A stretch of 64,000 nucleotides of DNA, taken from an uncultured Methanolobus sp. (GTDB taxonomy: Archaea; Halobacteriota; Methanosarcinia; Methanosarcinales; Methanosarcinaceae). Each line of letters begins with the position of its first letter. Position 1 is the stretch's first letter. Below the pieces are notes generated by a model. That model made no database searches. It was not told where the DNA came from and worked only from the letters and a program-made list of their open reading frames with translations. Shown here one piece after another: positions 1 to 64,000 of this stretch. The DNA lies in the NCBI GenBank assembly GCA_963675495.1, contig OY776215.1:640001-704000 (forward strand), given 5' to 3'. The position numbers were made by a program, and so were the translations under genes.

Positions 1-113
1 ATTATGAACAGTATGGACATATACGTATTTCAGATTACTTATCTGAGATTGGAATTGATAAAAAGCCATTGATATACAATAATGGTAATGTAAACGCCTA
101 CTCTATTATGTGA
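1..113 (+). CDS. 3' end of a gene entering from the left, probably a membrane protein of the glycan locus (partial)
   Basis: Frame 3 is open from the window edge to TGA at 111-113: YEQYGHIRISDYLSEIGIDKKPLIYNNGNVNAYSIM*. The IYNNG-type tail resembles the end of the 36236..37780 protein (KIYDNE). Confidence 0.5.
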   Translation, partial: YEQYGHIRISDYLSEIGIDKKPLIYNNGNVNAYSIM

Positions 114-609
114 TTTGAAGGTATGAAAAATAGTCAAAGGGAAGAGCTGCACACATTTTATGAGTTAAGGACTAACGTTGAAAGGAAAAATTCAAACGAT
201 GTAGTTTATTTCAATCGTTCTAAAACACCACAATAGAAGTGTTATGAGAAGTTGTTTATCTCAATAAGCAATACTACTGCATTATATACCCCGCGATATT
301 TAGAAACTAGCCAATTCAAGGATAGAAAGAAAGTTTTTAACGAAAAAAAGTGATACTTAGAGCTTATAGAGATTATAAATGATCAATATTTAAGTCTCAA
401 CTGATTTAATGAGATTAAATTTGAATAAAGTAACTAGGAGAAGACTTATCAAGGAATTAATGCATAAATATGCGAAGTTGGGAAACTACTTGATTATTTC
501 AAATTTAATTATTAAAAAATTAGTGAGTAAGTATATCCTTAATTACATGAATGTTGTAGAGGATGATTAAGCAATACTAGGTTTACGTTGGAAGATATGA
601 GTTGAAAAT

Positions 610-1776
610 ATGAGAATATGTTTACTTGCAGATGGTAAAAGTATACACACTATGCGATGGGTTAACTATTTTTTAGATGTAGGGCATGAAGTACATTTAA
701 TATCCATAGATGATACCCCTCTTTGCAAAACGGTTGAAAACCTAAATTTTCACTCACTTAAAGGATTAGCTACTCATAAGATTTGGTTTTTTGTCCCTAT
801 TATAAGGTGGATGATTTTTTCAATTAAAGTCAAAAAAATAATATCCAAAATAAACCCAGATATTCTTCACGCACATTATCTTGCAGATTATGGAATTATT
901 GGTGCACTAACAGGGTTTCATCCTTTTATTGTATCAATATGGGGAAGCGATGTTTTAGTTGCTCCAATAAATTCTAAAGCAATTAAAATGATGGAATCGC
1001 ATGCATTAAAAAAATCGGATTTAATAATGACAATACCCGAATTTATGAAAGATTATCTAGGTAGCAAATTTAACGTTAATAAAGATAAAGTTGTAAGGCT
1101 TGCTTGGGGAATTGACTTAGACATATACTCAAAGAAATACGAGGAAAATGTCCATTCATTGAAAAGGCAACTTAAAATAAAAAAGAACTCGTCGATAATT
1201 ATTAGTAACCGGTCTATGGGACCACATTATAACATAGAAAAAATAATAGAAGCAATCCCACAAGTGCTTCAAGTATCTGAAGATGCAATTTTTATATTTG
1301 TAAAAGGCTACGGTTCGTCTGAATATGTGGAAAAAATTAAATCAAAAGTTGAATACTTAGGGATATCCGATAATATAAGGATTATAGAAAAAATCTTGTC
1401 CCCTCAAGAAATGGCAATTCATCTCAACATGGCAGATATGATTATTTCAATACCTAAAACAGACCAATTTTCATCTAGTATACTGGAAGGAATGGCTTGT
1501 GGTGCCGTACCAATTGTTGGAAATTTAAATGTTTACAAACAGTATTTAAAAAATGGAGAGAATGCTTTTTTTGTTAATGCTGATAATCCTATAGATATTT
1601 CCCAGAAAATTATACATTGTATTGAAAAACGTCCGTTAAAAGACATATTTTATAAATTAAATATAAATATTGTTGAAGAAAACGAAAACTGGGCCACTAA
1701 TGCTAACGCAATGATACAAATATACCAACATTTGATAGGTGAAATACAAAATGAGTCAAAACATACCATTATTTGA
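610..1776 (+). CDS. Glycosyltransferase family 4 (GT-B)
   Basis: N-terminal GHEVHLI, DILHAH and WGSD motifs; C-terminal FSSSILEGMACGAVPI (EX7E-type region). Confidence 0.9.
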   Translation: MRICLLADGKSIHTMRWVNYFLDVGHEVHLISIDDTPLCKTVENLNFHSLKGLATHKIWFFVPIIRWMIFSIKVKKIISKINPDILHAHYLADYGIIGALTGFHPFIVSIWGSDVLVAPINSKAIKMMESHALKKSDLIMTIPEFMKDYLGSKFNVNKDKVVRLAWGIDLDIYSKKYEENVHSLKRQLKIKKNSSIIISNRSMGPHYNIEKIIEAIPQVLQVSEDAIFIFVKGYGSSEYVEKIKSKVEYLGISDNIRIIEKILSPQEMAIHLNMADMIISIPKTDQFSSSILEGMACGAVPIVGNLNVYKQYLKNGENAFFVNADNPIDISQKIIHCIEKRPLKDIFYKLNINIVEENENWATNANAMIQIYQHLIGEIQNESKHTII

Positions 1777-2887
1777 AATTTATTGGGACGATGAAGATAT
1801 AAATAATGTAACAAATGTTATCAAAAGAGGGAGTAGTTGGGCTAATGGAACAGATATCTTAAAATTTGAAGAAGAGATATCTGAATACATTGGAACTAAA
1901 TATGCACTAACGTTCAATTCTGCTACCTCGGCACTACATGCACTTCTTTTAGCCTATGGCATTGGAAAAGGAGATGAAGTAATAGTGCCCTCGTTCACAT
2001 TCATAGCAACAGCAAATGCCCCACAATTTGTCAATGCAAAACCCGTATTTGCAGAAATAGAAGACAGAACTTATGGGTTAGATCCTGAAAATGTCAAAGA
2101 ACAAATAACATCAAAGACAAGGGCAATAATACCAATCCATTACGGTGGTTGCCCTTGTTTAATTAACGAGTTGAAAGAAATTGCTGATGACCATAATTTA
2201 CTACTTTTCGAAGATGCTGCAGAAGCTTTTGGAGCTACCGTAAAGGGTAGGAAAGTTGGAACTTTTGGAGATGCAAGTATTCTTAGTTTTTGTCAAAATA
2301 AAATAATTACAACAGGAGAAGGAGGAGCGGTAGTAACTGATTCAAAAGAAATATACAATAAATTGAAATTAATCAGATCTCATGGAAGATTAGAAACAAA
2401 TGATTTCTTTACTTCCAGTGAAAATATGGACTATGTTAGTTTGGGTTATAATTTTAGAATGCCAACCATGAATGCTGCTTTAGGTTTATCTCAGATTAAA
2501 AAAGTTGATAGTATAATCAATCTGAGACGTGAAAATGCAGCATATATGAATAACAAATTATCAAAAATAAAAGGTGTGAACCTATCAATTCCTCCACATT
2601 ATTATCATCATGTTTACCAACTTTATTCAATAAGGGTAAATGAAGACATAAGGGATAAGTTAATTCAACATCTTTCTAAGAAAGGTATAAGTGCTAAAAT
2701 TTATTTCTCGCCTATTCATCTCACAAGTTTTTACCGCAATAATTATAAACATAATAAAGGAGATTTGCCATTTACAGAAAAAATTTCAAAACAATTTGTG
2801 ACATTGCCTATGTTCCCAGCATTAACAAAAATGGAAATTGATTACATCGCAGAAGAAATTAATAGTTTTTTAGGAGATGAATTATGA
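1751..2887 (+). CDS. DegT/DnrJ/EryC1/StrS PLP-dependent sugar aminotransferase
   Basis: GDEVIVPSFTFIATANA, EDAAEAFGA, SFCQNKIITTGEGG (PLP lysine), GYNFRM. Start taken as ATG 1751 (MSQNIPLF) rather than GTG 1739. Confidence 0.93.
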   Translation: MSQNIPLFEIYWDDEDINNVTNVIKRGSSWANGTDILKFEEEISEYIGTKYALTFNSATSALHALLLAYGIGKGDEVIVPSFTFIATANAPQFVNAKPVFAEIEDRTYGLDPENVKEQITSKTRAIIPIHYGGCPCLINELKEIADDHNLLLFEDAAEAFGATVKGRKVGTFGDASILSFCQNKIITTGEGGAVVTDSKEIYNKLKLIRSHGRLETNDFFTSSENMDYVSLGYNFRMPTMNAALGLSQIKKVDSIINLRRENAAYMNNKLSKIKGVNLSIPPHYYHHVYQLYSIRVNEDIRDKLIQHLSKKGISAKIYFSPIHLTSFYRNNYKHNKGDLPFTEKISKQFVTLPMFPALTKMEIDYIAEEINSFLGDEL

Positions 2888-3879
2888 ATGAAGAACTAAA
2901 TGGAGGAACTGTTTTAGTTACTGGTGGAACAGGATCTATTGGTAGCGAAATCGTCAAACAGCTTTTGGAGTTGAATATTTCTAAAGTTATAATATTTAGT
3001 AGGGATGAAATAAAACATTTTGTAATAAAAAAGAGAATTAATGATAATAGACTTGAAACAATTGTAGGGGACGTTAGGGATTACAGAAGTCTTGAAAGAG
3101 TGTTTCAAGGAAATAGCATCGATATCATTTATCATACAGCTGCAATGAAACATGTAGTTGTTTGCGAAGAGATTCCTATTGAGTGTGTAAGAACAAATGT
3201 TTTAGGCACACAGAATGTTGTGGATTTGGCATTGAAATACAAGGTTCCAAAATTAATAAACGTCAGCACCGATAAATCTGCAAGCCCTGTTAATACTATG
3301 GGTGCTGCAAAGTTTATAGCTGAAAGGATTGTACTAAATGCAAACTACACCTGTGTTCGTTTCGGAAATGTGGCCAATTCGCGAGGTTCTGTAATTCCTG
3401 TATTTATAGATAATATTTTAAACAAAAACAAAATTTGCATTACTTATCCAGAAGTAACACGTTTTATGATTGAAATCCCAGATGCTGTAAGACTTGTAAT
3501 GAAAGCCACTGAATATGCATGCGGCAGAGATATATTTATCTTGAAAATGAAGGCATTCAGGTTAGGGGATTTATTAGATGTTATATTGGATAGAATTGTT
3601 CCAATATTTGAAATATCGAGAGATACCATTAATGTTGAGACAATAGGAATGACTTCTGGAGAAAAAGTCCATGAAGATTTGATAAATTATGTAGAATCTA
3701 ACCAGATATATGAATATAAAGATATGTATGTTGTTTTAAAATATACAAATGATGCTAGTAATTATTCAAATCTCAAAAAGGTTGATATGCAAAATTACTC
3801 ATCAGATAATGTCGAATTGTTTTCAAAAGAAGAACTCGAAGAAATTGTGTTGAAACATGTTGCAAAAGTAAGGAGTTGA
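2884..3879 (+). CDS. UDP-GlcNAc 4,6-dehydratase-like polysaccharide biosynthesis protein (CapD/PseB/FlaA1 family)
   Basis: TGGTGSIG, SRDE, HTAAMKHV, STDKSASPVNTMGAAK, VRFGNVANSRGSVIP, GEKVHE. Confidence 0.9.
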   Translation: MNEELNGGTVLVTGGTGSIGSEIVKQLLELNISKVIIFSRDEIKHFVIKKRINDNRLETIVGDVRDYRSLERVFQGNSIDIIYHTAAMKHVVVCEEIPIECVRTNVLGTQNVVDLALKYKVPKLINVSTDKSASPVNTMGAAKFIAERIVLNANYTCVRFGNVANSRGSVIPVFIDNILNKNKICITYPEVTRFMIEIPDAVRLVMKATEYACGRDIFILKMKAFRLGDLLDVILDRIVPIFEISRDTINVETIGMTSGEKVHEDLINYVESNQIYEYKDMYVVLKYTNDASNYSNLKKVDMQNYSSDNVELFSKEELEEIVLKHVAKVRS

Positions 3880-3886
3880 AGAGTAA

Positions 3887-4444
3887 ATGAGAGAAGATAT
3901 TTCAGCAAATGATCCTAATCTGAATAAGGATATAATATCCAAATTAAAGAAAGTTGGCCAAAATGTCAAAATATATTCTCTTGCAAAAATCGTAAAACCG
4001 GAAGTAATTGAAGTTTGCAATTATTCGATGATAGATGATTTTACATTTATTTATGGTGGAAATGGCGTGAAAATTGGCAATTATGTTCACATTGCTTCTT
4101 TTGTAAGTGTAATTGGCGGAGGTGAATTAATTCTTGAGGACTATACTGTTTTAGCCTGTGGTTCAAGAATTATAACCGGAACCGATACATATTATGGAGG
4201 GAAAAGGATGTCTTCTATACTACCCGAAAATCAAAGAAATGTAATGAGAGGTAAGGTAATAATAGAGAAAGATGCTTTTATCGGCACCAACGCAGTAGTC
4301 CATCCAAATGTCAAAATCGGTGAAGGGGCAATTATTGGAAGTAATAGCCTTGTATTAAAAGATGTCGAACCATGGAGCATTAACGTTGGCAGTCCTTGTA
4401 AGAAGATTGGAACCAGACCGGTAATCAATGAGAATGAAACATAG
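3887..4444 (+). CDS. Hexapeptide-repeat (LbH) sugar acyltransferase
   Basis: Repeated IG/LI hexapeptides; VIIEKDAFIGTNAVVHPNVKIGEGAIIGSNSLVLKDV...GSP. Confidence 0.88.
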   Translation: MREDISANDPNLNKDIISKLKKVGQNVKIYSLAKIVKPEVIEVCNYSMIDDFTFIYGGNGVKIGNYVHIASFVSVIGGGELILEDYTVLACGSRIITGTDTYYGGKRMSSILPENQRNVMRGKVIIEKDAFIGTNAVVHPNVKIGEGAIIGSNSLVLKDVEPWSINVGSPCKKIGTRPVINENET

Positions 4445-4818
4445 ATGATATATGCATATTCTAAGCTGACATAAAGAAAACATAGGGTGAACTGGTTTCT
4501 ATGCAAATTAAAATATGTTGGAATTATCAAACCTGTAAATTTAAAAGAGACTACAGTAAAACAAAATTATAACACCTTACCTACGTTCAAATAGTTTCTA
4601 TTGACTGTGTAATCCTACTTGGAAAAAAGCCTATTACTTAGCATCGACGACAAAGATGTCTCCAAAAACACCGATGTAGTGACTGAGTATGTGGAAAAGG
4701 ATACTATCAGATATCATTTTAGTAGACATGATTGCTGTGCCAAAATTCAGCTATGAGGCAATCCATACCCGAGTGAGCTACAATGTATACAGCAAAATAA
4801 TTGAGATTGGTATAACAC

Positions 4819-6315
4819 ATGGGTAATATGCAAGAATCAAAGAAGTTTACTTTTGATGTAAGTATAACCTTGTTCGCATCGATGATTAGTTTGCCCCTTG
4901 GTTTTATCACAACATTCATTTTAGGGAGATACCTTGGAGCAGAAGAACTTGGATTGTACAGAATGACCTCCACAGTATTTGGAATATCATTGCTATTTGC
5001 TGAAATTGGGCTTCCTGCAGCGATGATAAAATTTGTGGCTGAGCTAAAAAATGATAAAGACAAACTAAACCAGATAACATCCTCGGGCATAATCACATCT
5101 TTAATTGGAGGTCTTGGGTTCGTTGCTTTGTTTTATTTCTCTTCAAATGCACTTGCAGAATTATTTAATATGCCAAGATTATCTGAATTGTTAAAAATAA
5201 TCTCACTCGTTTTTCCTTTTGCCTTGCTGAATGGTACTTTGTTGGGTTTGTTAAACGGACTCCGGGAAATGAAGACACATGCAATCGGGATGATTATTCA
5301 GAGTATCATAATGGTAGTGATCACGGTAACTCTGATTTACTCTGGTTTTGGAGTTGAAGGAGCCGTAATTGGTATTATATTATCTAAAATAGGCTCATGT
5401 ATTTATTTAATATGGATGTGTAAGCAGTACATAAACATCACATTTGATAAATATGTTCAGTCTACAAAAAAATTGCTGCTTTTTGGAGTACAGTTATTTG
5501 GTGTAAATGCAATAAACATAATAAATTATCATGCAGATACTACTATGATAGGATATTTTCTAACAGCCGGAAGTGTTGGATACTACGGAGTAGCTGCGAT
5601 TTTTAGCCAATTTTTTTGGATAATTCCTCAAGCAGTTCAAAGGATAACTTATCCTGCAACTTCTGAGTTCTTATCTAAGAATAATCATAAGGCACTTCAG
5701 AACATGATCGATAAGAGTATTAAGTATACTTCTTGTACTTTGCTTCTATTTGGATTAGGGGTGGGGTTTTTTGCAAAGGAAATTATCACAGTGACTTTTG
5801 GAGAGGATTTTGTTGTTTCTGTTTTGCCACTTCAGATATTAGCCGTCGGGACTGTGATATATGGCATAAATAGTGCAATTGGGGGGTGTTTATCAGGTGC
5901 TGGTCGACCAGATATTGCCTTCAAAGTTGTCTGTATTAGTGCAATAACAAACATCTTATTAAATTCTGTCCTTATACCTCGCTACGGAATAGCGGGAGCA
6001 GCAGTGGCTACTGCAATCTCTTTAATAGTATCGGCATTCATCGCAACATTCTTTACATTTAAGATAGTAAATATGAAATTTGATTTTAAATGGTTTGGGA
6101 AAATATCCGGAATAACTTTATTGGCTATTCTGACTTTTAAATGGTTTGAGTTTATGAATGTGTATGCATTAAGTACTATAATTTTGTCTTTTTATTTGCT
6201 TGCGATGAATATATTTTTGTTTGCAGATGATGATAAGAAGTTTCTTGGCAATATAATTAAAGATGTCTATTCATTTTTCAATACCCTCATATATTTCAAG
6301 AAATTTAAATTATAA
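4819..6315 (+). CDS. Flippase (Wzx/MOP superfamily oligosaccharide exporter)
   Basis: About 14 hydrophobic segments; LGRYLGAEELGLY, GYYGVA, LIPRYGIAGAAVAT. Confidence 0.92.
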   Translation: MGNMQESKKFTFDVSITLFASMISLPLGFITTFILGRYLGAEELGLYRMTSTVFGISLLFAEIGLPAAMIKFVAELKNDKDKLNQITSSGIITSLIGGLGFVALFYFSSNALAELFNMPRLSELLKIISLVFPFALLNGTLLGLLNGLREMKTHAIGMIIQSIIMVVITVTLIYSGFGVEGAVIGIILSKIGSCIYLIWMCKQYINITFDKYVQSTKKLLLFGVQLFGVNAINIINYHADTTMIGYFLTAGSVGYYGVAAIFSQFFWIIPQAVQRITYPATSEFLSKNNHKALQNMIDKSIKYTSCTLLLFGLGVGFFAKEIITVTFGEDFVVSVLPLQILAVGTVIYGINSAIGGCLSGAGRPDIAFKVVCISAITNILLNSVLIPRYGIAGAAVATAISLIVSAFIATFFTFKIVNMKFDFKWFGKISGITLLAILTFKWFEFMNVYALSTIILSFYLLAMNIFLFADDDKKFLGNIIKDVYSFFNTLIYFKKFKL

Positions 6316-6921
6316 TCCATGTACGACAGTTTTTACTCCTTTTTTAGGAAAAACATTAATAATGTCTGTAGTTTGTATTTTGAGATGGCTAATAGCCAGC
6401 AACTCTTCAGAGAAATCATGCTTATTCAATGAAAACTCCGTCAAAATGATGATTATCAATATGAACATCATCTTTATGGGATTCCCTTAGTCCCCTCAAA
6501 AAAACATATATCAAAGCAGCTTTACTATTTGGCAGTATCCCTAACATACAAGAACTTTTGGTAAATGCATTCGATATGATGGGTTTGAAGGAATAAAAGA
6601 TAATCCAATAATAGGGACTCCATAGTTTAAAAAAATGACAGAATTCTATAACTACAATGTCTGGTTTGGGGATGAATGCCATTTTCAGCAACAATTATCC
6701 AAGTCTACTACGTGGGTTCCTTCTGAGGATAAGAATCCTGTTGTTCTTCATGCCTCCACATGTCAAAATAAAAGTGTTTTTGGTTCAGTGAACTCAAAAG
6801 AAGAAATATTTGTATGCCAAGTTTCTACTATGTTCAATGCACCATGTTGAAGTATTGGTAAACCTGTTATGATAAAAAACACCTATAAGATAAAGACGAA
6901 TTCTTTTGTATTTTATGCATT

Positions 6922-7869
6922 TTATGGCTTTGTAGAAATCCTCATTTGTATAATAAGTACAACCTTGACATACATGTCAAGGTTATGTACTAAGAGTTTT
7001 AGTTTGACTTCTTTCACTTGATTCCAATACTTTTTAGCCCTGATCTCTTCACTATATTTTCTTTTCAAAACAGAGAACATCGTTTCAACCAGGTTTCTTT
7101 TATGATACAATTCTTCATCAAATTCCCATACCATTTTTCTGCGATATATCATTAAATCACAGATTTAATGAGAGTTCCTGATTTTTAATCTGGAACATTT
7201 CCCTTTAATTCTCTTCCTCTTCCTTTGTCTCAAAGGAATCATAGCTATCGCTTCTAGTTGTTCTCTTGTTAGCGAATGTATGTCTTCTGAATCATATCCT
7301 TTGTCCATGACATAATACTTAGATCTGCGAGTTTTGTGGCATTGCTTCATTAATTTCATTGCATGTTTTGCATCATGCACAGGCTTACCTGATATCTTGA
7401 AACCAGTAACAATGAACTTTGCAGTATCAATGGAGATACTTGTTTTCAGGAAATATCTTCGTTTCTTTCCTGTTCTCCAGGAATAATAGTAACTACAGTG
7501 TCCACTACTAAACCCACTTGAATCAATAGCAGTGATCTCTATCTACTCTCCGCGTGAATAGAATAGTTTTAGTGTTTGCTGCAATAATCCAGTGAAGTAG
7601 ATAGATTTAATTCTTGTAATGAATTTATGCAGTGTAGTAAAATGTGGAACTTCTTTTAACCCAATTCTTGCTTTAACTTTATCCATCACTTCTACAAGTT
7701 CAACAATATCTCTATAATCTTCATCAAGATACTCTTTCAACAAAACCAATGTCAATAGCTAGTGTAGGGTATATTTCCTTTTAGAATATTTACAACTATA
7801 AATCCCAAGGTGTGAGTTTCCTGATACAGCTAATGCTGTATCAACAAACTTTAAGTACTTATTAGACAA
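6922..7869 (-). pseudogene. IS5-family DDE transposase, interrupted
   Basis: One reading frame from TTG 7869 (MSNKYLKF..) with [33 protein letters not shown] and [16 protein letters not shown]. Broken by TAG at 7759-7761, TAG at 7543-7545 and a 51-bp insertion (7147-7197) carrying TAA. Confidence 0.88.
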
Positions 7870-7977
7870 AACACAATCATCCCCTATGTGTTTTCTGTAG
7901 CAAGTAATACTCAGGGGATTTATCCTTTTTAAATTATTATGCTAAAATAAAATATGAAGTCGGTTTTCTACAGAGCC
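6926..7977 (-). mobile_element. IS5-family insertion sequence (ISH1-like), 1052 bp
   Basis: Imperfect 15-bp terminal inverted repeats GGCTTTGTAGAAATC (6926-6940) and GTTTTCTACAGAGCC (7963-7977), flanked by an exact 8-bp target duplication CATTTTAT (6918-6925 and 7978-7985). Confidence 0.88.
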
Positions 7978-8451
7978 CATTTTATGCTATTTTATCAAAA
8001 CCATTCCACTAAAGAAGTGTATGTGAATTCTTATGGATAACAAAAAACAGCAACATTAGAATTTTGCAGCAGTAAAGAATATCGAAATCGATATTTACCA
8101 CCCCAGTAATCACATCAGAGTCCTGTTGAGATCATATGAAAGAGCATAAAATAAGAGAATTATTGCATTTTTATGACACGTGTTGATTATATGAAAAATA
8201 TGATTCCTGAACAATTCATGAAATGTTCCTCATAATTTAGCTTCGAAAAAGGCTGGATTAAAAAATTCATTCAAATTGTAAATTATAAATAAAAATACTT
8301 AAAGACAAGGAATCTAACATCTTAATTATATAATTAAGATTTTTTAAATTCAGACAGTATCGCATTTTATTTCAAATACAGATATGTGATTTTTATCTGA
8401 AGGTGGAAATTTTAAGCCGCCAGACGTAGAGAAAAATAAAACGGCACTGAC

Positions 8452-8678
8452 AATATGACCATAATAGTAATTCTTTTGAAAACATAAAGTACAAATCCGC
8501 GAACATGCATCTAGCAAATTAGATAAAATAACATGAATTGTAGTGCTATGGAAAAAATGCAAAATAAATTAGAAATTGCTATTTTTGGGAAGCATTAGAC
8601 GTAATGTGACCATAATATAATTTCTTTGTGACCACAAAGTACAAATCCGTGAGCATTTATTAAGGGAATTAAATAATA
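8452..8678. repeat. Degenerate ~75-bp direct repeat (2 copies, ~150-bp period) upstream of the DNRLRE gene
   Basis: AAT(A/G)TGACCATAATA at 8452 and 8603; AAAGTACAAATCCG at 8486 and 8636. Confidence 0.7.
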
Positions 8679-8761
8679 TTAGTTTATGTATCATGTCGAC
8701 ATAGAAAACGATTAAAAAACACGAATCATCTTTAAATAGCTGTATTTCAAACAGGAGATAT

Positions 8762-11700
8762 ATGATGACTAATTATTTAAGAATATTATTAGCATGCTTA
8801 TTCATTTTTTTACTATTTATACCGATTTCCTTTTGTAGTCAGGCCACGGCTCAAATTGTATATGTTGCCACCGATGATAGTGGTGATTATAAGTGTGATG
8901 GAACTGATGACCATATCGAAATAAATCAAGCACTATCCTATATTGACAGTATGGGTGGAGGTACTGTGTGGCTCAAATCGGGAACTTACACAATAGATAA
9001 TGCTCTAATCATCGGCAGTGATGCAACACTCACGGGTGATTCGGATTCTATTGTAACTATCCCAAATAATGCCGGATGGATGGAAAATCTCCCTCTTATT
9101 AAGTCTCAATCAAATGACAATGTCACTATTTGTGGATTTCAGATAGATGGAAATAGAGATAATCAACCAGAACCGACTGGGTATGGTTGGTATCGTCTAG
9201 TTGAGTTTCAGGAAACAACAAACATAAAAGTCCATGATATGCAGATGAGTGGTTCATCCAGTGATGATATAAAATGCGAATTTTCTTATGTGGACGTGAA
9301 CGCAAAAAATGTAGATATATACGATAACACCATATACCGCTCTGGTCATGACTGCATATATATTTTAAGAATGAACGGCATCTCTGTTTACAACAATAAA
9401 CTGACAACCCGTACAAATTCGGGTGTGCGCCTGTACAATTCTAACCATGCAGACATTTATGATAATTACATAACATCAAATGGTGGTGGAAATGCAGGTA
9501 TCGAAATTCAGAGGTATTCTTCAGTGCCATATGTCACAGATGTTGAAATTTATAACAATGTAATAGACAAGACTAACATTTATGGTATATCGGTTACAGG
9601 GAACGGGGAATACGACATAGACACCGCAAAAGGAGTTAATATACACCACAACATAATAAAAAATGTCGCGACAGACTGGGATAATCCTGCAATTGCAGGA
9701 ATAAATGTGGTTGCATGGAATGGTACCATAATAGAAAATAACGTTATTGATGGATGTTACAGAAACGGCATAATGAGCCACGAGAAATACTCATCCAACC
9801 CCGATCTATGGGTCACATCATTCAGTGGATCTGGCTATACCACATACGTTAGAAACAACATCATAACAGGCATTGTTGCACGTGATGGAGATGGATTCGG
9901 GATTCACAATGATTTATTCGACACCCATACAATCATAGCTGAGAACAATTGTCTTTATGACAATGACATAAGTAATTACAAAGGTAACGGGATAACATAC
10001 AACAACGATATTTATGTTGACCCTTTGTTTGCAGACTCTTCAAACCACGATTATCACCTAAAGAGCACCGCAGGTAGAATATCAGGCAGCGGTTGGGTAT
10101 TTGATACTATATCAAGCCCACTCATCGATTCTGGAAATCCATTATCAGATTGGAGTAATGAACCGGAATCAAATGGTGACAGAATAAATATTGGTGTGTA
10201 TGGCAATACAGCAGAAGCCTCAAAGAGTGTTTCTGATGAAGAAGTCATTCCAACAACCGATTCCACTTCAACACAAAGTTTAGTGTATGATAATCGTTTG
10301 CGTGAATCAACACCTGACGAAACACTTGCTGGAAGCAGCTATATCGACATTGGACATAATGATGGAGAAGAGCGTTTCAGAGATGTCATGAAGTTCGATC
10401 TTAGTGAATATGACACCACAGATATTGTCTCCAGTGCAACCCTTTCACTTGCCTGGTACTATCCTGCAGATACCACAAGGACCTCTGATACAATTGTAGA
10501 AATATATAGAGCAGATGACTGGAACCCAAGTCAGGTAAGCTGGAGCGATAGTGCCTACGGAACCCCGTGGAACAATCCAGGCGGAGACTGGTTCGATAAG
10601 AACAATGTGGCACAGGGAACTACACCTTATGCATCAGTAACGTTCAAAGCCAACGACATACCTGACAACCAATATTATGAGTTTGATGTAACCGAACTTG
10701 TACAGGAGTATGTCAGTGGTAAATACAGCAATACTGGTTTCTTTATCAAAGCTAGGAACGAGAACAACAATTACATAGCGTTCTACAGTTCTGAATGGAA
10801 CGATACTGACCAAAGGCCAAAGCTTACTATAGACCTCACGGAACAGGATGTACAGAGGCCAACTGCTTCTGCAGGTTCCGACCAAACGATTCCCGCTGGA
10901 GAAACAGTGACCTTGGACGGTTCAGGATCCACGGATGATGTGGGTATTGCATCATATAGATGGGACTTTGACGAATCAGATGGCATCCAGCAGGAAGCAG
11001 CAGGGGCAGTTGTCCAACATACCTATGACACTGCAGGAATCTACACTGCAACAATAACAGTAGCAGACATCAGTGGAAACACAGATTCTGAAAATGTCAT
11101 CATAACCGTAATTGATGAAGAAGGCATCCCAACAACGAGTTCCACTTCAACACAAAGTCAAGTATATGATAACAGATTGCGCGAATCAACACCTGACGAA
11201 ACACTTGCTGGAAGCAGCTATATCGACATTGGACACAATGATGGAGAAGAGCGTTTCAGAGATGTCATGAAGTTCGATCTTAGTGCATATGACACCACAG
11301 ATATTGTCTCCAGTGCAACCCTTTCACTTACTTGGTACTATCCTACAGCCACCACAAGAAACTCTGATACGATTGTGGAGATATACAGAGCAGATGACTG
11401 GAACCCAAACCAGGTCAGCTGGAGTAACAGTGCCACAGGAACCCCATGGAACAATCCAGGTGGAGACTGGTTCGATAAGAACAATGTTGCACAGGGAAGC
11501 ACACCTTATGCATCAGTAACGTTCAAAGCAAGTAATCTACCTGATAATCAATACTATGAATTTGATGTAACCGAACTTGTACAGGAGTATGTCAGTGGAA
11601 AATACAGCAATACTGGTTTCTTCATCAAAGCAAGGGACGAGAACAACAACTACATAGCATTCTACAGTTCTGAGTGGAGCGATACTAATCAAAGACCAAA

Positions 11701-13138
11701 GCTTACTGTAGACCTCACGGAACAGGATACACAGATGCCGACCCCATCAGCAGACTACACTTCAACACAAACTCCGGTTTATGATAATAGGCTGCGTGAA
11801 GCATCTGCTGATGCCACACTTGGACAAAATAATTATATAGACATTGGAAATAAAAAGAATTATGGCAGTTACAGGGATGTCATATGGTTTGACCTGAGTG
11901 ACTACAGTGAAACAGATACTATCACCAACGCAGATCTAGAACTATTCTGGTATTATCCTTCTGATTCCACCAGGGATGAAGACACGATCGTAGACATATA
12001 TAGAGCGGATGACTGGGATCCAGACTACGTAAGCTGGAGCAACAGTGAAGCTGGCACACAATGGAACAATGCAGGAGGAGACTGGTTCGATAAGAACAAT
12101 GTTGCCCAGGGAAGCACACCTTATGCATCAATAACTTTCAAAGCAACTGATGTACCTGACAACCAATATTATGAGTTTGATGTCACACAGCTTGTACAGG
12201 AGTTTGTCAACGGTGAATACGGCAATACTGGCTTCTTCCTCAAGGCAAGGGACGAGAACAGTAATTACATAGCATTCTACAGTTCTGACATAAGCGATCC
12301 AGACAAGATGCCAAAGCTAACTATAGATCACACAACAGGACAGAGCTCTGCAAGTGTACCTGAAACACCATTAAACACAGCACCAGTTATTAACTCGATT
12401 AGTGCAAGATCAGTTGATGAAACAGATACACTTACATTTGTGGTCAGTGCTACAGATGCAGATGGTGACGCTTTGACATACTCTGCAACAAGTCTTCCGG
12501 CAGGTGCAAGCTTTAACACGGCTTCAGGTCTATTCTCATGGACACCTTCAAAGGGTGACTCAGGAATTTATACTGTAACCTTTACTGTCACAGATGGTGA
12601 TCTGATTGATAGCACAACAAGCAGAATAACTGTCAATGAGCTGGATTCTGCACCTGTTGTTGAGCAGAATAATGCGCCTTCAATAACACTCTTTGAACCT
12701 TCTGCAAACACTGTGTTTGAGGAGGGTTCAACTGTGAATATAAAAGTGACTGCAAGTGATGCAGATGGCCAAAGTTTAAGCTACATCATCAAGATCAACG
12801 GAGAAACTGTCAGTACTTCAGCAGATTACAGCTGGGTTCTGGATCATTCATCTGCAGGTACATACACCATCAAGGCAGTGGTGAGTGACGGCATAGATGA
12901 TGTTAGTGCAGAGCACACTATAACCATCACAGAGCAAACTACAACCATCACAGATGTGCCAAGATGGGATGTAAATGAAGATGGAATTGTGAATGTTCTT
13001 GACATCACCTTAATAGGACAGAACTACGGCACGACCTACACAGGTGATCTACCTCGCTGGGATGTGAACCAGGATGGTGTTGTGAACATTCTGGATCTTT
13101 CGATTGTGTCAAGTCACATGGGCGAAACAACAAATTAG
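8762..13138 (+). CDS. Secreted disaggregatase-related surface protein: parallel beta-helix + 3 DNRLRE domains + PKD + cadherin/He_PIG-like Ig + C-terminal dockerin
   Basis: Signal peptide; PbH1-type repeats; three YDNRLRE motifs; PKD (TLDGSGSTDD..SYRWDFD..HTYDTAGIY); SATDADGDALTYSA..LPAGASFN; duplicated Ca-loop DVNEDGIVNVLD / DVNQDGVVNILD. AGGAGA ribosome-binding site. Confidence 0.88.
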   Translation: MMTNYLRILLACLFIFLLFIPISFCSQATAQIVYVATDDSGDYKCDGTDDHIEINQALSYIDSMGGGTVWLKSGTYTIDNALIIGSDATLTGDSDSIVTIPNNAGWMENLPLIKSQSNDNVTICGFQIDGNRDNQPEPTGYGWYRLVEFQETTNIKVHDMQMSGSSSDDIKCEFSYVDVNAKNVDIYDNTIYRSGHDCIYILRMNGISVYNNKLTTRTNSGVRLYNSNHADIYDNYITSNGGGNAGIEIQRYSSVPYVTDVEIYNNVIDKTNIYGISVTGNGEYDIDTAKGVNIHHNIIKNVATDWDNPAIAGINVVAWNGTIIENNVIDGCYRNGIMSHEKYSSNPDLWVTSFSGSGYTTYVRNNIITGIVARDGDGFGIHNDLFDTHTIIAENNCLYDNDISNYKGNGITYNNDIYVDPLFADSSNHDYHLKSTAGRISGSGWVFDTISSPLIDSGNPLSDWSNEPESNGDRINIGVYGNTAEASKSVSDEEVIPTTDSTSTQSLVYDNRLRESTPDETLAGSSYIDIGHNDGEERFRDVMKFDLSEYDTTDIVSSATLSLAWYYPADTTRTSDTIVEIYRADDWNPSQVSWSDSAYGTPWNNPGGDWFDKNNVAQGTTPYASVTFKANDIPDNQYYEFDVTELVQEYVSGKYSNTGFFIKARNENNNYIAFYSSEWNDTDQRPKLTIDLTEQDVQRPTASAGSDQTIPAGETVTLDGSGSTDDVGIASYRWDFDESDGIQQEAAGAVVQHTYDTAGIYTATITVADISGNTDSENVIITVIDEEGIPTTSSTSTQSQVYDNRLRESTPDETLAGSSYIDIGHNDGEERFRDVMKFDLSAYDTTDIVSSATLSLTWYYPTATTRNSDTIVEIYRADDWNPNQVSWSNSATGTPWNNPGGDWFDKNNVAQGSTPYASVTFKASNLPDNQYYEFDVTELVQEYVSGKYSNTGFFIKARDENNNYIAFYSSEWSDTNQRPKLTVDLTEQDTQMPTPSADYTSTQTPVYDNRLREASADATLGQNNYIDIGNKKNYGSYRDVIWFDLSDYSETDTITNADLELFWYYPSDSTRDEDTIVDIYRADDWDPDYVSWSNSEAGTQWNNAGGDWFDKNNVAQGSTPYASITFKATDVPDNQYYEFDVTQLVQEFVNGEYGNTGFFLKARDENSNYIAFYSSDISDPDKMPKLTIDHTTGQSSASVPETPLNTAPVINSISARSVDETDTLTFVVSATDADGDALTYSATSLPAGASFNTASGLFSWTPSKGDSGIYTVTFTVTDGDLIDSTTSRITVNELDSAPVVEQNNAPSITLFEPSANTVFEEGSTVNIKVTASDADGQSLSYIIKINGETVSTSADYSWVLDHSSAGTYTIKAVVSDGIDDVSAEHTITITEQTTTITDVPRWDVNEDGIVNVLDITLIGQNYGTTYTGDLPRWDVNQDGVVNILDLSIVSSHMGETTN
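10262..12330 (+). repeat. Intragenic triplication of the DNRLRE domain
   Basis: Copies begin at about 10262, 11141 and 11757. Copies 1 and 2 (879 bp apart) share long identical nucleotide runs; copy 3 is more diverged. Confidence 0.85.
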
Positions 13139-13169
13139 GGCGCACATCCTGCGCCTCTTTTTTTATTTT
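13139..13169 (+). terminator. Hairpin plus T-tract terminator
   Basis: GGCGCA-CATCC-TGCGCC followed by TCTTTTTTTATTTT directly after the stop codon. Confidence 0.7.
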
Positions 13170-13302
13170 GATATAATGAACTCGATAATTTATCGAGGAA
13201 TGTCCATAATATAGTAATTGAAATATTAAAGTTGTCAGAGTTATTCTCCATCAAAACACTATCTCGGATAGATTTATATCTTCAACTGTTTTATTTATTA
13301 AC

Positions 13303-13887
13303 ATGCCCTATCCGATTGCACATGTTATGTTCTTTGTACTTTGCATCAGTACAGTTATGGTGTATGCAACTCTTGTAGCCCTCTTGCGCAAAAAACTTTC
13401 GTACAAAAAAAGCATACGTATCTTGATACTACTATTTGTAGGAAGTTTCAGTGCATTATTACCTGACATGATGGCTGTTTACAGTATCCTTGTAAATGGT
13501 ACTGTGGAACACTGTCATATCGGTTCTATCGCAACGCATTCATTACTTTTCAGCTTTTCTGCAATCCTGTTTGGAACGGTTGTGGGATATACAGTATATA
13601 GAAAATTAAACAAGGCTGCTTACATGGGTATTTTTGCTGAATCAGCGTTCCTCTCACACCTATTGCTGGACGACCTTGCCAGGTACGAAATGGACTATTT
13701 TTATCCAATATATAATAAACCAATCAGTATATTCTCGTATGTAGATGTGGAATTTGCACGAGTTAATTTCCTTCATTATCTTTTAGCATGTTATGTGGCA
13801 ATATTTTCGCTGTTCATTGTCATTATGATGGCGTTGTTCGCGTTGAATCATCTGGGTTTTGAGTTCACGTACGATCCCGAAAAGTAA
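13303..13887 (+). CDS. Membrane-bound metal-dependent hydrolase (YdjM/DUF457-like)
   Basis: N-terminal His (PIAH), ALLPD, THSLLF and SHLLLDDL motifs among transmembrane helices. Confidence 0.8.
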   Translation: MPYPIAHVMFFVLCISTVMVYATLVALLRKKLSYKKSIRILILLFVGSFSALLPDMMAVYSILVNGTVEHCHIGSIATHSLLFSFSAILFGTVVGYTVYRKLNKAAYMGIFAESAFLSHLLLDDLARYEMDYFYPIYNKPISIFSYVDVEFARVNFLHYLLACYVAIFSLFIVIMMALFALNHLGFEFTYDPEK

Positions 13888-14132
13888 TATTTGTCTGAAC
13901 TTGGATTGTGGGTATCAGGCCAATGCCTGGAAAACATTTTTGTTTCTGGAACAAATATTTAGTCATAGGTGAGTGGAGTAACCTAATAATATCTAAAATA
14001 AAAATATCTAAATTAAATTATTTTACTACAAATAAAATTCTGAGTAAAAAAACATATCTGTGACAAATATCTAATTACTTAATAAATAATTAGGGTTTGT
14101 GTTATATTATACGTTGCCACGGGAGGACATAA

Positions 14133-15392
14133 TTGAAAACCAAGTTTTATTTTACAATGGTTTTTGTTTTTCTGACAATGAATATTGCTGCTGCAGCGGA
14201 TTTGCATGTGTATCCAAATAGTACGATTCAAAATGCTATAAGCATCGCTCTTCCTGGTGATACAGTAATTGTTCATAACGGAACGTATAAAGAAAACGTG
14301 AATGTGGACAAAACGTTAGCTATAACATCACATTCCAAAAATCCCACAGACACTATTGTTGAAGCTGCTGATAAGAACAAGCCTGCTTTTTATGTATCTG
14401 CAGATAGCGTGAATATAAATGGTTTTTATATAACAGGCACCTCAGGTTTGAACATACACGGAATACACCTAGTTTCCAGCAATAACAGCACAATAAGCAA
14501 TAACAAAGTAAGTTTTATCGAACATGGAGATGGAATCCATCTTGTTTATTCTAACAACAACATGTTGAGTAATAACACTCTAGATATGAACGGTCTGGAT
14601 GGAATCAGATTATCTCATTCTAAAAATAATATATTGAACAGCAACATGGCATTGGACAATGGTTGGAATGGTTTCTTTTCTGAGGTCGCCAGTGGAAACA
14701 TACTGAGTAATAATGCTGCATCAGGAAATGATCTGGCAGGTATAAATGGTTACATGTCTGAAAAAGACATCTTTGTGCATAATTACCTATCAGAAAATGA
14801 GATTGGAATTTACCTATATAATTCTCAAGACATGATCATAAGCGGTAATAATGCTTCCAGCAATGAGCAAGGGATATACCTGCATGTATGCCCCAATACC
14901 AATTCAGTAGATAGTAACAAAGTATTGAACAATGTTAATGGACTTTTTCTTGTAAAAGTGAGTAAAAGCAAGATAAATGATAACAATGTATCCAGGAATA
15001 ACTATGGCATGTATCTGAGTGAATCAAGTAATAATAACACTATCTATAACAATTATTTCAACAATACAAGAAATATTGAACTTGATATCCACAACAATGG
15101 CAATTTTTGGAATATAACAAAAACACAAGGAACAAACATTATCAATGGACCGTATCTTGGAGGGAACTACTGGGCACAACCAGATGGTAAAGGTTTCAGC
15201 CAGATAAACAAAGATGTTAATGCTGATGGGATTGTAAATTCACCCTACAAAATAACTGAGAACAATGTAGATTACCTACCACTCACAGTAACTGACAAAA
15301 ACTCTCAATCACTCCTTACTGTTCTAATACTGGGCATGATTATGATCATAACTGTATTTTTCCTTAGGAGAACACTTAAAAAATATATATAG
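14133..15392 (+). CDS. NosD/CASH right-handed beta-helix cell-surface protein with C-terminal membrane anchor
   Basis: Signal peptide; TIQNAI..PGDTVIVHNGTYKENV; GI.L..S.NN repeats; IYNNYFN; GGNYW; DYLPL; hydrophobic tail ending RRTLKK. Confidence 0.87.
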   Translation: MKTKFYFTMVFVFLTMNIAAAADLHVYPNSTIQNAISIALPGDTVIVHNGTYKENVNVDKTLAITSHSKNPTDTIVEAADKNKPAFYVSADSVNINGFYITGTSGLNIHGIHLVSSNNSTISNNKVSFIEHGDGIHLVYSNNNMLSNNTLDMNGLDGIRLSHSKNNILNSNMALDNGWNGFFSEVASGNILSNNAASGNDLAGINGYMSEKDIFVHNYLSENEIGIYLYNSQDMIISGNNASSNEQGIYLHVCPNTNSVDSNKVLNNVNGLFLVKVSKSKINDNNVSRNNYGMYLSESSNNNTIYNNYFNNTRNIELDIHNNGNFWNITKTQGTNIINGPYLGGNYWAQPDGKGFSQINKDVNADGIVNSPYKITENNVDYLPLTVTDKNSQSLLTVLILGMIMIITVFFLRRTLKKYI

Positions 15393-15594
15393 GAACATTG
15401 TAACCCAGTACGAAACATAAAATATTCAATGGTCCTTTGAAAATGAAATGGAGTAATTCATGTTTGCTTACAACATATGAATTAAATCTCTGACTATGCG
15501 AAGAACAATTATGCTTTTTTTGTAAGCCAGCCTATAATGCCATATTGCAGTTTTATCTTTTCATTTATGCTTACATTCATGATGTTGACAGAGA

Positions 15595-17154
15595 TCAGTA
15601 ACCATTCATTATGCGATTAGACTCCTGCATATCGAACAGCATCGCAAACAGAGTGAACTGTATACCCATGATCAAAAACAATGCATCCATCAAAGGCAGG
15701 TTTGCAGACACGCTCCAGCCCAGCAACAATTTTGCAGCAACTATGTATCCACCCAACAAAACCCCTATTGGAACAAGTACCATCCCAAGTGCATAGAACA
15801 ACACCAGGGGATGGAAGCTCAAGATCATGTATTTCATTTTGAGCCTCCACAAAAATTTTTGGAAGAGCATGATTGAAACTTTACCCATATAGCTTCCATA
15901 TTTAATAGTGGAGCGCTCCTGACCGTAGCGAGCAGGCATGGCTACATCAGCAGTGCGCAGACCAAATGTATTCAATTTCACCAATATATCGTTGCAATAA
16001 CCATAGTAGGTGTAGAGATTTTGCAGGTCTATACTGGAAAGTGCTTTTTTAGATATGGCCGTGTAACCATTCTGGGGGTCCATGATATGCCAATAACCAC
16101 TGGATATCTTAGTTATCATCGTGAGCAAGCCGTTGCCGAATGATCTCCATTTGCTCATACCTACACGATACTCCTCATTAAGAAGACGGTTGCCTTTAGT
16201 ATAATCAGCTTTTCCTTCGATGATAGGCATCAGAAGATTAGGAAGTTGCATCGGATTCATCTGGTTATCACCACCCATAACCACAACTATATCCATGTTC
16301 TCCATCAAAGCCTTTTGATAACCATGCAGAATGGCTGCACCAACTCCCTGATTTACTTCGTGAGTAATAATATTCATTCGATGGTCATCTATAGACTCGA
16401 GTACATCACCTGTGTTATCGGTGCTGCAGTCGTTGGTGACGTATATCCGACTTACATATTCAGGAATACCATTTACTGTAGCTTTGATCAGTTTTTCCTC
16501 GTTGTATGCAGGAACAACAACACCTATACGATATTCCTGAAAAAGGTCAAAGTCATGATTACACAAACGTGACACTTGAAGCATTTTCACATCGAAACCT
16601 GCATTTTTTGCATCCTTAAGAAGAGAAAGTTCAATTGAGCTGCCGTTTTCAGAGAATTGAAGAGATTCAAATGTACTTGATGAAAATGCAGTGAATCCAA
16701 TGCATAAATCTACGAGATCCGTACTCAAGAGAGTATCACCATGTAAAGAATCCTCCAGATGATCATCCACACCTATAATGGATAAAATATCCTGATCTTT
16801 AAACAGCGTATTCCCGGAAACAACATCTGCCTCAAGCCAATATATAGACTCAACAAGCTTTGGTATATCTTCGGGGTTATGATAACCATTTGCATAGAGA
16901 GTAACGATTATCTGAGGATGCAGTTTCCTTGCAGCTTCAAATCCTGACTTTAAGGCTTCGGCCCTTCCTAAATTTCGCTCATGTTTCACAAGCCTTACTC
17001 CAAGACTTTGAGCAATAAAAGCAGTTGCATCTTTGCTGCAGTCATCAACGACAATTATCTCGTCCACATAATATTTGGCTTTTTTTATCACATCATAGAT
17101 GTGTACTTCTTCATTAAAAGCAGGTATAACTGCTACAATAGACATTATTACCAC
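15595..17154 (-). CDS. Two-domain glycosyltransferase family 2 (DPM1-like) with C-terminal TM helices
   Basis: Two GT-A starts: VIPAFNEE..VVDDCSKD and VVPAYNEE..NDCSTD. Second domain has GGDNQM, KGNR and DPQNGY. Confidence 0.88.
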   Translation of the reverse strand: MVIMSIVAVIPAFNEEVHIYDVIKKAKYYVDEIIVVDDCSKDATAFIAQSLGVRLVKHERNLGRAEALKSGFEAARKLHPQIIVTLYANGYHNPEDIPKLVESIYWLEADVVSGNTLFKDQDILSIIGVDDHLEDSLHGDTLLSTDLVDLCIGFTAFSSSTFESLQFSENGSSIELSLLKDAKNAGFDVKMLQVSRLCNHDFDLFQEYRIGVVVPAYNEEKLIKATVNGIPEYVSRIYVTNDCSTDNTGDVLESIDDHRMNIITHEVNQGVGAAILHGYQKALMENMDIVVVMGGDNQMNPMQLPNLLMPIIEGKADYTKGNRLLNEEYRVGMSKWRSFGNGLLTMITKISSGYWHIMDPQNGYTAISKKALSSIDLQNLYTYYGYCNDILVKLNTFGLRTADVAMPARYGQERSTIKYGSYMGKVSIMLFQKFLWRLKMKYMILSFHPLVLFYALGMVLVPIGVLLGGYIVAAKLLLGWSVSANLPLMDALFLIMGIQFTLFAMLFDMQESNRIMNGY

Positions 17155-17659
17155 CCTAATTTTTTTATTCTAGTGCCACATACATCCTACCTTTGAAAAT
17201 TCAATTTCAGCAATAAGTGTATGCATGCAATGCAAGGATTCTCCCCATTGGAGAAATTGCTTCATATGATTTAACAGTTGCTATACTTAGCTCCAATTTA
17301 CTTTATAAAACATACTAAATATTAGTACACAAGCCATTGGTTTTGCTCATCTATAAATAAATTAAAACTTGGACAAAATTATTAATCCTATAAAGAAATA
17401 GATAAGGAGATGGATACATGAATTGCATGAAATTAAATATCGCACTTATCTTTGCAGCATATATAGCCGATCTATTAGCAATTTGAAGAAGCTTGTTAGT
17501 AATTTATGGTTCTCTTTAAACTAAAATTGAATGCCTATTATTATTAGTAGTAGTATAGATGTGATATGGGAGAACTATGACCTAAATTAATGATCTTAGC
17601 AGTGCAATCACAATAACTGAAGAAATTTATATATACAAAAACTCTTAAATGACGTGCAT

Positions 17660-18337
17660 ATGAGTGGGAGCCTCCAAAACAACACGTATATTCACAGAAC
17701 TGCAAACCTTTACGGTTCCAGCAGCATCGGTGATAGCTCGGTAGTCCTTGAAAATGTCATGCTGGGGTATCCACAGCATAGCATCCTGATGGAGATAACA
17801 AAAGCCGGTATTGAAATGGATGACTATGACTTTCCGGGATCAATAATAGGGAACAATGCATTCATAAGAGCCGGAAGCACGATCTTCAGCAATGTCCGGG
17901 CTGGGAATAATTTTAAGACCGGACATAATGCAATGATCAGGGAGAATACCGCAATAGGAGACAATGTGCTCATTGGCACTAATGTTATCATTGACGGTAA
18001 TGTAAGTATAGGGAACAATGTCAGTATCCAGGGAAATGTGTATATTCCCACACATGTGGCCATAGAGGATAATGTATTCATTGGACCTTGTGCCGTGCTT
18101 GCCAATGACAGATACCCCATAAGAGGAGAGTATCACCCTGAAGGACCAGTACTTCGAAAAGGAGCATCAATTGGAGCAAATGCTACCCTCATACCAGGAG
18201 TTGAGATTGGTGAAGGCGCAATGGTGGCTGCCGGAGCACTGGTAACAAAGGATGTACCTGCATGGAAACTGGCAATCGGTTGTCCTGCAAAGATAGTTGA
18301 TCTTCCGGATAAACTGGAAACTATTAATAACATATAA
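17660..18337 (+). CDS. WbpD-like UDP-sugar 3-N-acetyltransferase (LbH)
   Basis: Hexapeptide repeats; [12 protein letters not shown]; [17 protein letters not shown]. First gene of a wbpD-E-B-A-like run. Confidence 0.82.
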
Positions 18338-18392
18338 GCCTATAATATAAATATATCCTTATTTTTATACAATTCGGGAGAAAATCTAAATC

Positions 18393-19478
18393 ATGATACC
18401 CATTGCAAAACCACAGCTTGATGATGCAGAGGTCAAGGCAGTAAGCGATGTGCTTCGCTCAGGAATAATAGCTGAAGGACAGCGTGTGGCACAATTTGAG
18501 CAGGAATTCGCTGAATACGCAGGTACGGAATATGCAGTTGCCGTTAATTCTGGTACTGCAGCCCTTCATGCTGCTTTACTTGCCCATGGCATAGGCAAAG
18601 GTGATGAGGTTATCACCAGTTCTTTTAGTTTTATAGCCACTGCAAATTCAATACTTTTCACTGGTGCAAAGCCAGTATTTGCAGATATCGAAGCCGACAC
18701 ATTCAACCTTGACCCTAAGCTTATCAAGGAGAAAATTACCCCTGCAACAAAAGCCATTATGCCTGTGCATCTCTATGGTCAGCCTGCAGATATGGATCTA
18801 ATGACAGATATGGCAGAGGATCATGACCTTATCCTGATAGAGGATGCATGCCAGGCACATGGAGCCACTTACAGTGGCAAAAAAGTTGGTTCTTTTGGTA
18901 CCGGAGCATTCAGTTTCTATCCGACAAAGAACATGACGACCAGCGAAGGTGGTATGATCACCACAAACAAAAAAGATGTGGCAGACAAAGCACGTATGAT
19001 ACGCTCACATGGTTCAAAACAACGGTATCTGCATGAGATACTCGGATACAACCTGCGCATGACAGATATCTCAGCAGCCATTGGACTTACACAGCTCAAA
19101 AAGCTTTCAGAATATACATCTAAAAGGCAACACAATGCAAAATTGTTCACTGAAAACCTCAGGGACATCAACGAAATACAATGTCCTACGATCAGGGAAA
19201 GGTGCAATCATGTCTTTCACCAATATACCATTAGAACCAAGAACCGTGACTCTTTAGCAGAGCATCTTAAGAACAAAGGCATTGGAACAGGCATTTACTA
19301 TCCAATACCCATCCATAAGCAGCCATATTACAAAGATCTCGGATACAGTGACAATCTGCTGGTGACAGAAAAAGCTTCCAGGGAAGTGCTCTCCTTGCCA
19401 GTACATCCAGGAGTTACGGATGAGGACATCACCACCATAAGCAATACTATCAGAGACTGGAATGATTCAAAATGTTGA
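18393..19478 (+). CDS. WbpE-like DegT-family aminotransferase
   Basis: MIPIAKP, PVHLYGQPAD, EDACQAHGA, SFYPTKNMTTSEGG, GYNLRM. Confidence 0.92.
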   Translation: MIPIAKPQLDDAEVKAVSDVLRSGIIAEGQRVAQFEQEFAEYAGTEYAVAVNSGTAALHAALLAHGIGKGDEVITSSFSFIATANSILFTGAKPVFADIEADTFNLDPKLIKEKITPATKAIMPVHLYGQPADMDLMTDMAEDHDLILIEDACQAHGATYSGKKVGSFGTGAFSFYPTKNMTTSEGGMITTNKKDVADKARMIRSHGSKQRYLHEILGYNLRMTDISAAIGLTQLKKLSEYTSKRQHNAKLFTENLRDINEIQCPTIRERCNHVFHQYTIRTKNRDSLAEHLKNKGIGTGIYYPIPIHKQPYYKDLGYSDNLLVTEKASREVLSLPVHPGVTDEDITTISNTIRDWNDSKC

Positions 19479-20410
19479 AAGTTGGAGTTATCGGCGCCGG
19501 AGCCATGGGAAAGAACCACATACGCATCTACAGTGAAATGTCAGGTGTGGAACTTGCAGGCATCTCAGACATTGACAGGGAACTTGTGGATGGACTTGCA
19601 AAGCAGTATCATACAAAGGCTTTTACAGATTACAAAGAACTTCTTGCTGAAGGACTTGATGCCGTAAGCATTGTGGTCCCTACAAAAATGCACAGGCAAG
19701 TGGCCATAGATGCTATCGATGCCGGTGCACACGTACTGGTAGAAAAACCAATTGCTGACAGCGTTGAGAATGCACGAGCCATAATTGAAGCTGCTAAAAA
19801 CAACGATCGTCTTCTGATGGTGGGACATATCGAGAGGTTCAACCCCGCTGTCATCAAATTAAAAGAAATAATAGATTCAGGCCTGCTTGGTAAGATCGTC
19901 TCGATATCCACAACAAGGGTCGGCCCTTATAATCCCAGAATAAGAGATGTAGGAGTCATACTGGATATCGGTGTGCATGATATTGATGTCATTTCCTACC
20001 TCTACGGTACACATGTCAACCAGGTATATGCTGTAGCTGGTGCAGACATCCATTCCTTTGAAGACCATGCCACCATCCACATGCGCCTAAACCACGCGTT
20101 TTCCGGTCTTGTAGAAGTGAACTGGTTGACCCCGCACAAAGTCAGAAAGCTTACAGCCGTGGGTGTAGGTGGCGTTGCTTACCTGGACTACATCGACCAG
20201 ACAGTGGAACTGCATGATAGCGGATGGGTAAGGAAAGCAAAGATAGAGTTTAAAGAGCCCCTTAAAAATGAACTTGAATACTTCATCGATTGCATTAACA
20301 AAGGAAAGCAACCTGAACCTTGCGGAATGGACGGCAAGCACGCCCTAAGAGTAAGCCTGGCTGCTATCAGTTCCTACAAAGAAGAAAAATTAATAGAAAT
20401 AAATGAGTGA
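19472..20410 (+). CDS. Gfo/Idh/MocA oxidoreductase, WbpB/GnnA-like UDP-GlcNAc(A) 3-dehydrogenase
   Basis: GAGAMGKNH, HVLVEKP, GHIERFNPA, DIGVHDID. Overlaps both neighbouring genes. Confidence 0.9.
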   Translation: MLKVGVIGAGAMGKNHIRIYSEMSGVELAGISDIDRELVDGLAKQYHTKAFTDYKELLAEGLDAVSIVVPTKMHRQVAIDAIDAGAHVLVEKPIADSVENARAIIEAAKNNDRLLMVGHIERFNPAVIKLKEIIDSGLLGKIVSISTTRVGPYNPRIRDVGVILDIGVHDIDVISYLYGTHVNQVYAVAGADIHSFEDHATIHMRLNHAFSGLVEVNWLTPHKVRKLTAVGVGGVAYLDYIDQTVELHDSGWVRKAKIEFKEPLKNELEYFIDCINKGKQPEPCGMDGKHALRVSLAAISSYKEEKLIEINE

Positions 20411-20415
20411 TCATC

Positions 20416-21849
20416 ATGAGTCAAAAACTTGAGAATATACTGGAAGAAAAAGGCCCTATCAAAACCATTGGTGTCATTGGCATGGGATATGTGGGCATCC
20501 CTGCTGCTGCCCTGTTCGCAGATTCTGATAAATTCGATAAGGTATTGGGATTCCAGAGAGATTCAGCCTCATCAGGATATAAGATTGAGATGCTAAACAG
20601 TGGTGAAAGTCCCCTCAAAGGAGAAGAACCCGGCCTTGAGGAATTACTAAAAAAAGTAGTTGAAGCAGGAAAGTTCGAATGTACACCGGATTTTTCAAGA
20701 ATATCCGAAGTGGATGCAATTACTCTGGCCATACAGACACCCTTTGCAGATTCAAAAGCACTAGAACCTGATTTTGGAGCCCTTAAAGAAGGAATCCGCA
20801 ATGTAGGTAGATATCTGCGACCAGGTATGCTCGTGGTACTCGAATCCACCATCACACCCGGAACTACAGAAACCATGGCAAAGGACATACTGGAAAAGGA
20901 ATCCGGTCTTAAAGCAGGCGAAGATTTCGCATTGGCCCATGCGCCGGAGAGGGTAATGGTAGGAAGACTTCTTCGCAATATTCAGGAACATGACCGTATT
21001 GTAGGAGGTATTGACCAGCCAAGCACCGATAGGGCAGTGCAACTTTACAGTCCCGTACTTACAAAGGGCAAGGTCATACCCATGAGTGCTACTGCGGCCG
21101 AGGTAACAAAAACTGCAGAGAACACTTTCAGGGACCTGCAAATAGCAGCAGCAAACCAACTTGCACTGTACTGTGAGACCATGGGCATCAACGTCTATGA
21201 TGTCAGAGCGGGAATTGATAGCCTCAAAGGAGAAGGCATCACCAGAGCCATACTCTGGCCAGGTGCAGGTGTTGGCGGTCATTGTCTTACAAAGGACACA
21301 TACCATCTTGAACGTGGTGTCAAAATGGGAAGTGAAGCCCTTGACTATCCGCAGGATGCGGAATCGATCTATGTACTTGCGCGCAGGGTCAACGACTTCA
21401 TGCCTGTCCATATGTACAATCTGACAGTTGCTGCTCTTAAAAGACTTGATAAGGACATCAAAGGTTCAAAGATCGCTATGTTAGGCTGGGCTTTTATCAA
21501 CGACTCAGATGATGCGCGTAACCCACCTTCAGAACCTTACAGGGATATGGTCATTGAAGCAGGTGCTGAACTGCTCGTCCATGACCCCCATGTCTTGAAC
21601 TATCCAGATGTTGAGATACATAAGGATATAAAAGAGGTAATTTCAGGTTCTGATGCAGTAGTGATCTTCACCGGCCACAAAGAATACTTTAATCTGAAGC
21701 CTGATGACATAAAGAAAATGACAGGTATGGAAAATACTGTAATTATAGATGGTAGGAATGTAATAGATCCTGATCTATTTATCAATTCAGGCTTTGTGTA
21801 CAAGGGTATAGGCCGAGGCGACAAGAATGGTCACGAGATCATAAGCTAA
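20416..21849 (+). CDS. Nucleotide-sugar 6-dehydrogenase (WbpA/WecC family)
   Basis: GMGYVG, ESTITPGTT, PERV, KTAENTFRD, GVGGHCL (catalytic Cys), DGRN. Confidence 0.92.
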   Translation: MSQKLENILEEKGPIKTIGVIGMGYVGIPAAALFADSDKFDKVLGFQRDSASSGYKIEMLNSGESPLKGEEPGLEELLKKVVEAGKFECTPDFSRISEVDAITLAIQTPFADSKALEPDFGALKEGIRNVGRYLRPGMLVVLESTITPGTTETMAKDILEKESGLKAGEDFALAHAPERVMVGRLLRNIQEHDRIVGGIDQPSTDRAVQLYSPVLTKGKVIPMSATAAEVTKTAENTFRDLQIAAANQLALYCETMGINVYDVRAGIDSLKGEGITRAILWPGAGVGGHCLTKDTYHLERGVKMGSEALDYPQDAESIYVLARRVNDFMPVHMYNLTVAALKRLDKDIKGSKIAMLGWAFINDSDDARNPPSEPYRDMVIEAGAELLVHDPHVLNYPDVEIHKDIKEVISGSDAVVIFTGHKEYFNLKPDDIKKMTGMENTVIIDGRNVIDPDLFINSGFVYKGIGRGDKNGHEIIS

Positions 21850-21877
21850 AAAAATAAAAAATGAAGCAAAACCAGGT

Positions 21878-22507
21878 TTATTCCTGGTCCTTATTACTCT
21901 TTTTTCGTTGCATGCTTATAAGTACCAATATAACGAAGATTACCTGTGCAATTGTCACCCCTATCCCGTCAGCCAACAGATCATGCAAACTGGATGTACG
22001 GCCTGGCACAAATGATTGGTGAAATTCGTCTGTAATTCCATAGATCACACCAAGTAGCACCGCGAAGATGGCTGCATATTTCCGCAATATGGTGTTTTCA
22101 GAGTTTCGGAACGTAAGATGCAATAGTATACCAAGACCAAAATACAGGACCATATGGGCTAGTTTATCGACATTTTCATACGCATACTTCGCAATGTCGA
22201 TCAAAAAAACCAAATCCATATCTTTGGCTATCTCCGCAAACTCATACAAAATTGGCATATTGAATACCGCGGAAGGAACACTTATGTCAGACTGGGAAGA
22301 TAAATAAAATATGAATCCTGCATATAGTATTGTAATTATAATGAAAACGTTCTTCCTGATCTTACTGTAATCAGATGAAACTATGTAGGAAGCAAGATTG
22401 AGCAGCGACTGCAAAACATAGAGAACATGAAGAGCTAAATAAGCAACATGCCTGTTTTTCATTGGATTACACATAAAATATTGCCTGTTTTTCATAGGAT
22501 TACGCAA
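21878..22507 (-). CDS. VanZ-family membrane protein (true start uncertain)
   Basis: IFYLSS, DKLAHMVLYFGLG, YGITDEFHQSFVPGRTSSLHDLLADGIG. Confidence 0.88.
   Translation of the reverse strand: MRNPMKNRQYFMCNPMKNRHVAYLALHVLYVLQSLLNLASYIVSSDYSKIRKNVFIIITILYAGFIFYLSSQSDISVPSAVFNMPILYEFAEIAKDMDLVFLIDIAKYAYENVDKLAHMVLYFGLGILLHLTFRNSENTILRKYAAIFAVLLGVIYGITDEFHQSFVPGRTSSLHDLLADGIGVTIAQVIFVILVLISMQRKKSNKDQE
22449..22506. repeat. 33-bp-period tandem duplication at the vanZ 5' end
   Basis: TGCCTGTTTTTCAT(T/A)GGATTAC(A/G)CA at 22449 and 22482, giving NPMKNR twice in the ORF. Confidence 0.75.
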
Positions 22508-22544
22508 TTATCTTGCTTGTTAGATGATTGCAAGGTTAAAATAT

Positions 22545-23456
22545 TTATCTGCTAGTTAGGCCTATTACCTCTTCAAGGCCTTTGTAAAGCTCTACAACTG
22601 GCTTAAAGCCTATTCCCTTTGACTTTGATATATCGGAATAACTGTCCTTTATATCGCCTGGCATCGTATCTCTGAATTCGATATCCATGTCCTGGCCAAA
22701 TATATCCAGAATCATTTGTGCAAGTTCATTGATGCTCGTGACTTTGCCTGTACCTACGTTATAAACCTCACCGTTGTTCCCTTTACCATTAACCAGCAGC
22801 TGGATCATATTAACAACATCATGAGCTGAAACAAAATCCCTTGTCTGTGTACCGTCCCCAAAGACAATAGGAGGAAGATTGTCCCTTACGCGACTTATGA
22901 ATTTGGATATGACTCCAGAATAGGGGTTTGAGGGATCCTGCCTGGGGCTGTATATATTAAATGGTCTGATACAAACCGATGGCAGACCATAAGCCTTATT
23001 GTACATACAACAATACCTTTCACCGCAGAACTTGCTAGCTCCATACGGTGACATGGGGTTTTGAGGGTGTTTCTCATCAATAGGAAGATATTCAGGATTT
23101 CCATAAACAGCTGCTGAACTTATATAAATGAATCTTTCAATGTTACCGGCACGTGCACCTTCAAGCAGGTTGAGAGTTCCAAATACATTATTATCAGCAT
23201 CATATAGGGGATCATCCATAGACTTTGCCACGCTTATCTGGGCTGCTGTATGAATAATGACATCATGCTTGCTAGCCAATTCTTTTGCTGCAGGTGATCT
23301 GATATCTTCTTTTATAAAATCTACATTGTCAGGAAGTAAAGGTGTTTTTCCTGTTGAAAGGTTATCAAGAACCGTAAGCTCATAATCATCTTGCATCAGA
23401 TCCACAATATAACTTCCAACCTGGCCAATACCACCAGTAACAAGAACTTTTTTCAT
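22545..23456 (-). CDS. NAD-dependent epimerase/dehydratase (UDP-glucose/GlcNAc 4-epimerase-like SDR)
   Basis: TGGIGQVG, LDNLSTG, SSAAVYG, YGASK (YxxxK), GDGTQTRDFV. Confidence 0.92.
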   Translation of the reverse strand: MKKVLVTGGIGQVGSYIVDLMQDDYELTVLDNLSTGKTPLLPDNVDFIKEDIRSPAAKELASKHDVIIHTAAQISVAKSMDDPLYDADNNVFGTLNLLEGARAGNIERFIYISSAAVYGNPEYLPIDEKHPQNPMSPYGASKFCGERYCCMYNKAYGLPSVCIRPFNIYSPRQDPSNPYSGVISKFISRVRDNLPPIVFGDGTQTRDFVSAHDVVNMIQLLVNGKGNNGEVYNVGTGKVTSINELAQMILDIFGQDMDIEFRDTMPGDIKDSYSDISKSKGIGFKPVVELYKGLEEVIGLTSR

Positions 23457-23579
23457 GAATCTATGACTGTAAACTAAATATATTAAATTACCCTACACAA
23501 AAATAACAATTTATTGATAAAAAAAGAGATTCCCAGGTCCTGTATGAAAAATATTCGAACCTGGAAGACAACTTAGAAC

Positions 23580-23720
23580 CTAGGCCAAACCCTCGGAAAC
23601 ACTTTCAAAAGTAGCACGCTCCATACAATGAAGGGTGCAGAACATTTCTTCACGAGCAAAGCTCTCATAAACATATATAGGACTACCACACATTGCGCAT
23701 TCTTTCTCTACTAATTTCAT
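23580..23720 (-). CDS. Small zinc-finger-like protein, 46 aa (absent from the ORF track)
   Basis: MKLVEKECAMCGSPIYVYESFAREEMFCTLHCMERATFESVSEGLA*; CxxC...FCxxxC pattern; AGGTGG ribosome-binding site 4 nt before the ATG. Confidence 0.75.
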   Translation of the reverse strand: MKLVEKECAMCGSPIYVYESFAREEMFCTLHCMERATFESVSEGLA

Positions 23721-24057
23721 TGTACCACCTAAAATGCCTGACATAAGTAACACGTTGTGTACACATCAAAGCATTAGCTATCTATAACGACAATAACCCA
23801 ATTGTCATATTAAACTAGGAGGATACTACTATATAAATTTATGTCTGATGCTAAAAGTGATACTCATAATGATGAATTGAAAATAGCAACAATAAATCAG
23901 AAATATGAAATAAAAAAGGAGCTTGAATCTGGTATTGTATTTGAAAGAAATTAATACAATTTATATCCTGACAGCATTAAATACATATACAATTAAAATA
24001 TAGAGCAAATAGATTTTAAAAAAGAATCATATTCATATAAAACAGAGGATTTTAACT

Positions 24058-25038
24058 ATGCTGGATCTTGAATCACCATCAACACTAGTGGCCTTGGTCC
24101 TTGCAAGTAATTTTCTGGCGCCATTTCTAGCAACTTTTATTTCAATGCCATATTTCATTAAAAAGCTAACTGAAAGAGGTTTCATTGTCAGGGATTATTA
24201 CAAAAAAGAAATGACAATGATCCCGGATAGAGGTGGCATTGCCATTCTTCTTGTTGCCATGGTATGTTTTTCATTGAACACGCTGTTTTTCAAATTCTCT
24301 ACGACAAATTATGTTGCCCTCATAGTAATAGCCATGTTCGGGTTATTTGGAATATTGGATGATATGATAGATATTGGAAGAGTGACCAAACTTCTTCTTA
24401 TGTATTATTGCTCCTACCCATTGATACAGTATGCAACACATACTGCATTTACACTACCTAATGTTGGAAACATTGAACTTGGTATCCTGTACTTGCAATT
24501 TATCGTACCGACCTATGTTTTGGTGGCATCCAATCTTGTGAACATGCATTCTGGTTATAACGGTTTGGCCTCTGGGCTTTCCGTAATCGTGCTTTTATCA
24601 CTCATTATCAAATCAGTATTATTGGGAGATGTTGACCATATCATTGCAATTGTAAGCATAACAGGAGCAACTCTTGGTTACTACATGTATGATAAATATC
24701 CATCACAGATATTTTGGGGCAATGTGGGTTCACTTACCATAGGAGCTGCGATAGGAACCATCATAGTATTACAGGGATTCATCATAAGTGGTTTTATTAT
24801 GCTAATACCCCATACGGTGAACTTCCTTATGTATGCTTACTGGAGAGCAATGAAATTCCCTGAAGCAAAGTTTGGAAAGGAAAGAGAGGATGGAACTCTC
24901 GAAGTACCAAATCCACTTACTCTGAAATGGGTATTACCTTACTATCTCAGAATCACAGAAAAGCATGCCACATGGGCAATGTATGCCTTAACGGGCTTAT
25001 TCTGCTTGATGGGGATCTTTTTGCCGGGAAGAATATGA
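24058..25038 (+). CDS. UDP-GlcNAc:dolichyl-phosphate GlcNAc-1-phosphotransferase (AglH/MraY/GPT family)
   Basis: GILDD, NLVNMHSGYNGLASG, YPSQIFWGNVGSLTIG; multiple TM helices. Confidence 0.88.
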   Translation: MLDLESPSTLVALVLASNFLAPFLATFISMPYFIKKLTERGFIVRDYYKKEMTMIPDRGGIAILLVAMVCFSLNTLFFKFSTTNYVALIVIAMFGLFGILDDMIDIGRVTKLLLMYYCSYPLIQYATHTAFTLPNVGNIELGILYLQFIVPTYVLVASNLVNMHSGYNGLASGLSVIVLLSLIIKSVLLGDVDHIIAIVSITGATLGYYMYDKYPSQIFWGNVGSLTIGAAIGTIIVLQGFIISGFIMLIPHTVNFLMYAYWRAMKFPEAKFGKEREDGTLEVPNPLTLKWVLPYYLRITEKHATWAMYALTGLFCLMGIFLPGRI

Positions 25039-25067
25039 ATAATTGTTTTCCCAAACAAACCTTGTGA

Positions 25068-25766
25068 TCATAACATAAAACCATCTATTCCGGTTACGTA
25101 TTTAGAGTTTTTAGTAATCCTATAAGGAAAAATATCCGTTATTGAGCTTGCAAAAGCTTCGTGTTCTGAAGAATACTTGATCTCTACCACTACAGAATTA
25201 TCTTCAGTATGCTTCTCTAAAAAAGAATTACCGTTTTTCCTTAATTTGTAATATTGCAGATCAAAATCGATTGTTACCCTGAATTTACGATCGGACGACA
25301 AGAAATATTTGCGATTATAATGATTAAGGAGAGAAAAATTCATCTGACAAAGATATTCTTTCAGATTATCCGGTATATCTGAGCGCAGAAAAATCTCTTG
25401 TTGTTCTTTTAGTGAAAAATTGGAATCAAGAATAAAAGATTTAAGAGGAAATATCTTTTTACAGCTGACAAGATTTTTTTTGATCTTTAATTCAAGAACT
25501 GGTTTTTCTATTTTACCTAAAATATCCCCGTACCATCTGACCCTTACCTTTAAGCGATTACTCAATCCGTCAACATTATCAAAATAATGTTGCATTGAAG
25601 GAGTATCAAAATAAATATTATTCACAGAACGTAAAGGATATACCTCTGTGAACATAGCAGGATGACATTTTATAATAGATTCTACCTCATACCTGCTCAA
25701 ACCAGTGATCAACGATTTCTTTTCATACCGATACTCATCTGAAGCCAAAAGATCCTCAATTAACAC
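25068..25766 (-). CDS. VTC-domain (CYTH/triphosphate-tunnel) polyphosphate-polymerase-like protein
   Basis: RYEKK, VNNIYFDT, RLKVRVRWY, LELKIK, YNRKYF, RVTIDFDL, VVEIKY and SKY, the motif series of prokaryotic VTC proteins. Confidence 0.85.
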   Translation of the reverse strand: MLIEDLLASDEYRYEKKSLITGLSRYEVESIIKCHPAMFTEVYPLRSVNNIYFDTPSMQHYFDNVDGLSNRLKVRVRWYGDILGKIEKPVLELKIKKNLVSCKKIFPLKSFILDSNFSLKEQQEIFLRSDIPDNLKEYLCQMNFSLLNHYNRKYFLSSDRKFRVTIDFDLQYYKLRKNGNSFLEKHTEDNSVVVEIKYSSEHEAFASSITDIFPYRITKNSKYVTGIDGFML

Positions 25767-26856
25767 TCTTACCCCTCTTAAACAAATAAACTATCAGCAA
25801 GATTCCAAACATAAACCCAAAGGAAACGAAAACACCATATTTGAACCCTCCGCTTGAAATAATGGCTTTGAACTTATTGTATTTTACATGTTGAACAGTA
25901 GAATAATGATTTTCCCAGTATTCAACATCATATGTGGTTACATCTTCTTCTATATCCATATTTGTCAGAGATGTTGCTTTGAATTCTACATCCCCATCAC
26001 CTTTCACAAAGGCCTTGATAACAGCGTCACTACGTATATCACCCATAGCAGCTGAAATATAGGTTATATTCTCATGTTCCCTGTCCTCATGATAGAATAT
26101 GGGTAAGGAGTACCATTCAAATTTTTGGATTCCAGTATCTCCTGCAAGCATATATACATTCTTTACTTCTGAAAGACTTATAATTGCAGGCATAATGGTA
26201 TCTTTGAAATTTTCATCATAAGCAACATCTGTATTTTTGTATTCATCAAGAATACTGAGATCATCATTGTTCTTACTCCATAGAGTCTTGTGCATCATGA
26301 TGAAAACATTATCAATTTCCGGAGAATCCATTGTTTCATTTATAGAATTCATAAGGAAATCATATTGATCACCTGTTATTTCGCCCCATGTGAAATTACC
26401 ACTGTTCAATGCTATGTACTTATCAGAACCATAGGTGAATTCATAATAACGAGGAATTCCAAAATAATCATCATAAGACTCGTCTATTTGGTCGTGGTTT
26501 CCAATTACATTTACCAGAGGTTTTGTAACGTCTGTTGCTATAGAGGCCTGGAAATTCTCAATAAGGTGGGGATCTGTCCTTATGTAGTTATCACCAAGTA
26601 GTACCATAAAAGATGCATTGTCCTCGTTGAACATGTCAATGTTCGTTAAAAATGAACTGGCAGGATATGAAGAAAGAGATCCCGGTGAGCCATAGGGATG
26701 CCCGACAAAAAGGAACGAATAGTTTTGCGGACCTTCCGGCAAATAAAGGGGAACATCATTAATAGTATCATTAAAATATGCTGCTGAAGCTGTTGGACTT
26801 AAACAACATGCAATCAGCAAGAATAGTATCAATACACTTGAATATTTAGTTTTCAT
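25756..26856 (-). CDS. Secreted, C-terminally anchored calcineurin-like metallophosphoesterase
   Basis: Signal peptide (MKTK..ASA); VGHPYG, LLGD, GNHD, MMH and LAGD motifs; C-terminal TM plus KRGK. Start taken at ATG 26856 after GAGGGG. Confidence 0.75.
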   Translation of the reverse strand: MKTKYSSVLILFLLIACCLSPTASAAYFNDTINDVPLYLPEGPQNYSFLFVGHPYGSPGSLSSYPASSFLTNIDMFNEDNASFMVLLGDNYIRTDPHLIENFQASIATDVTKPLVNVIGNHDQIDESYDDYFGIPRYYEFTYGSDKYIALNSGNFTWGEITGDQYDFLMNSINETMDSPEIDNVFIMMHKTLWSKNNDDLSILDEYKNTDVAYDENFKDTIMPAIISLSEVKNVYMLAGDTGIQKFEWYSLPIFYHEDREHENITYISAAMGDIRSDAVIKAFVKGDGDVEFKATSLTNMDIEEDVTTYDVEYWENHYSTVQHVKYNKFKAIISSGGFKYGVFVSFGFMFGILLIVYLFKRGKSVN

Positions 26857-29506
26857 TGTACAACCCCTCATAAACATTTAAACTGTCTCCGTTTATTATT
26901 TTTGAATTCAATATCAGACTTGATCCGCTCTCGACAATATAAGGGATCCTTGTGTCTTCAATGAGAGTAAATTTGGCGTTTATAGCCCCTGGCCCAAATT
27001 CAGATTTTTTCTGAAAAGCAGTGAGCCCTACATCAGAAGAAGAAACGAGTGTGTTATCTATATAAACTGTTGAGAGGTCCTTGCTTGCTACGCCAACCGA
27101 GCTGTTCCTTATTTTGACGTAGTCAACCATCAAATTACTATTTTCTCCCCCACTGATACCTTTATCGCCTGCACCATCAACAATGCAGTCATGGATATAA
27201 ACGTCAGAACCTGAAAAATCCATAGCATCGTTCCCACAAGATATAAATGATGTGTGATGAATTTCACCAATCCCAAAATCATCATCAAGAGCATCGGACA
27301 AAGTATCCCGGAATGCAGAATTACTTATTACATATGGTGATCTGACAAGGTCCAGCATGTCATCTCCATAAGTATTGTTTGAAAAAATACACTCGTTAAT
27401 TTCAACTTCAGAATTGTAGAATGTTACAGCGCCACTTAATTGCCATGCGTTATACCTCGGTGCCGATAAATTACTGAAAATGACTCGATCTAATACAGAT
27501 TTTGATTCGGCATTCATGACAGCGAGACCAAAACCTGTAAGATCTGATGATGTGATGGTCACAGGATAATCTTCAGAGCCACAGAATTGTAAAGGAGAAT
27601 ATGAAATTATACTGGAATTGTTTTTCAGATCTAATACAGTAGGTTCATCACCATTGATTACAAATGTGAATCCTTCTGGTATTATAAGACTATCATTGAG
27701 TTCCCAGATGCCATTCTTTAGAATAATTCGTTTTCCTGATTCGTCAACATAAATAAAATCAAATGTATCGGCATTGGGACTTCTTCTAATAAAATCATTT
27801 TCAATGAAGTTATCAGAAACATGACTCCATGGATAGATCGATTCATTTCGTTTTACACTTTGTCCCAAAATACTGTACTCTAACACAAGCTCAGAAAGGA
27901 CATCATCAGACCATACAAGACCCTCGGGGAGGAAAAATTCGATATTTTCATATTTGACAACATCATTTGACTTTTTTCCTTCCAGAATTACTTCAGATGA
28001 TGGATACAGGACCATGTCCCCATATTTGACACCGTATACTTCCAGAGGAAATGCATGTGTGTTACCCAGTTCTAATGTAAATTTATTCGATGTGTTTGAA
28101 TAATAATGTGCATTCAGACATTTTACCGGATTCAATACATTCCGTATATATTCCTGATTATCAAAAAACACATTCGTTGAAAAATAGTAATAAGGATAAT
28201 CTTTATGGATTATAGATAAATTAGACTTTAACTCATCATCCAGATCAGTAAATATTTCTTCAAGGTAGGACTCATTTGAAACCCTTTCAAGTTCTGACAC
28301 ATACTTTTCAAAGAATACAGGATCTGTATAGATCATACTTTGATACGGTTCATTAAATTCACCAAGATTTGACATACCAAATAACCCATAATTACTTATT
28401 CTCTCACCTGAGTCACTGTCAAAACCTATCGGTTCTAGGCGAGAAGTTATTGGATTATAATAAAATCTTTGATTATGCCACCAGTTACCATGGGTCGCAC
28501 CCATCAGATCAGAAAGTGCCATAAAAGTTGCAAGTTTATCTACGTCAAAAACTTCACTTGTGCTCAAATTTCCTTCCCGGAATGACTCTAAAAGATCTTT
28601 TGCCTGGATGAATTGCCGGTATTTATCTGGATCTTCGATAACGCTGCTTGTCTGGAAAGTGTCAATATCACTTGAAAAATAACTTTCCACAAGATCATCT
28701 ATACCTTGAGTACGGCCAATCCAGAGATAGTCTTCATTGAAACTGATGATGGGACCTTCCCTGTAATATTCATTCTCTATTAACCGTTTATCAAAGTGCT
28801 CTTCCAGAGCGTATATGCCATTATTTTTTCCATTTACAACAACAGAAACGAAATAGTAACGTGGAGATATAATAGATTCCCTACCCAGTACTTCCTGATA
28901 TAGCCACTCATTCAGGAAAACACGAGTATTGGGGTTTTGAATTGAAAAAACTTTCATACCTAAAATGGTGTTGTCATCTTTAAGCTTAACTCGAAATGAC
29001 CATTTATCGCCCACAAGATGATCGACCCAGTCACCTTTCAATCTTATTTTCGCCTTTACCTCATAATCATTGAAACGTATAGTGGCTGGAACATAATCGT
29101 CATCATCTGTTATTAATATGCCCTGTTCAAGGGCTACTTCACGATTGTAGGCAAGTTTTTGAAAATCATTGTTTTTGATATCTATTGATATTGTTTCGGC
29201 ATTCGAGGATAAAGATGAGAAATAATTGACCGGAATTTGCACATTTTCATTAACAAGTCCTTTAGCCAAGAGCCTGGCATCATCGGGAGTCAAACCCATC
29301 TTTTCTATTGTCGATTTATATAATTTACTTGCACTGGGAGAAGGATTATCAAGTGTTCCAAGATACCCGGCTAAGACCATTCCTGAAAAAAAACTAATTA
29401 ATATGAATAAGGACAAAATAAGTACATAACTACTTTTTTTCTTCAACAGAACTAAAATACTCTGTCGTAAAACAGAGATTTTAGAATCTGGTTCTTTTAT
29501 TTTCAT
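26846..29506 (-). CDS. CotH-family atypical kinase with N-terminal TM anchor and C-terminal parallel beta-helix
   Basis: KIRLKGD, KWSFRVKL, VVVNGKNNGIYALEEHF, HNQRFYYNP..LEPIGFD. C-terminal beta-helix repeats (DALDDDF, DAMDFSGS, DKGISGGE). Confidence 0.82.
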   Translation of the reverse strand: MKIKEPDSKISVLRQSILVLLKKKSSYVLILSLFILISFFSGMVLAGYLGTLDNPSPSASKLYKSTIEKMGLTPDDARLLAKGLVNENVQIPVNYFSSLSSNAETISIDIKNNDFQKLAYNREVALEQGILITDDDDYVPATIRFNDYEVKAKIRLKGDWVDHLVGDKWSFRVKLKDDNTILGMKVFSIQNPNTRVFLNEWLYQEVLGRESIISPRYYFVSVVVNGKNNGIYALEEHFDKRLIENEYYREGPIISFNEDYLWIGRTQGIDDLVESYFSSDIDTFQTSSVIEDPDKYRQFIQAKDLLESFREGNLSTSEVFDVDKLATFMALSDLMGATHGNWWHNQRFYYNPITSRLEPIGFDSDSGERISNYGLFGMSNLGEFNEPYQSMIYTDPVFFEKYVSELERVSNESYLEEIFTDLDDELKSNLSIIHKDYPYYYFSTNVFFDNQEYIRNVLNPVKCLNAHYYSNTSNKFTLELGNTHAFPLEVYGVKYGDMVLYPSSEVILEGKKSNDVVKYENIEFFLPEGLVWSDDVLSELVLEYSILGQSVKRNESIYPWSHVSDNFIENDFIRRSPNADTFDFIYVDESGKRIILKNGIWELNDSLIIPEGFTFVINGDEPTVLDLKNNSSIISYSPLQFCGSEDYPVTITSSDLTGFGLAVMNAESKSVLDRVIFSNLSAPRYNAWQLSGAVTFYNSEVEINECIFSNNTYGDDMLDLVRSPYVISNSAFRDTLSDALDDDFGIGEIHHTSFISCGNDAMDFSGSDVYIHDCIVDGAGDKGISGGENSNLMVDYVKIRNSSVGVASKDLSTVYIDNTLVSSSDVGLTAFQKKSEFGPGAINAKFTLIEDTRIPYIVESGSSLILNSKIINGDSLNVYEGLYNEN

Positions 29507-29508
29507 TC

Positions 29509-30198
29509 TTAGATGATCCCCTTATTATCCAGGAAATGAACCCTAATTGACGCAGATATCTGTTTCATGTCGTTTTTAAGAGTAATTAGATCCTCTATTT
29601 TGTCTACATTTACATTGAATGTTGCTTCAAATATCTCATTGGATTCATCAAACCTTTTCAATTCAGCCGATGAACAATGTTCTAATATGACATTCTTAAC
29701 CATCGATAGCATATGGCTATCAGGTTTATAATCCGAAATGGTAAGGTGGAAATTTTGTTCAAGGATATTCTTTTTGGTAGCTTTTGATTTAATAATGATT
29801 ATAGCGATAATAAATAGAATCGTAATCGTAGTAATTAGTAGCTGGTCTGCACCAAGACCCAATCCCACTGCAATTACCAGGAATAAAAAGGCTAGCTCTT
29901 CAGGCTCTTTTATTGCAGTCCTAAAACGCACGATCGACAGGGCACCGACCAATCCTAATGAGAGAGCTAAAGAAGATTTTACTACTGTGATAATGAACAT
30001 TGTTGTCATTGCAATGAGCATAAAATTCTTAGCAAATGCCCTTCTGTTAGAAAGAGAAGTCCCGTAACGAATATATGCCTGGCTTAAAATAAATGCCAAA
30101 ATACCTGCCAGAAGAAGGTTGAATAAAAACCCATAAACCGGCACCTGATAACTTTGTGTTGATAAAAACTCATCAAAAGTAAGCGAACTGGTATCCAT
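29509..30198 (-). CDS. DUF4956-family membrane protein (MgtC-like TM domain plus C-terminal soluble domain)
   Basis: SSLALSLGLVGALSIVRFRTAIKEPEELAFLF..IAVGLG.G signature. Confidence 0.9.
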   Translation of the reverse strand: MDTSSLTFDEFLSTQSYQVPVYGFLFNLLLAGILAFILSQAYIRYGTSLSNRRAFAKNFMLIAMTTMFIITVVKSSLALSLGLVGALSIVRFRTAIKEPEELAFLFLVIAVGLGLGADQLLITTITILFIIAIIIIKSKATKKNILEQNFHLTISDYKPDSHMLSMVKNVILEHCSSAELKRFDESNEIFEATFNVNVDKIEDLITLKNDMKQISASIRVHFLDNKGII

Positions 30199-30528
30199 AA
30201 TTCTACCCCTTTAAATACAGTATATCGGAAGAAAATGAACACATAAAATTCATTTTTCCATTTTTCATTTTAATATCTCCAATAAGCACTATACGTTTAA
30301 TACTTAAATTTATTGGTAAATATTCATATAAACTCATTTTCCAGAAATTCTTTGATACTATTCACAAGACGGTCACGTAAATTATAGACCAAAGCTCGTA
30401 CCAGGTTTTAATATATTTAATTTAAATTATAAATACATATCCTTAAAAATAGTAATATACGTGTAATTTTTAATTAAGCCACATAAATAATAAATATAAT
30501 GCACACTTTAACAGTTCAGGGTATTTCC

Positions 30529-31176
30529 ATGAAAAAAAGAAACGTTCTTGCGATAGGTGCTCATCCAGATGACATTGAAATTGGATGTGGAGGAACAATA
30601 GCTAAGCACGTCATGAATAATGATAATATAATTATTCTTATTATGACTGATCCATTTTTCACAAACCATGATGGCACGATACTAAGAACAACAGAAGGTG
30701 GCAAGCAAGAAAGCATTGCAGGTGCTGAAATACTTGGTGCAAAGTTGATTCATCTTGATTTTGAGACGAAGAATGTGCCATACTCTTCAGAATCAATAGA
30801 AGCAATAAACAAGATCATAGACGATAATTCCATTGACACGATCTATACTCATTGGTACCATGATACACATCAGGATCATAAAAGGACTACACAGGCAACC
30901 ATGTCAGCAGCAAGATATGTTCCCAATCTATTGATGTATGAACCCGAGTATCCAGCAGGCCGGTCTCATGTCGGTTTCAGAAACCAGTATTATATAGATA
31001 TAACTGATACACTTGAAAAAAAAATGGAAGCTCTAAAACAGCATGAAAGTCAAGTTTCTAAATATGGAGACCATTTCCTGGATGCAGTTCAGGCAAGGGC
31101 ACAGCATAGAGGTTATGAGATAGGTGCTAAATATGCTGAGTGTTTTGAAATTGTCCGTATAAAAGGCGAAATATGA
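30529..31176 (+). CDS. PIG-L/LmbE-family N-deacetylase
   Basis: AHPDDIEIGCGGT, DTHQDH, AECF. Start taken at MKKRNVL. Confidence 0.92.
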   Translation: MKKRNVLAIGAHPDDIEIGCGGTIAKHVMNNDNIIILIMTDPFFTNHDGTILRTTEGGKQESIAGAEILGAKLIHLDFETKNVPYSSESIEAINKIIDDNSIDTIYTHWYHDTHQDHKRTTQATMSAARYVPNLLMYEPEYPAGRSHVGFRNQYYIDITDTLEKKMEALKQHESQVSKYGDHFLDAVQARAQHRGYEIGAKYAECFEIVRIKGEI

Positions 31177-31440
31177 GTGATATACTATATTTATCTTTTT
31201 ATGTAATGATGGTTAGCAGTCTTCAATATTGTCAAATATATTATGAATAAGATAAAAGATGATCATATGGACTATTTTGACAATAAAAATCATTCACAAT
31301 GTTTGTGTTGATTTGTTTTTCCAATTGCCTGTGTCAGGGATTGGATATTTACCTCATTTCAACAAATATGATAAACAACATTTATATAAAAATATGGACA
31401 AATAGATTTAGAGAAATAACCTATTAATTGCCCAAAAAAG

Positions 31441-32628
31441 ATGAAACCAAACCCAAATTTGATACCCAGATTTAATATTGATTACAATGTAAAAGATCTA
31501 GTGGATTCTCTACTAAAATTGAAAGATCCTGTTGCATCTGATTGTATGAATTTAATATTCCCGGATTCAAACGTCATTTTTACAAATAGTGGTAGAACGT
31601 CACTGTATTTAATATTGAAATGTTTGAATTTACCACCCGAGTCAAATGTTGGCATTCCACTATACTCTTGTCCGAGTACTTTTGATTCCATTATTCACGC
31701 AGGACATGTCCCTGTTTTTTTAGATATAGATATCAATAATTTGACTCTTGATGTCAATGACCTGAATAATAAGATCAACAATTTAGATGCTATAGTGGTC
31801 ATTCATACATTCGGCAGACCTGCTGATATGACTAACATTATGAAAATAGCAGTCAATATTCCTGTTATAGAAGACTGCGCACATGCACTTTTGAGTAAAC
31901 ATGGGGATTCTTTACTTGGTACAATTGGTATTGCGGGATATTTTAGTTTCAGGTCTGGTAAATACCTATCAGCTGGAGAAGGCGGCATGATCCTCACTTC
32001 AGACGATGTTCTGGCAAATAAAATATCTGAAGAGCTAAATACATTCCCTGATGAAAGCATTGCAGGTGAAATAAAACATGCTTTTAAAACATATCTGCGA
32101 TCAGCTCTCTATCACAGACCATGGTTTGGTCTTTTTTCCCTGCCTGTTGGTTCATTGGTTGAAAAAAAAGTAGACATCATGAATAAATATTCCTTCAAGA
32201 TACAAAAAATCAGGAAAACTGATCTTGCTGTTATTTGTAGGAAAATTAAGGTTTTTCCATCCAATGTTGAAAAACAACGCGGTAATTCTTCTTTGTACTT
32301 AGAATCCATCAATTCCTTTGAGTCAAATGTTGTCACCGAAACAGATGATACTTATTGTAATTGCTTCTTGTTTCCTATTATAACACAAAATAAAAGATCA
32401 AGGGACGAAATGGCTATTGCTCTTACAAAAAAAGGGATAGATACAACACAACTTTTCAGTAATGTTCCTTCTATAGCCAAAGAGAGCTATGGTTACCTAG
32501 GTGACTGTCCAAATACCGAATATTTGTGTGACAGGATTCTGACCATACCTAATCATTATGTACTTAAACAAAAAGATTTGAAACATATAATTGCTTGCGT
32601 CAATCATTCTTGTGATAGGAGTTTATAG
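31441..32628 (+). CDS. DegT-family PLP-dependent protein (divergent)
   Basis: TNSGRTSL, IHTFGRP, IEDCAHA, SFRSGKYLSAGEGG. Confidence 0.85.
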   Translation: MKPNPNLIPRFNIDYNVKDLVDSLLKLKDPVASDCMNLIFPDSNVIFTNSGRTSLYLILKCLNLPPESNVGIPLYSCPSTFDSIIHAGHVPVFLDIDINNLTLDVNDLNNKINNLDAIVVIHTFGRPADMTNIMKIAVNIPVIEDCAHALLSKHGDSLLGTIGIAGYFSFRSGKYLSAGEGGMILTSDDVLANKISEELNTFPDESIAGEIKHAFKTYLRSALYHRPWFGLFSLPVGSLVEKKVDIMNKYSFKIQKIRKTDLAVICRKIKVFPSNVEKQRGNSSLYLESINSFESNVVTETDDTYCNCFLFPIITQNKRSRDEMAIALTKKGIDTTQLFSNVPSIAKESYGYLGDCPNTEYLCDRILTIPNHYVLKQKDLKHIIACVNHSCDRSL

Positions 32629-32629
32629 C

Positions 32630-33649
32630 TTGCCTGAAATTGTCATTACTAACAATGTAAAAAATAAAGAATTTGATGAGTTTTTATACAATAATCCATA
32701 TGCCAGCATATTCCAGACAAGAGAAATGGCTGAGGTCTACAGTAAAAATCCAGCTGCGCAACCATTTATGTTGACAGCTGTAAATAAAGATACGGACGAG
32801 ATTGTTGCTTCCCTTTTAGCAAAGATACTGGATGAGAAAAAAGGGTTTATGAGCAGCTTTTCTCGTCACTCGACTATAAGAGGCGGGCCTATTTTTGATA
32901 GTGAACAGGGAATAACTGCCATACCATTACTTTTTAAACAATACAATGAAATTGCCAATAAAAAAAATGTCATGTACAGCAGGATCTATCCTTTGGAAAA
33001 TACTATCGATGCTTTTTCCGTGTACGAAAAATGTGATTACGAATGTGAAACATGGAATAATTTCATTATCGATTTAGATAAAACAAAAAAAGAATTATGG
33101 AGTTCAATTAGCAAAAGTAAAAGAAGATGTGTAAATAAAGCAAAGAGTAATGGTTTAATTTTTAGAGAACTGGAAAGCAGAGAGGAAGTCAAAATTTTTT
33201 ATGAACTGGTAAAGCAGCGATATTCAATCAGAAACAATCCTCTTGAGGACATAAGTAATTTTGAGGCAGTTTACGATATACTTGTTCCTAAAAAGATGGC
33301 TAAATTCTTTTTTGTAGAATACGACGGTAAATGTATCGGTACACGCCTTGTTCTCTTGTACAAAAATAACATCTATGCCTGGTATAATGGCTCTGATTCT
33401 GAGTATTTCAATTATTACCCAAATGATTTCGCAGTATGGTCAGTTCTTGAATGGGGCCTGGAAAATGGTTTCACGTCATTCGATTTTGGTGGTGGCGGAA
33501 AAGATGAAGATACATCAGCTGGGTGGGTTCAATTTAAAAGACTCTTTGGAGGAAATATGGTTAATTACGGAAGATACACCTATATTCACAAGCCATTGAA
33601 GCTTCAATTTGCAAAAAGTGTGTTCAGTGTTTACAAGAAATTTTTATAA
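32630..33649 (+). CDS. FemAB/FemX-like GNAT (aminoacyl/acyl transferase)
   Basis: IFQT, RGGP, IDL....ELWSSISKSKRRCVNKA, FDFGGGG, FKRLFGG. TTG 32630 follows AGGAG. Confidence 0.85.
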   Translation: MPEIVITNNVKNKEFDEFLYNNPYASIFQTREMAEVYSKNPAAQPFMLTAVNKDTDEIVASLLAKILDEKKGFMSSFSRHSTIRGGPIFDSEQGITAIPLLFKQYNEIANKKNVMYSRIYPLENTIDAFSVYEKCDYECETWNNFIIDLDKTKKELWSSISKSKRRCVNKAKSNGLIFRELESREEVKIFYELVKQRYSIRNNPLEDISNFEAVYDILVPKKMAKFFFVEYDGKCIGTRLVLLYKNNIYAWYNGSDSEYFNYYPNDFAVWSVLEWGLENGFTSFDFGGGGKDEDTSAGWVQFKRLFGGNMVNYGRYTYIHKPLKLQFAKSVFSVYKKFL

Positions 33650-33682
33650 TATACGCTTATATAGATATCAGGAGTTGCCTTC

Positions 33683-34759
33683 ATGAGAATTATGATAGGA
33701 GTTGCCCATCCAAAGCACGTTCATTTTAGAAAAAATCTCATCAAGAATTTGCTCTTGAATGGACATGAAGTAAAAGTAGTTGCAAGAGAAAAGGACATTA
33801 CATTCCAGTTATTAAACTCTTATGGAATTAAATATGAATCTATAGGGCCCCACTATAAAAACTTCTATAAGAAAATATATGGCGTATATGAAGCAGACAG
33901 TTTAACTTATAAAATTGCTCGAAGGTTTAATCCGGACCTGATAATAGGAGGAAGCCCATATTTAGCACATGTAGGTAAACTATTGAAAATACCTCATATT
34001 GGTTTTTCAGATACTGAAAACACTCCTTTTAATAATTATATATTGCATTCCTGCTCAAAACTTGTTTGCACACCATTTTCATTTAAAAATTCATTGGGGT
34101 CAAAAAGACACATTTATTATAATGGGTTTGAGGAATTAGCATATTTACATCCTACTGACTTTAAGCCGGATGAATCGGTATTTGAGTCTCTTGACATCAA
34201 CTCTGATGAAAAATATATTGTTGTACGATTTGTGGAATGGGATGCAACTCATGACAAAGGCTCAAAAGGTTTCACTGATAAATTGAGTATCGTCAGGGAG
34301 CTGGAGAAATATGGGCGGGTTTTCATAACATCAGAAAAAGAACTCCCCCCAAGTCTTGAAAAAAATCGGATAAGTGTCCCACCTGAAAAAATCCATGATT
34401 TCATGTATTATGCAAATCTCTTCATTGGTGAAAGTTCTTCCATGGCATGTGAAAGTGCTGTCCTTGGTACTCCCTCCATCTACTTATCTACAAGCAGAAG
34501 GGGTTACATTGATGAAATGGAATCATCGTACGGCCTTGTTTATAATTATTCTGATCCGGAGACAGGCCAATCAGATGCTTTCAAAAAAGCCATAGAGATC
34601 CTGGAAGACAGTAATAGCAAACTGAAATGGCAACAAAAGCGTGAAAGAATGCTCAATGATAAGATAGATGTCACAAAATTCATTACTGAACTTGTAGATG
34701 GCTATCCAGATAGCATAAAAACCTTGAAGAACAAAGAGGGTATCATCTATAAAGGTTAA
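33683..34759 (+). CDS. DUF354-family protein (GT-B-like fold)
   Basis: HPKHVHF, AREKD, DTE, EELAYLHP..FKPD, VVRFVEWDATHD, MACESAVLGTP. Confidence 0.85.
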   Translation: MRIMIGVAHPKHVHFRKNLIKNLLLNGHEVKVVAREKDITFQLLNSYGIKYESIGPHYKNFYKKIYGVYEADSLTYKIARRFNPDLIIGGSPYLAHVGKLLKIPHIGFSDTENTPFNNYILHSCSKLVCTPFSFKNSLGSKRHIYYNGFEELAYLHPTDFKPDESVFESLDINSDEKYIVVRFVEWDATHDKGSKGFTDKLSIVRELEKYGRVFITSEKELPPSLEKNRISVPPEKIHDFMYYANLFIGESSSMACESAVLGTPSIYLSTSRRGYIDEMESSYGLVYNYSDPETGQSDAFKKAIEILEDSNSKLKWQQKRERMLNDKIDVTKFITELVDGYPDSIKTLKNKEGIIYKG

Positions 34760-34789
34760 GGTTAAAGATCCTTACTACTGGAAGATACT

Positions 34790-35482
34790 ATGAAAATTGC
34801 TATTCATCAACCTAATTATCTGCCTTATCTTGGTTTTTTTGACAAAATGAACAAAGCAGATGTATTTGTAATATATGATGATGCCCAATTCAATAAAGAG
34901 GATTTCCAGCATCGAAATAAGATACGCATTTTCAATGGTTGGAAATGGTTGACTGTACCTGTAGAGAAGAAAAGGATACCTATCAGGGAAATCAAGATAC
35001 GTAATAGTCTCCTCACAAAAGGTCAGATGTGGAATGATGTGCATCTGTCAATGCTGAAAGAAAACTACATAAACTCCCGGGAATTTCAGAATTACGAATC
35101 TGGAATCGAAGCTATATACATGTCTGATTACGAATATCTATTTGATCTAAATATGTCTTTGATCGACTTTTTAATGAAATCATTTGGTCTAAAAACCAAA
35201 ATTGTTTTTTCCAGTGAATTTGATTTCAAGACAAAGTCAACTGAAAGATTAGTAGACATTGTTGATTGTTTGGATGGTGATGTTTACATATCAGGCCCAT
35301 GCGGCAAGAATTACTTAGACACTTCTTTGTTTGAAACTAAGGATATATCTGTAGAATATCAAGACTTTAGACATCCGGTCTATGAGCAATGTTATGAAAG
35401 CTTTGAACCAAATATGGCTTCCATTGACGCTCTATTTAGTATTGGGAGAAAGACATTTAATATGAGGGATTGGAATGGTTAA
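34790..35482 (+). CDS. WbqC-family protein (putative glycyl transferase for sugar modification)
   Basis: IHQPNYLPYLGFFDK, RNKI, WLTVPV, YISGPCGKNYL, HPVYEQ. Confidence 0.92.
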   Translation: MKIAIHQPNYLPYLGFFDKMNKADVFVIYDDAQFNKEDFQHRNKIRIFNGWKWLTVPVEKKRIPIREIKIRNSLLTKGQMWNDVHLSMLKENYINSREFQNYESGIEAIYMSDYEYLFDLNMSLIDFLMKSFGLKTKIVFSSEFDFKTKSTERLVDIVDCLDGDVYISGPCGKNYLDTSLFETKDISVEYQDFRHPVYEQCYESFEPNMASIDALFSIGRKTFNMRDWNG

Positions 35483-36089
35483 AAGAACAATTTTGGCAGT
35501 CGGTGCTCATCCAGATGATATTGAGATAGGATGTGGCGGGACAATAAAAAAGCATATCCTGAAGGGTGATGATGTATACTATTTGATTGCTACAAAGGGA
35601 GAAAAAGGCGGGGATCCTAAGGAGAGGGTGGAAGAAGCCAGAAAAGCTGCACACATGATGGGTGTGAAAATGGTTGATTTTTTAGACCTGAAAGATACAT
35701 TTGTGTCCCACAACGGGATTACTGTGTCAATGATCGATGAAGTAGTCAAAAAATATGTTCCTTCTATAATCTATGTTCATTCGCTTAAGGATTATCATCA
35801 GGATCACCGCAACATTGCTCTGGCAGTCCTTTCAGCATCCCGCAAGATGGAAAACAGCATTATGTGCTATGAAGCTCCATCCACAACTCTTAAATTCGTC
35901 CCAAATGCATTCAGCGATATAAGTGAAACCTTTGAGACAAAGGTTTCCTGTGTGAAAGAGTTCTTTTCTCAGGAAGAACGAAATTATGTAGAACGTGAGG
36001 CAATTATCGATCTTTGCAAGTTTAGGGGCAAAACGATTAATGTGGAATATGCTGAAGCATTTGAAGTGGTAAGATTACTGGAATGGTAG
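35475..36089 (+). CDS. PIG-L/LmbE-family N-deacetylase
   Basis: AHPDDIEIGCGGT, DYHQDH, YAEAF. Overlaps the WbqC stop. Confidence 0.92.
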   Translation: MVKRTILAVGAHPDDIEIGCGGTIKKHILKGDDVYYLIATKGEKGGDPKERVEEARKAAHMMGVKMVDFLDLKDTFVSHNGITVSMIDEVVKKYVPSIIYVHSLKDYHQDHRNIALAVLSASRKMENSIMCYEAPSTTLKFVPNAFSDISETFETKVSCVKEFFSQEERNYVEREAIIDLCKFRGKTINVEYAEAFEVVRLLEW

Positions 36090-36235
36090 TTTTCTGTGTA
36101 TAGCCCTTCCTTAAAAAACATTAATATATACCTTGTTTGCTTATAAGGAGTTGAAAATTGAAATATACAATTTTAAACGATGAATTATATTCCTTTTTTA
36201 GAGCAAACAATGAAACTTGACTGGGGAACTTTAAA

Positions 36236-37780
36236 ATGAAGATATCAATTAGGACAATGGTGGAATTGTTTATTCCTTTGTTTTTATTGAACATTATTTT
36301 GCGTAATCAAGTTGTTTCCAATGAGATAGGAGTAGATTCATTTTTAATGCATGCAATGGCTAACTCCATTACAGAATATGGTTCAGCCAAATGGACATTG
36401 GACCCTCTATCTTATTTTGGGCTTTATCCAGCTTCATACACAAGCGCTATGCAGTTTCTGGTATCAGGTTTTTCCCAGTTGTCGGGTCTGGAAATGAGAT
36501 GGACTATCTTTTTATATTGTTTAATAATTGGTTTAATCAGTATGTTTGCTTCTTATCTTATGGCCAGTGAGATTTTTGATGATGATCTTTATAAGATATT
36601 AACAGCATTCGCACTTCCACTTTCACCAGGAGTTCTGGGCTACAGTACCTGGACCATTCCAACAAGAGGACTCTTTGTCATGCTGGCACCTTTATTTATC
36701 TTTTTGCTTTTAAGATGTAGAAAATCTTTGAAATTTGTTCCTTTAACTTTGATTTTTGGGTTCTTGCTTTTTACTGTTCATCACCTATTTTATTTCTTGC
36801 TCCCTGTCATTGGTGCTTTTTTTATCCTCTATTGTACATTTCTACTCAAGGACAAACTGAGGATTAGTGACCAACCTATCATACAAAAATATTTGCCGTT
36901 TTTTATTATTATGGGTTTTGGATTTATGTTCTCTATTCCATTTTTTACTGGAAAGTTCATAGAACAAACCCGGTATGCACCCGTCTATATAAATTATATC
37001 AGGTATGTTGGGCTTCTCTTCATTCCAGCTATAGGTGGATTCTTGTACCTCGTGTTTAAAAGAAATAAAGAGTTTGGAGAATGGTTCTTAATATTGTCCC
37101 TGATGTTTTTAACGGTGTTTGTATATGAACAAACATATATGAAATGGTTCATACCAATCTTTGCAATTCCTTTTGCAAGTATGGGTTTGTTTAATATTAT
37201 AAAAGATTCAAAAAATAAAATAGTAGCAACTAAAGTGTTTATGCTGTTTATAATAGGTTCTATTATATTTTCGGGTTACTACCAGTACATAAATATTTAT
37301 GAAGAAGATGCTTATAGTGAAAGATATCTGGAAAAATCGGTTTTTGAAACTGGCCTGTGGGTTCAAAATCATATAACTGAGACTGCTACAACAAATGATA
37401 TTCAGTTCGGAAGGCGTATAGCTTCAGTGGCTGATACATCCCACATACTAACAGATTCAACCATTCTCAATGAAGTTTACGGATTTTATAATGTAAACAT
37501 TTCTAACTTTGAGCGTCATCCGATCACATCAGAAGACTTTTGGTTTAGTGGTTACAAAGGTAAGGACTATGGACTTATTAAATGGGAACGCGTTCAAAAA
37601 GGAACGGATGATGATACCAGCGTAAAATTTTTCGTTGAAAATACCAGAGCAAATGGTAACATTATTTGGAACCATAAAATAGTTCCCTCCCCACTATTGA
37701 AAGATGCTCGTTCTCAGAACAAAATATATGATAATGAGATATCAAACATATGGACTTTGAATTGGGATGATGAAACCTAA
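36236..37780 (+). CDS. Polytopic membrane protein, possible GT-C-type transferase or glycan polymerase
   Basis: About 11 TM helices; acidic first loop (EIGVDSF); HH motif; soluble C-terminal domain ending KIYDN. Confidence 0.6.
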   Translation: MKISIRTMVELFIPLFLLNIILRNQVVSNEIGVDSFLMHAMANSITEYGSAKWTLDPLSYFGLYPASYTSAMQFLVSGFSQLSGLEMRWTIFLYCLIIGLISMFASYLMASEIFDDDLYKILTAFALPLSPGVLGYSTWTIPTRGLFVMLAPLFIFLLLRCRKSLKFVPLTLIFGFLLFTVHHLFYFLLPVIGAFFILYCTFLLKDKLRISDQPIIQKYLPFFIIMGFGFMFSIPFFTGKFIEQTRYAPVYINYIRYVGLLFIPAIGGFLYLVFKRNKEFGEWFLILSLMFLTVFVYEQTYMKWFIPIFAIPFASMGLFNIIKDSKNKIVATKVFMLFIIGSIIFSGYYQYINIYEEDAYSERYLEKSVFETGLWVQNHITETATTNDIQFGRRIASVADTSHILTDSTILNEVYGFYNVNISNFERHPITSEDFWFSGYKGKDYGLIKWERVQKGTDDDTSVKFFVENTRANGNIIWNHKIVPSPLLKDARSQNKIYDNEISNIWTLNWDDET

Positions 37781-37989
37781 GTTCGAAAACTCCAAGATAT
37801 GACAATCGATACCTATATACATATACCTTCGTAACTGATTCCTCTAAAATGTCGTGCTATTTTTCAATCAACTTTGTGTTAGCCAAAGTAAAAAAAGGAC
37901 AGAAATAATTAGTTTTCAATAATAAAAATTTCCCGGAAAACATGCATTCCATTAAGAAAAAAATAGGAATATTCTGTTAATCGATTAAT

Positions 37990-38871
37990 TCAATTTCGAC
38001 CTATTTTCTTATGGAAAAGTTTTTTCCATTTATTCCAATTGTAATCCTTAATTTCATTATCATCTATTTTTTGTCTCAAAACAAACGTATTATAACAATA
38101 TCCAGACAAATATGCAATTCCTATATAGTGAGGATATTTTTTTGATCTCACTACTGACTTCAAAATCACATGAATTGGATGTAAATTCAAAAAGCTCTGC
38201 CCCATTCCTGTTTTAAAATATCCTGCCCAGTATCCTGCAATAGCATTCACCTCTCTGGAATCAACTGATCGTATGTTATCAAATTTTTTAGTCTCCCATC
38301 CACGGATTCTTGCTTTTGTCTTAATTGCACTGTCCCATGAATACGTTAATGGCAGGGATGAACCACAATCCACAAGACACTCTTTTCTCACAAGCATATT
38401 TCCACCAGATGGTTCACTTTCTTTTGTTTTGTAATGATGAATTGCTCCGTCTTTATGGTACCATGTACCACCACTTGAAATCCCAAGGGTATCTTGTTTA
38501 TGAAATTCTTTAATTAATGATTCATAGTAGTCTTCAACTACAGAAACATCACCATCTACATTTCCCCAAAAAGAGAAATCCAGATCATTTTTATCACAGA
38601 GGTCCAATAAAGTTGACATGCCCATATTTACCACATCTGACAGATGAAAGCCCAGATCATACTCTCCTTCTTCCAGCCTGAGCGTTTCTATAAAACTGTA
38701 ATCCTCCATAGCTTTACTTATTATGTCAGGGGTGGAATCTGTACTTCCGTCATCGATTATAAGCCATATCATAGGAAGAATTGTTTGATTTCCAATTGAC
38801 TCGATTAGAAGAGGGAGGTTTTCTTCTTCGTTTTTTACTGGTGTTTGTATTATATAGCCTCTTTTTTTCAC
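37990..38871 (-). CDS. Glycosyltransferase family 2
   Basis: TPVKNEEENL, IIDDGSTDST, VDGD (DxD), WD. GTG at 38871 is preferred over 38919, which overlaps the opposite gene. Confidence 0.88.
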   Translation of the reverse strand: MKKRGYIIQTPVKNEEENLPLLIESIGNQTILPMIWLIIDDGSTDSTPDIISKAMEDYSFIETLRLEEGEYDLGFHLSDVVNMGMSTLLDLCDKNDLDFSFWGNVDGDVSVVEDYYESLIKEFHKQDTLGISSGGTWYHKDGAIHHYKTKESEPSGGNMLVRKECLVDCGSSLPLTYSWDSAIKTKARIRGWETKKFDNIRSVDSREVNAIAGYWAGYFKTGMGQSFLNLHPIHVILKSVVRSKKYPHYIGIAYLSGYCYNTFVLRQKIDDNEIKDYNWNKWKKLFHKKIGRN

Positions 38872-38907
38872 AAAAACTAATATACGATTATACTTATAAT
38901 ATTTTCG

Positions 38908-40014
38908 ATGATACCGCACAACAGACCTAACATAGGAGAGGAGGAAAAAAATGCTGTTATGGACTGTTTACAAAAAAATATTTTAACTAGCGGGGAAATT
39001 GTTGCTAAATTCGAGGATGAATTCTCCAGATATATTGGCATGAATTCAACTGCTACCAGTTCAGGAACACATTCATTGCATCTTGCTCTTCTTGCCCTTG
39101 GCATAAACAATGGCGATGAAGTGATACTTCCGACATTCACATGCCCTACGGTTGCTCTACCAATTCTTTATCAAAATGCTAAACCTAATTTTTGCGATAT
39201 AGACAAAGATTTTAATCTCTCAGTTGACTACTTAAAAAAAACATGCACGGATAATACAAAAGCCATTATCGTACCACATATGTTTGGTTATCCGGCAAAA
39301 ATAAAAGAAATAAAAGAATTCTGCGAAGAACGCAGTATTTTTCTGATAGAAGACTGTGCTCAATCAATTGGTTCCGAATATGACCATAAAAAAGTAGGTA
39401 CTTTCGGAGATGTGTCCTGTTTTAGTTTTTATGCCACTAAAGTGATATCATCGATAAAAGGTGGTATGGTATGTACAAAGAACAATGAAATATTGGACAA
39501 TTTGAATCAGGTAATATTTTCAGACGACCCTTCAGCAGACAAATTAAGCACGCTCAAGGAAGATGATTTGAATATTGATTGTAAATCTAAACCAATGTAT
39601 AATTATCATATGTCTGATGTGGAAGCTGCTGTTGGGAGAGTACAACTGAATAAGATAGATTCAATTATATCAGATCGACGAAAGATAGCAAAAAACTACA
39701 TAAATGGACTTGAAAATTGTGACTTACCTCTCGAAGATGATATAAGACGGCATATTTACATGCGTTTTGTTATTGAAACAAAAAAAAATAATCAGGATCT
39801 AGTTAAAGATTTAAATAGAAGACAGATATCGTCTACAATTATTCATGCACCTCTTTTACACCAAAGAAATTTATTTAGACCTTATGCACAAGATCAGATT
39901 TTTCCCATGGCAGAATCAAAAATAAAAAGAATGCTATCTATTCCTATTTTCCCTTCTATGAGTAATGAACAATTAGAGTACGTCATAAATAATATAAATT
40001 ATTGCCTGAAGTAA
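38908..40014 (+). CDS. DegT-family aminotransferase
   Basis: MIPHNRP, SSGTHSLHLAL, GDEVILPTFTC, IEDCAQSIG, SFYATK. Confidence 0.9.
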   Translation: MIPHNRPNIGEEEKNAVMDCLQKNILTSGEIVAKFEDEFSRYIGMNSTATSSGTHSLHLALLALGINNGDEVILPTFTCPTVALPILYQNAKPNFCDIDKDFNLSVDYLKKTCTDNTKAIIVPHMFGYPAKIKEIKEFCEERSIFLIEDCAQSIGSEYDHKKVGTFGDVSCFSFYATKVISSIKGGMVCTKNNEILDNLNQVIFSDDPSADKLSTLKEDDLNIDCKSKPMYNYHMSDVEAAVGRVQLNKIDSIISDRRKIAKNYINGLENCDLPLEDDIRRHIYMRFVIETKKNNQDLVKDLNRRQISSTIIHAPLLHQRNLFRPYAQDQIFPMAESKIKRMLSIPIFPSMSNEQLEYVINNINYCLK

Positions 40015-40364
40015 TAAGCTGTTTATCTTTGAAAGGATTTAATACATTCAAAATATAAAATAAAAAAATATATTTATCAGTATCCATTAGCTTATTCCAC
40101 AAACTGTTAAAAAATACTTACATTTAAATATTTATTATAGAATATTTATTAATTGATATATATTTAGATACATTTATGTATTTTGAAGAATTTAAGACAT
40201 TAGAGATTACAACATTGTAAAATAAAAAACAAAAACGACTCTGAACAATTTCTGAACTGGACATCATATTCACCAACAAATGCTCAGGTGTAACCATACC
40301 CCACCACCTGATGTCCATGTGTTATTCAGACATGTACACATAAGAACTGCTTATATTTCAATTT

Positions 40365-43103
40365 GTGATTAATATGAAACTTCCACCCATAACAATTACC
40401 TCAATATTATTAATGTCGATCATAATGATTGCTTCAGGCACTGCCTCAGCGACAGGTTACTACGTTTCGACATCTGGCGATGACTCAAATACCGGCCTCT
40501 CTCCAAACGATGCATGGCAAAGTCCTTCTTATGCAGTTTCAAGAGTTACTGCAGGAGATACCATTTACCTGATGGCAGGAACATGGTATGGAGAACATCT
40601 TATTTTTGAGACTTCAGGAACAAAAGACGCCCCTATAACTCTTACCACTTATAACGGAGAAGTTATTCTTGACGGTGTAGACAGATTTGACAGAGAAGGC
40701 GATCACTACACTGCAATTGAAATACATGATTATTATAATGGATTGGAATATATAAATATAAACAATCTAATAATTCATGACTATTACAGAGGAATTTACG
40801 TTAGAAACGCAAATAATGTGAATATCGACAATATAGAAGTATATGACACTTCTTACATAGGTGTCGATTTTGTGGACTCACACCAATCATCACTGACGAA
40901 TTCAGATATTCATGACAATGGCTGGAATTCTGTTTCTGTTGTCGCGTACCAACAGAGCACCAGCGACATACAAATATTAAATAACAAGATACATGACAAT
41001 CCAGGAACATCAGGTGGTCCCGGCCACAATTTAATAGATCTTTTCAACCTTGGCGAAGACGCTTCTTTGAAGTCAATCGATATTAAAAATAATTACATAT
41101 ATAATAGTGGTCTTACTGGTTCAGCTATTTTTGAGCATGGTTCATACAACCCGATGTACAATATGAATGTGATCAACAACGTTGTTTATAATACAAAACA
41201 AATTACACTAGATCGTTTTGCTAATTCTGTTGTTGCTGATAATAAACTGTACGACCAGGCAGGATATGGTTTTACCTGTTTTTACGAACCTATGAGTGAC
41301 GTTACATTGTCTGGAAATATTCTAAGCAACATAGCCTGGAGTGAGCTGCGTTTAACGGGTGCTCCTGATGGAAAAGAGTTACTTATTACAGATAACGACA
41401 TTTCTTACTATCGCATAGATGAAGGAACGGCTACAATTCGGGACCCTCAAAAATCAACATTTAAAATCCAGTCTCGTTCAGGAAGTCATATCAATGTTGA
41501 ATTTTCGAACAATCAGGTTTTCAAAACAAATGGCATCAATAATCCCACATTTGGTCCAAGCTCCAGCTCCTATGATGCTCTTGGAGATGACTACGTAACC
41601 TTCACCACATATCCAATGACAGCAAAGCCCTCTTCTTCAAATATAAATATACAGGTCAATAAATTCGACACCAGCTTATCTCCAGGTGAAAATCTTGTAG
41701 AGTTTGTTTCAAGCTCAAAATATGGAAATCGTGTGGACTTCACAATAGCAGAGTTAAAGCCAGATTTGAAGTACACTGTAAAAATGGATGGTCTGGATTT
41801 TGCAGAAGTTATGGCGAATGAAGATGGAGTAATCAGTTTCAGCAATAATATTTGGTCAGAACATACATTTACATTGACAGAGACGTCTGCGAGTTCAAGT
41901 TCTTCCAGCGGTTCAACTCCAATTATTTCCAGCGCAGGCCCATCTTATTCACCAGCTTCCAACTACTTTACGGCAGATATAGGTGATTCCACAAAACTTG
42001 CTGTAGACGCTGGTCAGAAATTTACCAAAACACTTTGGTATCTAGATGGGGAACTAATGGAAAGTGATTCAGTGACATATAGCCCGGAATGGAAAAAAAC
42101 TGGCGTACATGTTGTTGTTTTCAAAGGTACTGCTGGAGATAATCTCTATATGAAATGGACAATAACAGTTGAACAAACGGAGGTTGAGGATAATCCAACA
42201 ACTGAAACACCTTCCACACCAGGTTCATCCAGCGACTCAACTCCAATAGTATCCACAAAAGGTCCATCTTATTCACCTGCTTCCGGCTACCTCACAGCAA
42301 ATGTAGGTGATTCCACAAAACTTACTGCAAACTCAGATCTGAAATTTACAAAAGCACTTTGGTATGTTAATGGAAAACTAATGGAAAAAGATTCAGTAAC
42401 CTATACAAAGGAATGGGAAAAGTCAGGCAAATATGTGATCGAATTTAAGGGAACTGCCGGAGATAATCTCTATATGAAATGGACAATAACAGTTTCTGAA
42501 CCAGAGAAAGAAGAAGAGTCAACAATTGACATTCCTTCCAACCCAGGCTCATCCGTTACAGGACCATCTTATTCACCTGCTTCCAGCTACCTCACAGCAA
42601 ATGTAGGTGATTCCACAAAACTTACTGCAAACTCAGATCTGAAATTTACAAAAGCACTTTGGTATGTTAATGGAAAACTAATGGAAAAAGATTCAGTAAC
42701 CTATACAAAGGAATGGGAAAAGTCAGGCAAATATGTGATCGAATTTAAGGGAACTGCCGGAGATAATCTCTATATGAAATGGACAATAACAGTTTCTGAA
42801 CCAGAGAAAGAAGAAGAGTCAACAATTGACACTCCTTCCAACCCAGGCTCATCCATTACAGGACCATCTTATTCACCTGCTTCCAGCTACCTCACAGCAA
42901 ATGTAGGTGATTCCACAAAACTTACTGCAAACTCAGATCTGAAATTTACAAAAGCCCTTTGGTATGTTAATGGAAAATTAATGGAAAAAGATTCAGTAAC
43001 CTATACAAAGGAATGGGAAAAGTCAGGCAAATATGTGATCGAATTTAAGGGAACTGCCTTAGATAATCTCTATATGAAATGGACAATAACAGTTTCCGCC
43101 TAA
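40365..43103 (+). CDS. Secreted parallel beta-helix protein with four C-terminal Ig/PKD-like repeats
   Basis: Signal peptide; YYVSTSGDDSNTGLSP..AW..GDTIYL..GTW; PbH1 repeats; Ser/Pro/Thr linkers; four GPSYSPAS...MKWTITV modules. Confidence 0.82.
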   Translation: MINMKLPPITITSILLMSIIMIASGTASATGYYVSTSGDDSNTGLSPNDAWQSPSYAVSRVTAGDTIYLMAGTWYGEHLIFETSGTKDAPITLTTYNGEVILDGVDRFDREGDHYTAIEIHDYYNGLEYININNLIIHDYYRGIYVRNANNVNIDNIEVYDTSYIGVDFVDSHQSSLTNSDIHDNGWNSVSVVAYQQSTSDIQILNNKIHDNPGTSGGPGHNLIDLFNLGEDASLKSIDIKNNYIYNSGLTGSAIFEHGSYNPMYNMNVINNVVYNTKQITLDRFANSVVADNKLYDQAGYGFTCFYEPMSDVTLSGNILSNIAWSELRLTGAPDGKELLITDNDISYYRIDEGTATIRDPQKSTFKIQSRSGSHINVEFSNNQVFKTNGINNPTFGPSSSSYDALGDDYVTFTTYPMTAKPSSSNINIQVNKFDTSLSPGENLVEFVSSSKYGNRVDFTIAELKPDLKYTVKMDGLDFAEVMANEDGVISFSNNIWSEHTFTLTETSASSSSSSGSTPIISSAGPSYSPASNYFTADIGDSTKLAVDAGQKFTKTLWYLDGELMESDSVTYSPEWKKTGVHVVVFKGTAGDNLYMKWTITVEQTEVEDNPTTETPSTPGSSSDSTPIVSTKGPSYSPASGYLTANVGDSTKLTANSDLKFTKALWYVNGKLMEKDSVTYTKEWEKSGKYVIEFKGTAGDNLYMKWTITVSEPEKEEESTIDIPSNPGSSVTGPSYSPASSYLTANVGDSTKLTANSDLKFTKALWYVNGKLMEKDSVTYTKEWEKSGKYVIEFKGTAGDNLYMKWTITVSEPEKEEESTIDTPSNPGSSITGPSYSPASSYLTANVGDSTKLTANSDLKFTKALWYVNGKLMEKDSVTYTKEWEKSGKYVIEFKGTALDNLYMKWTITVSA
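42261..43097 (+). repeat. Three near-identical intragenic repeats with an exact 300-bp period (a diverged fourth copy starts at ~41937)
   Basis: GG(T/A)CCATCTTATTCACCTGC at 42261, 42561 and 42861, with almost identical downstream sequence. Confidence 0.95.
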
Positions 43104-43153
43104 ACTCCAGCACCAACACCTGAGATTCTTGCATAGAAATATGAACCAATGGT

Positions 43154-43193
43154 ATGGAACAGTCATCTGTTCCATCCTGCTATTTTTCTCTTT
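43154..43193 (+). terminator. Hairpin plus T-rich tract
   Basis: ATGGAACAG-TCAT-CTGTTCCAT followed by TATTTTTCTCTTT. Confidence 0.6.
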
Positions 43194-43678
43194 AAGACAA
43201 AATCTGTGATTATAGAGTTAATCTTATCATAAGAAATACTGAATCAGTGATTAAAACCATGCCCAGGAATTTCGTCGATCTTATGGGTTTACTCAATCAT
43301 GAAATAATCCACTGTCCATTCAATGCTAATGACTCCTTTTACCTTGCATATTAATCGGTGTACAAGTTATGTTCGGACTCTTTTTTAATAGTAGCTAATG
43401 TCTTCATTGGGTTTGATTATGTAAATTTGGATCAAAACATGCTTTTTTAAGTTGTTTTATCCTTTTTTACTAACAGATAAAATCAGATCATTTAATAAAA
43501 AAATCTGTTGAACTCGCACCTTCGATCTAATGAAAAAAGAAATTTCTAAATAACCCTAATGATAACGGTATCTAACTCTCACAGAAGCAATATAAAGTAT
43601 ATTTACTAAAATTTATGCACATAGAAAATGTAATTATGAACATAGCCTATAATAGTTACGCCATATTTTTAAGAATAT

Positions 43679-46618
43679 GTGGTTAACATGAAAATCCCCT
43701 CAAAAAACAGATTTTTAATCTTATTCGTGTTTATCTTAATGATTCTTTCAGGTACAGCATCCGCTACTGATTACTATGTATCAACATTAGGAGCAGATAC
43801 AAGTGACGGCTTATCTCCAGAAAAAGCATGGCAAAGTCCTTCATATGCAGTTTCAAAAGCCCAGTCCGGAGACACAATTTACCTTATGTCAGGTACGTGG
43901 TATGGAGAACATATGATCTTTACATCATCTGGAACAAAAGATGCACCTATTACTCTCACTTCTTACAATGGAGAAGTTATTTTTGATGGTATAGACCGCT
44001 TTGATAAAGATGGTGACTGCTACACTGCGATAGAAATATTTGATTCAACAAATGGTTTAGAATATATAAATATAAACAACATTATAATCCATAATTACTA
44101 CAGAGGAATATATTCAAGAAACGCAAGGAACATACATATAGACAATGTGGAAATATTCAATACTTCTTTCATGGCTGTTGATTTTGTAGATTCTCATCAG
44201 TCATCATTAACTAATTCAGATATTCATGACAATGGTTGGAATTCTGTTTCTGTGGTAGCCAATTCTCAGAGTACCAGCGACATACAAATATTAAACAACA
44301 AAATTCATGATAACCCTGGTACATCAGGTGGCTCAGGTCATAATTTGATTGATTTGTTTAACGTTGGCGATACTGCTTCACTAAAATCAATCGATATAAA
44401 GGATAATTACCTTTACAATAGTGGTCTTTCTAATTCAGCTATTTTTGAGCATGGTTCATTCACTCCAATGTATAATATGAATGTGAGCAATAATGTCATC
44501 TATAATACAAAACAGATAACATTAGATCGTTTTACTGATTCTGTTGTTTCCAACAATACATTACGAGATCAACCAGGCTATGGTTTTACTTGTCTATATG
44601 ACCCCATGAAAAATGTTACATTCTATGGAAACACTTTAACAAATGTATCATGGAGTGAGCTACGTGTAAAAGGTGCTCCTGATGAGAAATATTTACTTAT
44701 AGAAAATAATGACATCTATTATTACCGTATAGACGACGGAACAGCTTCAATCCTTAATCCCCAAAAATCAAAATTTGAAGTTCAGCCCAATGGTAATGAA
44801 ATTAACGTTGAGTTCACTGATAACACGGTCTTCACAACAAATACTGACACCAAGCCCACATTCAGTCCAACTTCCAGTTCATATGACATATCAGGAGATA
44901 GCAAAATCACTTTCAATACGTACCCAATGACTGCAAAACCAACATCTTCCAATGTCAATGTAAAGGTTAATGACTTTGACACCAGTAAATCTCTCGGAGA
45001 TGTTCTTGTGGAATTTACTGCCAGCTCAACAGAAGATAATAATGTTGATTTCACGATCGGTGAACTACAATCTGGTGCTACTTATACTGTCAAAATGGAT
45101 GGCTTCGACTTTAGAGAAGTTACAGCTGATCAGGAAGGATATATAAGTTTCAATAATGATATCTGGTCAGAGCATACATTTACATTGGTACAGACATCTG
45201 AGAGTTCAACATCTGAGTCTGCAAGCACAGGCATCTCATTCACTCCATCTGTAAGCTCTCTTGTAGCAACGGTAAGTGAATCCACAAGTTTCACCGTAGA
45301 TTCAGGTCAGGACTTCACAAGTGCCCTTTGGTATCTTAATGGCAATCAGGTGGAAAGTGATTCAGTGAACTATGTGCAGAACTGGGATATAGCCGGTGTA
45401 CACACAGTCGTGTTCGATGGCACTGCTGTAGCAGGAACTATATCAAGGACATGGACCGTAGTGGTTTCCGAATCTGAAATCTCTGAAGCATCAACTATCA
45501 GCATATCACCTTCCTCAACTGTTGTTGAACCTGGTGACTCATTTACCATCGATGTCTATATAGATCCTACACAGTCCCTCACGGGTTCACAGTTTGACCT
45601 TTACTACAGTCAGCTTGCAAGTGTGTCATCGGCACACGAAGGTGACCTGTTCACACTATCTAATCTTTCTACAACCTTTGGGTATGAAAGCATTGACAAC
45701 ACAATTGGTATTTTAAACAATGTGTACTCCGCAATACTCGGCTGCGGAACCATCTCTACACCTGGAACAATGACTACCATAAATATGGTCGCAGGTAGTA
45801 ACACGGGTATCCTCGACATTGGACTATCAGGAGTAATACTAAGCGATGTTGATTCAAATCCTGCACCATGTGCAGAATCTAATGCTACTATTCTGATAGA
45901 CACAGCTCCGGAGTTAGTATCGATTTCGGAACAGTCTGTAGATGAAGAACAGAACTTGAGTTTCATCATATGTGCAACTGATCGGGACGGAGATGACCTT
46001 ACATACTCAGCTACTTCTCTCCCAAATGATGCATCTTTCAATACAGGAACTGCAACATTCAGCTGGAGTCCTTCAGAAGATGAAGCAGGAGCTTATACAG
46101 CAATGTTCGAAGTTACAGATGGCTATCTCATAGATTCCATGAGTGTTCCGATCACAGTCAATCCATTAAATCATGCTCCTGTGATAAGCTTCTTTGAACC
46201 TTCAGATGCTGCTAGCTCCGAAGAAGGCACCATTGTCAATGTGAATGTGGCTGCAACTGACGAAGACGAACAGAGCCTTAGTTATGTCATTAAAATCGAT
46301 GACTTGCAGGTTGCCACTGGTCCAAATTATGCATGGAATGTTAACTATGAATCTGCCGGAACCCATACTATCGAGGTGATAGTAAGTGATGGTATCGATG
46401 ATGTTAGAGCTACAAGCACTATAACCATTATAGATTTGCAGCCAAGATGGGACGTTAATGAGGACGGCATTGTGAATGTTCTTGATGTCACCTTAGTAGC
46501 CCAGAACTATGGTATGACCTACACAGGCGACCTGCCTCGATATGATGTGAACCAGGATGGTACTATTGACCTTCAGGATCTTTCAGTAGTAGCAGGTCAC
46601 TTTGGAGAAATTGTATAA
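43679..46618 (+). CDS. Secreted beta-helix protein with Ig-like, cohesin, cadherin-like and C-terminal dockerin domains
   Basis: First ~510 aa are paralogous to 40365..43103. Cohesin-like ISISPSSTVVEPGDSFTIDVYIDP..GSQFDLYY...EGDLF (~45490-45900); ATDRDGDDLTYSA; dockerin DVNEDGIVNVLD / DVNQDGTIDLQD. Confidence 0.82.
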   Translation: MVNMKIPSKNRFLILFVFILMILSGTASATDYYVSTLGADTSDGLSPEKAWQSPSYAVSKAQSGDTIYLMSGTWYGEHMIFTSSGTKDAPITLTSYNGEVIFDGIDRFDKDGDCYTAIEIFDSTNGLEYININNIIIHNYYRGIYSRNARNIHIDNVEIFNTSFMAVDFVDSHQSSLTNSDIHDNGWNSVSVVANSQSTSDIQILNNKIHDNPGTSGGSGHNLIDLFNVGDTASLKSIDIKDNYLYNSGLSNSAIFEHGSFTPMYNMNVSNNVIYNTKQITLDRFTDSVVSNNTLRDQPGYGFTCLYDPMKNVTFYGNTLTNVSWSELRVKGAPDEKYLLIENNDIYYYRIDDGTASILNPQKSKFEVQPNGNEINVEFTDNTVFTTNTDTKPTFSPTSSSYDISGDSKITFNTYPMTAKPTSSNVNVKVNDFDTSKSLGDVLVEFTASSTEDNNVDFTIGELQSGATYTVKMDGFDFREVTADQEGYISFNNDIWSEHTFTLVQTSESSTSESASTGISFTPSVSSLVATVSESTSFTVDSGQDFTSALWYLNGNQVESDSVNYVQNWDIAGVHTVVFDGTAVAGTISRTWTVVVSESEISEASTISISPSSTVVEPGDSFTIDVYIDPTQSLTGSQFDLYYSQLASVSSAHEGDLFTLSNLSTTFGYESIDNTIGILNNVYSAILGCGTISTPGTMTTINMVAGSNTGILDIGLSGVILSDVDSNPAPCAESNATILIDTAPELVSISEQSVDEEQNLSFIICATDRDGDDLTYSATSLPNDASFNTGTATFSWSPSEDEAGAYTAMFEVTDGYLIDSMSVPITVNPLNHAPVISFFEPSDAASSEEGTIVNVNVAATDEDEQSLSYVIKIDDLQVATGPNYAWNVNYESAGTHTIEVIVSDGIDDVRATSTITIIDLQPRWDVNEDGIVNVLDVTLVAQNYGMTYTGDLPRYDVNQDGTIDLQDLSVVAGHFGEIV

Positions 46619-46633
46619 TAGACAGCACAAAAT

Positions 46634-46662
46634 AACCCCTTTTGAGGGGGTTCATTTTTTTT
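46634..46662 (+). terminator. Hairpin plus T-tract terminator
   Basis: AACCCCT-TTTG-AGGGGGTT followed by CATTTTTTTT. Confidence 0.65.
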
Positions 46663-47002
46663 ATTGCATTACTTTTTTCTCAGACTCAATTTCCATTTTT
46701 CATCATATTCCAGACGTTATGATGATAAATTCAACAATGAGCTGTATTCCCCATCAAGCTAGCCTTGACCAAAAATAAATCAACAATTATTGTCATCAAT
46801 AATGATATTGAAACTGCTTGCAAGTATATATATGAAGGCATTAATTCCCTAATACAGATAATGCCTTAATATCAGGGTGTACTTATTTACCAGAAAAGGA
46901 GGTTATCCATTTTCAACATAGAATATTATAAGAAAAGTATATATTGAATGAAATATGAAAAAAGTATACTTTACTATATTGTTCATCTGAGGTAACGTAA
47001 TA

Positions 47003-47569
47003 ATGCACTCAAAAAAACATACTAAAAAAATGGCTTTAATATGTTACTATAGTTTTGCAAGATATTTGCCAAGATATTTTAAGATCTCAAATGGAATACG
47101 TGCGTTTCTTGTCAAACAAATATTTGATAAATGTGGGAAGGGTGTTTTAGTTGATGACAGAGTATATTTTGGCAATGGGGAACATAGAGAAATAGGAGAT
47201 TATTCTGGATTTGGACCTAATGCTGCCATTGGAAAACACACCCACATTGGCAGGCATGTGATGATGGGGCCAAATGTTACAATACTAACAAGAAATCACA
47301 AATTTGATGATCTGGACATTCCCATGAGATTACAAGACTATCAGGATTACGAACCAGTGGTCATTGAAGATGACGTTTGGATAGGTCGGCAGGCAATTAT
47401 TTTGCCAGGTTGTAGAATTGGTAAGGGGTCAATAATAGGCAGTGGTGCTGTAGTTACCCAGAACGTACCACCATATGCAATAGTCGGAGGGGTACCGGCA
47501 AAGGTAATCAAATCCAGATTGGATGCTCGGGAACGAACTGAAGCTGATTTAAAATCCTTTTTAGATTAA
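47003..47569 (+). CDS. LbH sugar O-acetyltransferase (maltose/galactoside acetyltransferase-like)
   Basis: MGPNVTILTRNH; PVVIEDDVWIG..AIILPG..IGKGSIIGSGAVVT.NVP..IVGGVPAK. Confidence 0.9.
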   Translation: MHSKKHTKKMALICYYSFARYLPRYFKISNGIRAFLVKQIFDKCGKGVLVDDRVYFGNGEHREIGDYSGFGPNAAIGKHTHIGRHVMMGPNVTILTRNHKFDDLDIPMRLQDYQDYEPVVIEDDVWIGRQAIILPGCRIGKGSIIGSGAVVTQNVPPYAIVGGVPAKVIKSRLDARERTEADLKSFLD

Positions 47570-47573
47570 AAGA

Positions 47574-48038
47574 CTATATACGATTCAATTTACGTATCTC
47601 CCTTGCGGGAACACCAGCTACCATGGTATAAGGAGGAACATCTTTTGTTACAACCGAACCAGCAGCTACAACAGCACATTCACCTATGGTTACATTTGGA
47701 AGAATTATAGCACCTGTTCCTATCCATGCACCTTTTTTTATCCAGATCTTGCCTGCATAGGACCCCATAACTCGCCCATACTCCTCTATCTGAGTTACCT
47801 CATGACTCCTCATTATCAGAGACACTTTGGGACCAATAGAAGCTCCTTCTTCAAGAATAAGATTGTCAGTGTCAATATGATGCCAGCCCCACACAAGCGC
47901 GTAAGGTCCAATTGAAGCATTTTTATCTATTTTGTACCCGCATCTGCGCCAGCAAAAACTTGGCCATTTATGAGATAAGGGAAAAAGAGCAAGCAAACTC
48001 CATAATTTTCCCCATGATTTTTTAAATAACGTTATCAT
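47574..48038 (-). CDS. LbH acyltransferase
   Basis: IKKGAWIGTGAIILPNVTIGECAVVAAGSVVTKDVPPYTMVAGVPA. Confidence 0.88.
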   Translation of the reverse strand: MITLFKKSWGKLWSLLALFPLSHKWPSFCWRRCGYKIDKNASIGPYALVWGWHHIDTDNLILEEGASIGPKVSLIMRSHEVTQIEEYGRVMGSYAGKIWIKKGAWIGTGAIILPNVTIGECAVVAAGSVVTKDVPPYTMVAGVPAREIRKLNRI

Positions 48039-48091
48039 AGAACTCTCCTGATATACAATGAATTAGTTTTAGCCCTTTTATTTTTATAATA

Positions 48092-49552
48092 TTAATTGAA
48101 ATAGCACCTTATATTTCTTTTTAGCATGCCTATATCTTTTAAATTGTTTCTATAAATAACAATAAAATAAAGAGCATAAACCAAAAATCCTGCAATAACT
48201 GTTACAAAAAGCATTACTTCAGTAGACGAATTAACTAACCATTTTTGTATAAGCAAGATAACAATTAACATTATAAATGACCCCTTCAGGGGTGCAAGTG
48301 TACTACTCAATAAACCATACATTGAGGTATTGAGTATCTTATTTGACTGCATGAAAGAAAACAAAGTAGATAGAATAACTGAAACTGTTACGGCAATGCT
48401 CGCTCCATAAATCCCATAATTGATTGTGAGAGGGTATATCAGCAAAAGTAGAACAAATAATTGGAGATAATTGGTCTTTGTCACTATCTCAGGTTTGCCT
48501 GTTGCAAGAAACACATTAGAATTCATTTTGTTATAAGAGGTTACCATACCATAGATACATAGGATCTGCAGAACCTGCACAGCAGGTAGCCATTTTGCAC
48601 CGTAGATCGTTTCAATGAATTCTCTTGAAATAATTATTATACCAAATGTAGCAGGCAATACAAACATCGAATATAATTTTATTGTAAGTAAATGTGATTT
48701 TCCCAATTGACCTATATCATTTTGCATCTTAGAGTACATTGGGAACACAACCTGAGAAAGTATCAATGAAGCCTGAATTGTGAACATACCGGCAATAGAT
48801 AATGAAATAGAATAGTAACCGAGAGCTTCTGCATCTAAAATCTTTCCAATTAAAGCAATAGCAATATTGGAGAGAAAAAACATAGTAATAGCTGCAATAG
48901 CAACATACTTTCCAAAAGATATTAAAACCAGTGCCTTTTGCTTGCTGAATAAGAAAGAAGGACGCCATTCGATGGATTTCCAATAAGCAAGTACGCCTGT
49001 AAGCTCTAAAACAATCCTCCCTATAACAAGACTCCATACACCATAACCACTATATGCCATTATTACAGCTACTACCCCATAAGATAATTTAGGCAAAATT
49101 TGAGGGAAGAACATTTTTTTAAATCTTAGGTCTTTGACTAGCAATGTTTTAGGCAATGTGCCAAAAGACCAAATAACAACCGTCAACAAAAGCACCCTTA
49201 TAATGGGTTCTATTTCTTCATTGCCAAAAAATGTTGCAGCAAATGGTGCAGTAGAGTACGAAATAAAGTACAATAATATGGCAACTACAGGATAAATTAT
49301 GAAAGCGGTATTATATGCAATGTTTTTATCCTTGTCATCCCCCTCATAATGAATTAAAGCAGATTCCATACCCAGATCCCGGGTTATTTCGAAAAAATTG
49401 ACAAAAACCAGAGCCAGAGCAACCAATCCAAAATCAGTAGGACTAAGCAGCCTTGCAAGTATGATCGTTATGCCAAAAGTAATGAATTTCAGCATCAATT
49501 TGCTCAGCGAAACCCACATTACACCACTAATAGCTTTAGATTTTAGAGTCAT
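48092..49552 (-). CDS. WzxC-type polysaccharide flippase
   Basis: MTLKSKAISGVMW, ILARLLSPTDFGL, GYGVWSLV, YGAKW, YGIYGASIA. Confidence 0.92.
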   Translation of the reverse strand: MTLKSKAISGVMWVSLSKLMLKFITFGITIILARLLSPTDFGLVALALVFVNFFEITRDLGMESALIHYEGDDKDKNIAYNTAFIIYPVVAILLYFISYSTAPFAATFFGNEEIEPIIRVLLLTVVIWSFGTLPKTLLVKDLRFKKMFFPQILPKLSYGVVAVIMAYSGYGVWSLVIGRIVLELTGVLAYWKSIEWRPSFLFSKQKALVLISFGKYVAIAAITMFFLSNIAIALIGKILDAEALGYYSISLSIAGMFTIQASLILSQVVFPMYSKMQNDIGQLGKSHLLTIKLYSMFVLPATFGIIIISREFIETIYGAKWLPAVQVLQILCIYGMVTSYNKMNSNVFLATGKPEIVTKTNYLQLFVLLLLIYPLTINYGIYGASIAVTVSVILSTLFSFMQSNKILNTSMYGLLSSTLAPLKGSFIMLIVILLIQKWLVNSSTEVMLFVTVIAGFLVYALYFIVIYRNNLKDIGMLKRNIRCYFN

Positions 49553-49840
49553 ATATCATATTTTGATGTTGCAAATTGTGTTTTTAGATCATTAGATGAA
49601 TATGATATTTTAGCACATTCAAAAGTACTTTTTCGTACAATAGGTTTACCTTCTTAATCGCATACTGGACAATAATACTATATAAGTTCTGCAGATTTAG
49701 GAAATTGATAGAAATCTACACACAAATATCAATTATCTAGCAGATCTCATTTTTACTATCAACCCTTTAATGAATGAATTGATAGAGCGGTATGCGTTTG
49801 AATATCCTGACCACATATAAGAGTGATTATGGATTTCTGA

Positions 49841-50845
49841 TCATTTTTTTATTTTTTTAAATACCATATAACCATATTTGGCTATTGACTGCTTAGTTTT
49901 TGAATGCACTTTTGTATATCTACCAAAGTTTACCATTTCCCCACCAAATCTTCTCTTGAACTCCCTGACACCATATGGTTTATCCGGATGGCCTGCACCC
50001 CCAAAGTCAAATACTTTGTATGATCCTGCATTCTCTTTCAGAATTTGCCAAACCAGTGCTTCATCAACATAATCAACCTCTTGCTTTGACCCCGCATACC
50101 AGTCATAGACCATGTCCCTATAGTTCAGTGTTATTCTGGTGCCAACTGCCTCCTCACCCTTAAAGGCAATAAAAAAATCTGCACATCCAGTTGATGCAAG
50201 CTCTTCGTAAGCTGCCTGGAACAAAGATATATCAGCAACAGGAACCTTAAATCGCTTATAAGTCTCAAGTACCAGATTGTAGCATGAAAGCAACTCGTCT
50301 TCATTGCTCACTCTTTTGACAAGAATACCACTTTTTTCGGCACGGTTTATACCCTTTCTACGGGATTTATTGATACTTTGCCATATATCAGTTTCATTCC
50401 GACTAAGATCAATAAGGAAATCAAGATGTTGATCATATTTGTATTCATTTGATCCAAAAACCTGTTGATACGCTTCTGTATCCCACATGTTTCTTATCTG
50501 AGTGTAGACGATCCTACTACCTACCACTTTATCATAGTGTTCCATCAATCTTTGAGCAGCTTCTCTTCCTTTGTCACAATCTACAAAAAGAGGACCCCCG
50601 TGCAAAACAGCACGTGAAGAAAAAGATGAAAGTAAGTTTTGCATTTCACTTATAATGACACTTTGCATCACAGCTAATAACTCACCGGAAGTAGAATCCC
50701 TTGCAACAAAACAAATAGGTTCATAGTTTCTGGTTTTACTATACACACTATTTATCATTGAAGTCTGGAATATATTTCCATTAGAATGATTAAAAACAAA
50801 TTCATCCCATTCATCAGCACCAAAAGTATCAGTTATAATTACCAT
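49841..50845 (-). CDS. FemAB/FemX-like GNAT
   Basis: WDEFV..GNIFQT, HGGP, LIDL..IWQSINKSRRKGINRA, FDFGGAG, YGVREFKRRFGG. Confidence 0.87.
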   Translation of the reverse strand: MVIITDTFGADEWDEFVFNHSNGNIFQTSMINSVYSKTRNYEPICFVARDSTSGELLAVMQSVIISEMQNLLSSFSSRAVLHGGPLFVDCDKGREAAQRLMEHYDKVVGSRIVYTQIRNMWDTEAYQQVFGSNEYKYDQHLDFLIDLSRNETDIWQSINKSRRKGINRAEKSGILVKRVSNEDELLSCYNLVLETYKRFKVPVADISLFQAAYEELASTGCADFFIAFKGEEAVGTRITLNYRDMVYDWYAGSKQEVDYVDEALVWQILKENAGSYKVFDFGGAGHPDKPYGVREFKRRFGGEMVNFGRYTKVHSKTKQSIAKYGYMVFKKIKK

Positions 50846-50852
50846 AAAATGA

Positions 50853-51650
50853 TCACTGCCTCTTAACTGTCATTTTCCTATACTGGATAATTCCGGCTTT
50901 GCCAACATTCTTTAAATTCTGCATGACCAGTTCCTTTGTCCACCCAACTATACCATCACACCATCTATTCGGATGAGCAAGGATACATATCTGGTTAAAA
51001 TTTTCAGTTTTGATAAGATCAATAACATCATTTGTATTGTTTATGTTTTTGCAATGTAGTGGTTTTACGCCATTGTCAGAGGATTCCAGAACATCTTTCA
51101 CACGTATATTACGATCAGCCCATGTCCTGCCAGTATCAGTTAGATAAAGAACTTTCGAATAATCTATGGAAAAATATGGTTCACCCATAATACCAAAATC
51201 AGTAAACTCAAAGTCGTTCCACAAATCCCTATTGGACCATGATGCAAGTGGATTGCCATGCATACAGGCGGTTGTCACTTCAGCATACTGACGCAAGTCA
51301 TCCAGTTCTTCTTCAAAAATACGAAGAGCCGTTTGTCTATCGCCTTTTGCTTTATCCATAACTTCATAATGGAAACCCACCTCGTGCCCCAGACAAGATA
51401 TCTCCTCAATGGCAGAAGGAATGAAAACATCCTTGACATGCCTGAAATAGTATGTTGACCTGATACCATATTCAGACTCAAGACGAGCCATTGAAAGATT
51501 TCGCTCCACCTTACGATCTACATCATGGCGCAGAATAATGCATTTGTCCCTGGGAGATATTAGATGATCATGTACCGTCGTTGTCCCGTAAGTGGTTGAA
51601 TTTATGGTTTCAAGCAGCTCCCTGTATTTGGACAATGTAAAATCTCTCAA
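50853..51650 (-). CDS. Polysaccharide-deacetylase-like (NodB/CE4 fold) protein
   Basis: LRHDVD, STYYF, GHEVGFHYE, MHG, YLTDTGRTW, LAHPNRW. TTG 51650 (MRDFTLSKY) follows GGAGGG. Confidence 0.7.
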   Translation of the reverse strand: MRDFTLSKYRELLETINSTTYGTTTVHDHLISPRDKCIILRHDVDRKVERNLSMARLESEYGIRSTYYFRHVKDVFIPSAIEEISCLGHEVGFHYEVMDKAKGDRQTALRIFEEELDDLRQYAEVTTACMHGNPLASWSNRDLWNDFEFTDFGIMGEPYFSIDYSKVLYLTDTGRTWADRNIRVKDVLESSDNGVKPLHCKNINNTNDVIDLIKTENFNQICILAHPNRWCDGIVGWTKELVMQNLKNVGKAGIIQYRKMTVKRQ

Positions 51651-51868
51651 AATAAACCCTCCATTGATGATTGACCGATAATAAAAGACAGTCATTGAAT
51701 ATAGTGACCTTCAGGACTCCATTCCTATAATCCTAGAACGATTAGAAATAAGAATTATAAATAATTCTATATAAAACTAGTACCTAATTGCATTAACTAC
51801 GATGATAAGTAGCACTCATCCTCAGTCAATTATTTATAGCAGATAAAGAGTCAGATATTAGGTAAAAA

Positions 51869-52696
51869 ATGCTGGATGAAAATAAAAATATAGTTATTAT
51901 TCTTTTAGTGCTCGCACTTTTCACAGGGGCAACTATAGAGCTAAGTGAAGGTTCTAAACTAATAGGTATAGTACTCTTCATTTTCGCAGGGTTGCTAATG
52001 TCTAGGATAAAATTGAAAGATAATCAAGGAATAAAGAGCTCAAGAAACTTCATAGCAATAGGTGTCTTTATCGTAGCTGCTGACCTCATATATAACTATG
52101 CCAACAAAAGCGATATTGGAACACTTGATTCAATGGCTTTTTTCCTTGGAGTATCGCTTATAGCTATGGGAACTGACAAAAAAGATATTAAACAAATGGG
52201 AGAACTCGGATTTTACATATCCTTTATATTCACCATCCTATACTTTATATTCTATAGTTTATTTGGATTTTTCAACATCGATTTTTTGCATTTGTTTGAC
52301 CATTACTTTGTTCTTATGCCCACTGTTGCCCTAATAAAGATCATTGGCATCCCAGTAGAGATAATAGCCACGGAAACAGTCATTCTCTACGGAGCAAAAC
52401 CCATGACGATAGTTATAGGTGGCCCATGTTCCGGGCTTTATTCCATGTTCCTTCTTATAGGCATCGTAACAGGATATTCAAGAATAGAAAAAATGGACAT
52501 CAATAGGTCATTTAGACTTCTTGGATTTGCAATATTGGTGGCATATGTAGCAAATCTCATCAGAGTATTAATCCTTTATATTGCAGCATATCTTTATGGC
52601 CTAGAAGTTATGATGACAGTTCACACCCATATTGGATGGATGATCTTTGCTTTAACAGCAGGAATTATAATGTACATCATAAACAAGAAGAGTTAA
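51869..52696 (+). CDS. artC: Archaeosortase C (PEF-CTERM-processing transpeptidase)
   Basis: Multi-TM protein with the exosortase/archaeosortase triad: Cys (GPCSGLYS), Arg (ANLIRV), His (HTHIGW). A PEF-CTERM gene lies 4 kb downstream. Confidence 0.88.
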   Translation: MLDENKNIVIILLVLALFTGATIELSEGSKLIGIVLFIFAGLLMSRIKLKDNQGIKSSRNFIAIGVFIVAADLIYNYANKSDIGTLDSMAFFLGVSLIAMGTDKKDIKQMGELGFYISFIFTILYFIFYSLFGFFNIDFLHLFDHYFVLMPTVALIKIIGIPVEIIATETVILYGAKPMTIVIGGPCSGLYSMFLLIGIVTGYSRIEKMDINRSFRLLGFAILVAYVANLIRVLILYIAAYLYGLEVMMTVHTHIGWMIFALTAGIIMYIINKKS

Positions 52697-52717
52697 AAAG
52701 AAGTCAAGGGCGTATGA

Positions 52718-52954
52718 CTAGCGCCCTATCAACCTTTTTTTGAAAATAATAGCTGCTATAAGCAACATTACAATTACAATCCCCATATAAACGAAGCTAG
52801 TGACAGCTATGATAGAGAACCTGAAATCCTGTAGTGCGAATGTGATAACTACAAGAATAGCAACAAGCACAATCGAATAGGAAAGAAAGCTTAATGCAAG
52901 AGCCTGTTTCCAGCTTTTAATGTTTGTTAAGAAATAATTGATCGTTGAGAACAT
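52718..52954 (-). CDS. Small two-TM membrane protein
   Basis: 78 aa with two hydrophobic segments and a basic tail; GAGG ribosome-binding site; directly follows the HtpX-like gene. Confidence 0.7.
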   Translation of the reverse strand: MFSTINYFLTNIKSWKQALALSFLSYSIVLVAILVVITFALQDFRFSIIAVTSFVYMGIVIVMLLIAAIIFKKRLIGR

Positions 52955-52967
52955 GGTAGAACCTCAT

Positions 52968-53888
52968 TCAATTCACATCTGCTCCTTCAAGCGCTTTTAA
53001 ACGTTGGGAAAAGTCGGGTTTCATATCAAATAGGGAAAGATGGACATCATAAAAAGAATTCACTTTTACGGGATTTACTGCAAAAAGGTGAACGTGCCCA
53101 GGATTGAAATATTCGAAAGAATTAATTCGTATAGAATAGTAAATCCTTTTCAAAGCCGAGATCAGTGTTTCCTTGTCCTTTAAGGTTTTAGCAGCCAGCA
53201 CATCTGAATTTATCGTAGAATCTATAGATGCAAGATACACCACTATTGCAGCAGGTATCATTACCAGGCCCATGGCAAAAAGTCTCATGAACTTTGGTGC
53301 AGAGTCTCCCTTTCCTCCAGAGCCAATGAGCATGGAAATCCATTGGAAGATTGTCGAAAAGGAAGCAATAATACCTCCAATTAAAGCCACAAAAGTGTTT
53401 TGAATCACGCTTCCTTCTGATATCCGTGCAATCTCACGAGCAAATATAGCCTCTAACTCATTGTCAGGTAGTAGTTCCAGAAGCCCATATGACATCACGA
53501 TCTCACTTCTTTTTTTACTACCCACAGTAAAGACAATTGGAACTTGCGAATCAAAAAGATAGGGCTTGGGACAACTAACTGAAAAAATACCAGAAAGCTT
53601 CTCCAGTATCAGATACATATCTGCATGCTCATCGCGAGGTATATACTTACACCTGTACCATCTCAGTATAATTTTGTCAGATGAATAGTATATATACCTG
53701 TATAATAGAAAAATAACAAACAAACTTGCACATGCAGCTAAGATACCCCCATAATAAAATGTGAGTAACACTACTGGCAGGGAAATTACAATAAACAGAA
53801 GATATATCCAAAATTTGTTTCTAATAACGACCCCTCTTTTATTCCATGTGAAATGTACCTGATTTTGATAGATGTAATACAATAACAA
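52968..53888 (-). CDS. HtpX/M48-like protein lacking the zinc-binding motif (pseudo-peptidase); start uncertain
   Basis: YYSSDKIIL, P.PYL, SYGLLELL..NELEAIFAREIARI (HExxH replaced by REIAR), LISALKRI, HLFAVNP, PDFSQRLKAL. Confidence 0.8.
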   Translation of the reverse strand: MLLYYIYQNQVHFTWNKRGVVIRNKFWIYLLFIVISLPVVLLTFYYGGILAACASLFVIFLLYRYIYYSSDKIILRWYRCKYIPRDEHADMYLILEKLSGIFSVSCPKPYLFDSQVPIVFTVGSKKRSEIVMSYGLLELLPDNELEAIFAREIARISEGSVIQNTFVALIGGIIASFSTIFQWISMLIGSGGKGDSAPKFMRLFAMGLVMIPAAIVVYLASIDSTINSDVLAAKTLKDKETLISALKRIYYSIRINSFEYFNPGHVHLFAVNPVKVNSFYDVHLSLFDMKPDFSQRLKALEGADVN

Positions 53889-53969
53889 CCTATACTTATA
53901 TATTTTAGCAAAGAGTTACAATCTATCCATAAATAATTCATTATATATTAATCACTCTACAGGGATATA

Positions 53970-56693
53970 GTGACACGGATGTTCAAGTTAAATAAATGTA
54001 AGTACACCCAGGATTTAATGCTGCTGTTGATAGCGTTGTTACTATCAGTTGTATTCATTCTGATACCACCTTTCAATGAAGTACCACTAAGAATACTCTT
54101 TACTATATTGATAATATTTTTCATACCAGGGTATGCTTTTGTCTCGGCATTATTCCCTTGTAGAGATATAACGAATATAGAAAGACTTACTATGAGCGTG
54201 GGTTTTAGTGTAGTGATCATGGTCTTTACCAGTTTTGCAATAAACAATTCTGAATTGGACTTCAGACCTGAAGCTATTACTAGGTCACTGGCAATCTTTA
54301 CATTTGCGTTTATGGTCCTAACATTTTTTTCCAGAAAGCTTCATCCTGTAGAGAAACAATTTGTTTTTTCATTCAGTGCTTTCATCAACTCATTAAAATC
54401 CGTGGAAGAGAGTAATGATAAGGATGAAGAAATAAAGCATCAAAAACTGGAAGAACATAAGAAATTTACAATGAAAAGCCGAAAAAAAGTATCTCCCGTA
54501 AGCAAAAATAAAGATAGACCTATAAAGCAACCAGAAGCAAATCAGGTCCCCCCTGAAATTACAAAAGCCCTAATGTCTGCATTGGTTATTTCCATTATTA
54601 TTGCAGGCGCCATGTTTGCCTACGCAAAAGTTACCGAGGAAAAAGAAACATTTACTGCGCTCTATATACTGGGGCCGGATGGAAAAGCTGAAAATTACCC
54701 CGAGACTTTTTCCGCATCAAACACCATTGGTATAAACGTAGGCATAGAAAATTTTGAGCATGAATACGTAGTATATGTCATCCAGGCAAAATTGGATGGT
54801 GACGTCCTTGAAGAGAAAAAGATAGCTCTGGACCATGAAGAGAAATGGGAACAAAACTGGACACTCACTCCTGTGAAAAATAAAGTCGGAAAACAAAAAC
54901 TAGAATTTGCCCTTTATAAAGAAAATGTCAGTGAGTCTGCATATAGGACAGTTCATCTTTGGGTTACGCAGGATTCAGGTTCACAACCTATATCAAGTGA
55001 AGAAGGAAAAGATGAAACAACTGAGTTTGCTGATTTCATCACTCTGGTAAACCCATCCATGGAATCTGATGATGGATGGAAATTTGATAGCACTAATAGG
55101 GCTGATACAAGTGGCAACTATATCGATGGAGCAGGAATCTACTCATCACGCGCATACTTGATAAACAGTACTTCTGAAAGTGCGAGTGAACAATTTACTT
55201 CTCACTCTATTCAGCAGGAAGTACTCAGCAAAAAGACCGAGGATATGGTTCTGTCCGTTTTCCTGAAGGACACCTACACAGATACCCGCACTGAAGGTGA
55301 GACGCAATATAAGCAGATCTTCTTTAATGGAGAGGTATTGTGGGGCGATGGAATAGGCGGGAACGAAGGATGGCAGCATATACAAGTGCCTGTGACTGTA
55401 AAGAAAGGAAGCAATATACTCTCATTCAACATCATAGCAAACAGGAATCAGCTTGCATATCCTGCCGGCCTTATAGTGGACGAGATCAGCTTCCTTCCAT
55501 TATCAGAACTTTCACCTTACAGGCAAGATGATTTCACTGTAGAATTCGATCTGCCAGTTTCAAAGGTCCTTCCCCTAACACCTGCTGCACAGGACAACAA
55601 ATTTACAGTACAATGGAACGGAACTGATGCTGGATCAGGCATTCTATATTATGACATCGAATATAGTACTGACACTATTAACTGGAAAAAACTATTAAGC
55701 AAGACCACAGCCACCTCTACAGAGTTCACAGCTGAGAAAGATGTTACATATTACTTCAGGTCAAGAGCTACAGATAAAGCCCTTAACATGGAAAAAGAAC
55801 ATCTCGTACCCGACACAAGCACTATGGTCGATAGCACGCCACCTGAGATAACTCTGGATATAACGCCCAATCCAACAAGTGAATCAACATATTTTACCGT
55901 TGAGTCGAATGAGCCACTTTCAGAAGTTATTTGTTCAATATCCCCTCATACCTTTGGAGGCACAGAGAATATTGTAATGAAAACAACTGATAATATGGTA
56001 TGGACTGCGAAGTACACTATTACAGTGAACGACTATTTTGACGTCGAAATGTATGCAAAAGACTATGCAGGCAATACAGGATATGCTTTAGATGTCTTAT
56101 CTACCGATACATCACTTGAAGAACTGACAATAATAACCGATCCTGAAGAAACATCAGGAGATGTCACATTTACGGTGTCTTCGTCAATAGCCCTTGAAGA
56201 TGTACCTGAATTAGTAGTGAAAGACCGATCAAATGACGTTCTGGATGTAGAGTTTAAGAGTTCAGAGGACAATGAGTATAAATTCACACTGAAAATAGAA
56301 GACGATGATGACGATATAAGCGATGGGGTTGCACGTGTGACAGTCACAGCAAAAACAGTGAACTCAGAAACTCTTTATGAAGAAGAGACCTTCGTGATCG
56401 ACAGAATAAGCCCTACAATCAAAAGTTATACCCCTGACGATGGAGAAACAATTAATTCCAATAATCCTACGATAAGAGCTTCATTCTCTGATGACCGATC
56501 AGGAATTGAAAGAGATGAAACAATACTCAAAGTGAATGGAGTGGATGTAACAGCTAACACTGAAAGAAACTATGAATCCATACTTTACAATGCAGAAGGA
56601 CTTCCATACGGAGAAAACACAATGTATCTTTTCATCAGAGACCAGGCAGGCAACACAAATGAAGAAGAGTGGAGCTTCTACATATCCTCATAA
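53970..56693 (+). CDS. DUF1616-family membrane protein extended by extracellular beta-sandwich/FN3/Ig domains
   Basis: FIPGYAFVSALFP, IERLTMSVGFS, FTALYILGPDGKAENYP, KLEFALYK, YRTVHLWV; then an FN3-like region (VQWNGTD..YYFRSRATD) and Ig-like repeats. Confidence 0.85.
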   Translation: MTRMFKLNKCKYTQDLMLLLIALLLSVVFILIPPFNEVPLRILFTILIIFFIPGYAFVSALFPCRDITNIERLTMSVGFSVVIMVFTSFAINNSELDFRPEAITRSLAIFTFAFMVLTFFSRKLHPVEKQFVFSFSAFINSLKSVEESNDKDEEIKHQKLEEHKKFTMKSRKKVSPVSKNKDRPIKQPEANQVPPEITKALMSALVISIIIAGAMFAYAKVTEEKETFTALYILGPDGKAENYPETFSASNTIGINVGIENFEHEYVVYVIQAKLDGDVLEEKKIALDHEEKWEQNWTLTPVKNKVGKQKLEFALYKENVSESAYRTVHLWVTQDSGSQPISSEEGKDETTEFADFITLVNPSMESDDGWKFDSTNRADTSGNYIDGAGIYSSRAYLINSTSESASEQFTSHSIQQEVLSKKTEDMVLSVFLKDTYTDTRTEGETQYKQIFFNGEVLWGDGIGGNEGWQHIQVPVTVKKGSNILSFNIIANRNQLAYPAGLIVDEISFLPLSELSPYRQDDFTVEFDLPVSKVLPLTPAAQDNKFTVQWNGTDAGSGILYYDIEYSTDTINWKKLLSKTTATSTEFTAEKDVTYYFRSRATDKALNMEKEHLVPDTSTMVDSTPPEITLDITPNPTSESTYFTVESNEPLSEVICSISPHTFGGTENIVMKTTDNMVWTAKYTITVNDYFDVEMYAKDYAGNTGYALDVLSTDTSLEELTIITDPEETSGDVTFTVSSSIALEDVPELVVKDRSNDVLDVEFKSSEDNEYKFTLKIEDDDDDISDGVARVTVTAKTVNSETLYEEETFVIDRISPTIKSYTPDDGETINSNNPTIRASFSDDRSGIERDETILKVNGVDVTANTERNYESILYNAEGLPYGENTMYLFIRDQAGNTNEEEWSFYISS

Positions 56694-56823
56694 ACTCCCT
56701 AAAGACCAAGAACTCATTATAATGATGCGCATGATTTTAGTCTGTTTGCAAAAGTATATATAGATAAAAAGCAAACAAGAACATGACAATAAATTTATTT
56801 AACAATAAAAGGTGGTACGAACA

Positions 56824-57333
56824 ATGAAGAAAATGATTTTGGCAACACTTGTTGCACTAATTATGCTTTCTGGCGTCGCATCTGCATATAATGCAGCTAT
56901 ATGGAACGAAGAAGGAACAGACACAGCACCAAACCCACTATATTTGAAACCCGGAGACTCACTAACATTGAGCTACCACGTTCAGAAACTTGCACCAGCA
57001 GCTGTTGGTGTAGAGATCCCATACGACTACACAGTCGTTGCACTTAGCCCAGGAGCACAAGTATCAGACATAACTGTAACACTCCCTGCAACATTCACAC
57101 CAGCAGCTGTTGAAGATACAGATGTAGGAGTGATCGATATTGCACTTGACGGAGCAGCACCAGTCGGAGAAGAATACCGTGTGACAATCAAAGCAGGTGA
57201 CGAACAAGTTGATATCGACTTTGGATCAGCTTCAAGGAATGTTACAAGCATCCCTGAGTTCCCAACCGTTGCACTCCCAGTAGCTGCAATTCTCGGTCTT
57301 GCATTCTTCATGCAGCGCCGCAAGGAAGAGTAA
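56824..57333 (+). CDS. PEF-CTERM sorting-domain surface protein
   Basis: Signal peptide MKKMILA..ASA; C-terminus IPEFPTVALPVAAILGLAFFMQRRKEE (PEF motif, TM helix, basic cluster). AGGTGG ribosome-binding site. Confidence 0.93.
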   Translation: MKKMILATLVALIMLSGVASAYNAAIWNEEGTDTAPNPLYLKPGDSLTLSYHVQKLAPAAVGVEIPYDYTVVALSPGAQVSDITVTLPATFTPAAVEDTDVGVIDIALDGAAPVGEEYRVTIKAGDEQVDIDFGSASRNVTSIPEFPTVALPVAAILGLAFFMQRRKEE

Positions 57334-57373
57334 GTTAACAAACTTACTTCTACTTTTTTTTATTCTTTTTTTC
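57329..57373 (+). terminator. Hairpin plus long T-tracts
   Basis: AGTAAGTT-AACA-AACTTACT followed by runs of T. Confidence 0.7.
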
Positions 57374-57451
57374 CGTTGTTTTGCTTTCGTTTTCTTTAAC
57401 TCTAACATTTATATTCTTTTAACCCCATACTTCCCTGAATAAAATCAGAAG

Positions 57452-58507
57452 ATGGCTATTATGGAAGAATTAATCACAAAATTATCAAATGCCCATGGCA
57501 TATCCGGTAGCGAAGGGAATATCAGGACCATCCTTGAAGAAGAACTAAAACCATATGTGGATGAGATGAGGGTTGACAAGATGGGCAATCTCATAGCTGT
57601 CAAAAAGGGAGAAGGACCTTCCATTATGCTTGCAGCTCACATGGATGAGATCGGCCTGATGACCAAATACATAGATGACAATGGATTCCTCAAGTTTGTG
57701 AAAATTGGTGGCTGGTACGATCCTACACTGCACAGCCAAAGAGTTGTCGTTCATACTACAAAGGGTCCCATCCCCGGAGTAATTGGTTCAAAACCACCAC
57801 ACGTTATGAAAGAGGATGACAGGAAAAAGCTCCCAAAGGCAGAGGATATGTTCATTGATGTTGGTGCAAAAGATAAAGATGATGCCACAAAAATGGGAAT
57901 CATCATAGGAACTCCCGTTTCTATGGACCGTGAAGTCAAGAAACTGGCAAACGGCAAGATAACCGGTAAAGCGTTTGACAACAGAGCAGGTTGTGCCATT
58001 GTAATCGATGCCATGAAACAGATAGCAGAGATGGACATTAAAGCAACTGTGTATGTTGTTGGTACGGTACAGGAAGAAGTTGGCCTTAAAGGTGCACGCA
58101 CATCTGCATTCGCACTCAACCCCGATATTGCCATAGCAATAGACACAACGATTCCGGGAGACCACCCTGGTATGAGTAAGAATGAGTCCGCACTGGACAT
58201 TGGCAAAGGTGGAGCGATCACCATAGCTGACGCATCAGGTAGAGGGCTAATAGCAGCCCCACAGGTCGTTAAATGGCTTGTAGAGACTGCAGATAAGAAC
58301 AGCATCCCTTACCAGACAGATGTAGGAGATGGTGGTACAACCGATGCAACAGCCATCCACCTCACAAGGGAAGGAATACCATCTACCGTCCTCAGTGTCG
58401 CAACAAGATACATACACTCGCCAGTGGAAGTCCTCGACCTTGCAGACCTGCAACACTGCTCAGACCTATTGGCAAAGGCAGTTCTAAGTGTCAACGACTA
58501 TTTCTAA
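57452..58507 (+). CDS. M42-family (TET) metallo-aminopeptidase
   Basis: AAHMDEIG, GKAFDNRAGC, QEEVGLKGA, GGTTDA, RYIHSPVE. Confidence 0.93.
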   Translation: MAIMEELITKLSNAHGISGSEGNIRTILEEELKPYVDEMRVDKMGNLIAVKKGEGPSIMLAAHMDEIGLMTKYIDDNGFLKFVKIGGWYDPTLHSQRVVVHTTKGPIPGVIGSKPPHVMKEDDRKKLPKAEDMFIDVGAKDKDDATKMGIIIGTPVSMDREVKKLANGKITGKAFDNRAGCAIVIDAMKQIAEMDIKATVYVVGTVQEEVGLKGARTSAFALNPDIAIAIDTTIPGDHPGMSKNESALDIGKGGAITIADASGRGLIAAPQVVKWLVETADKNSIPYQTDVGDGGTTDATAIHLTREGIPSTVLSVATRYIHSPVEVLDLADLQHCSDLLAKAVLSVNDYF

Positions 58508-58609
58508 GCGTTACAAAATTATCCGGGGCTCCAGTGCCCTGCTTTTTTATGACGAATCGTGATAGATTAATCGTTATACATATATATCACTTCAGTGTAT
58601 CCAACTAGG

Positions 58610-58626
58610 CTGCTACTGAGTAGCAG
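58610..58626 (+). promoter_or_regulatory. Perfect hairpin in the putative cimA-ilv leader
   Basis: CTGCTAC-TGA-GTAGCAG lies between a TATA-like tract (58574-58587) and the SD-like GTGAGG (58636-58641). Confidence 0.45.
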
Positions 58627-58642
58627 ACAAATATTGTGAGGG

Positions 58643-60121
58643 ATTGTATTATTCGAAAATGTCCGGTTTTTAGACACAACTCTTAGAGATGGTGAACAGA
58701 CACCAGGTGTAGCACTTAGCAGCGAAGATAAAGTAGCCATTGCTACAAAGCTGGATGAACTTGGTGTAGACGTTATAGAGGCTGGCTCGGCCATCACCTC
58801 AGAAGGTGAACGCGAGTCCATAAGAGCCGTTGTTGCTGAAGGATTAAATGCGGAGATATGCAGCTACTGCAGGATCATGAAACCAGATGTAGACTATGCA
58901 CTGGCATGTGATGTAGATTCTATTCACCTTGTAGCTCCGGTTTCTGACCTTCATATCAATGTAAAGCTTAAGAAAGACAGGGAAACAGTAAGGCAGATGG
59001 CTGTGGACGTAACAGAATACGCAAAGGAACACGGCCTTATTGTTGAGCTTAGCGGAGAAGACGCTTCAAGAGCTGATGTTGGATTCCTTAAGTCATTATA
59101 CAATGATGGAGTGGAAGCAGGGGCTGACAGATTATGTTTCTGCGACACCATAGGATTACTTGTTCCTGAAAAGACAGAATTCATATTCAGCGACATATGC
59201 TCTGCAGTAAAAGCACCTGTGAGCATCCACTGCCATAATGACTTTGGCCTGGGAACAGCCAACACCATAGCAGCCTTGAGAGCAGGAGCACAGCAGGCCC
59301 ATGTGACCATCAACGGTATTGGTGAAAGGTCCGGCAACACTGCTCTGGAAGAAGTTGTCATGAGCATTGAATGGCTCTACAAATGTAAGACACGGATTAA
59401 TACGAAAGAGCTCTTCAAGACCTCAAGGCTTGTAAGCAGACTCACAGGATTACCTGTGGCACCAAACAAATCACTTATAGGCGGAAATGCATTCACCCAT
59501 GAAGCTGGTATCCACGTACATGGCTTGCTGGCAGACACAAGTACCTATGAGCCGATAAAACCAGAAGTTCTTGGCAGAGAAAGAAAGATCGTACTTGGCA
59601 AGCATGCTGGAAAAAGTTCAGTTACACTGGCAGTCAAGGAAATGGGATTTGAAGTCGATGATTCCCAACTGCACGAAATACTTAACCGTGTCAAGGAGTT
59701 AGGAGACCACGGTAAGAAAGTTACCGATGCAGACCTGCAGGCAATTACCGACACGGTACTCAATATCCAGAGAGAAGCAAGGGTCGTCCTTGAAGAATTC
59801 ACAGTAGTGTCAGGTAACAAAGTAACCCCAACCGCCTCTGTTAAAATGAAAGTGGACGGGAAGGAAGTAGTAGAAGCAGGTATCGGAGACGGACCTGTTG
59901 ATGCAACACTTGAAAGTATCAAGAAAGGAATATCAGGTATTGCCGATGTAGAACTTGAAGAATATCATGTAGACGCCATCAGCGGAGGAACCGATGCTCT
60001 TGTAGAGGTTTTGGTTAAACTCTCCAAAGATGGAAAGATGGTTACTTCCAGAGGATCACGCACAGACATAGTAATGGCATCTGTTGAAGCAGTCCTTAAT
60101 GGAATAAACCGCCTCATCTGA
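58643..60121 (+). CDS. cimA: (R)-citramalate synthase (LeuA/CimA family); start non-canonical or uncertain
   Basis: The ORF-track frame extends upstream of 58877 through FLDTTLRDGEQTPG (58667-58708) to TGA at 58637-58639. HCHNDFG, GIGERSGN, HEAGIH and GPVDA motifs. Position before ilvBNC matches Methanosarcinales cimA; leuA is not fully excluded. Confidence 0.8.
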   Translation: MVLFENVRFLDTTLRDGEQTPGVALSSEDKVAIATKLDELGVDVIEAGSAITSEGERESIRAVVAEGLNAEICSYCRIMKPDVDYALACDVDSIHLVAPVSDLHINVKLKKDRETVRQMAVDVTEYAKEHGLIVELSGEDASRADVGFLKSLYNDGVEAGADRLCFCDTIGLLVPEKTEFIFSDICSAVKAPVSIHCHNDFGLGTANTIAALRAGAQQAHVTINGIGERSGNTALEEVVMSIEWLYKCKTRINTKELFKTSRLVSRLTGLPVAPNKSLIGGNAFTHEAGIHVHGLLADTSTYEPIKPEVLGRERKIVLGKHAGKSSVTLAVKEMGFEVDDSQLHEILNRVKELGDHGKKVTDADLQAITDTVLNIQREARVVLEEFTVVSGNKVTPTASVKMKVDGKEVVEAGIGDGPVDATLESIKKGISGIADVELEEYHVDAISGGTDALVEVLVKLSKDGKMVTSRGSRTDIVMASVEAVLNGINRLI

Positions 60122-60212
60122 AATGTCAGAAATTATAACATAGATACTAGCATTTTAGATGTATATTAGATTTAACGACTTGATTTATTGATTTGAAAAT
60201 TAGAGGTTTTAT

Positions 60213-61910
60213 ATGACTGAATCGACGGAAAAAATGACAGGTGCAAGAGCCTTCATCGAGTGCCTGTACAGAGAAGGTGTTGATACCATCTTCGGGTATC
60301 CGGGAGGCGTACTGCTCCCCATATACGATGAACTCTACGATGCGGATATCCGTCATATACTAGTCCGCCACGAACAGGCTGCCGCCCACGCAGCAGAAGG
60401 ATACGCAAGAGCAACTGGAAAGACAGGTGTCTGCCTTGCGACTTCAGGACCAGGTGCAACAAACCTTGTAACAGGCATTGCAAATGCCTACATGGACTCC
60501 ATACCAATGGTAATCTTCACCGGACAGGTACCAAGCTCCCTGCTTGGAAATGATGCTTTCCAGGAAGCAAACATTACCGGCATCACAATGCCAATTACCA
60601 AGCACAATTACCTTGTACAGGATGCAAATGAGCTTCCAAGAATTATCAAAGAAGCGTTTCATATCGCATCCACAGGCAGACAGGGACCGGTACTCATTGA
60701 TCTTCCGAAGGATGTTACTGTTCAGGAAATTGATTTCTACTACCCCGATAAAGTAGAACTGCGAGGATACAAGCCCACATATCAGGGTAACCTCCAGCAG
60801 ATAAAAAAGGCAGCTTCTAAGATAGAAATGTCAAAGAATCCTGTTATTTATGCAGGTGGCGGGGTCATTAGTTCAGATGCAAGCAAAGAGCTTCTCGAAT
60901 TTGCAGAGAAGATCAACGCCCCCGTAACAACAACCCTTACAGGAATGGGCGGCTTCCCTGTAGAACACCCTTTGTTTTTGGGAATGCCAGGCATGCATGG
61001 AACCAAATATGCTAACTATGCCATCCAGGAATCAGACCTTTTGATCGCAGTTGGAGCAAGGTTCGATGACCGGGTCACAGGCAAGCTCAAAGCATTTGCA
61101 TCCAATGCAAAGATAATCCACATAGACATCGATCCTGCAGAGATCTCGAAGAATGTAAAGGTTGACGTACCAATTGTAGGAGATGCAAAGTGGATACTCC
61201 AAAAACTATTGAAGTACTCATCCCCATCACAATCCGAAGCATGGATAAAGAGGATAGACCACTGGAAGAAGGACAATCCTCTCTACTACGTGGAGCCTGC
61301 AACTGGTGATGGAATTAAACCCCAGTACATAATGGAGCAGATAAGTGAGGCATGTAAGGATGCCATTATCGTTACCGAAGTAGGACAGCATCAGATGTGG
61401 GCTGCCCAGTACTTCAGATTCAGCGAAGCAAGGACCTTTATCACATCCGGAGGACTTGGAACCATGGGTTACGGATTCCCTGCATCCATCGGTGCCAAGA
61501 TAGCAAGACCTGACAAAGTAGTCTTTGATATTGCAGGTGACGGCTCATTCCAGATGAACTCACAAGAACTTGCAACAGCAGTTCAGGAAAATGTACCTGT
61601 AATAGTAGCGATCTTCAACAATGGCTACCTTGGAATGGTCAGACAATGGCAGGAACTGTTCCACGATAAGAGATACTCTTCAACCTGCATACAAGATAGT
61701 GTCGACTTCGTGAAACTTGCAGAAGCATACGGTGCACTTGGACTTCGAGCCACCAAACGTGATGAAGTACGTCCGGCCATTGAACAGGCTATCGCTTCAG
61801 GAAGACCCACAGTAATTGATTTTGTTGTGGAATGCGAAGAGAATGTATCACCAATGGTACCGGCAGGTGCTGCAATTAACGAAATAATGGACCTGGAGAA
61901 GAAAGAATGA
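60213..61910 (+). CDS. ilvB: Acetolactate synthase large subunit
   Basis: [57 protein letters not shown]. Confidence 0.97.
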
Positions 61911-62392
61911 GACATACACTTGCAGTTCTGGTTGAGAACAAATATGGAGTACTCTCAAGAGTCGCAGGCATGTTCTCAAGAAGAGGTTACAATATTGACA
62001 GCCTGACAGTAGGAGTCACTGATGACCCCACCATGTCCCGCATGACAATTGTGGTAATGGGAGATGATGATGTCCTGGAACAGGTCACTAAGCAACTTAA
62101 TAAGCTCATTGATGTCATCAGGGTTACAGATCTCCAATCAGAAGAGTCCGTTGAAAGAGAACTAGCACTCATAAAAGTTAACTCAGATGTCACCAACCGC
62201 TCCGAGATTATGCAGATAGCAGACGTATTCCGTGCCCACATCATTGATGTTGGTTCTAAATCCATGACCGTTGAGGTCACAGGTGACGAAGGCAAGATAA
62301 CTGCCATCGAGCAATTACTCAAACCCTTTGGAATAAAGGAAATGGTAAGGACCGGAAAAGTTGCCCTCAGTAGAGGACAGAAGAATTCTTAA
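61907..62392 (+). CDS. ilvN: Acetolactate synthase small (regulatory) subunit
   Basis: [49 protein letters not shown]. Confidence 0.97.
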
Positions 62393-62436
62393 TTATTCAG
62401 AGACTTATAGATATTTCAATTAAAGAGGCACATACA

Positions 62437-63444
62437 ATGGCAGAAATGTATTATGATAACGATGCAGACCTTAACTTACTGAAAGGTAAGAAGATCGCAG
62501 TGATGGGTTACGGAAGTCAGGGACATGCACAGGCACAGAACCTGCATGACTCAGGACTTGATGTGACCGTGGGCTTAAGAGAAGGCAGCAGACGCTGGAA
62601 ACAGGCAGAAGAAGATGGACTAAAGGTCATGACAGTTGCAGATGCAGCAAAGATGGCTGATGTAATTCAGATACTCCTCCCAGACGAAGTGCAGTCGCAG
62701 GTATATTACAGCGAGATCGAACCAGGACTTGAGGCAGGTAACGCAATCGTATTCTCACACGGATTCAACATCCACTATAACCAGATAATCCCACAGAAGG
62801 ATATCGATGTCTACATGGTAGCTCCAAAAAGCCCGGGCCACCTTGTCAGGAGAACATACAGGGACGGAGCAGGTGTACCAGGACTTATCGCAGTCTATCA
62901 GGATGCGAGCGGCAACGCAAAGAACCTGGCTCTGGCACACGCAATGGGAGTAGGATGTACACGTGCAGGAGTATACGAGACATCATTCCGCGAGGAAACT
63001 GAGACCGATCTTTTCGGAGAACAGGTAGACCTCTGTGGCGGAGTTGCTTCACTTATCAAAACATCTTTTGAAGTTCTTGTTGAAGCAGGGTACCAGCCGG
63101 AAATGGCATACTTTGAGACATGTCACGAGTTGAAACTCATCGTTGACCTTATCCATGAAGGTGGCCTTGACAAAATGTGGTACTCAGTATCCAACACCGC
63201 AGAGTATGGCGGAATGACAGTTGGCCCTAAGGTCATAAACGAGCTTTCCAGGGAAGCTATGTACGAGGCCCTTGACAGAATCCAGAACGGAGAGTTCGCT
63301 CGCGAGTTTGTACTTGAAGGCAAGGCAAACAGACCGGTCCTTACTGCAATGGAAAGACAGGACAGGGAACACCCATTGGAAGTCATAGGTAAGCAGATCA
63401 GAGCCAAGATGCCCTGGTTGAACAACGAATTAAATGAAGAGTAG
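62437..63444 (+). CDS. ilvC: Ketol-acid reductoisomerase
   Basis: [50 protein letters not shown]. Confidence 0.98.
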
Positions 63445-63478
63445 ACCCTTTGGTCTACACAATATTTTTTTGTTATTT
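63441..63478 (+). terminator. Hairpin plus T-tract after ilvC
   Basis: GTAGACC-CTTT-GGTCTAC followed by ATATTTTTTTGTT. Confidence 0.6.
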
Positions 63479-63518
63479 ATGTCAATTTGGGTTTAACTAA
63501 TACCCATATATTTTGCCC

Positions 63519-63743
63519 TTAGAATGAATTGATCAATCTCTCATTGAGTTTGTGCCTTTCATCTTTAATATCTGCGATCTCGCGCTCTATTTGACCCTTT
63601 TGAACCATCAATTCTGCTTTTTTATCTTCATTGATAGTTTTGTAAAGATCCCTGATGATAATATCCAACTCATCTTCAAGATCCATGAGTTCATAGCCTA
63701 GTCTGGTTGCCTTTTTATCGAGCCCAATAATGTCTTCATTCAT
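63519..63743 (-). CDS. Small hypothetical coiled-coil protein
   Basis: 74 aa, charged heptad pattern, GGGGT ribosome-binding site upstream. Confidence 0.65.
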   Translation of the reverse strand: MNEDIIGLDKKATRLGYELMDLEDELDIIIRDLYKTINEDKKAELMVQKGQIEREIADIKDERHKLNERLINSF

Positions 63744-63760
63744 CTTACCCCACGCCCAAC

Positions 63761-64000
63761 TTACAATTTAAATGATAGCAATTTAATAAAATCGATTCTT
63801 GGTGAATATATAGCACCTGCACTTCTCAATGAAGCAAGAGCATTTGATAGCTCAAACGGTGTAAGCAGAGACATATTTTCAACATCCACCATTGAAATGA
63901 TTACATCAATACCAAAAGTATCCTCTAGTTGCAAATACAATTGAGCCGCTTCTTTGGGTAAACGAAATATTTCACCAGGAGACAAATTGGATTTCCGGAA
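63761..64000 (-). CDS. Hypothetical protein, 3' part (frame open to the window edge)
   Basis: No stop between 64000 and 63761. The C-terminus (LASLRSAGAIYSPR..FIKL) resembles a winged-helix end. Confidence 0.55.
   Translation of the reverse strand, partial: FRKSNLSPGEIFRLPKEAAQLYLQLEDTFGIDVIISMVDVENMSLLTPFELSNALASLRSAGAIYSPRIDFIKLLSFKL

Follow-up and report, generated by a model that had tools for sequence, protein, structure and literature searches.

The minus strand of the analysed stretch of DNA, hereafter the window (64 kb), carries four tightly packed open reading frames (ORFs) that, in the ORF listing, run in the order DUF4956, CotH-like, metallophosphoesterase and VTC. The features of this cassette and its immediate neighbours are as follows.

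29509 to 30198, minus strand: DUF4956 membrane protein, 229 aa (Pfam E 4.1e-18)
26846 to 29506, minus strand: N-anchored CotH-like/beta-helix protein, 886 aa (Pfam CotH E 4.3e-11, Beta_helix E 3.5e-5)
25756 to 26877, minus strand: C-terminally anchored metallophosphoesterase, predicted to be extracytoplasmic, 373 aa (Pfam Metallophos E 2e-4)
25068 to 25766, minus strand: soluble protein with a stand-alone triphosphate tunnel (VTC) domain, 232 aa, GTG start (Pfam E 4.8e-25)
30199 to 30498, no strand: divergent AT-rich intergenic region upstream of the cassette, 300 nt, from reading of the sequence
30499 to 36089, plus strand: divergent glycan-modification operon encoding PIG-L, DegT, FemAB-like, DUF354, WbqC and PIG-L proteins (Pfam)
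24058 to 25038, plus strand: convergent gene for a Glycos_transf_4 (AglH/WecA/MraY-type) phospho-sugar transferase (Pfam PF00953, E 1e-27)

The DUF4956 and CotH-like genes are separated by 2 nt, and the metallophosphoesterase and VTC genes overlap by 11 nt. The metallophosphoesterase can start at Met8 (position 26856; 366 aa), as an earlier note on this DNA had it, or at Met1 (position 26877; 373 aa), and its overlap with the CotH-like gene is accordingly 11 or 32 nt. A purine-rich stretch (aggggt) is found ~8 nt upstream of the DUF4956 ATG, and the AT-rich intergenic region probably contains the promoters of both the cassette and the divergent glycan operon. The convergent Glycos_transf_4 gene, which stops 29 nt from the downstream end of the cassette, is part of the context and lies outside the cassette. 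The four same-strand genes and their spacing described in the earlier note are borne out by the ORF listing and its four family assignments by Pfam, while the NCBIfam scan gave no name for any of the four proteins. The four genes form a real operon, and they recur together in so many genomes, as described below, that chance falls far short of explaining the arrangement.

The VTC protein scores 88.9 bits with Pfam PF09359 (cut-off 23), and its profile (A2) matches yeast Vtc4 (3g3q) with an E value of 5.3e-11. The active-site residues that bind triphosphate and Mn in Vtc4 are listed in bioRxiv 10.1101/2023.01.27.525886 as K200, R264, R266, K281, Y359, R361, E426, S457 and K458. Eight of these nine are kept in the alignment: K17, R75, R77, Y150, R152, E195, S221 and K222, all invariant in 32 VTC sequences, align by hand count with K200, R264, R266, Y359, R361, E426, S457 and K458, respectively. 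The ninth, K281, lies within an insertion in the HMMER alignment, and we infer that the invariant E92-x-K94 of the VTC protein may supply its equivalent. According to the same preprint, K458 separates active Vtc4 from inactive Vtc2 and Vtc3, which are without it; the counterpart K222 is found in 32/32 VTC sequences. The conserved TTM residues are nevertheless equally compatible with a triphosphatase and with a polymerase. Hydrophobic segments are absent from the VTC protein and from 49 of 50 relatives, and hydropathy predicts that the protein is cytoplasmic. In clusters formed at 50% identity, the VTC profile has 16092 matches, the best 150 of which are all 219-264 aa long; no VTC-DUF4956 fusion was found among these best 150, at the examined loci or in a search for longer forms.

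The DUF4956 protein scores 66.1 bits with its Pfam family (cut-off 30.6), which is matched by 30/30 aligned relatives. It is polytopic by hydropathy, with five predicted helices (residues 21-45, 52-73, 76-93, 99-116 and 120-142), and its AlphaFold2 model (pLDDT 85) ends in an ACT-like domain of beta-alpha-beta-beta-alpha-beta order (residues 148-224). Y42, L83, S88, R91 and R93, within the motif GALSIVRFRTAIKEPEE, are invariant in the 30 sequences of alignment A3. The structure matches of the model are ACT/ferredoxin-like (Z about 10), and Foldseek matched it to the ACT domain of 3ibw (E 6.4e-4) and, weakly, to the C-domain of MgtC (2lqj, E 1e-2). Pfam MgtC gives 15.1 bits with the cassette's own protein (cut-off 31.4) and weak matches at E <= 1 in 24/30 family members, the best being 3.2e-4 and all sub-cut-off. 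The protein thus looks like an MgtC-like membrane part with an ACT-like tail. No VTC chain was found among the PDB matches of profile A3; with no such match and a weak leaning to MgtC, DUF4956 does not look like a Vtc1-type channel subunit. The earlier note proposed that VTC and DUF4956 form a split polymerase/translocon. The retained Vtc4 residues are in keeping with the VTC half of that proposal, but the membrane half becomes an analogy without membrane-side homology, because DUF4956 looks MgtC/ACT-like and not Vtc1-like.

The CotH-like protein consists of a transmembrane segment (residues 28-46), a CotH fold (~100-480) and, after an intervening region, a right-handed beta-helix (~640-886). 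Pfam CotH (PF08757) matches residues 154-457 with 43.3 bits (cut-off 23.8) and Beta_helix matches residues 697-835 with 23.9 bits, which is below its cut-off of 25.9. The protein's profile (A1) matches B. cereus CotH (5jd9) over residues 127-460 with an E value of 1.8e-4, and hhalign aligns A1 with a canonical-like archaeal CotH at a probability of 95.4%. The N-terminal hydrophobic segment is the only one in the protein, has four K/R before it and one after it, and is also present in 65 of 70 full-length relatives; by hydropathy, the protein is predicted to be membrane-anchored and to face outward. The catalytic Asp of CotH kinases (D228 of B. subtilis; D224 of 5jd9 by spacing) is absent from the domain. 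In the HMMER alignment to 5jd9, its column is occupied by G340 with H339 directly before it, and in the hhalign alignment the Asp of the canonical-like archaeal CotH is placed opposite a gap, two columns before H339. A His at or near this site is clade-wide (81/81 ORFs with the motif) and an [FYH]D motif follows in all 81, D363 being aligned with the WDYD of 5jd9. N345 and D363, the counterparts of the HN Asn and the metal-binding D251 of B. subtilis, are invariant in 24/24 sequences. Relatives of the domain number 2541 at E <= 0.001. The earlier note described a CotH kinase and named a cytoplasmic location or the lack of catalytic residues as evidence against its proposal: the CotH fold, N345, D363 and an outward orientation by hydropathy all stand, but the catalytic Asp is gone from the profile alignments. 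The domain could be a pseudokinase or an enzyme with other chemistry.

The metallophosphoesterase matches Pfam Metallophos marginally (22.3 bits; cut-off 21.5), and its AlphaFold2 model (pLDDT 88.5, pTM 0.83) matches 58 chains at Z >= 8, including GpdQ (2dxl, Z 20.5, rmsd 2.5, 224 residues aligned), Rv0805 (Z 19.5), purple acid phosphatases (Z about 20) and PhoD (Z 18.6). Calcineurin-like proteins have five metal-binding motifs with the consensus DxH / GD / GNH[DE] / H / GHxH. The subfamily alignment shows invariant GD (95-96), GNHD (126-129) and H196, while motif I is GHxY (H60, Y62) instead of GDxH and motif V is SGDxG (246-247) instead of GHxH. These replacements are features of a close subfamily; three distant members retain GDxH and GHxH. 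The protein has a signal-like hydrophobic segment (15-33) and a C-terminal one (348-366) followed by KRGK, and by hydropathy it is predicted to face outward with a C-terminal anchor. The topology suggested earlier, in which the VTC protein is cytoplasmic and the two proteins encoded between DUF4956 and VTC face outward, is consistent with hydropathy throughout.

Recurrence was surveyed at the best 80 loci with CotH-like relatives, 77 of which have a recognisable CotH ORF and 46 are flanked by 3 kb or more on each side; genes were counted when on the same strand and within 3.5 kb. DUF4956 is present at 35 of the 46 full-flank loci and VTC at 28, all 28 also with DUF4956, whereas the metallophosphoesterase subfamily is found at 9/46 and all four genes at 7/46. 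The neighbourhood survey thus confirms the co-occurrence proposed earlier. The CotH-like protein can stand without the pair nearby, since 18/46 loci, mostly of Bacteroidota, are without VTC and 11/46 without DUF4956. The complete order DUF4956-CotH-phosphoesterase-VTC, with the phosphoesterase between CotH and VTC, recurs at loci L025, L027 (Methanogenium marinum) and L033, two of which are short MAG contigs. At L040, L042 and L052 the first three genes are found in order; the contigs of L040 and L042 end there, and at L052 VTC lies ~1.9 kb beyond. Two CotH-phosphoesterase fusions were also found, one consisting of a TM segment, CotH (83-454) and phosphoesterase (516-779) (L071) and the other of CotH, beta-helix and phosphoesterase (L101). 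The metallophosphoesterase is therefore part of the cassette in that its position recurs and it is at times fused to CotH, as the earlier note would have it, but it is facultative, and no relative was found in 200 other genomes of the class.

Within Methanosarcinaceae, 17/17 loci around VTC matches have a DUF4956 ORF beside the match, and the VTC ORF is intact in 16/17, that of L011 being broken by three stops. In seven same-genus genomes, the third gene after VTC-DUF4956 encodes an anchored protein of about 410 aa that is not CotH; the two of the seven that were scanned with Pfam (L009 and L012) are Cthe_2159 carbohydrate-binding beta-helix proteins. A VTC protein is encoded in 26 of the 401 genomes that were sampled across the phylum, and Methanosarcina acetivorans has all three families (VTC, DUF4956 and CotH), so that the archaeal host stressed in the title of the earlier note is not unique. 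From the sequences compared, the constant core appears to be a predicted cytoplasmic tunnel enzyme of Vtc4 type plus the DUF4956 membrane protein. In the type of module described here, this core is joined by a CotH-fold protein, predicted to face outward, with a putative polysaccharide-type beta-helix and, in a minority of genomes including the present one, by the phosphoesterase.

The surroundings of the cassette are a surface-glycan island, in which Pfam recognises DegT aminotransferases, PIG-L, WbqC, FemAB-like, DUF354 and GT2 proteins and which also holds a UDP-sugar dehydrogenase, an epimerase, a disaggregatase and beta-helix/dockerin surface proteins. Its G+C content is 0.33-0.39 versus 0.43-0.46 at the window ends, giving it a mosaic look. 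Among the 22 ORFs of at least 110 aa scanned between 8.7 and 46.6 kb of the window, none is of the Pel or DUF4832 families. When the flanks of five other loci were scanned, glycan genes were found in four (L041, L058, L049 and L065) and none in L027, where the same four genes lie between sensor kinases. In Methanosarcina sp. Mfa9 (L041), genes for FemAB-like, DUF354 (44% identity), WbqC (56%) and PIG-L (54%) proteins have an unchanged order and likewise diverge from the cassette; the divergent glycan operon thus stays beside the cassette in another genus. The island, the flank scans and this synteny agree with the glycan context reported earlier. The genome, which is complete, contains a second, different cassette and elsewhere encodes PPK1, PPK2 and PPX; their presence argues against housekeeping polyphosphate synthesis by the cassette.

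From the observed gene order, families, predicted topology, conserved residues, recurrence and fusions, we infer every biochemical step of the following scheme, to which we assign a probability of roughly 45%. The module would modify a surface glycan made by the neighbouring genes with phosphate-containing groups. From ATP, the VTC protein would form a compound with phosphoanhydride bonds, polyphosphate being the most plausible candidate; DUF4956 would carry this compound to the other side of the membrane, or transmit its energy there; the CotH-like ectodomain may employ the compound, by chemistry that relies on His instead of Asp, to modify a glycan bound by the beta-helix; and the metallophosphoesterase may trim or remove the product. 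A stronger claim, which we regard as decidedly doubtful, is that archaea and bacteria share an ATP-independent system of surface phosphorylation. Cytoplasmic polyphosphate made by a stand-alone Vtc4-type polymerase would then be threaded through the membrane by an oligomer of MgtC-like DUF4956 that the ACT domain gates, the CotH-fold ectoenzyme, in which His has taken the place of the catalytic Asp, would move phosphate from polyphosphate via a phospho-His onto the beta-helix-held glycan, and a dedicated, sometimes fused, metallophosphoesterase would be the eraser.

Polyphosphate itself may instead be the product. VTC and DUF4956 would make it and deliver it to the cell surface as a polyanion of the envelope or matrix that binds cations, serves aggregation or stores phosphate, the CotH-like/beta-helix protein would tie it to the glycan layer as a non-catalytic or ligase-like anchor, and the phosphoesterase would adjust the length of the chains as an exo- or endo-polyphosphatase. 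The Vtc4 residue set, with eight residues retained by alignment and the ninth inferred, is consistent with such a role, as are the missing CotH catalytic Asp, which suits binding or an atypical function, the third gene of the same-genus genomes, whose two scanned products have no kinase fold, so that a kinase-like partner is not required by the VTC-DUF4956 pair, and the phosphoesterase, whose fold most resembles those of phosphodiesterases and acid phosphatases. The region of H339, N345 and D363, however, is rich in invariant polar residues, which favours catalysis over mere binding, and to the best of our knowledge no surface polyphosphate layer is known in methanogens, which also counts against this explanation; we judge it unlikely.

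A regulatory module, in which ACT sensing by DUF4956 and VTC as a triphosphatase or as a sensor for a phosphate or nucleotide signal control polysaccharide synthesis or export from inside, while the CotH-like protein and phosphoesterase act outside alone and no donor crosses the membrane, seems to us still less probable. The ACT-like domain and weak MgtC likeness of DUF4956, the sensor kinases around the M. marinum cassette, the TTM residues common to hydrolases and the proposal that Pel synthesis is regulated via phosphorylation (PMC7112168) are in its favour. On the other hand, the invariant K458 counterpart is a mark of active Vtc4, an outward kinase-fold enzyme would have no evident phosphoryl donor unless one were supplied, and the genes for inside and outside proteins remain tightly linked across phyla, which, together with the CotH-phosphoesterase fusions, points to one shared substrate. 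That the genes are chance neighbours without shared function in a gene-dense, transfer-prone glycan island is hardly credible: the low-G+C mosaic and the absence of phosphoesterase relatives from 200 other genomes of the class would suit it, but the loci survey contradicts it, as the genes keep each other's company, overlapping or 2 nt apart, in many phyla of bacteria and archaea and in identical four-gene order in another methanogen order (L027), and so do the fusions.

There is no ATP outside the cytoplasmic membrane, and how prokaryotes could drive surface phosphoryl transfer is therefore a question. If the VTC/DUF4956 product and the role of the His-type CotH were shown, thousands of genes would gain a function, and polyphosphate might emerge as an extracellular energy or phosphate carrier. 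The present case contributes an archaeal four-gene form, in a complete genome with a second, different cassette, the observation that this CotH type is without the kinase catalytic Asp, and fusions of CotH with the phosphoesterase, which link the fourth gene to the rest of the system. The Methanosarcina relatives provide a genetically tractable archaeal host. The module is found in surface-glycan loci of many phyla, and in a streptococcus it is reported to affect Pel-dependent aggregation (PMC12345266).

Compared with known systems, the metallophosphoesterase shares its fold with the GpdQ/Rv0805/purple-acid-phosphatase class (Z 19.5-20.5 over 224-243 residues) as well as the GD, GNHD and H motifs, but differs from it in motifs I and V, in its predicted export and C-terminal anchor and in its place within, and at times fusion to, CotH cassettes. 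MgtC/SapB proteins resemble DUF4956 in having a membrane domain and an ACT-like tail, the C-domain match being weak, whereas all Pfam MgtC matches of DUF4956 are sub-cut-off. We know of MgtC neither as a channel nor as a partner of a VTC enzyme; it is described as a regulator of F1Fo ATP synthase and phosphate metabolism (PMC12345266). The Bacillus CotH spore-coat Ser kinase (5jd9/5jda), whose catalytic residues in B. subtilis are given as D228 and D251 (PMC7821199), shares the Pfam CotH domain and the HN and D motifs (N345, D363). In contrast, the protein described here has an invariant His near the site of the lost catalytic Asp, is predicted to be membrane-anchored and outward-facing, carries a beta-helix and is associated with neither CotB/CotG-type substrates nor sporulation. 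Like the eukaryotic VTC complex (yeast Vtc4/Vtc3/Vtc1; 3g3q, 8i6v, 7ytj), the archaeal VTC protein has the triphosphate/Mn-binding residues, including that for K458, and is encoded together with a membrane partner, but it is without an SPX domain or a covalent Vtc1-type three-helix membrane domain, and its partner is unrelated by sequence.

Another close known counterpart is the set of accessory genes cotH, 'polyphosphate polymerase' (VTC) and DUF4956 (+DUF4832) at the pel loci of Gram-positive bacteria (Whitfield et al. 2020, PMC7112168), represented in S. intermedius by SIR_1592-1594, where mutants of the DUF4956 and CotH homologues are reported to have less Pel and less aggregation (PMC12345266). 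The same three families are co-oriented in both, beside exopolysaccharide genes in pel and glycan genes here, and the pel-linked DUF4956 is reported to combine a 4-TM 'MgtC' domain with an intracellular ACT domain, as modelled here, the pel-linked CotH being predicted to be secreted or outside (PMC7112168, PMC12345266). The cassette described here differs in its archaeal host, in the lack of contiguity with pelDEADAFG and of DUF4832 among the ORFs scanned, in the metallophosphoesterase between CotH and VTC, and in its CotH protein, which is ~880 aa long with a beta-helix and with His replacing the catalytic Asp, whereas the CotH of pel loci has FN3. The S. intermedius authors state that the three-gene synteny was not found outside Pel loci (PMC12345266); at the loci surveyed here it is widespread outside them, and the cassette is thus an instance of a widespread envelope module whose trio had already been noted beside Gram-positive pel loci.

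The analyses of four closely packed minus-strand genes and their relatives in other genomes support the view that this cassette is a membrane-spanning functional unit directed at a surface glycan, with a Vtc4-like enzyme inside the cell and, outside it, a phosphoesterase together with a CotH fold of the His type. The genes are:

29509..30198, minus strand: DUF4956 protein, 229 aa (Pfam E 4.1e-18)
26846..29506, minus strand: CotH-like protein, 886 aa (Pfam CotH E 4.3e-11, with Beta_helix below threshold)
25756..26877, minus strand: metallophosphoesterase, 373 aa (Metallophos 22.3 bits against a cut-off of 21.5); the start in the earlier note is Met8, at 26856
25068..25766, minus strand: VTC protein, 232 aa, GTG start (Pfam E 4.8e-25)

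Neighboring genes are separated by 2 nt or overlap by 11 nt, and an NCBIfam search gave no name for any of the four proteins. The cassette is bordered by a 300-nt, AT-rich divergent intergenic region on one side and by a convergent Glycos_transf_4 gene on the other, and it lies in a surface-glycan island whose G+C content is below that of the window ends. By hydropathy and the positive-inside rule, the CotH-like protein has a single anchor (residues 28-46) with its N-terminus in and its C-terminus out, while hydropathy predicts a soluble VTC protein, a polytopic DUF4956 protein and a phosphoesterase whose N-terminus is signal-like and whose anchor, at the C-terminus, is followed by KRGK. Both the packing of four same-strand genes of these families and the topology described in the earlier note, with VTC inside and the CotH-like protein and phosphoesterase outside, agree with the open reading frames, spacing, Pfam matches and topology calls. 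The same topology pattern is conserved among relatives: an N-terminal hydrophobic segment is found in 65 of the 70 full-length CotH-like ORFs and multiple hydrophobic segments in all 67 DUF4956 ORFs, and a hydrophobic segment is absent from 49 of the 50 VTC ORFs.

VTC was found in 16 of 201 genomes of the class, all of one family and three genera, and in 26 of 401 genomes and 14 of 121 genera of the phylum. In all 17 loci fetched around VTC matches, DUF4956 adjoins VTC, which is broken in one of them: in L011 (G037:C1:1670031-1670237), what is left of VTC is interrupted by three in-frame stops (one TGA, one TAG and one TAA), the DUF4956 and CotH genes beside it are intact, and decay of this cassette seems to be proceeding from VTC. 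The order DUF4956-CotH/beta-helix-VTC of the window, at 47-63% identity, occurs without the phosphoesterase in four other Methanosarcinaceae genomes, and in none of the 22 other genomes sampled from the same genus. VTC, DUF4956 and CotH are all represented in Methanosarcina acetivorans as well. When the CotH alignment was run against genome contigs, 557 of 609 candidate stretches proved to be relatives, and the best 80 loci were kept and labeled with HMMs built from the loci themselves rather than from Pfam; Pfam confirms the DUF4956, CotH and VTC labels on the Methanogenium marinum locus (L027) and assigns no family to its phosphoesterase at E <= 1e-5. A CotH ORF is present in 77 of these 80 loci, and 46 of the 77 have flanks of 3 kb or more in both directions. 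Among these 46 full-flank loci, taken from the best 80 of the 557 relatives, DUF4956 is found in 35, VTC in 28, VTC and DUF4956 together in 28 and the phosphoesterase subfamily in nine; the 18 without VTC are mostly from Bacteroidota. All four genes are found in seven of the 46, and the HMM and neighborhood survey thus bears out the co-occurrence elsewhere that had been claimed. The complete gene order of the window recurs in M. marinum and on contigs of a Nanohalarchaeota MAG (L033) and a Thermotogota MAG (L025). The first three genes stand in order on two Clostridia MAG contigs (L040 and L042), which stop past the phosphoesterase, and in L052, where VTC follows about 1.9 kb further on. Some bacterial loci (L030, L079, L093 and L094) have two or three tandem CotH-like or phosphoesterase genes beside one DUF4956 gene.

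In a FastTree phylogeny of 69 CotH-like proteins, a quick tree to which long-branch warnings apply, the window protein adjoins that of M. marinum with a support of 95, and both fall within a starred group of eight sequences that are mostly from methanogens, while the Methanospirillum copies are placed apart, among Planctomycetota. This patchy spread suggests transfer. Three short contigs of 3-6 kb, assigned to bins of Thermotogota (L025), Ignavibacteriales (L026) and Nanohalarchaeota (L033), carry CotH-like genes that nest in the methanogen group; the contigs could come from methanogens and have been put in the wrong bin, or could reflect recent transfers.

A profile of 32 VTC relatives matches the catalytic domain of yeast Vtc4 (3g3q) with an E value of 5.3e-11; single-sequence PDB searches with the VTC and CotH-like proteins gave only chance-level matches, and profiles were needed. 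According to the available part of a cryo-EM preprint, the triphosphate/Mn site of Vtc4 consists of K281 and eight other residues, and the inactive Vtc2/3 differ at K458 only (bioRxiv 10.1101/2023.01.27.525886). Counted by hand in the profile alignment, K200, R264, R266, Y359, R361, E426, S457 and K458 of Vtc4 pair with K17, R75, R77, Y150, R152, E195, S221 and K222 of the window protein, respectively, all eight of which are invariant in the 32 sequences. Vtc4 K281 falls within an insert of the alignment, and we infer that E92-x-K94 would be its equivalent. The VTC profile has 16092 representatives at E <= 0.001. Because the best 150 of them are all 219-264 aa, the VTC protein is a stand-alone domain rather than a fragment; a search for longer, fused homologues found none, which is weak evidence.

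In the AlphaFold2 model of the DUF4956 protein (pLDDT 85), five helices are joined to a tail of beta-alpha-beta-beta-alpha-beta order, for which structural matches at Z about 10 are ACT/ferredoxin-like domains; Foldseek hits with the tail include the ACT domain 3ibw (6.4e-4) and the MgtC C-domain 2lqj (1e-2). The fold searches are filled by this ACT-like tail, so that their results speak for the tail and not for the membrane part. Weak Pfam MgtC matches, the best 3.2e-4 and under the cut-off, are found in 24 of 30 DUF4956 relatives, and an MgtC-like part with an ACT tail agrees with the description of a Streptococcus intermedius homologue in the available part of PMC12345266. The DUF4956 profile has no match in the PDB (best E 1.1), and this search found no link to a Vtc1-type channel. 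In the model, helix 3 carries the invariant S88, R91 and R93 at the end that is predicted to face the cytoplasm, a location that would suit an anion vestibule. The predicted complex of DUF4956 and VTC scored 0.01 against a mark of 0.32, which, run without controls, is uninformative either way.

Archaea and numerous bacterial phyla encode relatives of the CotH-like protein, 2541 of them at E <= 0.001 and most about 880 aa long, and the profile of this protein matches Bacillus cereus CotH (5jd9) with an E value of 1.8e-4. The available part of PMC7821199 reports that D228Q and D251A each inactivate B. subtilis CotH; these residues correspond to D224 and D247 of 5jd9, as mapped by their equal 23-residue spacing. 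The earlier proposal of a CotH kinase stands in part: D363 of the window protein aligns with the second Asp and N345 with the HN Asn of CotH, both of them invariant, but the catalytic Asp is absent and an invariant His lies nearby. The HMMER alignment to 5jd9 places G340 at the first-Asp column and H339 just before it, and hhalign against a canonical-like archaeal CotH (probability 95.4%) places the first Asp in a gap and H339 two columns later. The motif NxRFYYN is found in 81 of 83 related CotH-like ORFs, and a His precedes it in all 81, by six residues in 79 and by seven in two. Given the Asp gap and the His in 81 of 81, the clade of the window protein therefore lacks the Asp base and has a fixed His. 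Two other archaeal CotH types, that of a second cassette in the same genome (type 1) and that of a sister genus, keep N-x-D. Loss of the catalytic Asp from type 1 as well is made unlikely by its ungapped N-x-D match to the canonical-like sister-genus type; on alignment evidence, type 1 most likely keeps this residue, and the window's type is most likely the only one among the archaeal types compared that lacks it.

The phosphoesterase model (pLDDT 88.5) has a calcineurin-like fold, with matches to GpdQ (Z 20.5), purple acid phosphatases (about 20), Rv0805 (19.5) and PhoD (18.6). In its subfamily GHxY replaces GDxH and SGDxG replaces GHxH, while GD, GNHD and H196 are invariant. A word-seeded search found one 98%-identical copy only and no relatives in 200 other genomes of the class. 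A private insertion is nevertheless ruled out by relatives of at most 39% identity at the same position in loci fetched via CotH. In two proteins (in L071 and L101), CotH and the phosphoesterase are fused; the iterated phosphoesterase HMM absorbed both and contains some CotH columns, and as only these two fusions were double-labeled, the counts stand.

The surface-glycan context that had been claimed holds for the window island and beyond it, as glycan genes flank four of the five other loci scanned, with M. marinum as the exception. In Methanosarcina sp. Mfa9 (L041:243-5044), whose cassette is of the window's type, genes for FemAB-like, DUF354, WbqC and PIG-L proteins are divergent from the cassette, in the order found at 30499-36089 of the window and with 26-56% identity, and a beta-helix/He_PIG/dockerin surface protein comes next in both. 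The cassette and this divergent sugar-modification operon may serve one glycan. The window encodes two such large beta-helix/He_PIG/dockerin proteins (40365-43103 and 43679-46618), with a homologue of 48% identity beside the Mfa9 cassette. It also encodes a large surface protein with three disaggregatase repeats and PKD, Ig-like and dockerin domains (8762-13138) and, in the glycan island, a 514-aa ORF with no Pfam family at E <= 1e-4 (36236-37780). The disaggregatase-type protein, together with the kinship groups of genomes sampled in the class, assigns the genome to the Methanosarcinaceae. In seven genomes of the same genus (L008-L010 and L012-L015), the position of CotH after VTC-DUF4956 is taken by a protein of about 410 aa with an N-terminal anchor; those of L009 and L012, the two of the seven that were scanned against Pfam, belong to the Cthe_2159 family of carbohydrate-binding beta-helix proteins (PF14262, E 1e-68 to 1e-71). 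Because this anchored protein stands where CotH would, the outside partner of the VTC-DUF4956 pair is exchangeable.

The second cassette, at G000:C1:1576237-1579300 of the same genome (L001 and L023), encodes a VTC protein of 248 aa (Pfam 181 bits), a DUF4956 protein of 231 aa and a CotH protein of 544 aa, which are only 21-27% identical to those of the window; its CotH is N-anchored and without a beta-helix, and the cassette has no phosphoesterase. A conventional polyphosphate gene cluster, with PPX, PPK1 and a two-domain PPK2 within about 8 kb, lies at G000:C1:900246-908593. The VTC genes are not the cell's sole polyP route, because PPK1, PPK2 and PPX are encoded elsewhere in the genome.

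We propose that polyP would be synthesized in the cell, passed on by DUF4956 and consumed outside it, a step that is consistent with all the evidence and shown by none of it. No relevant publication on an archaeal form of the cassette emerged from a literature search. For the cassette families, the available parts of the published record hold gene association and two mutant phenotypes, with biochemistry absent. The cassette, biochemically uncharacterized, belongs to an already known kind of gene set.
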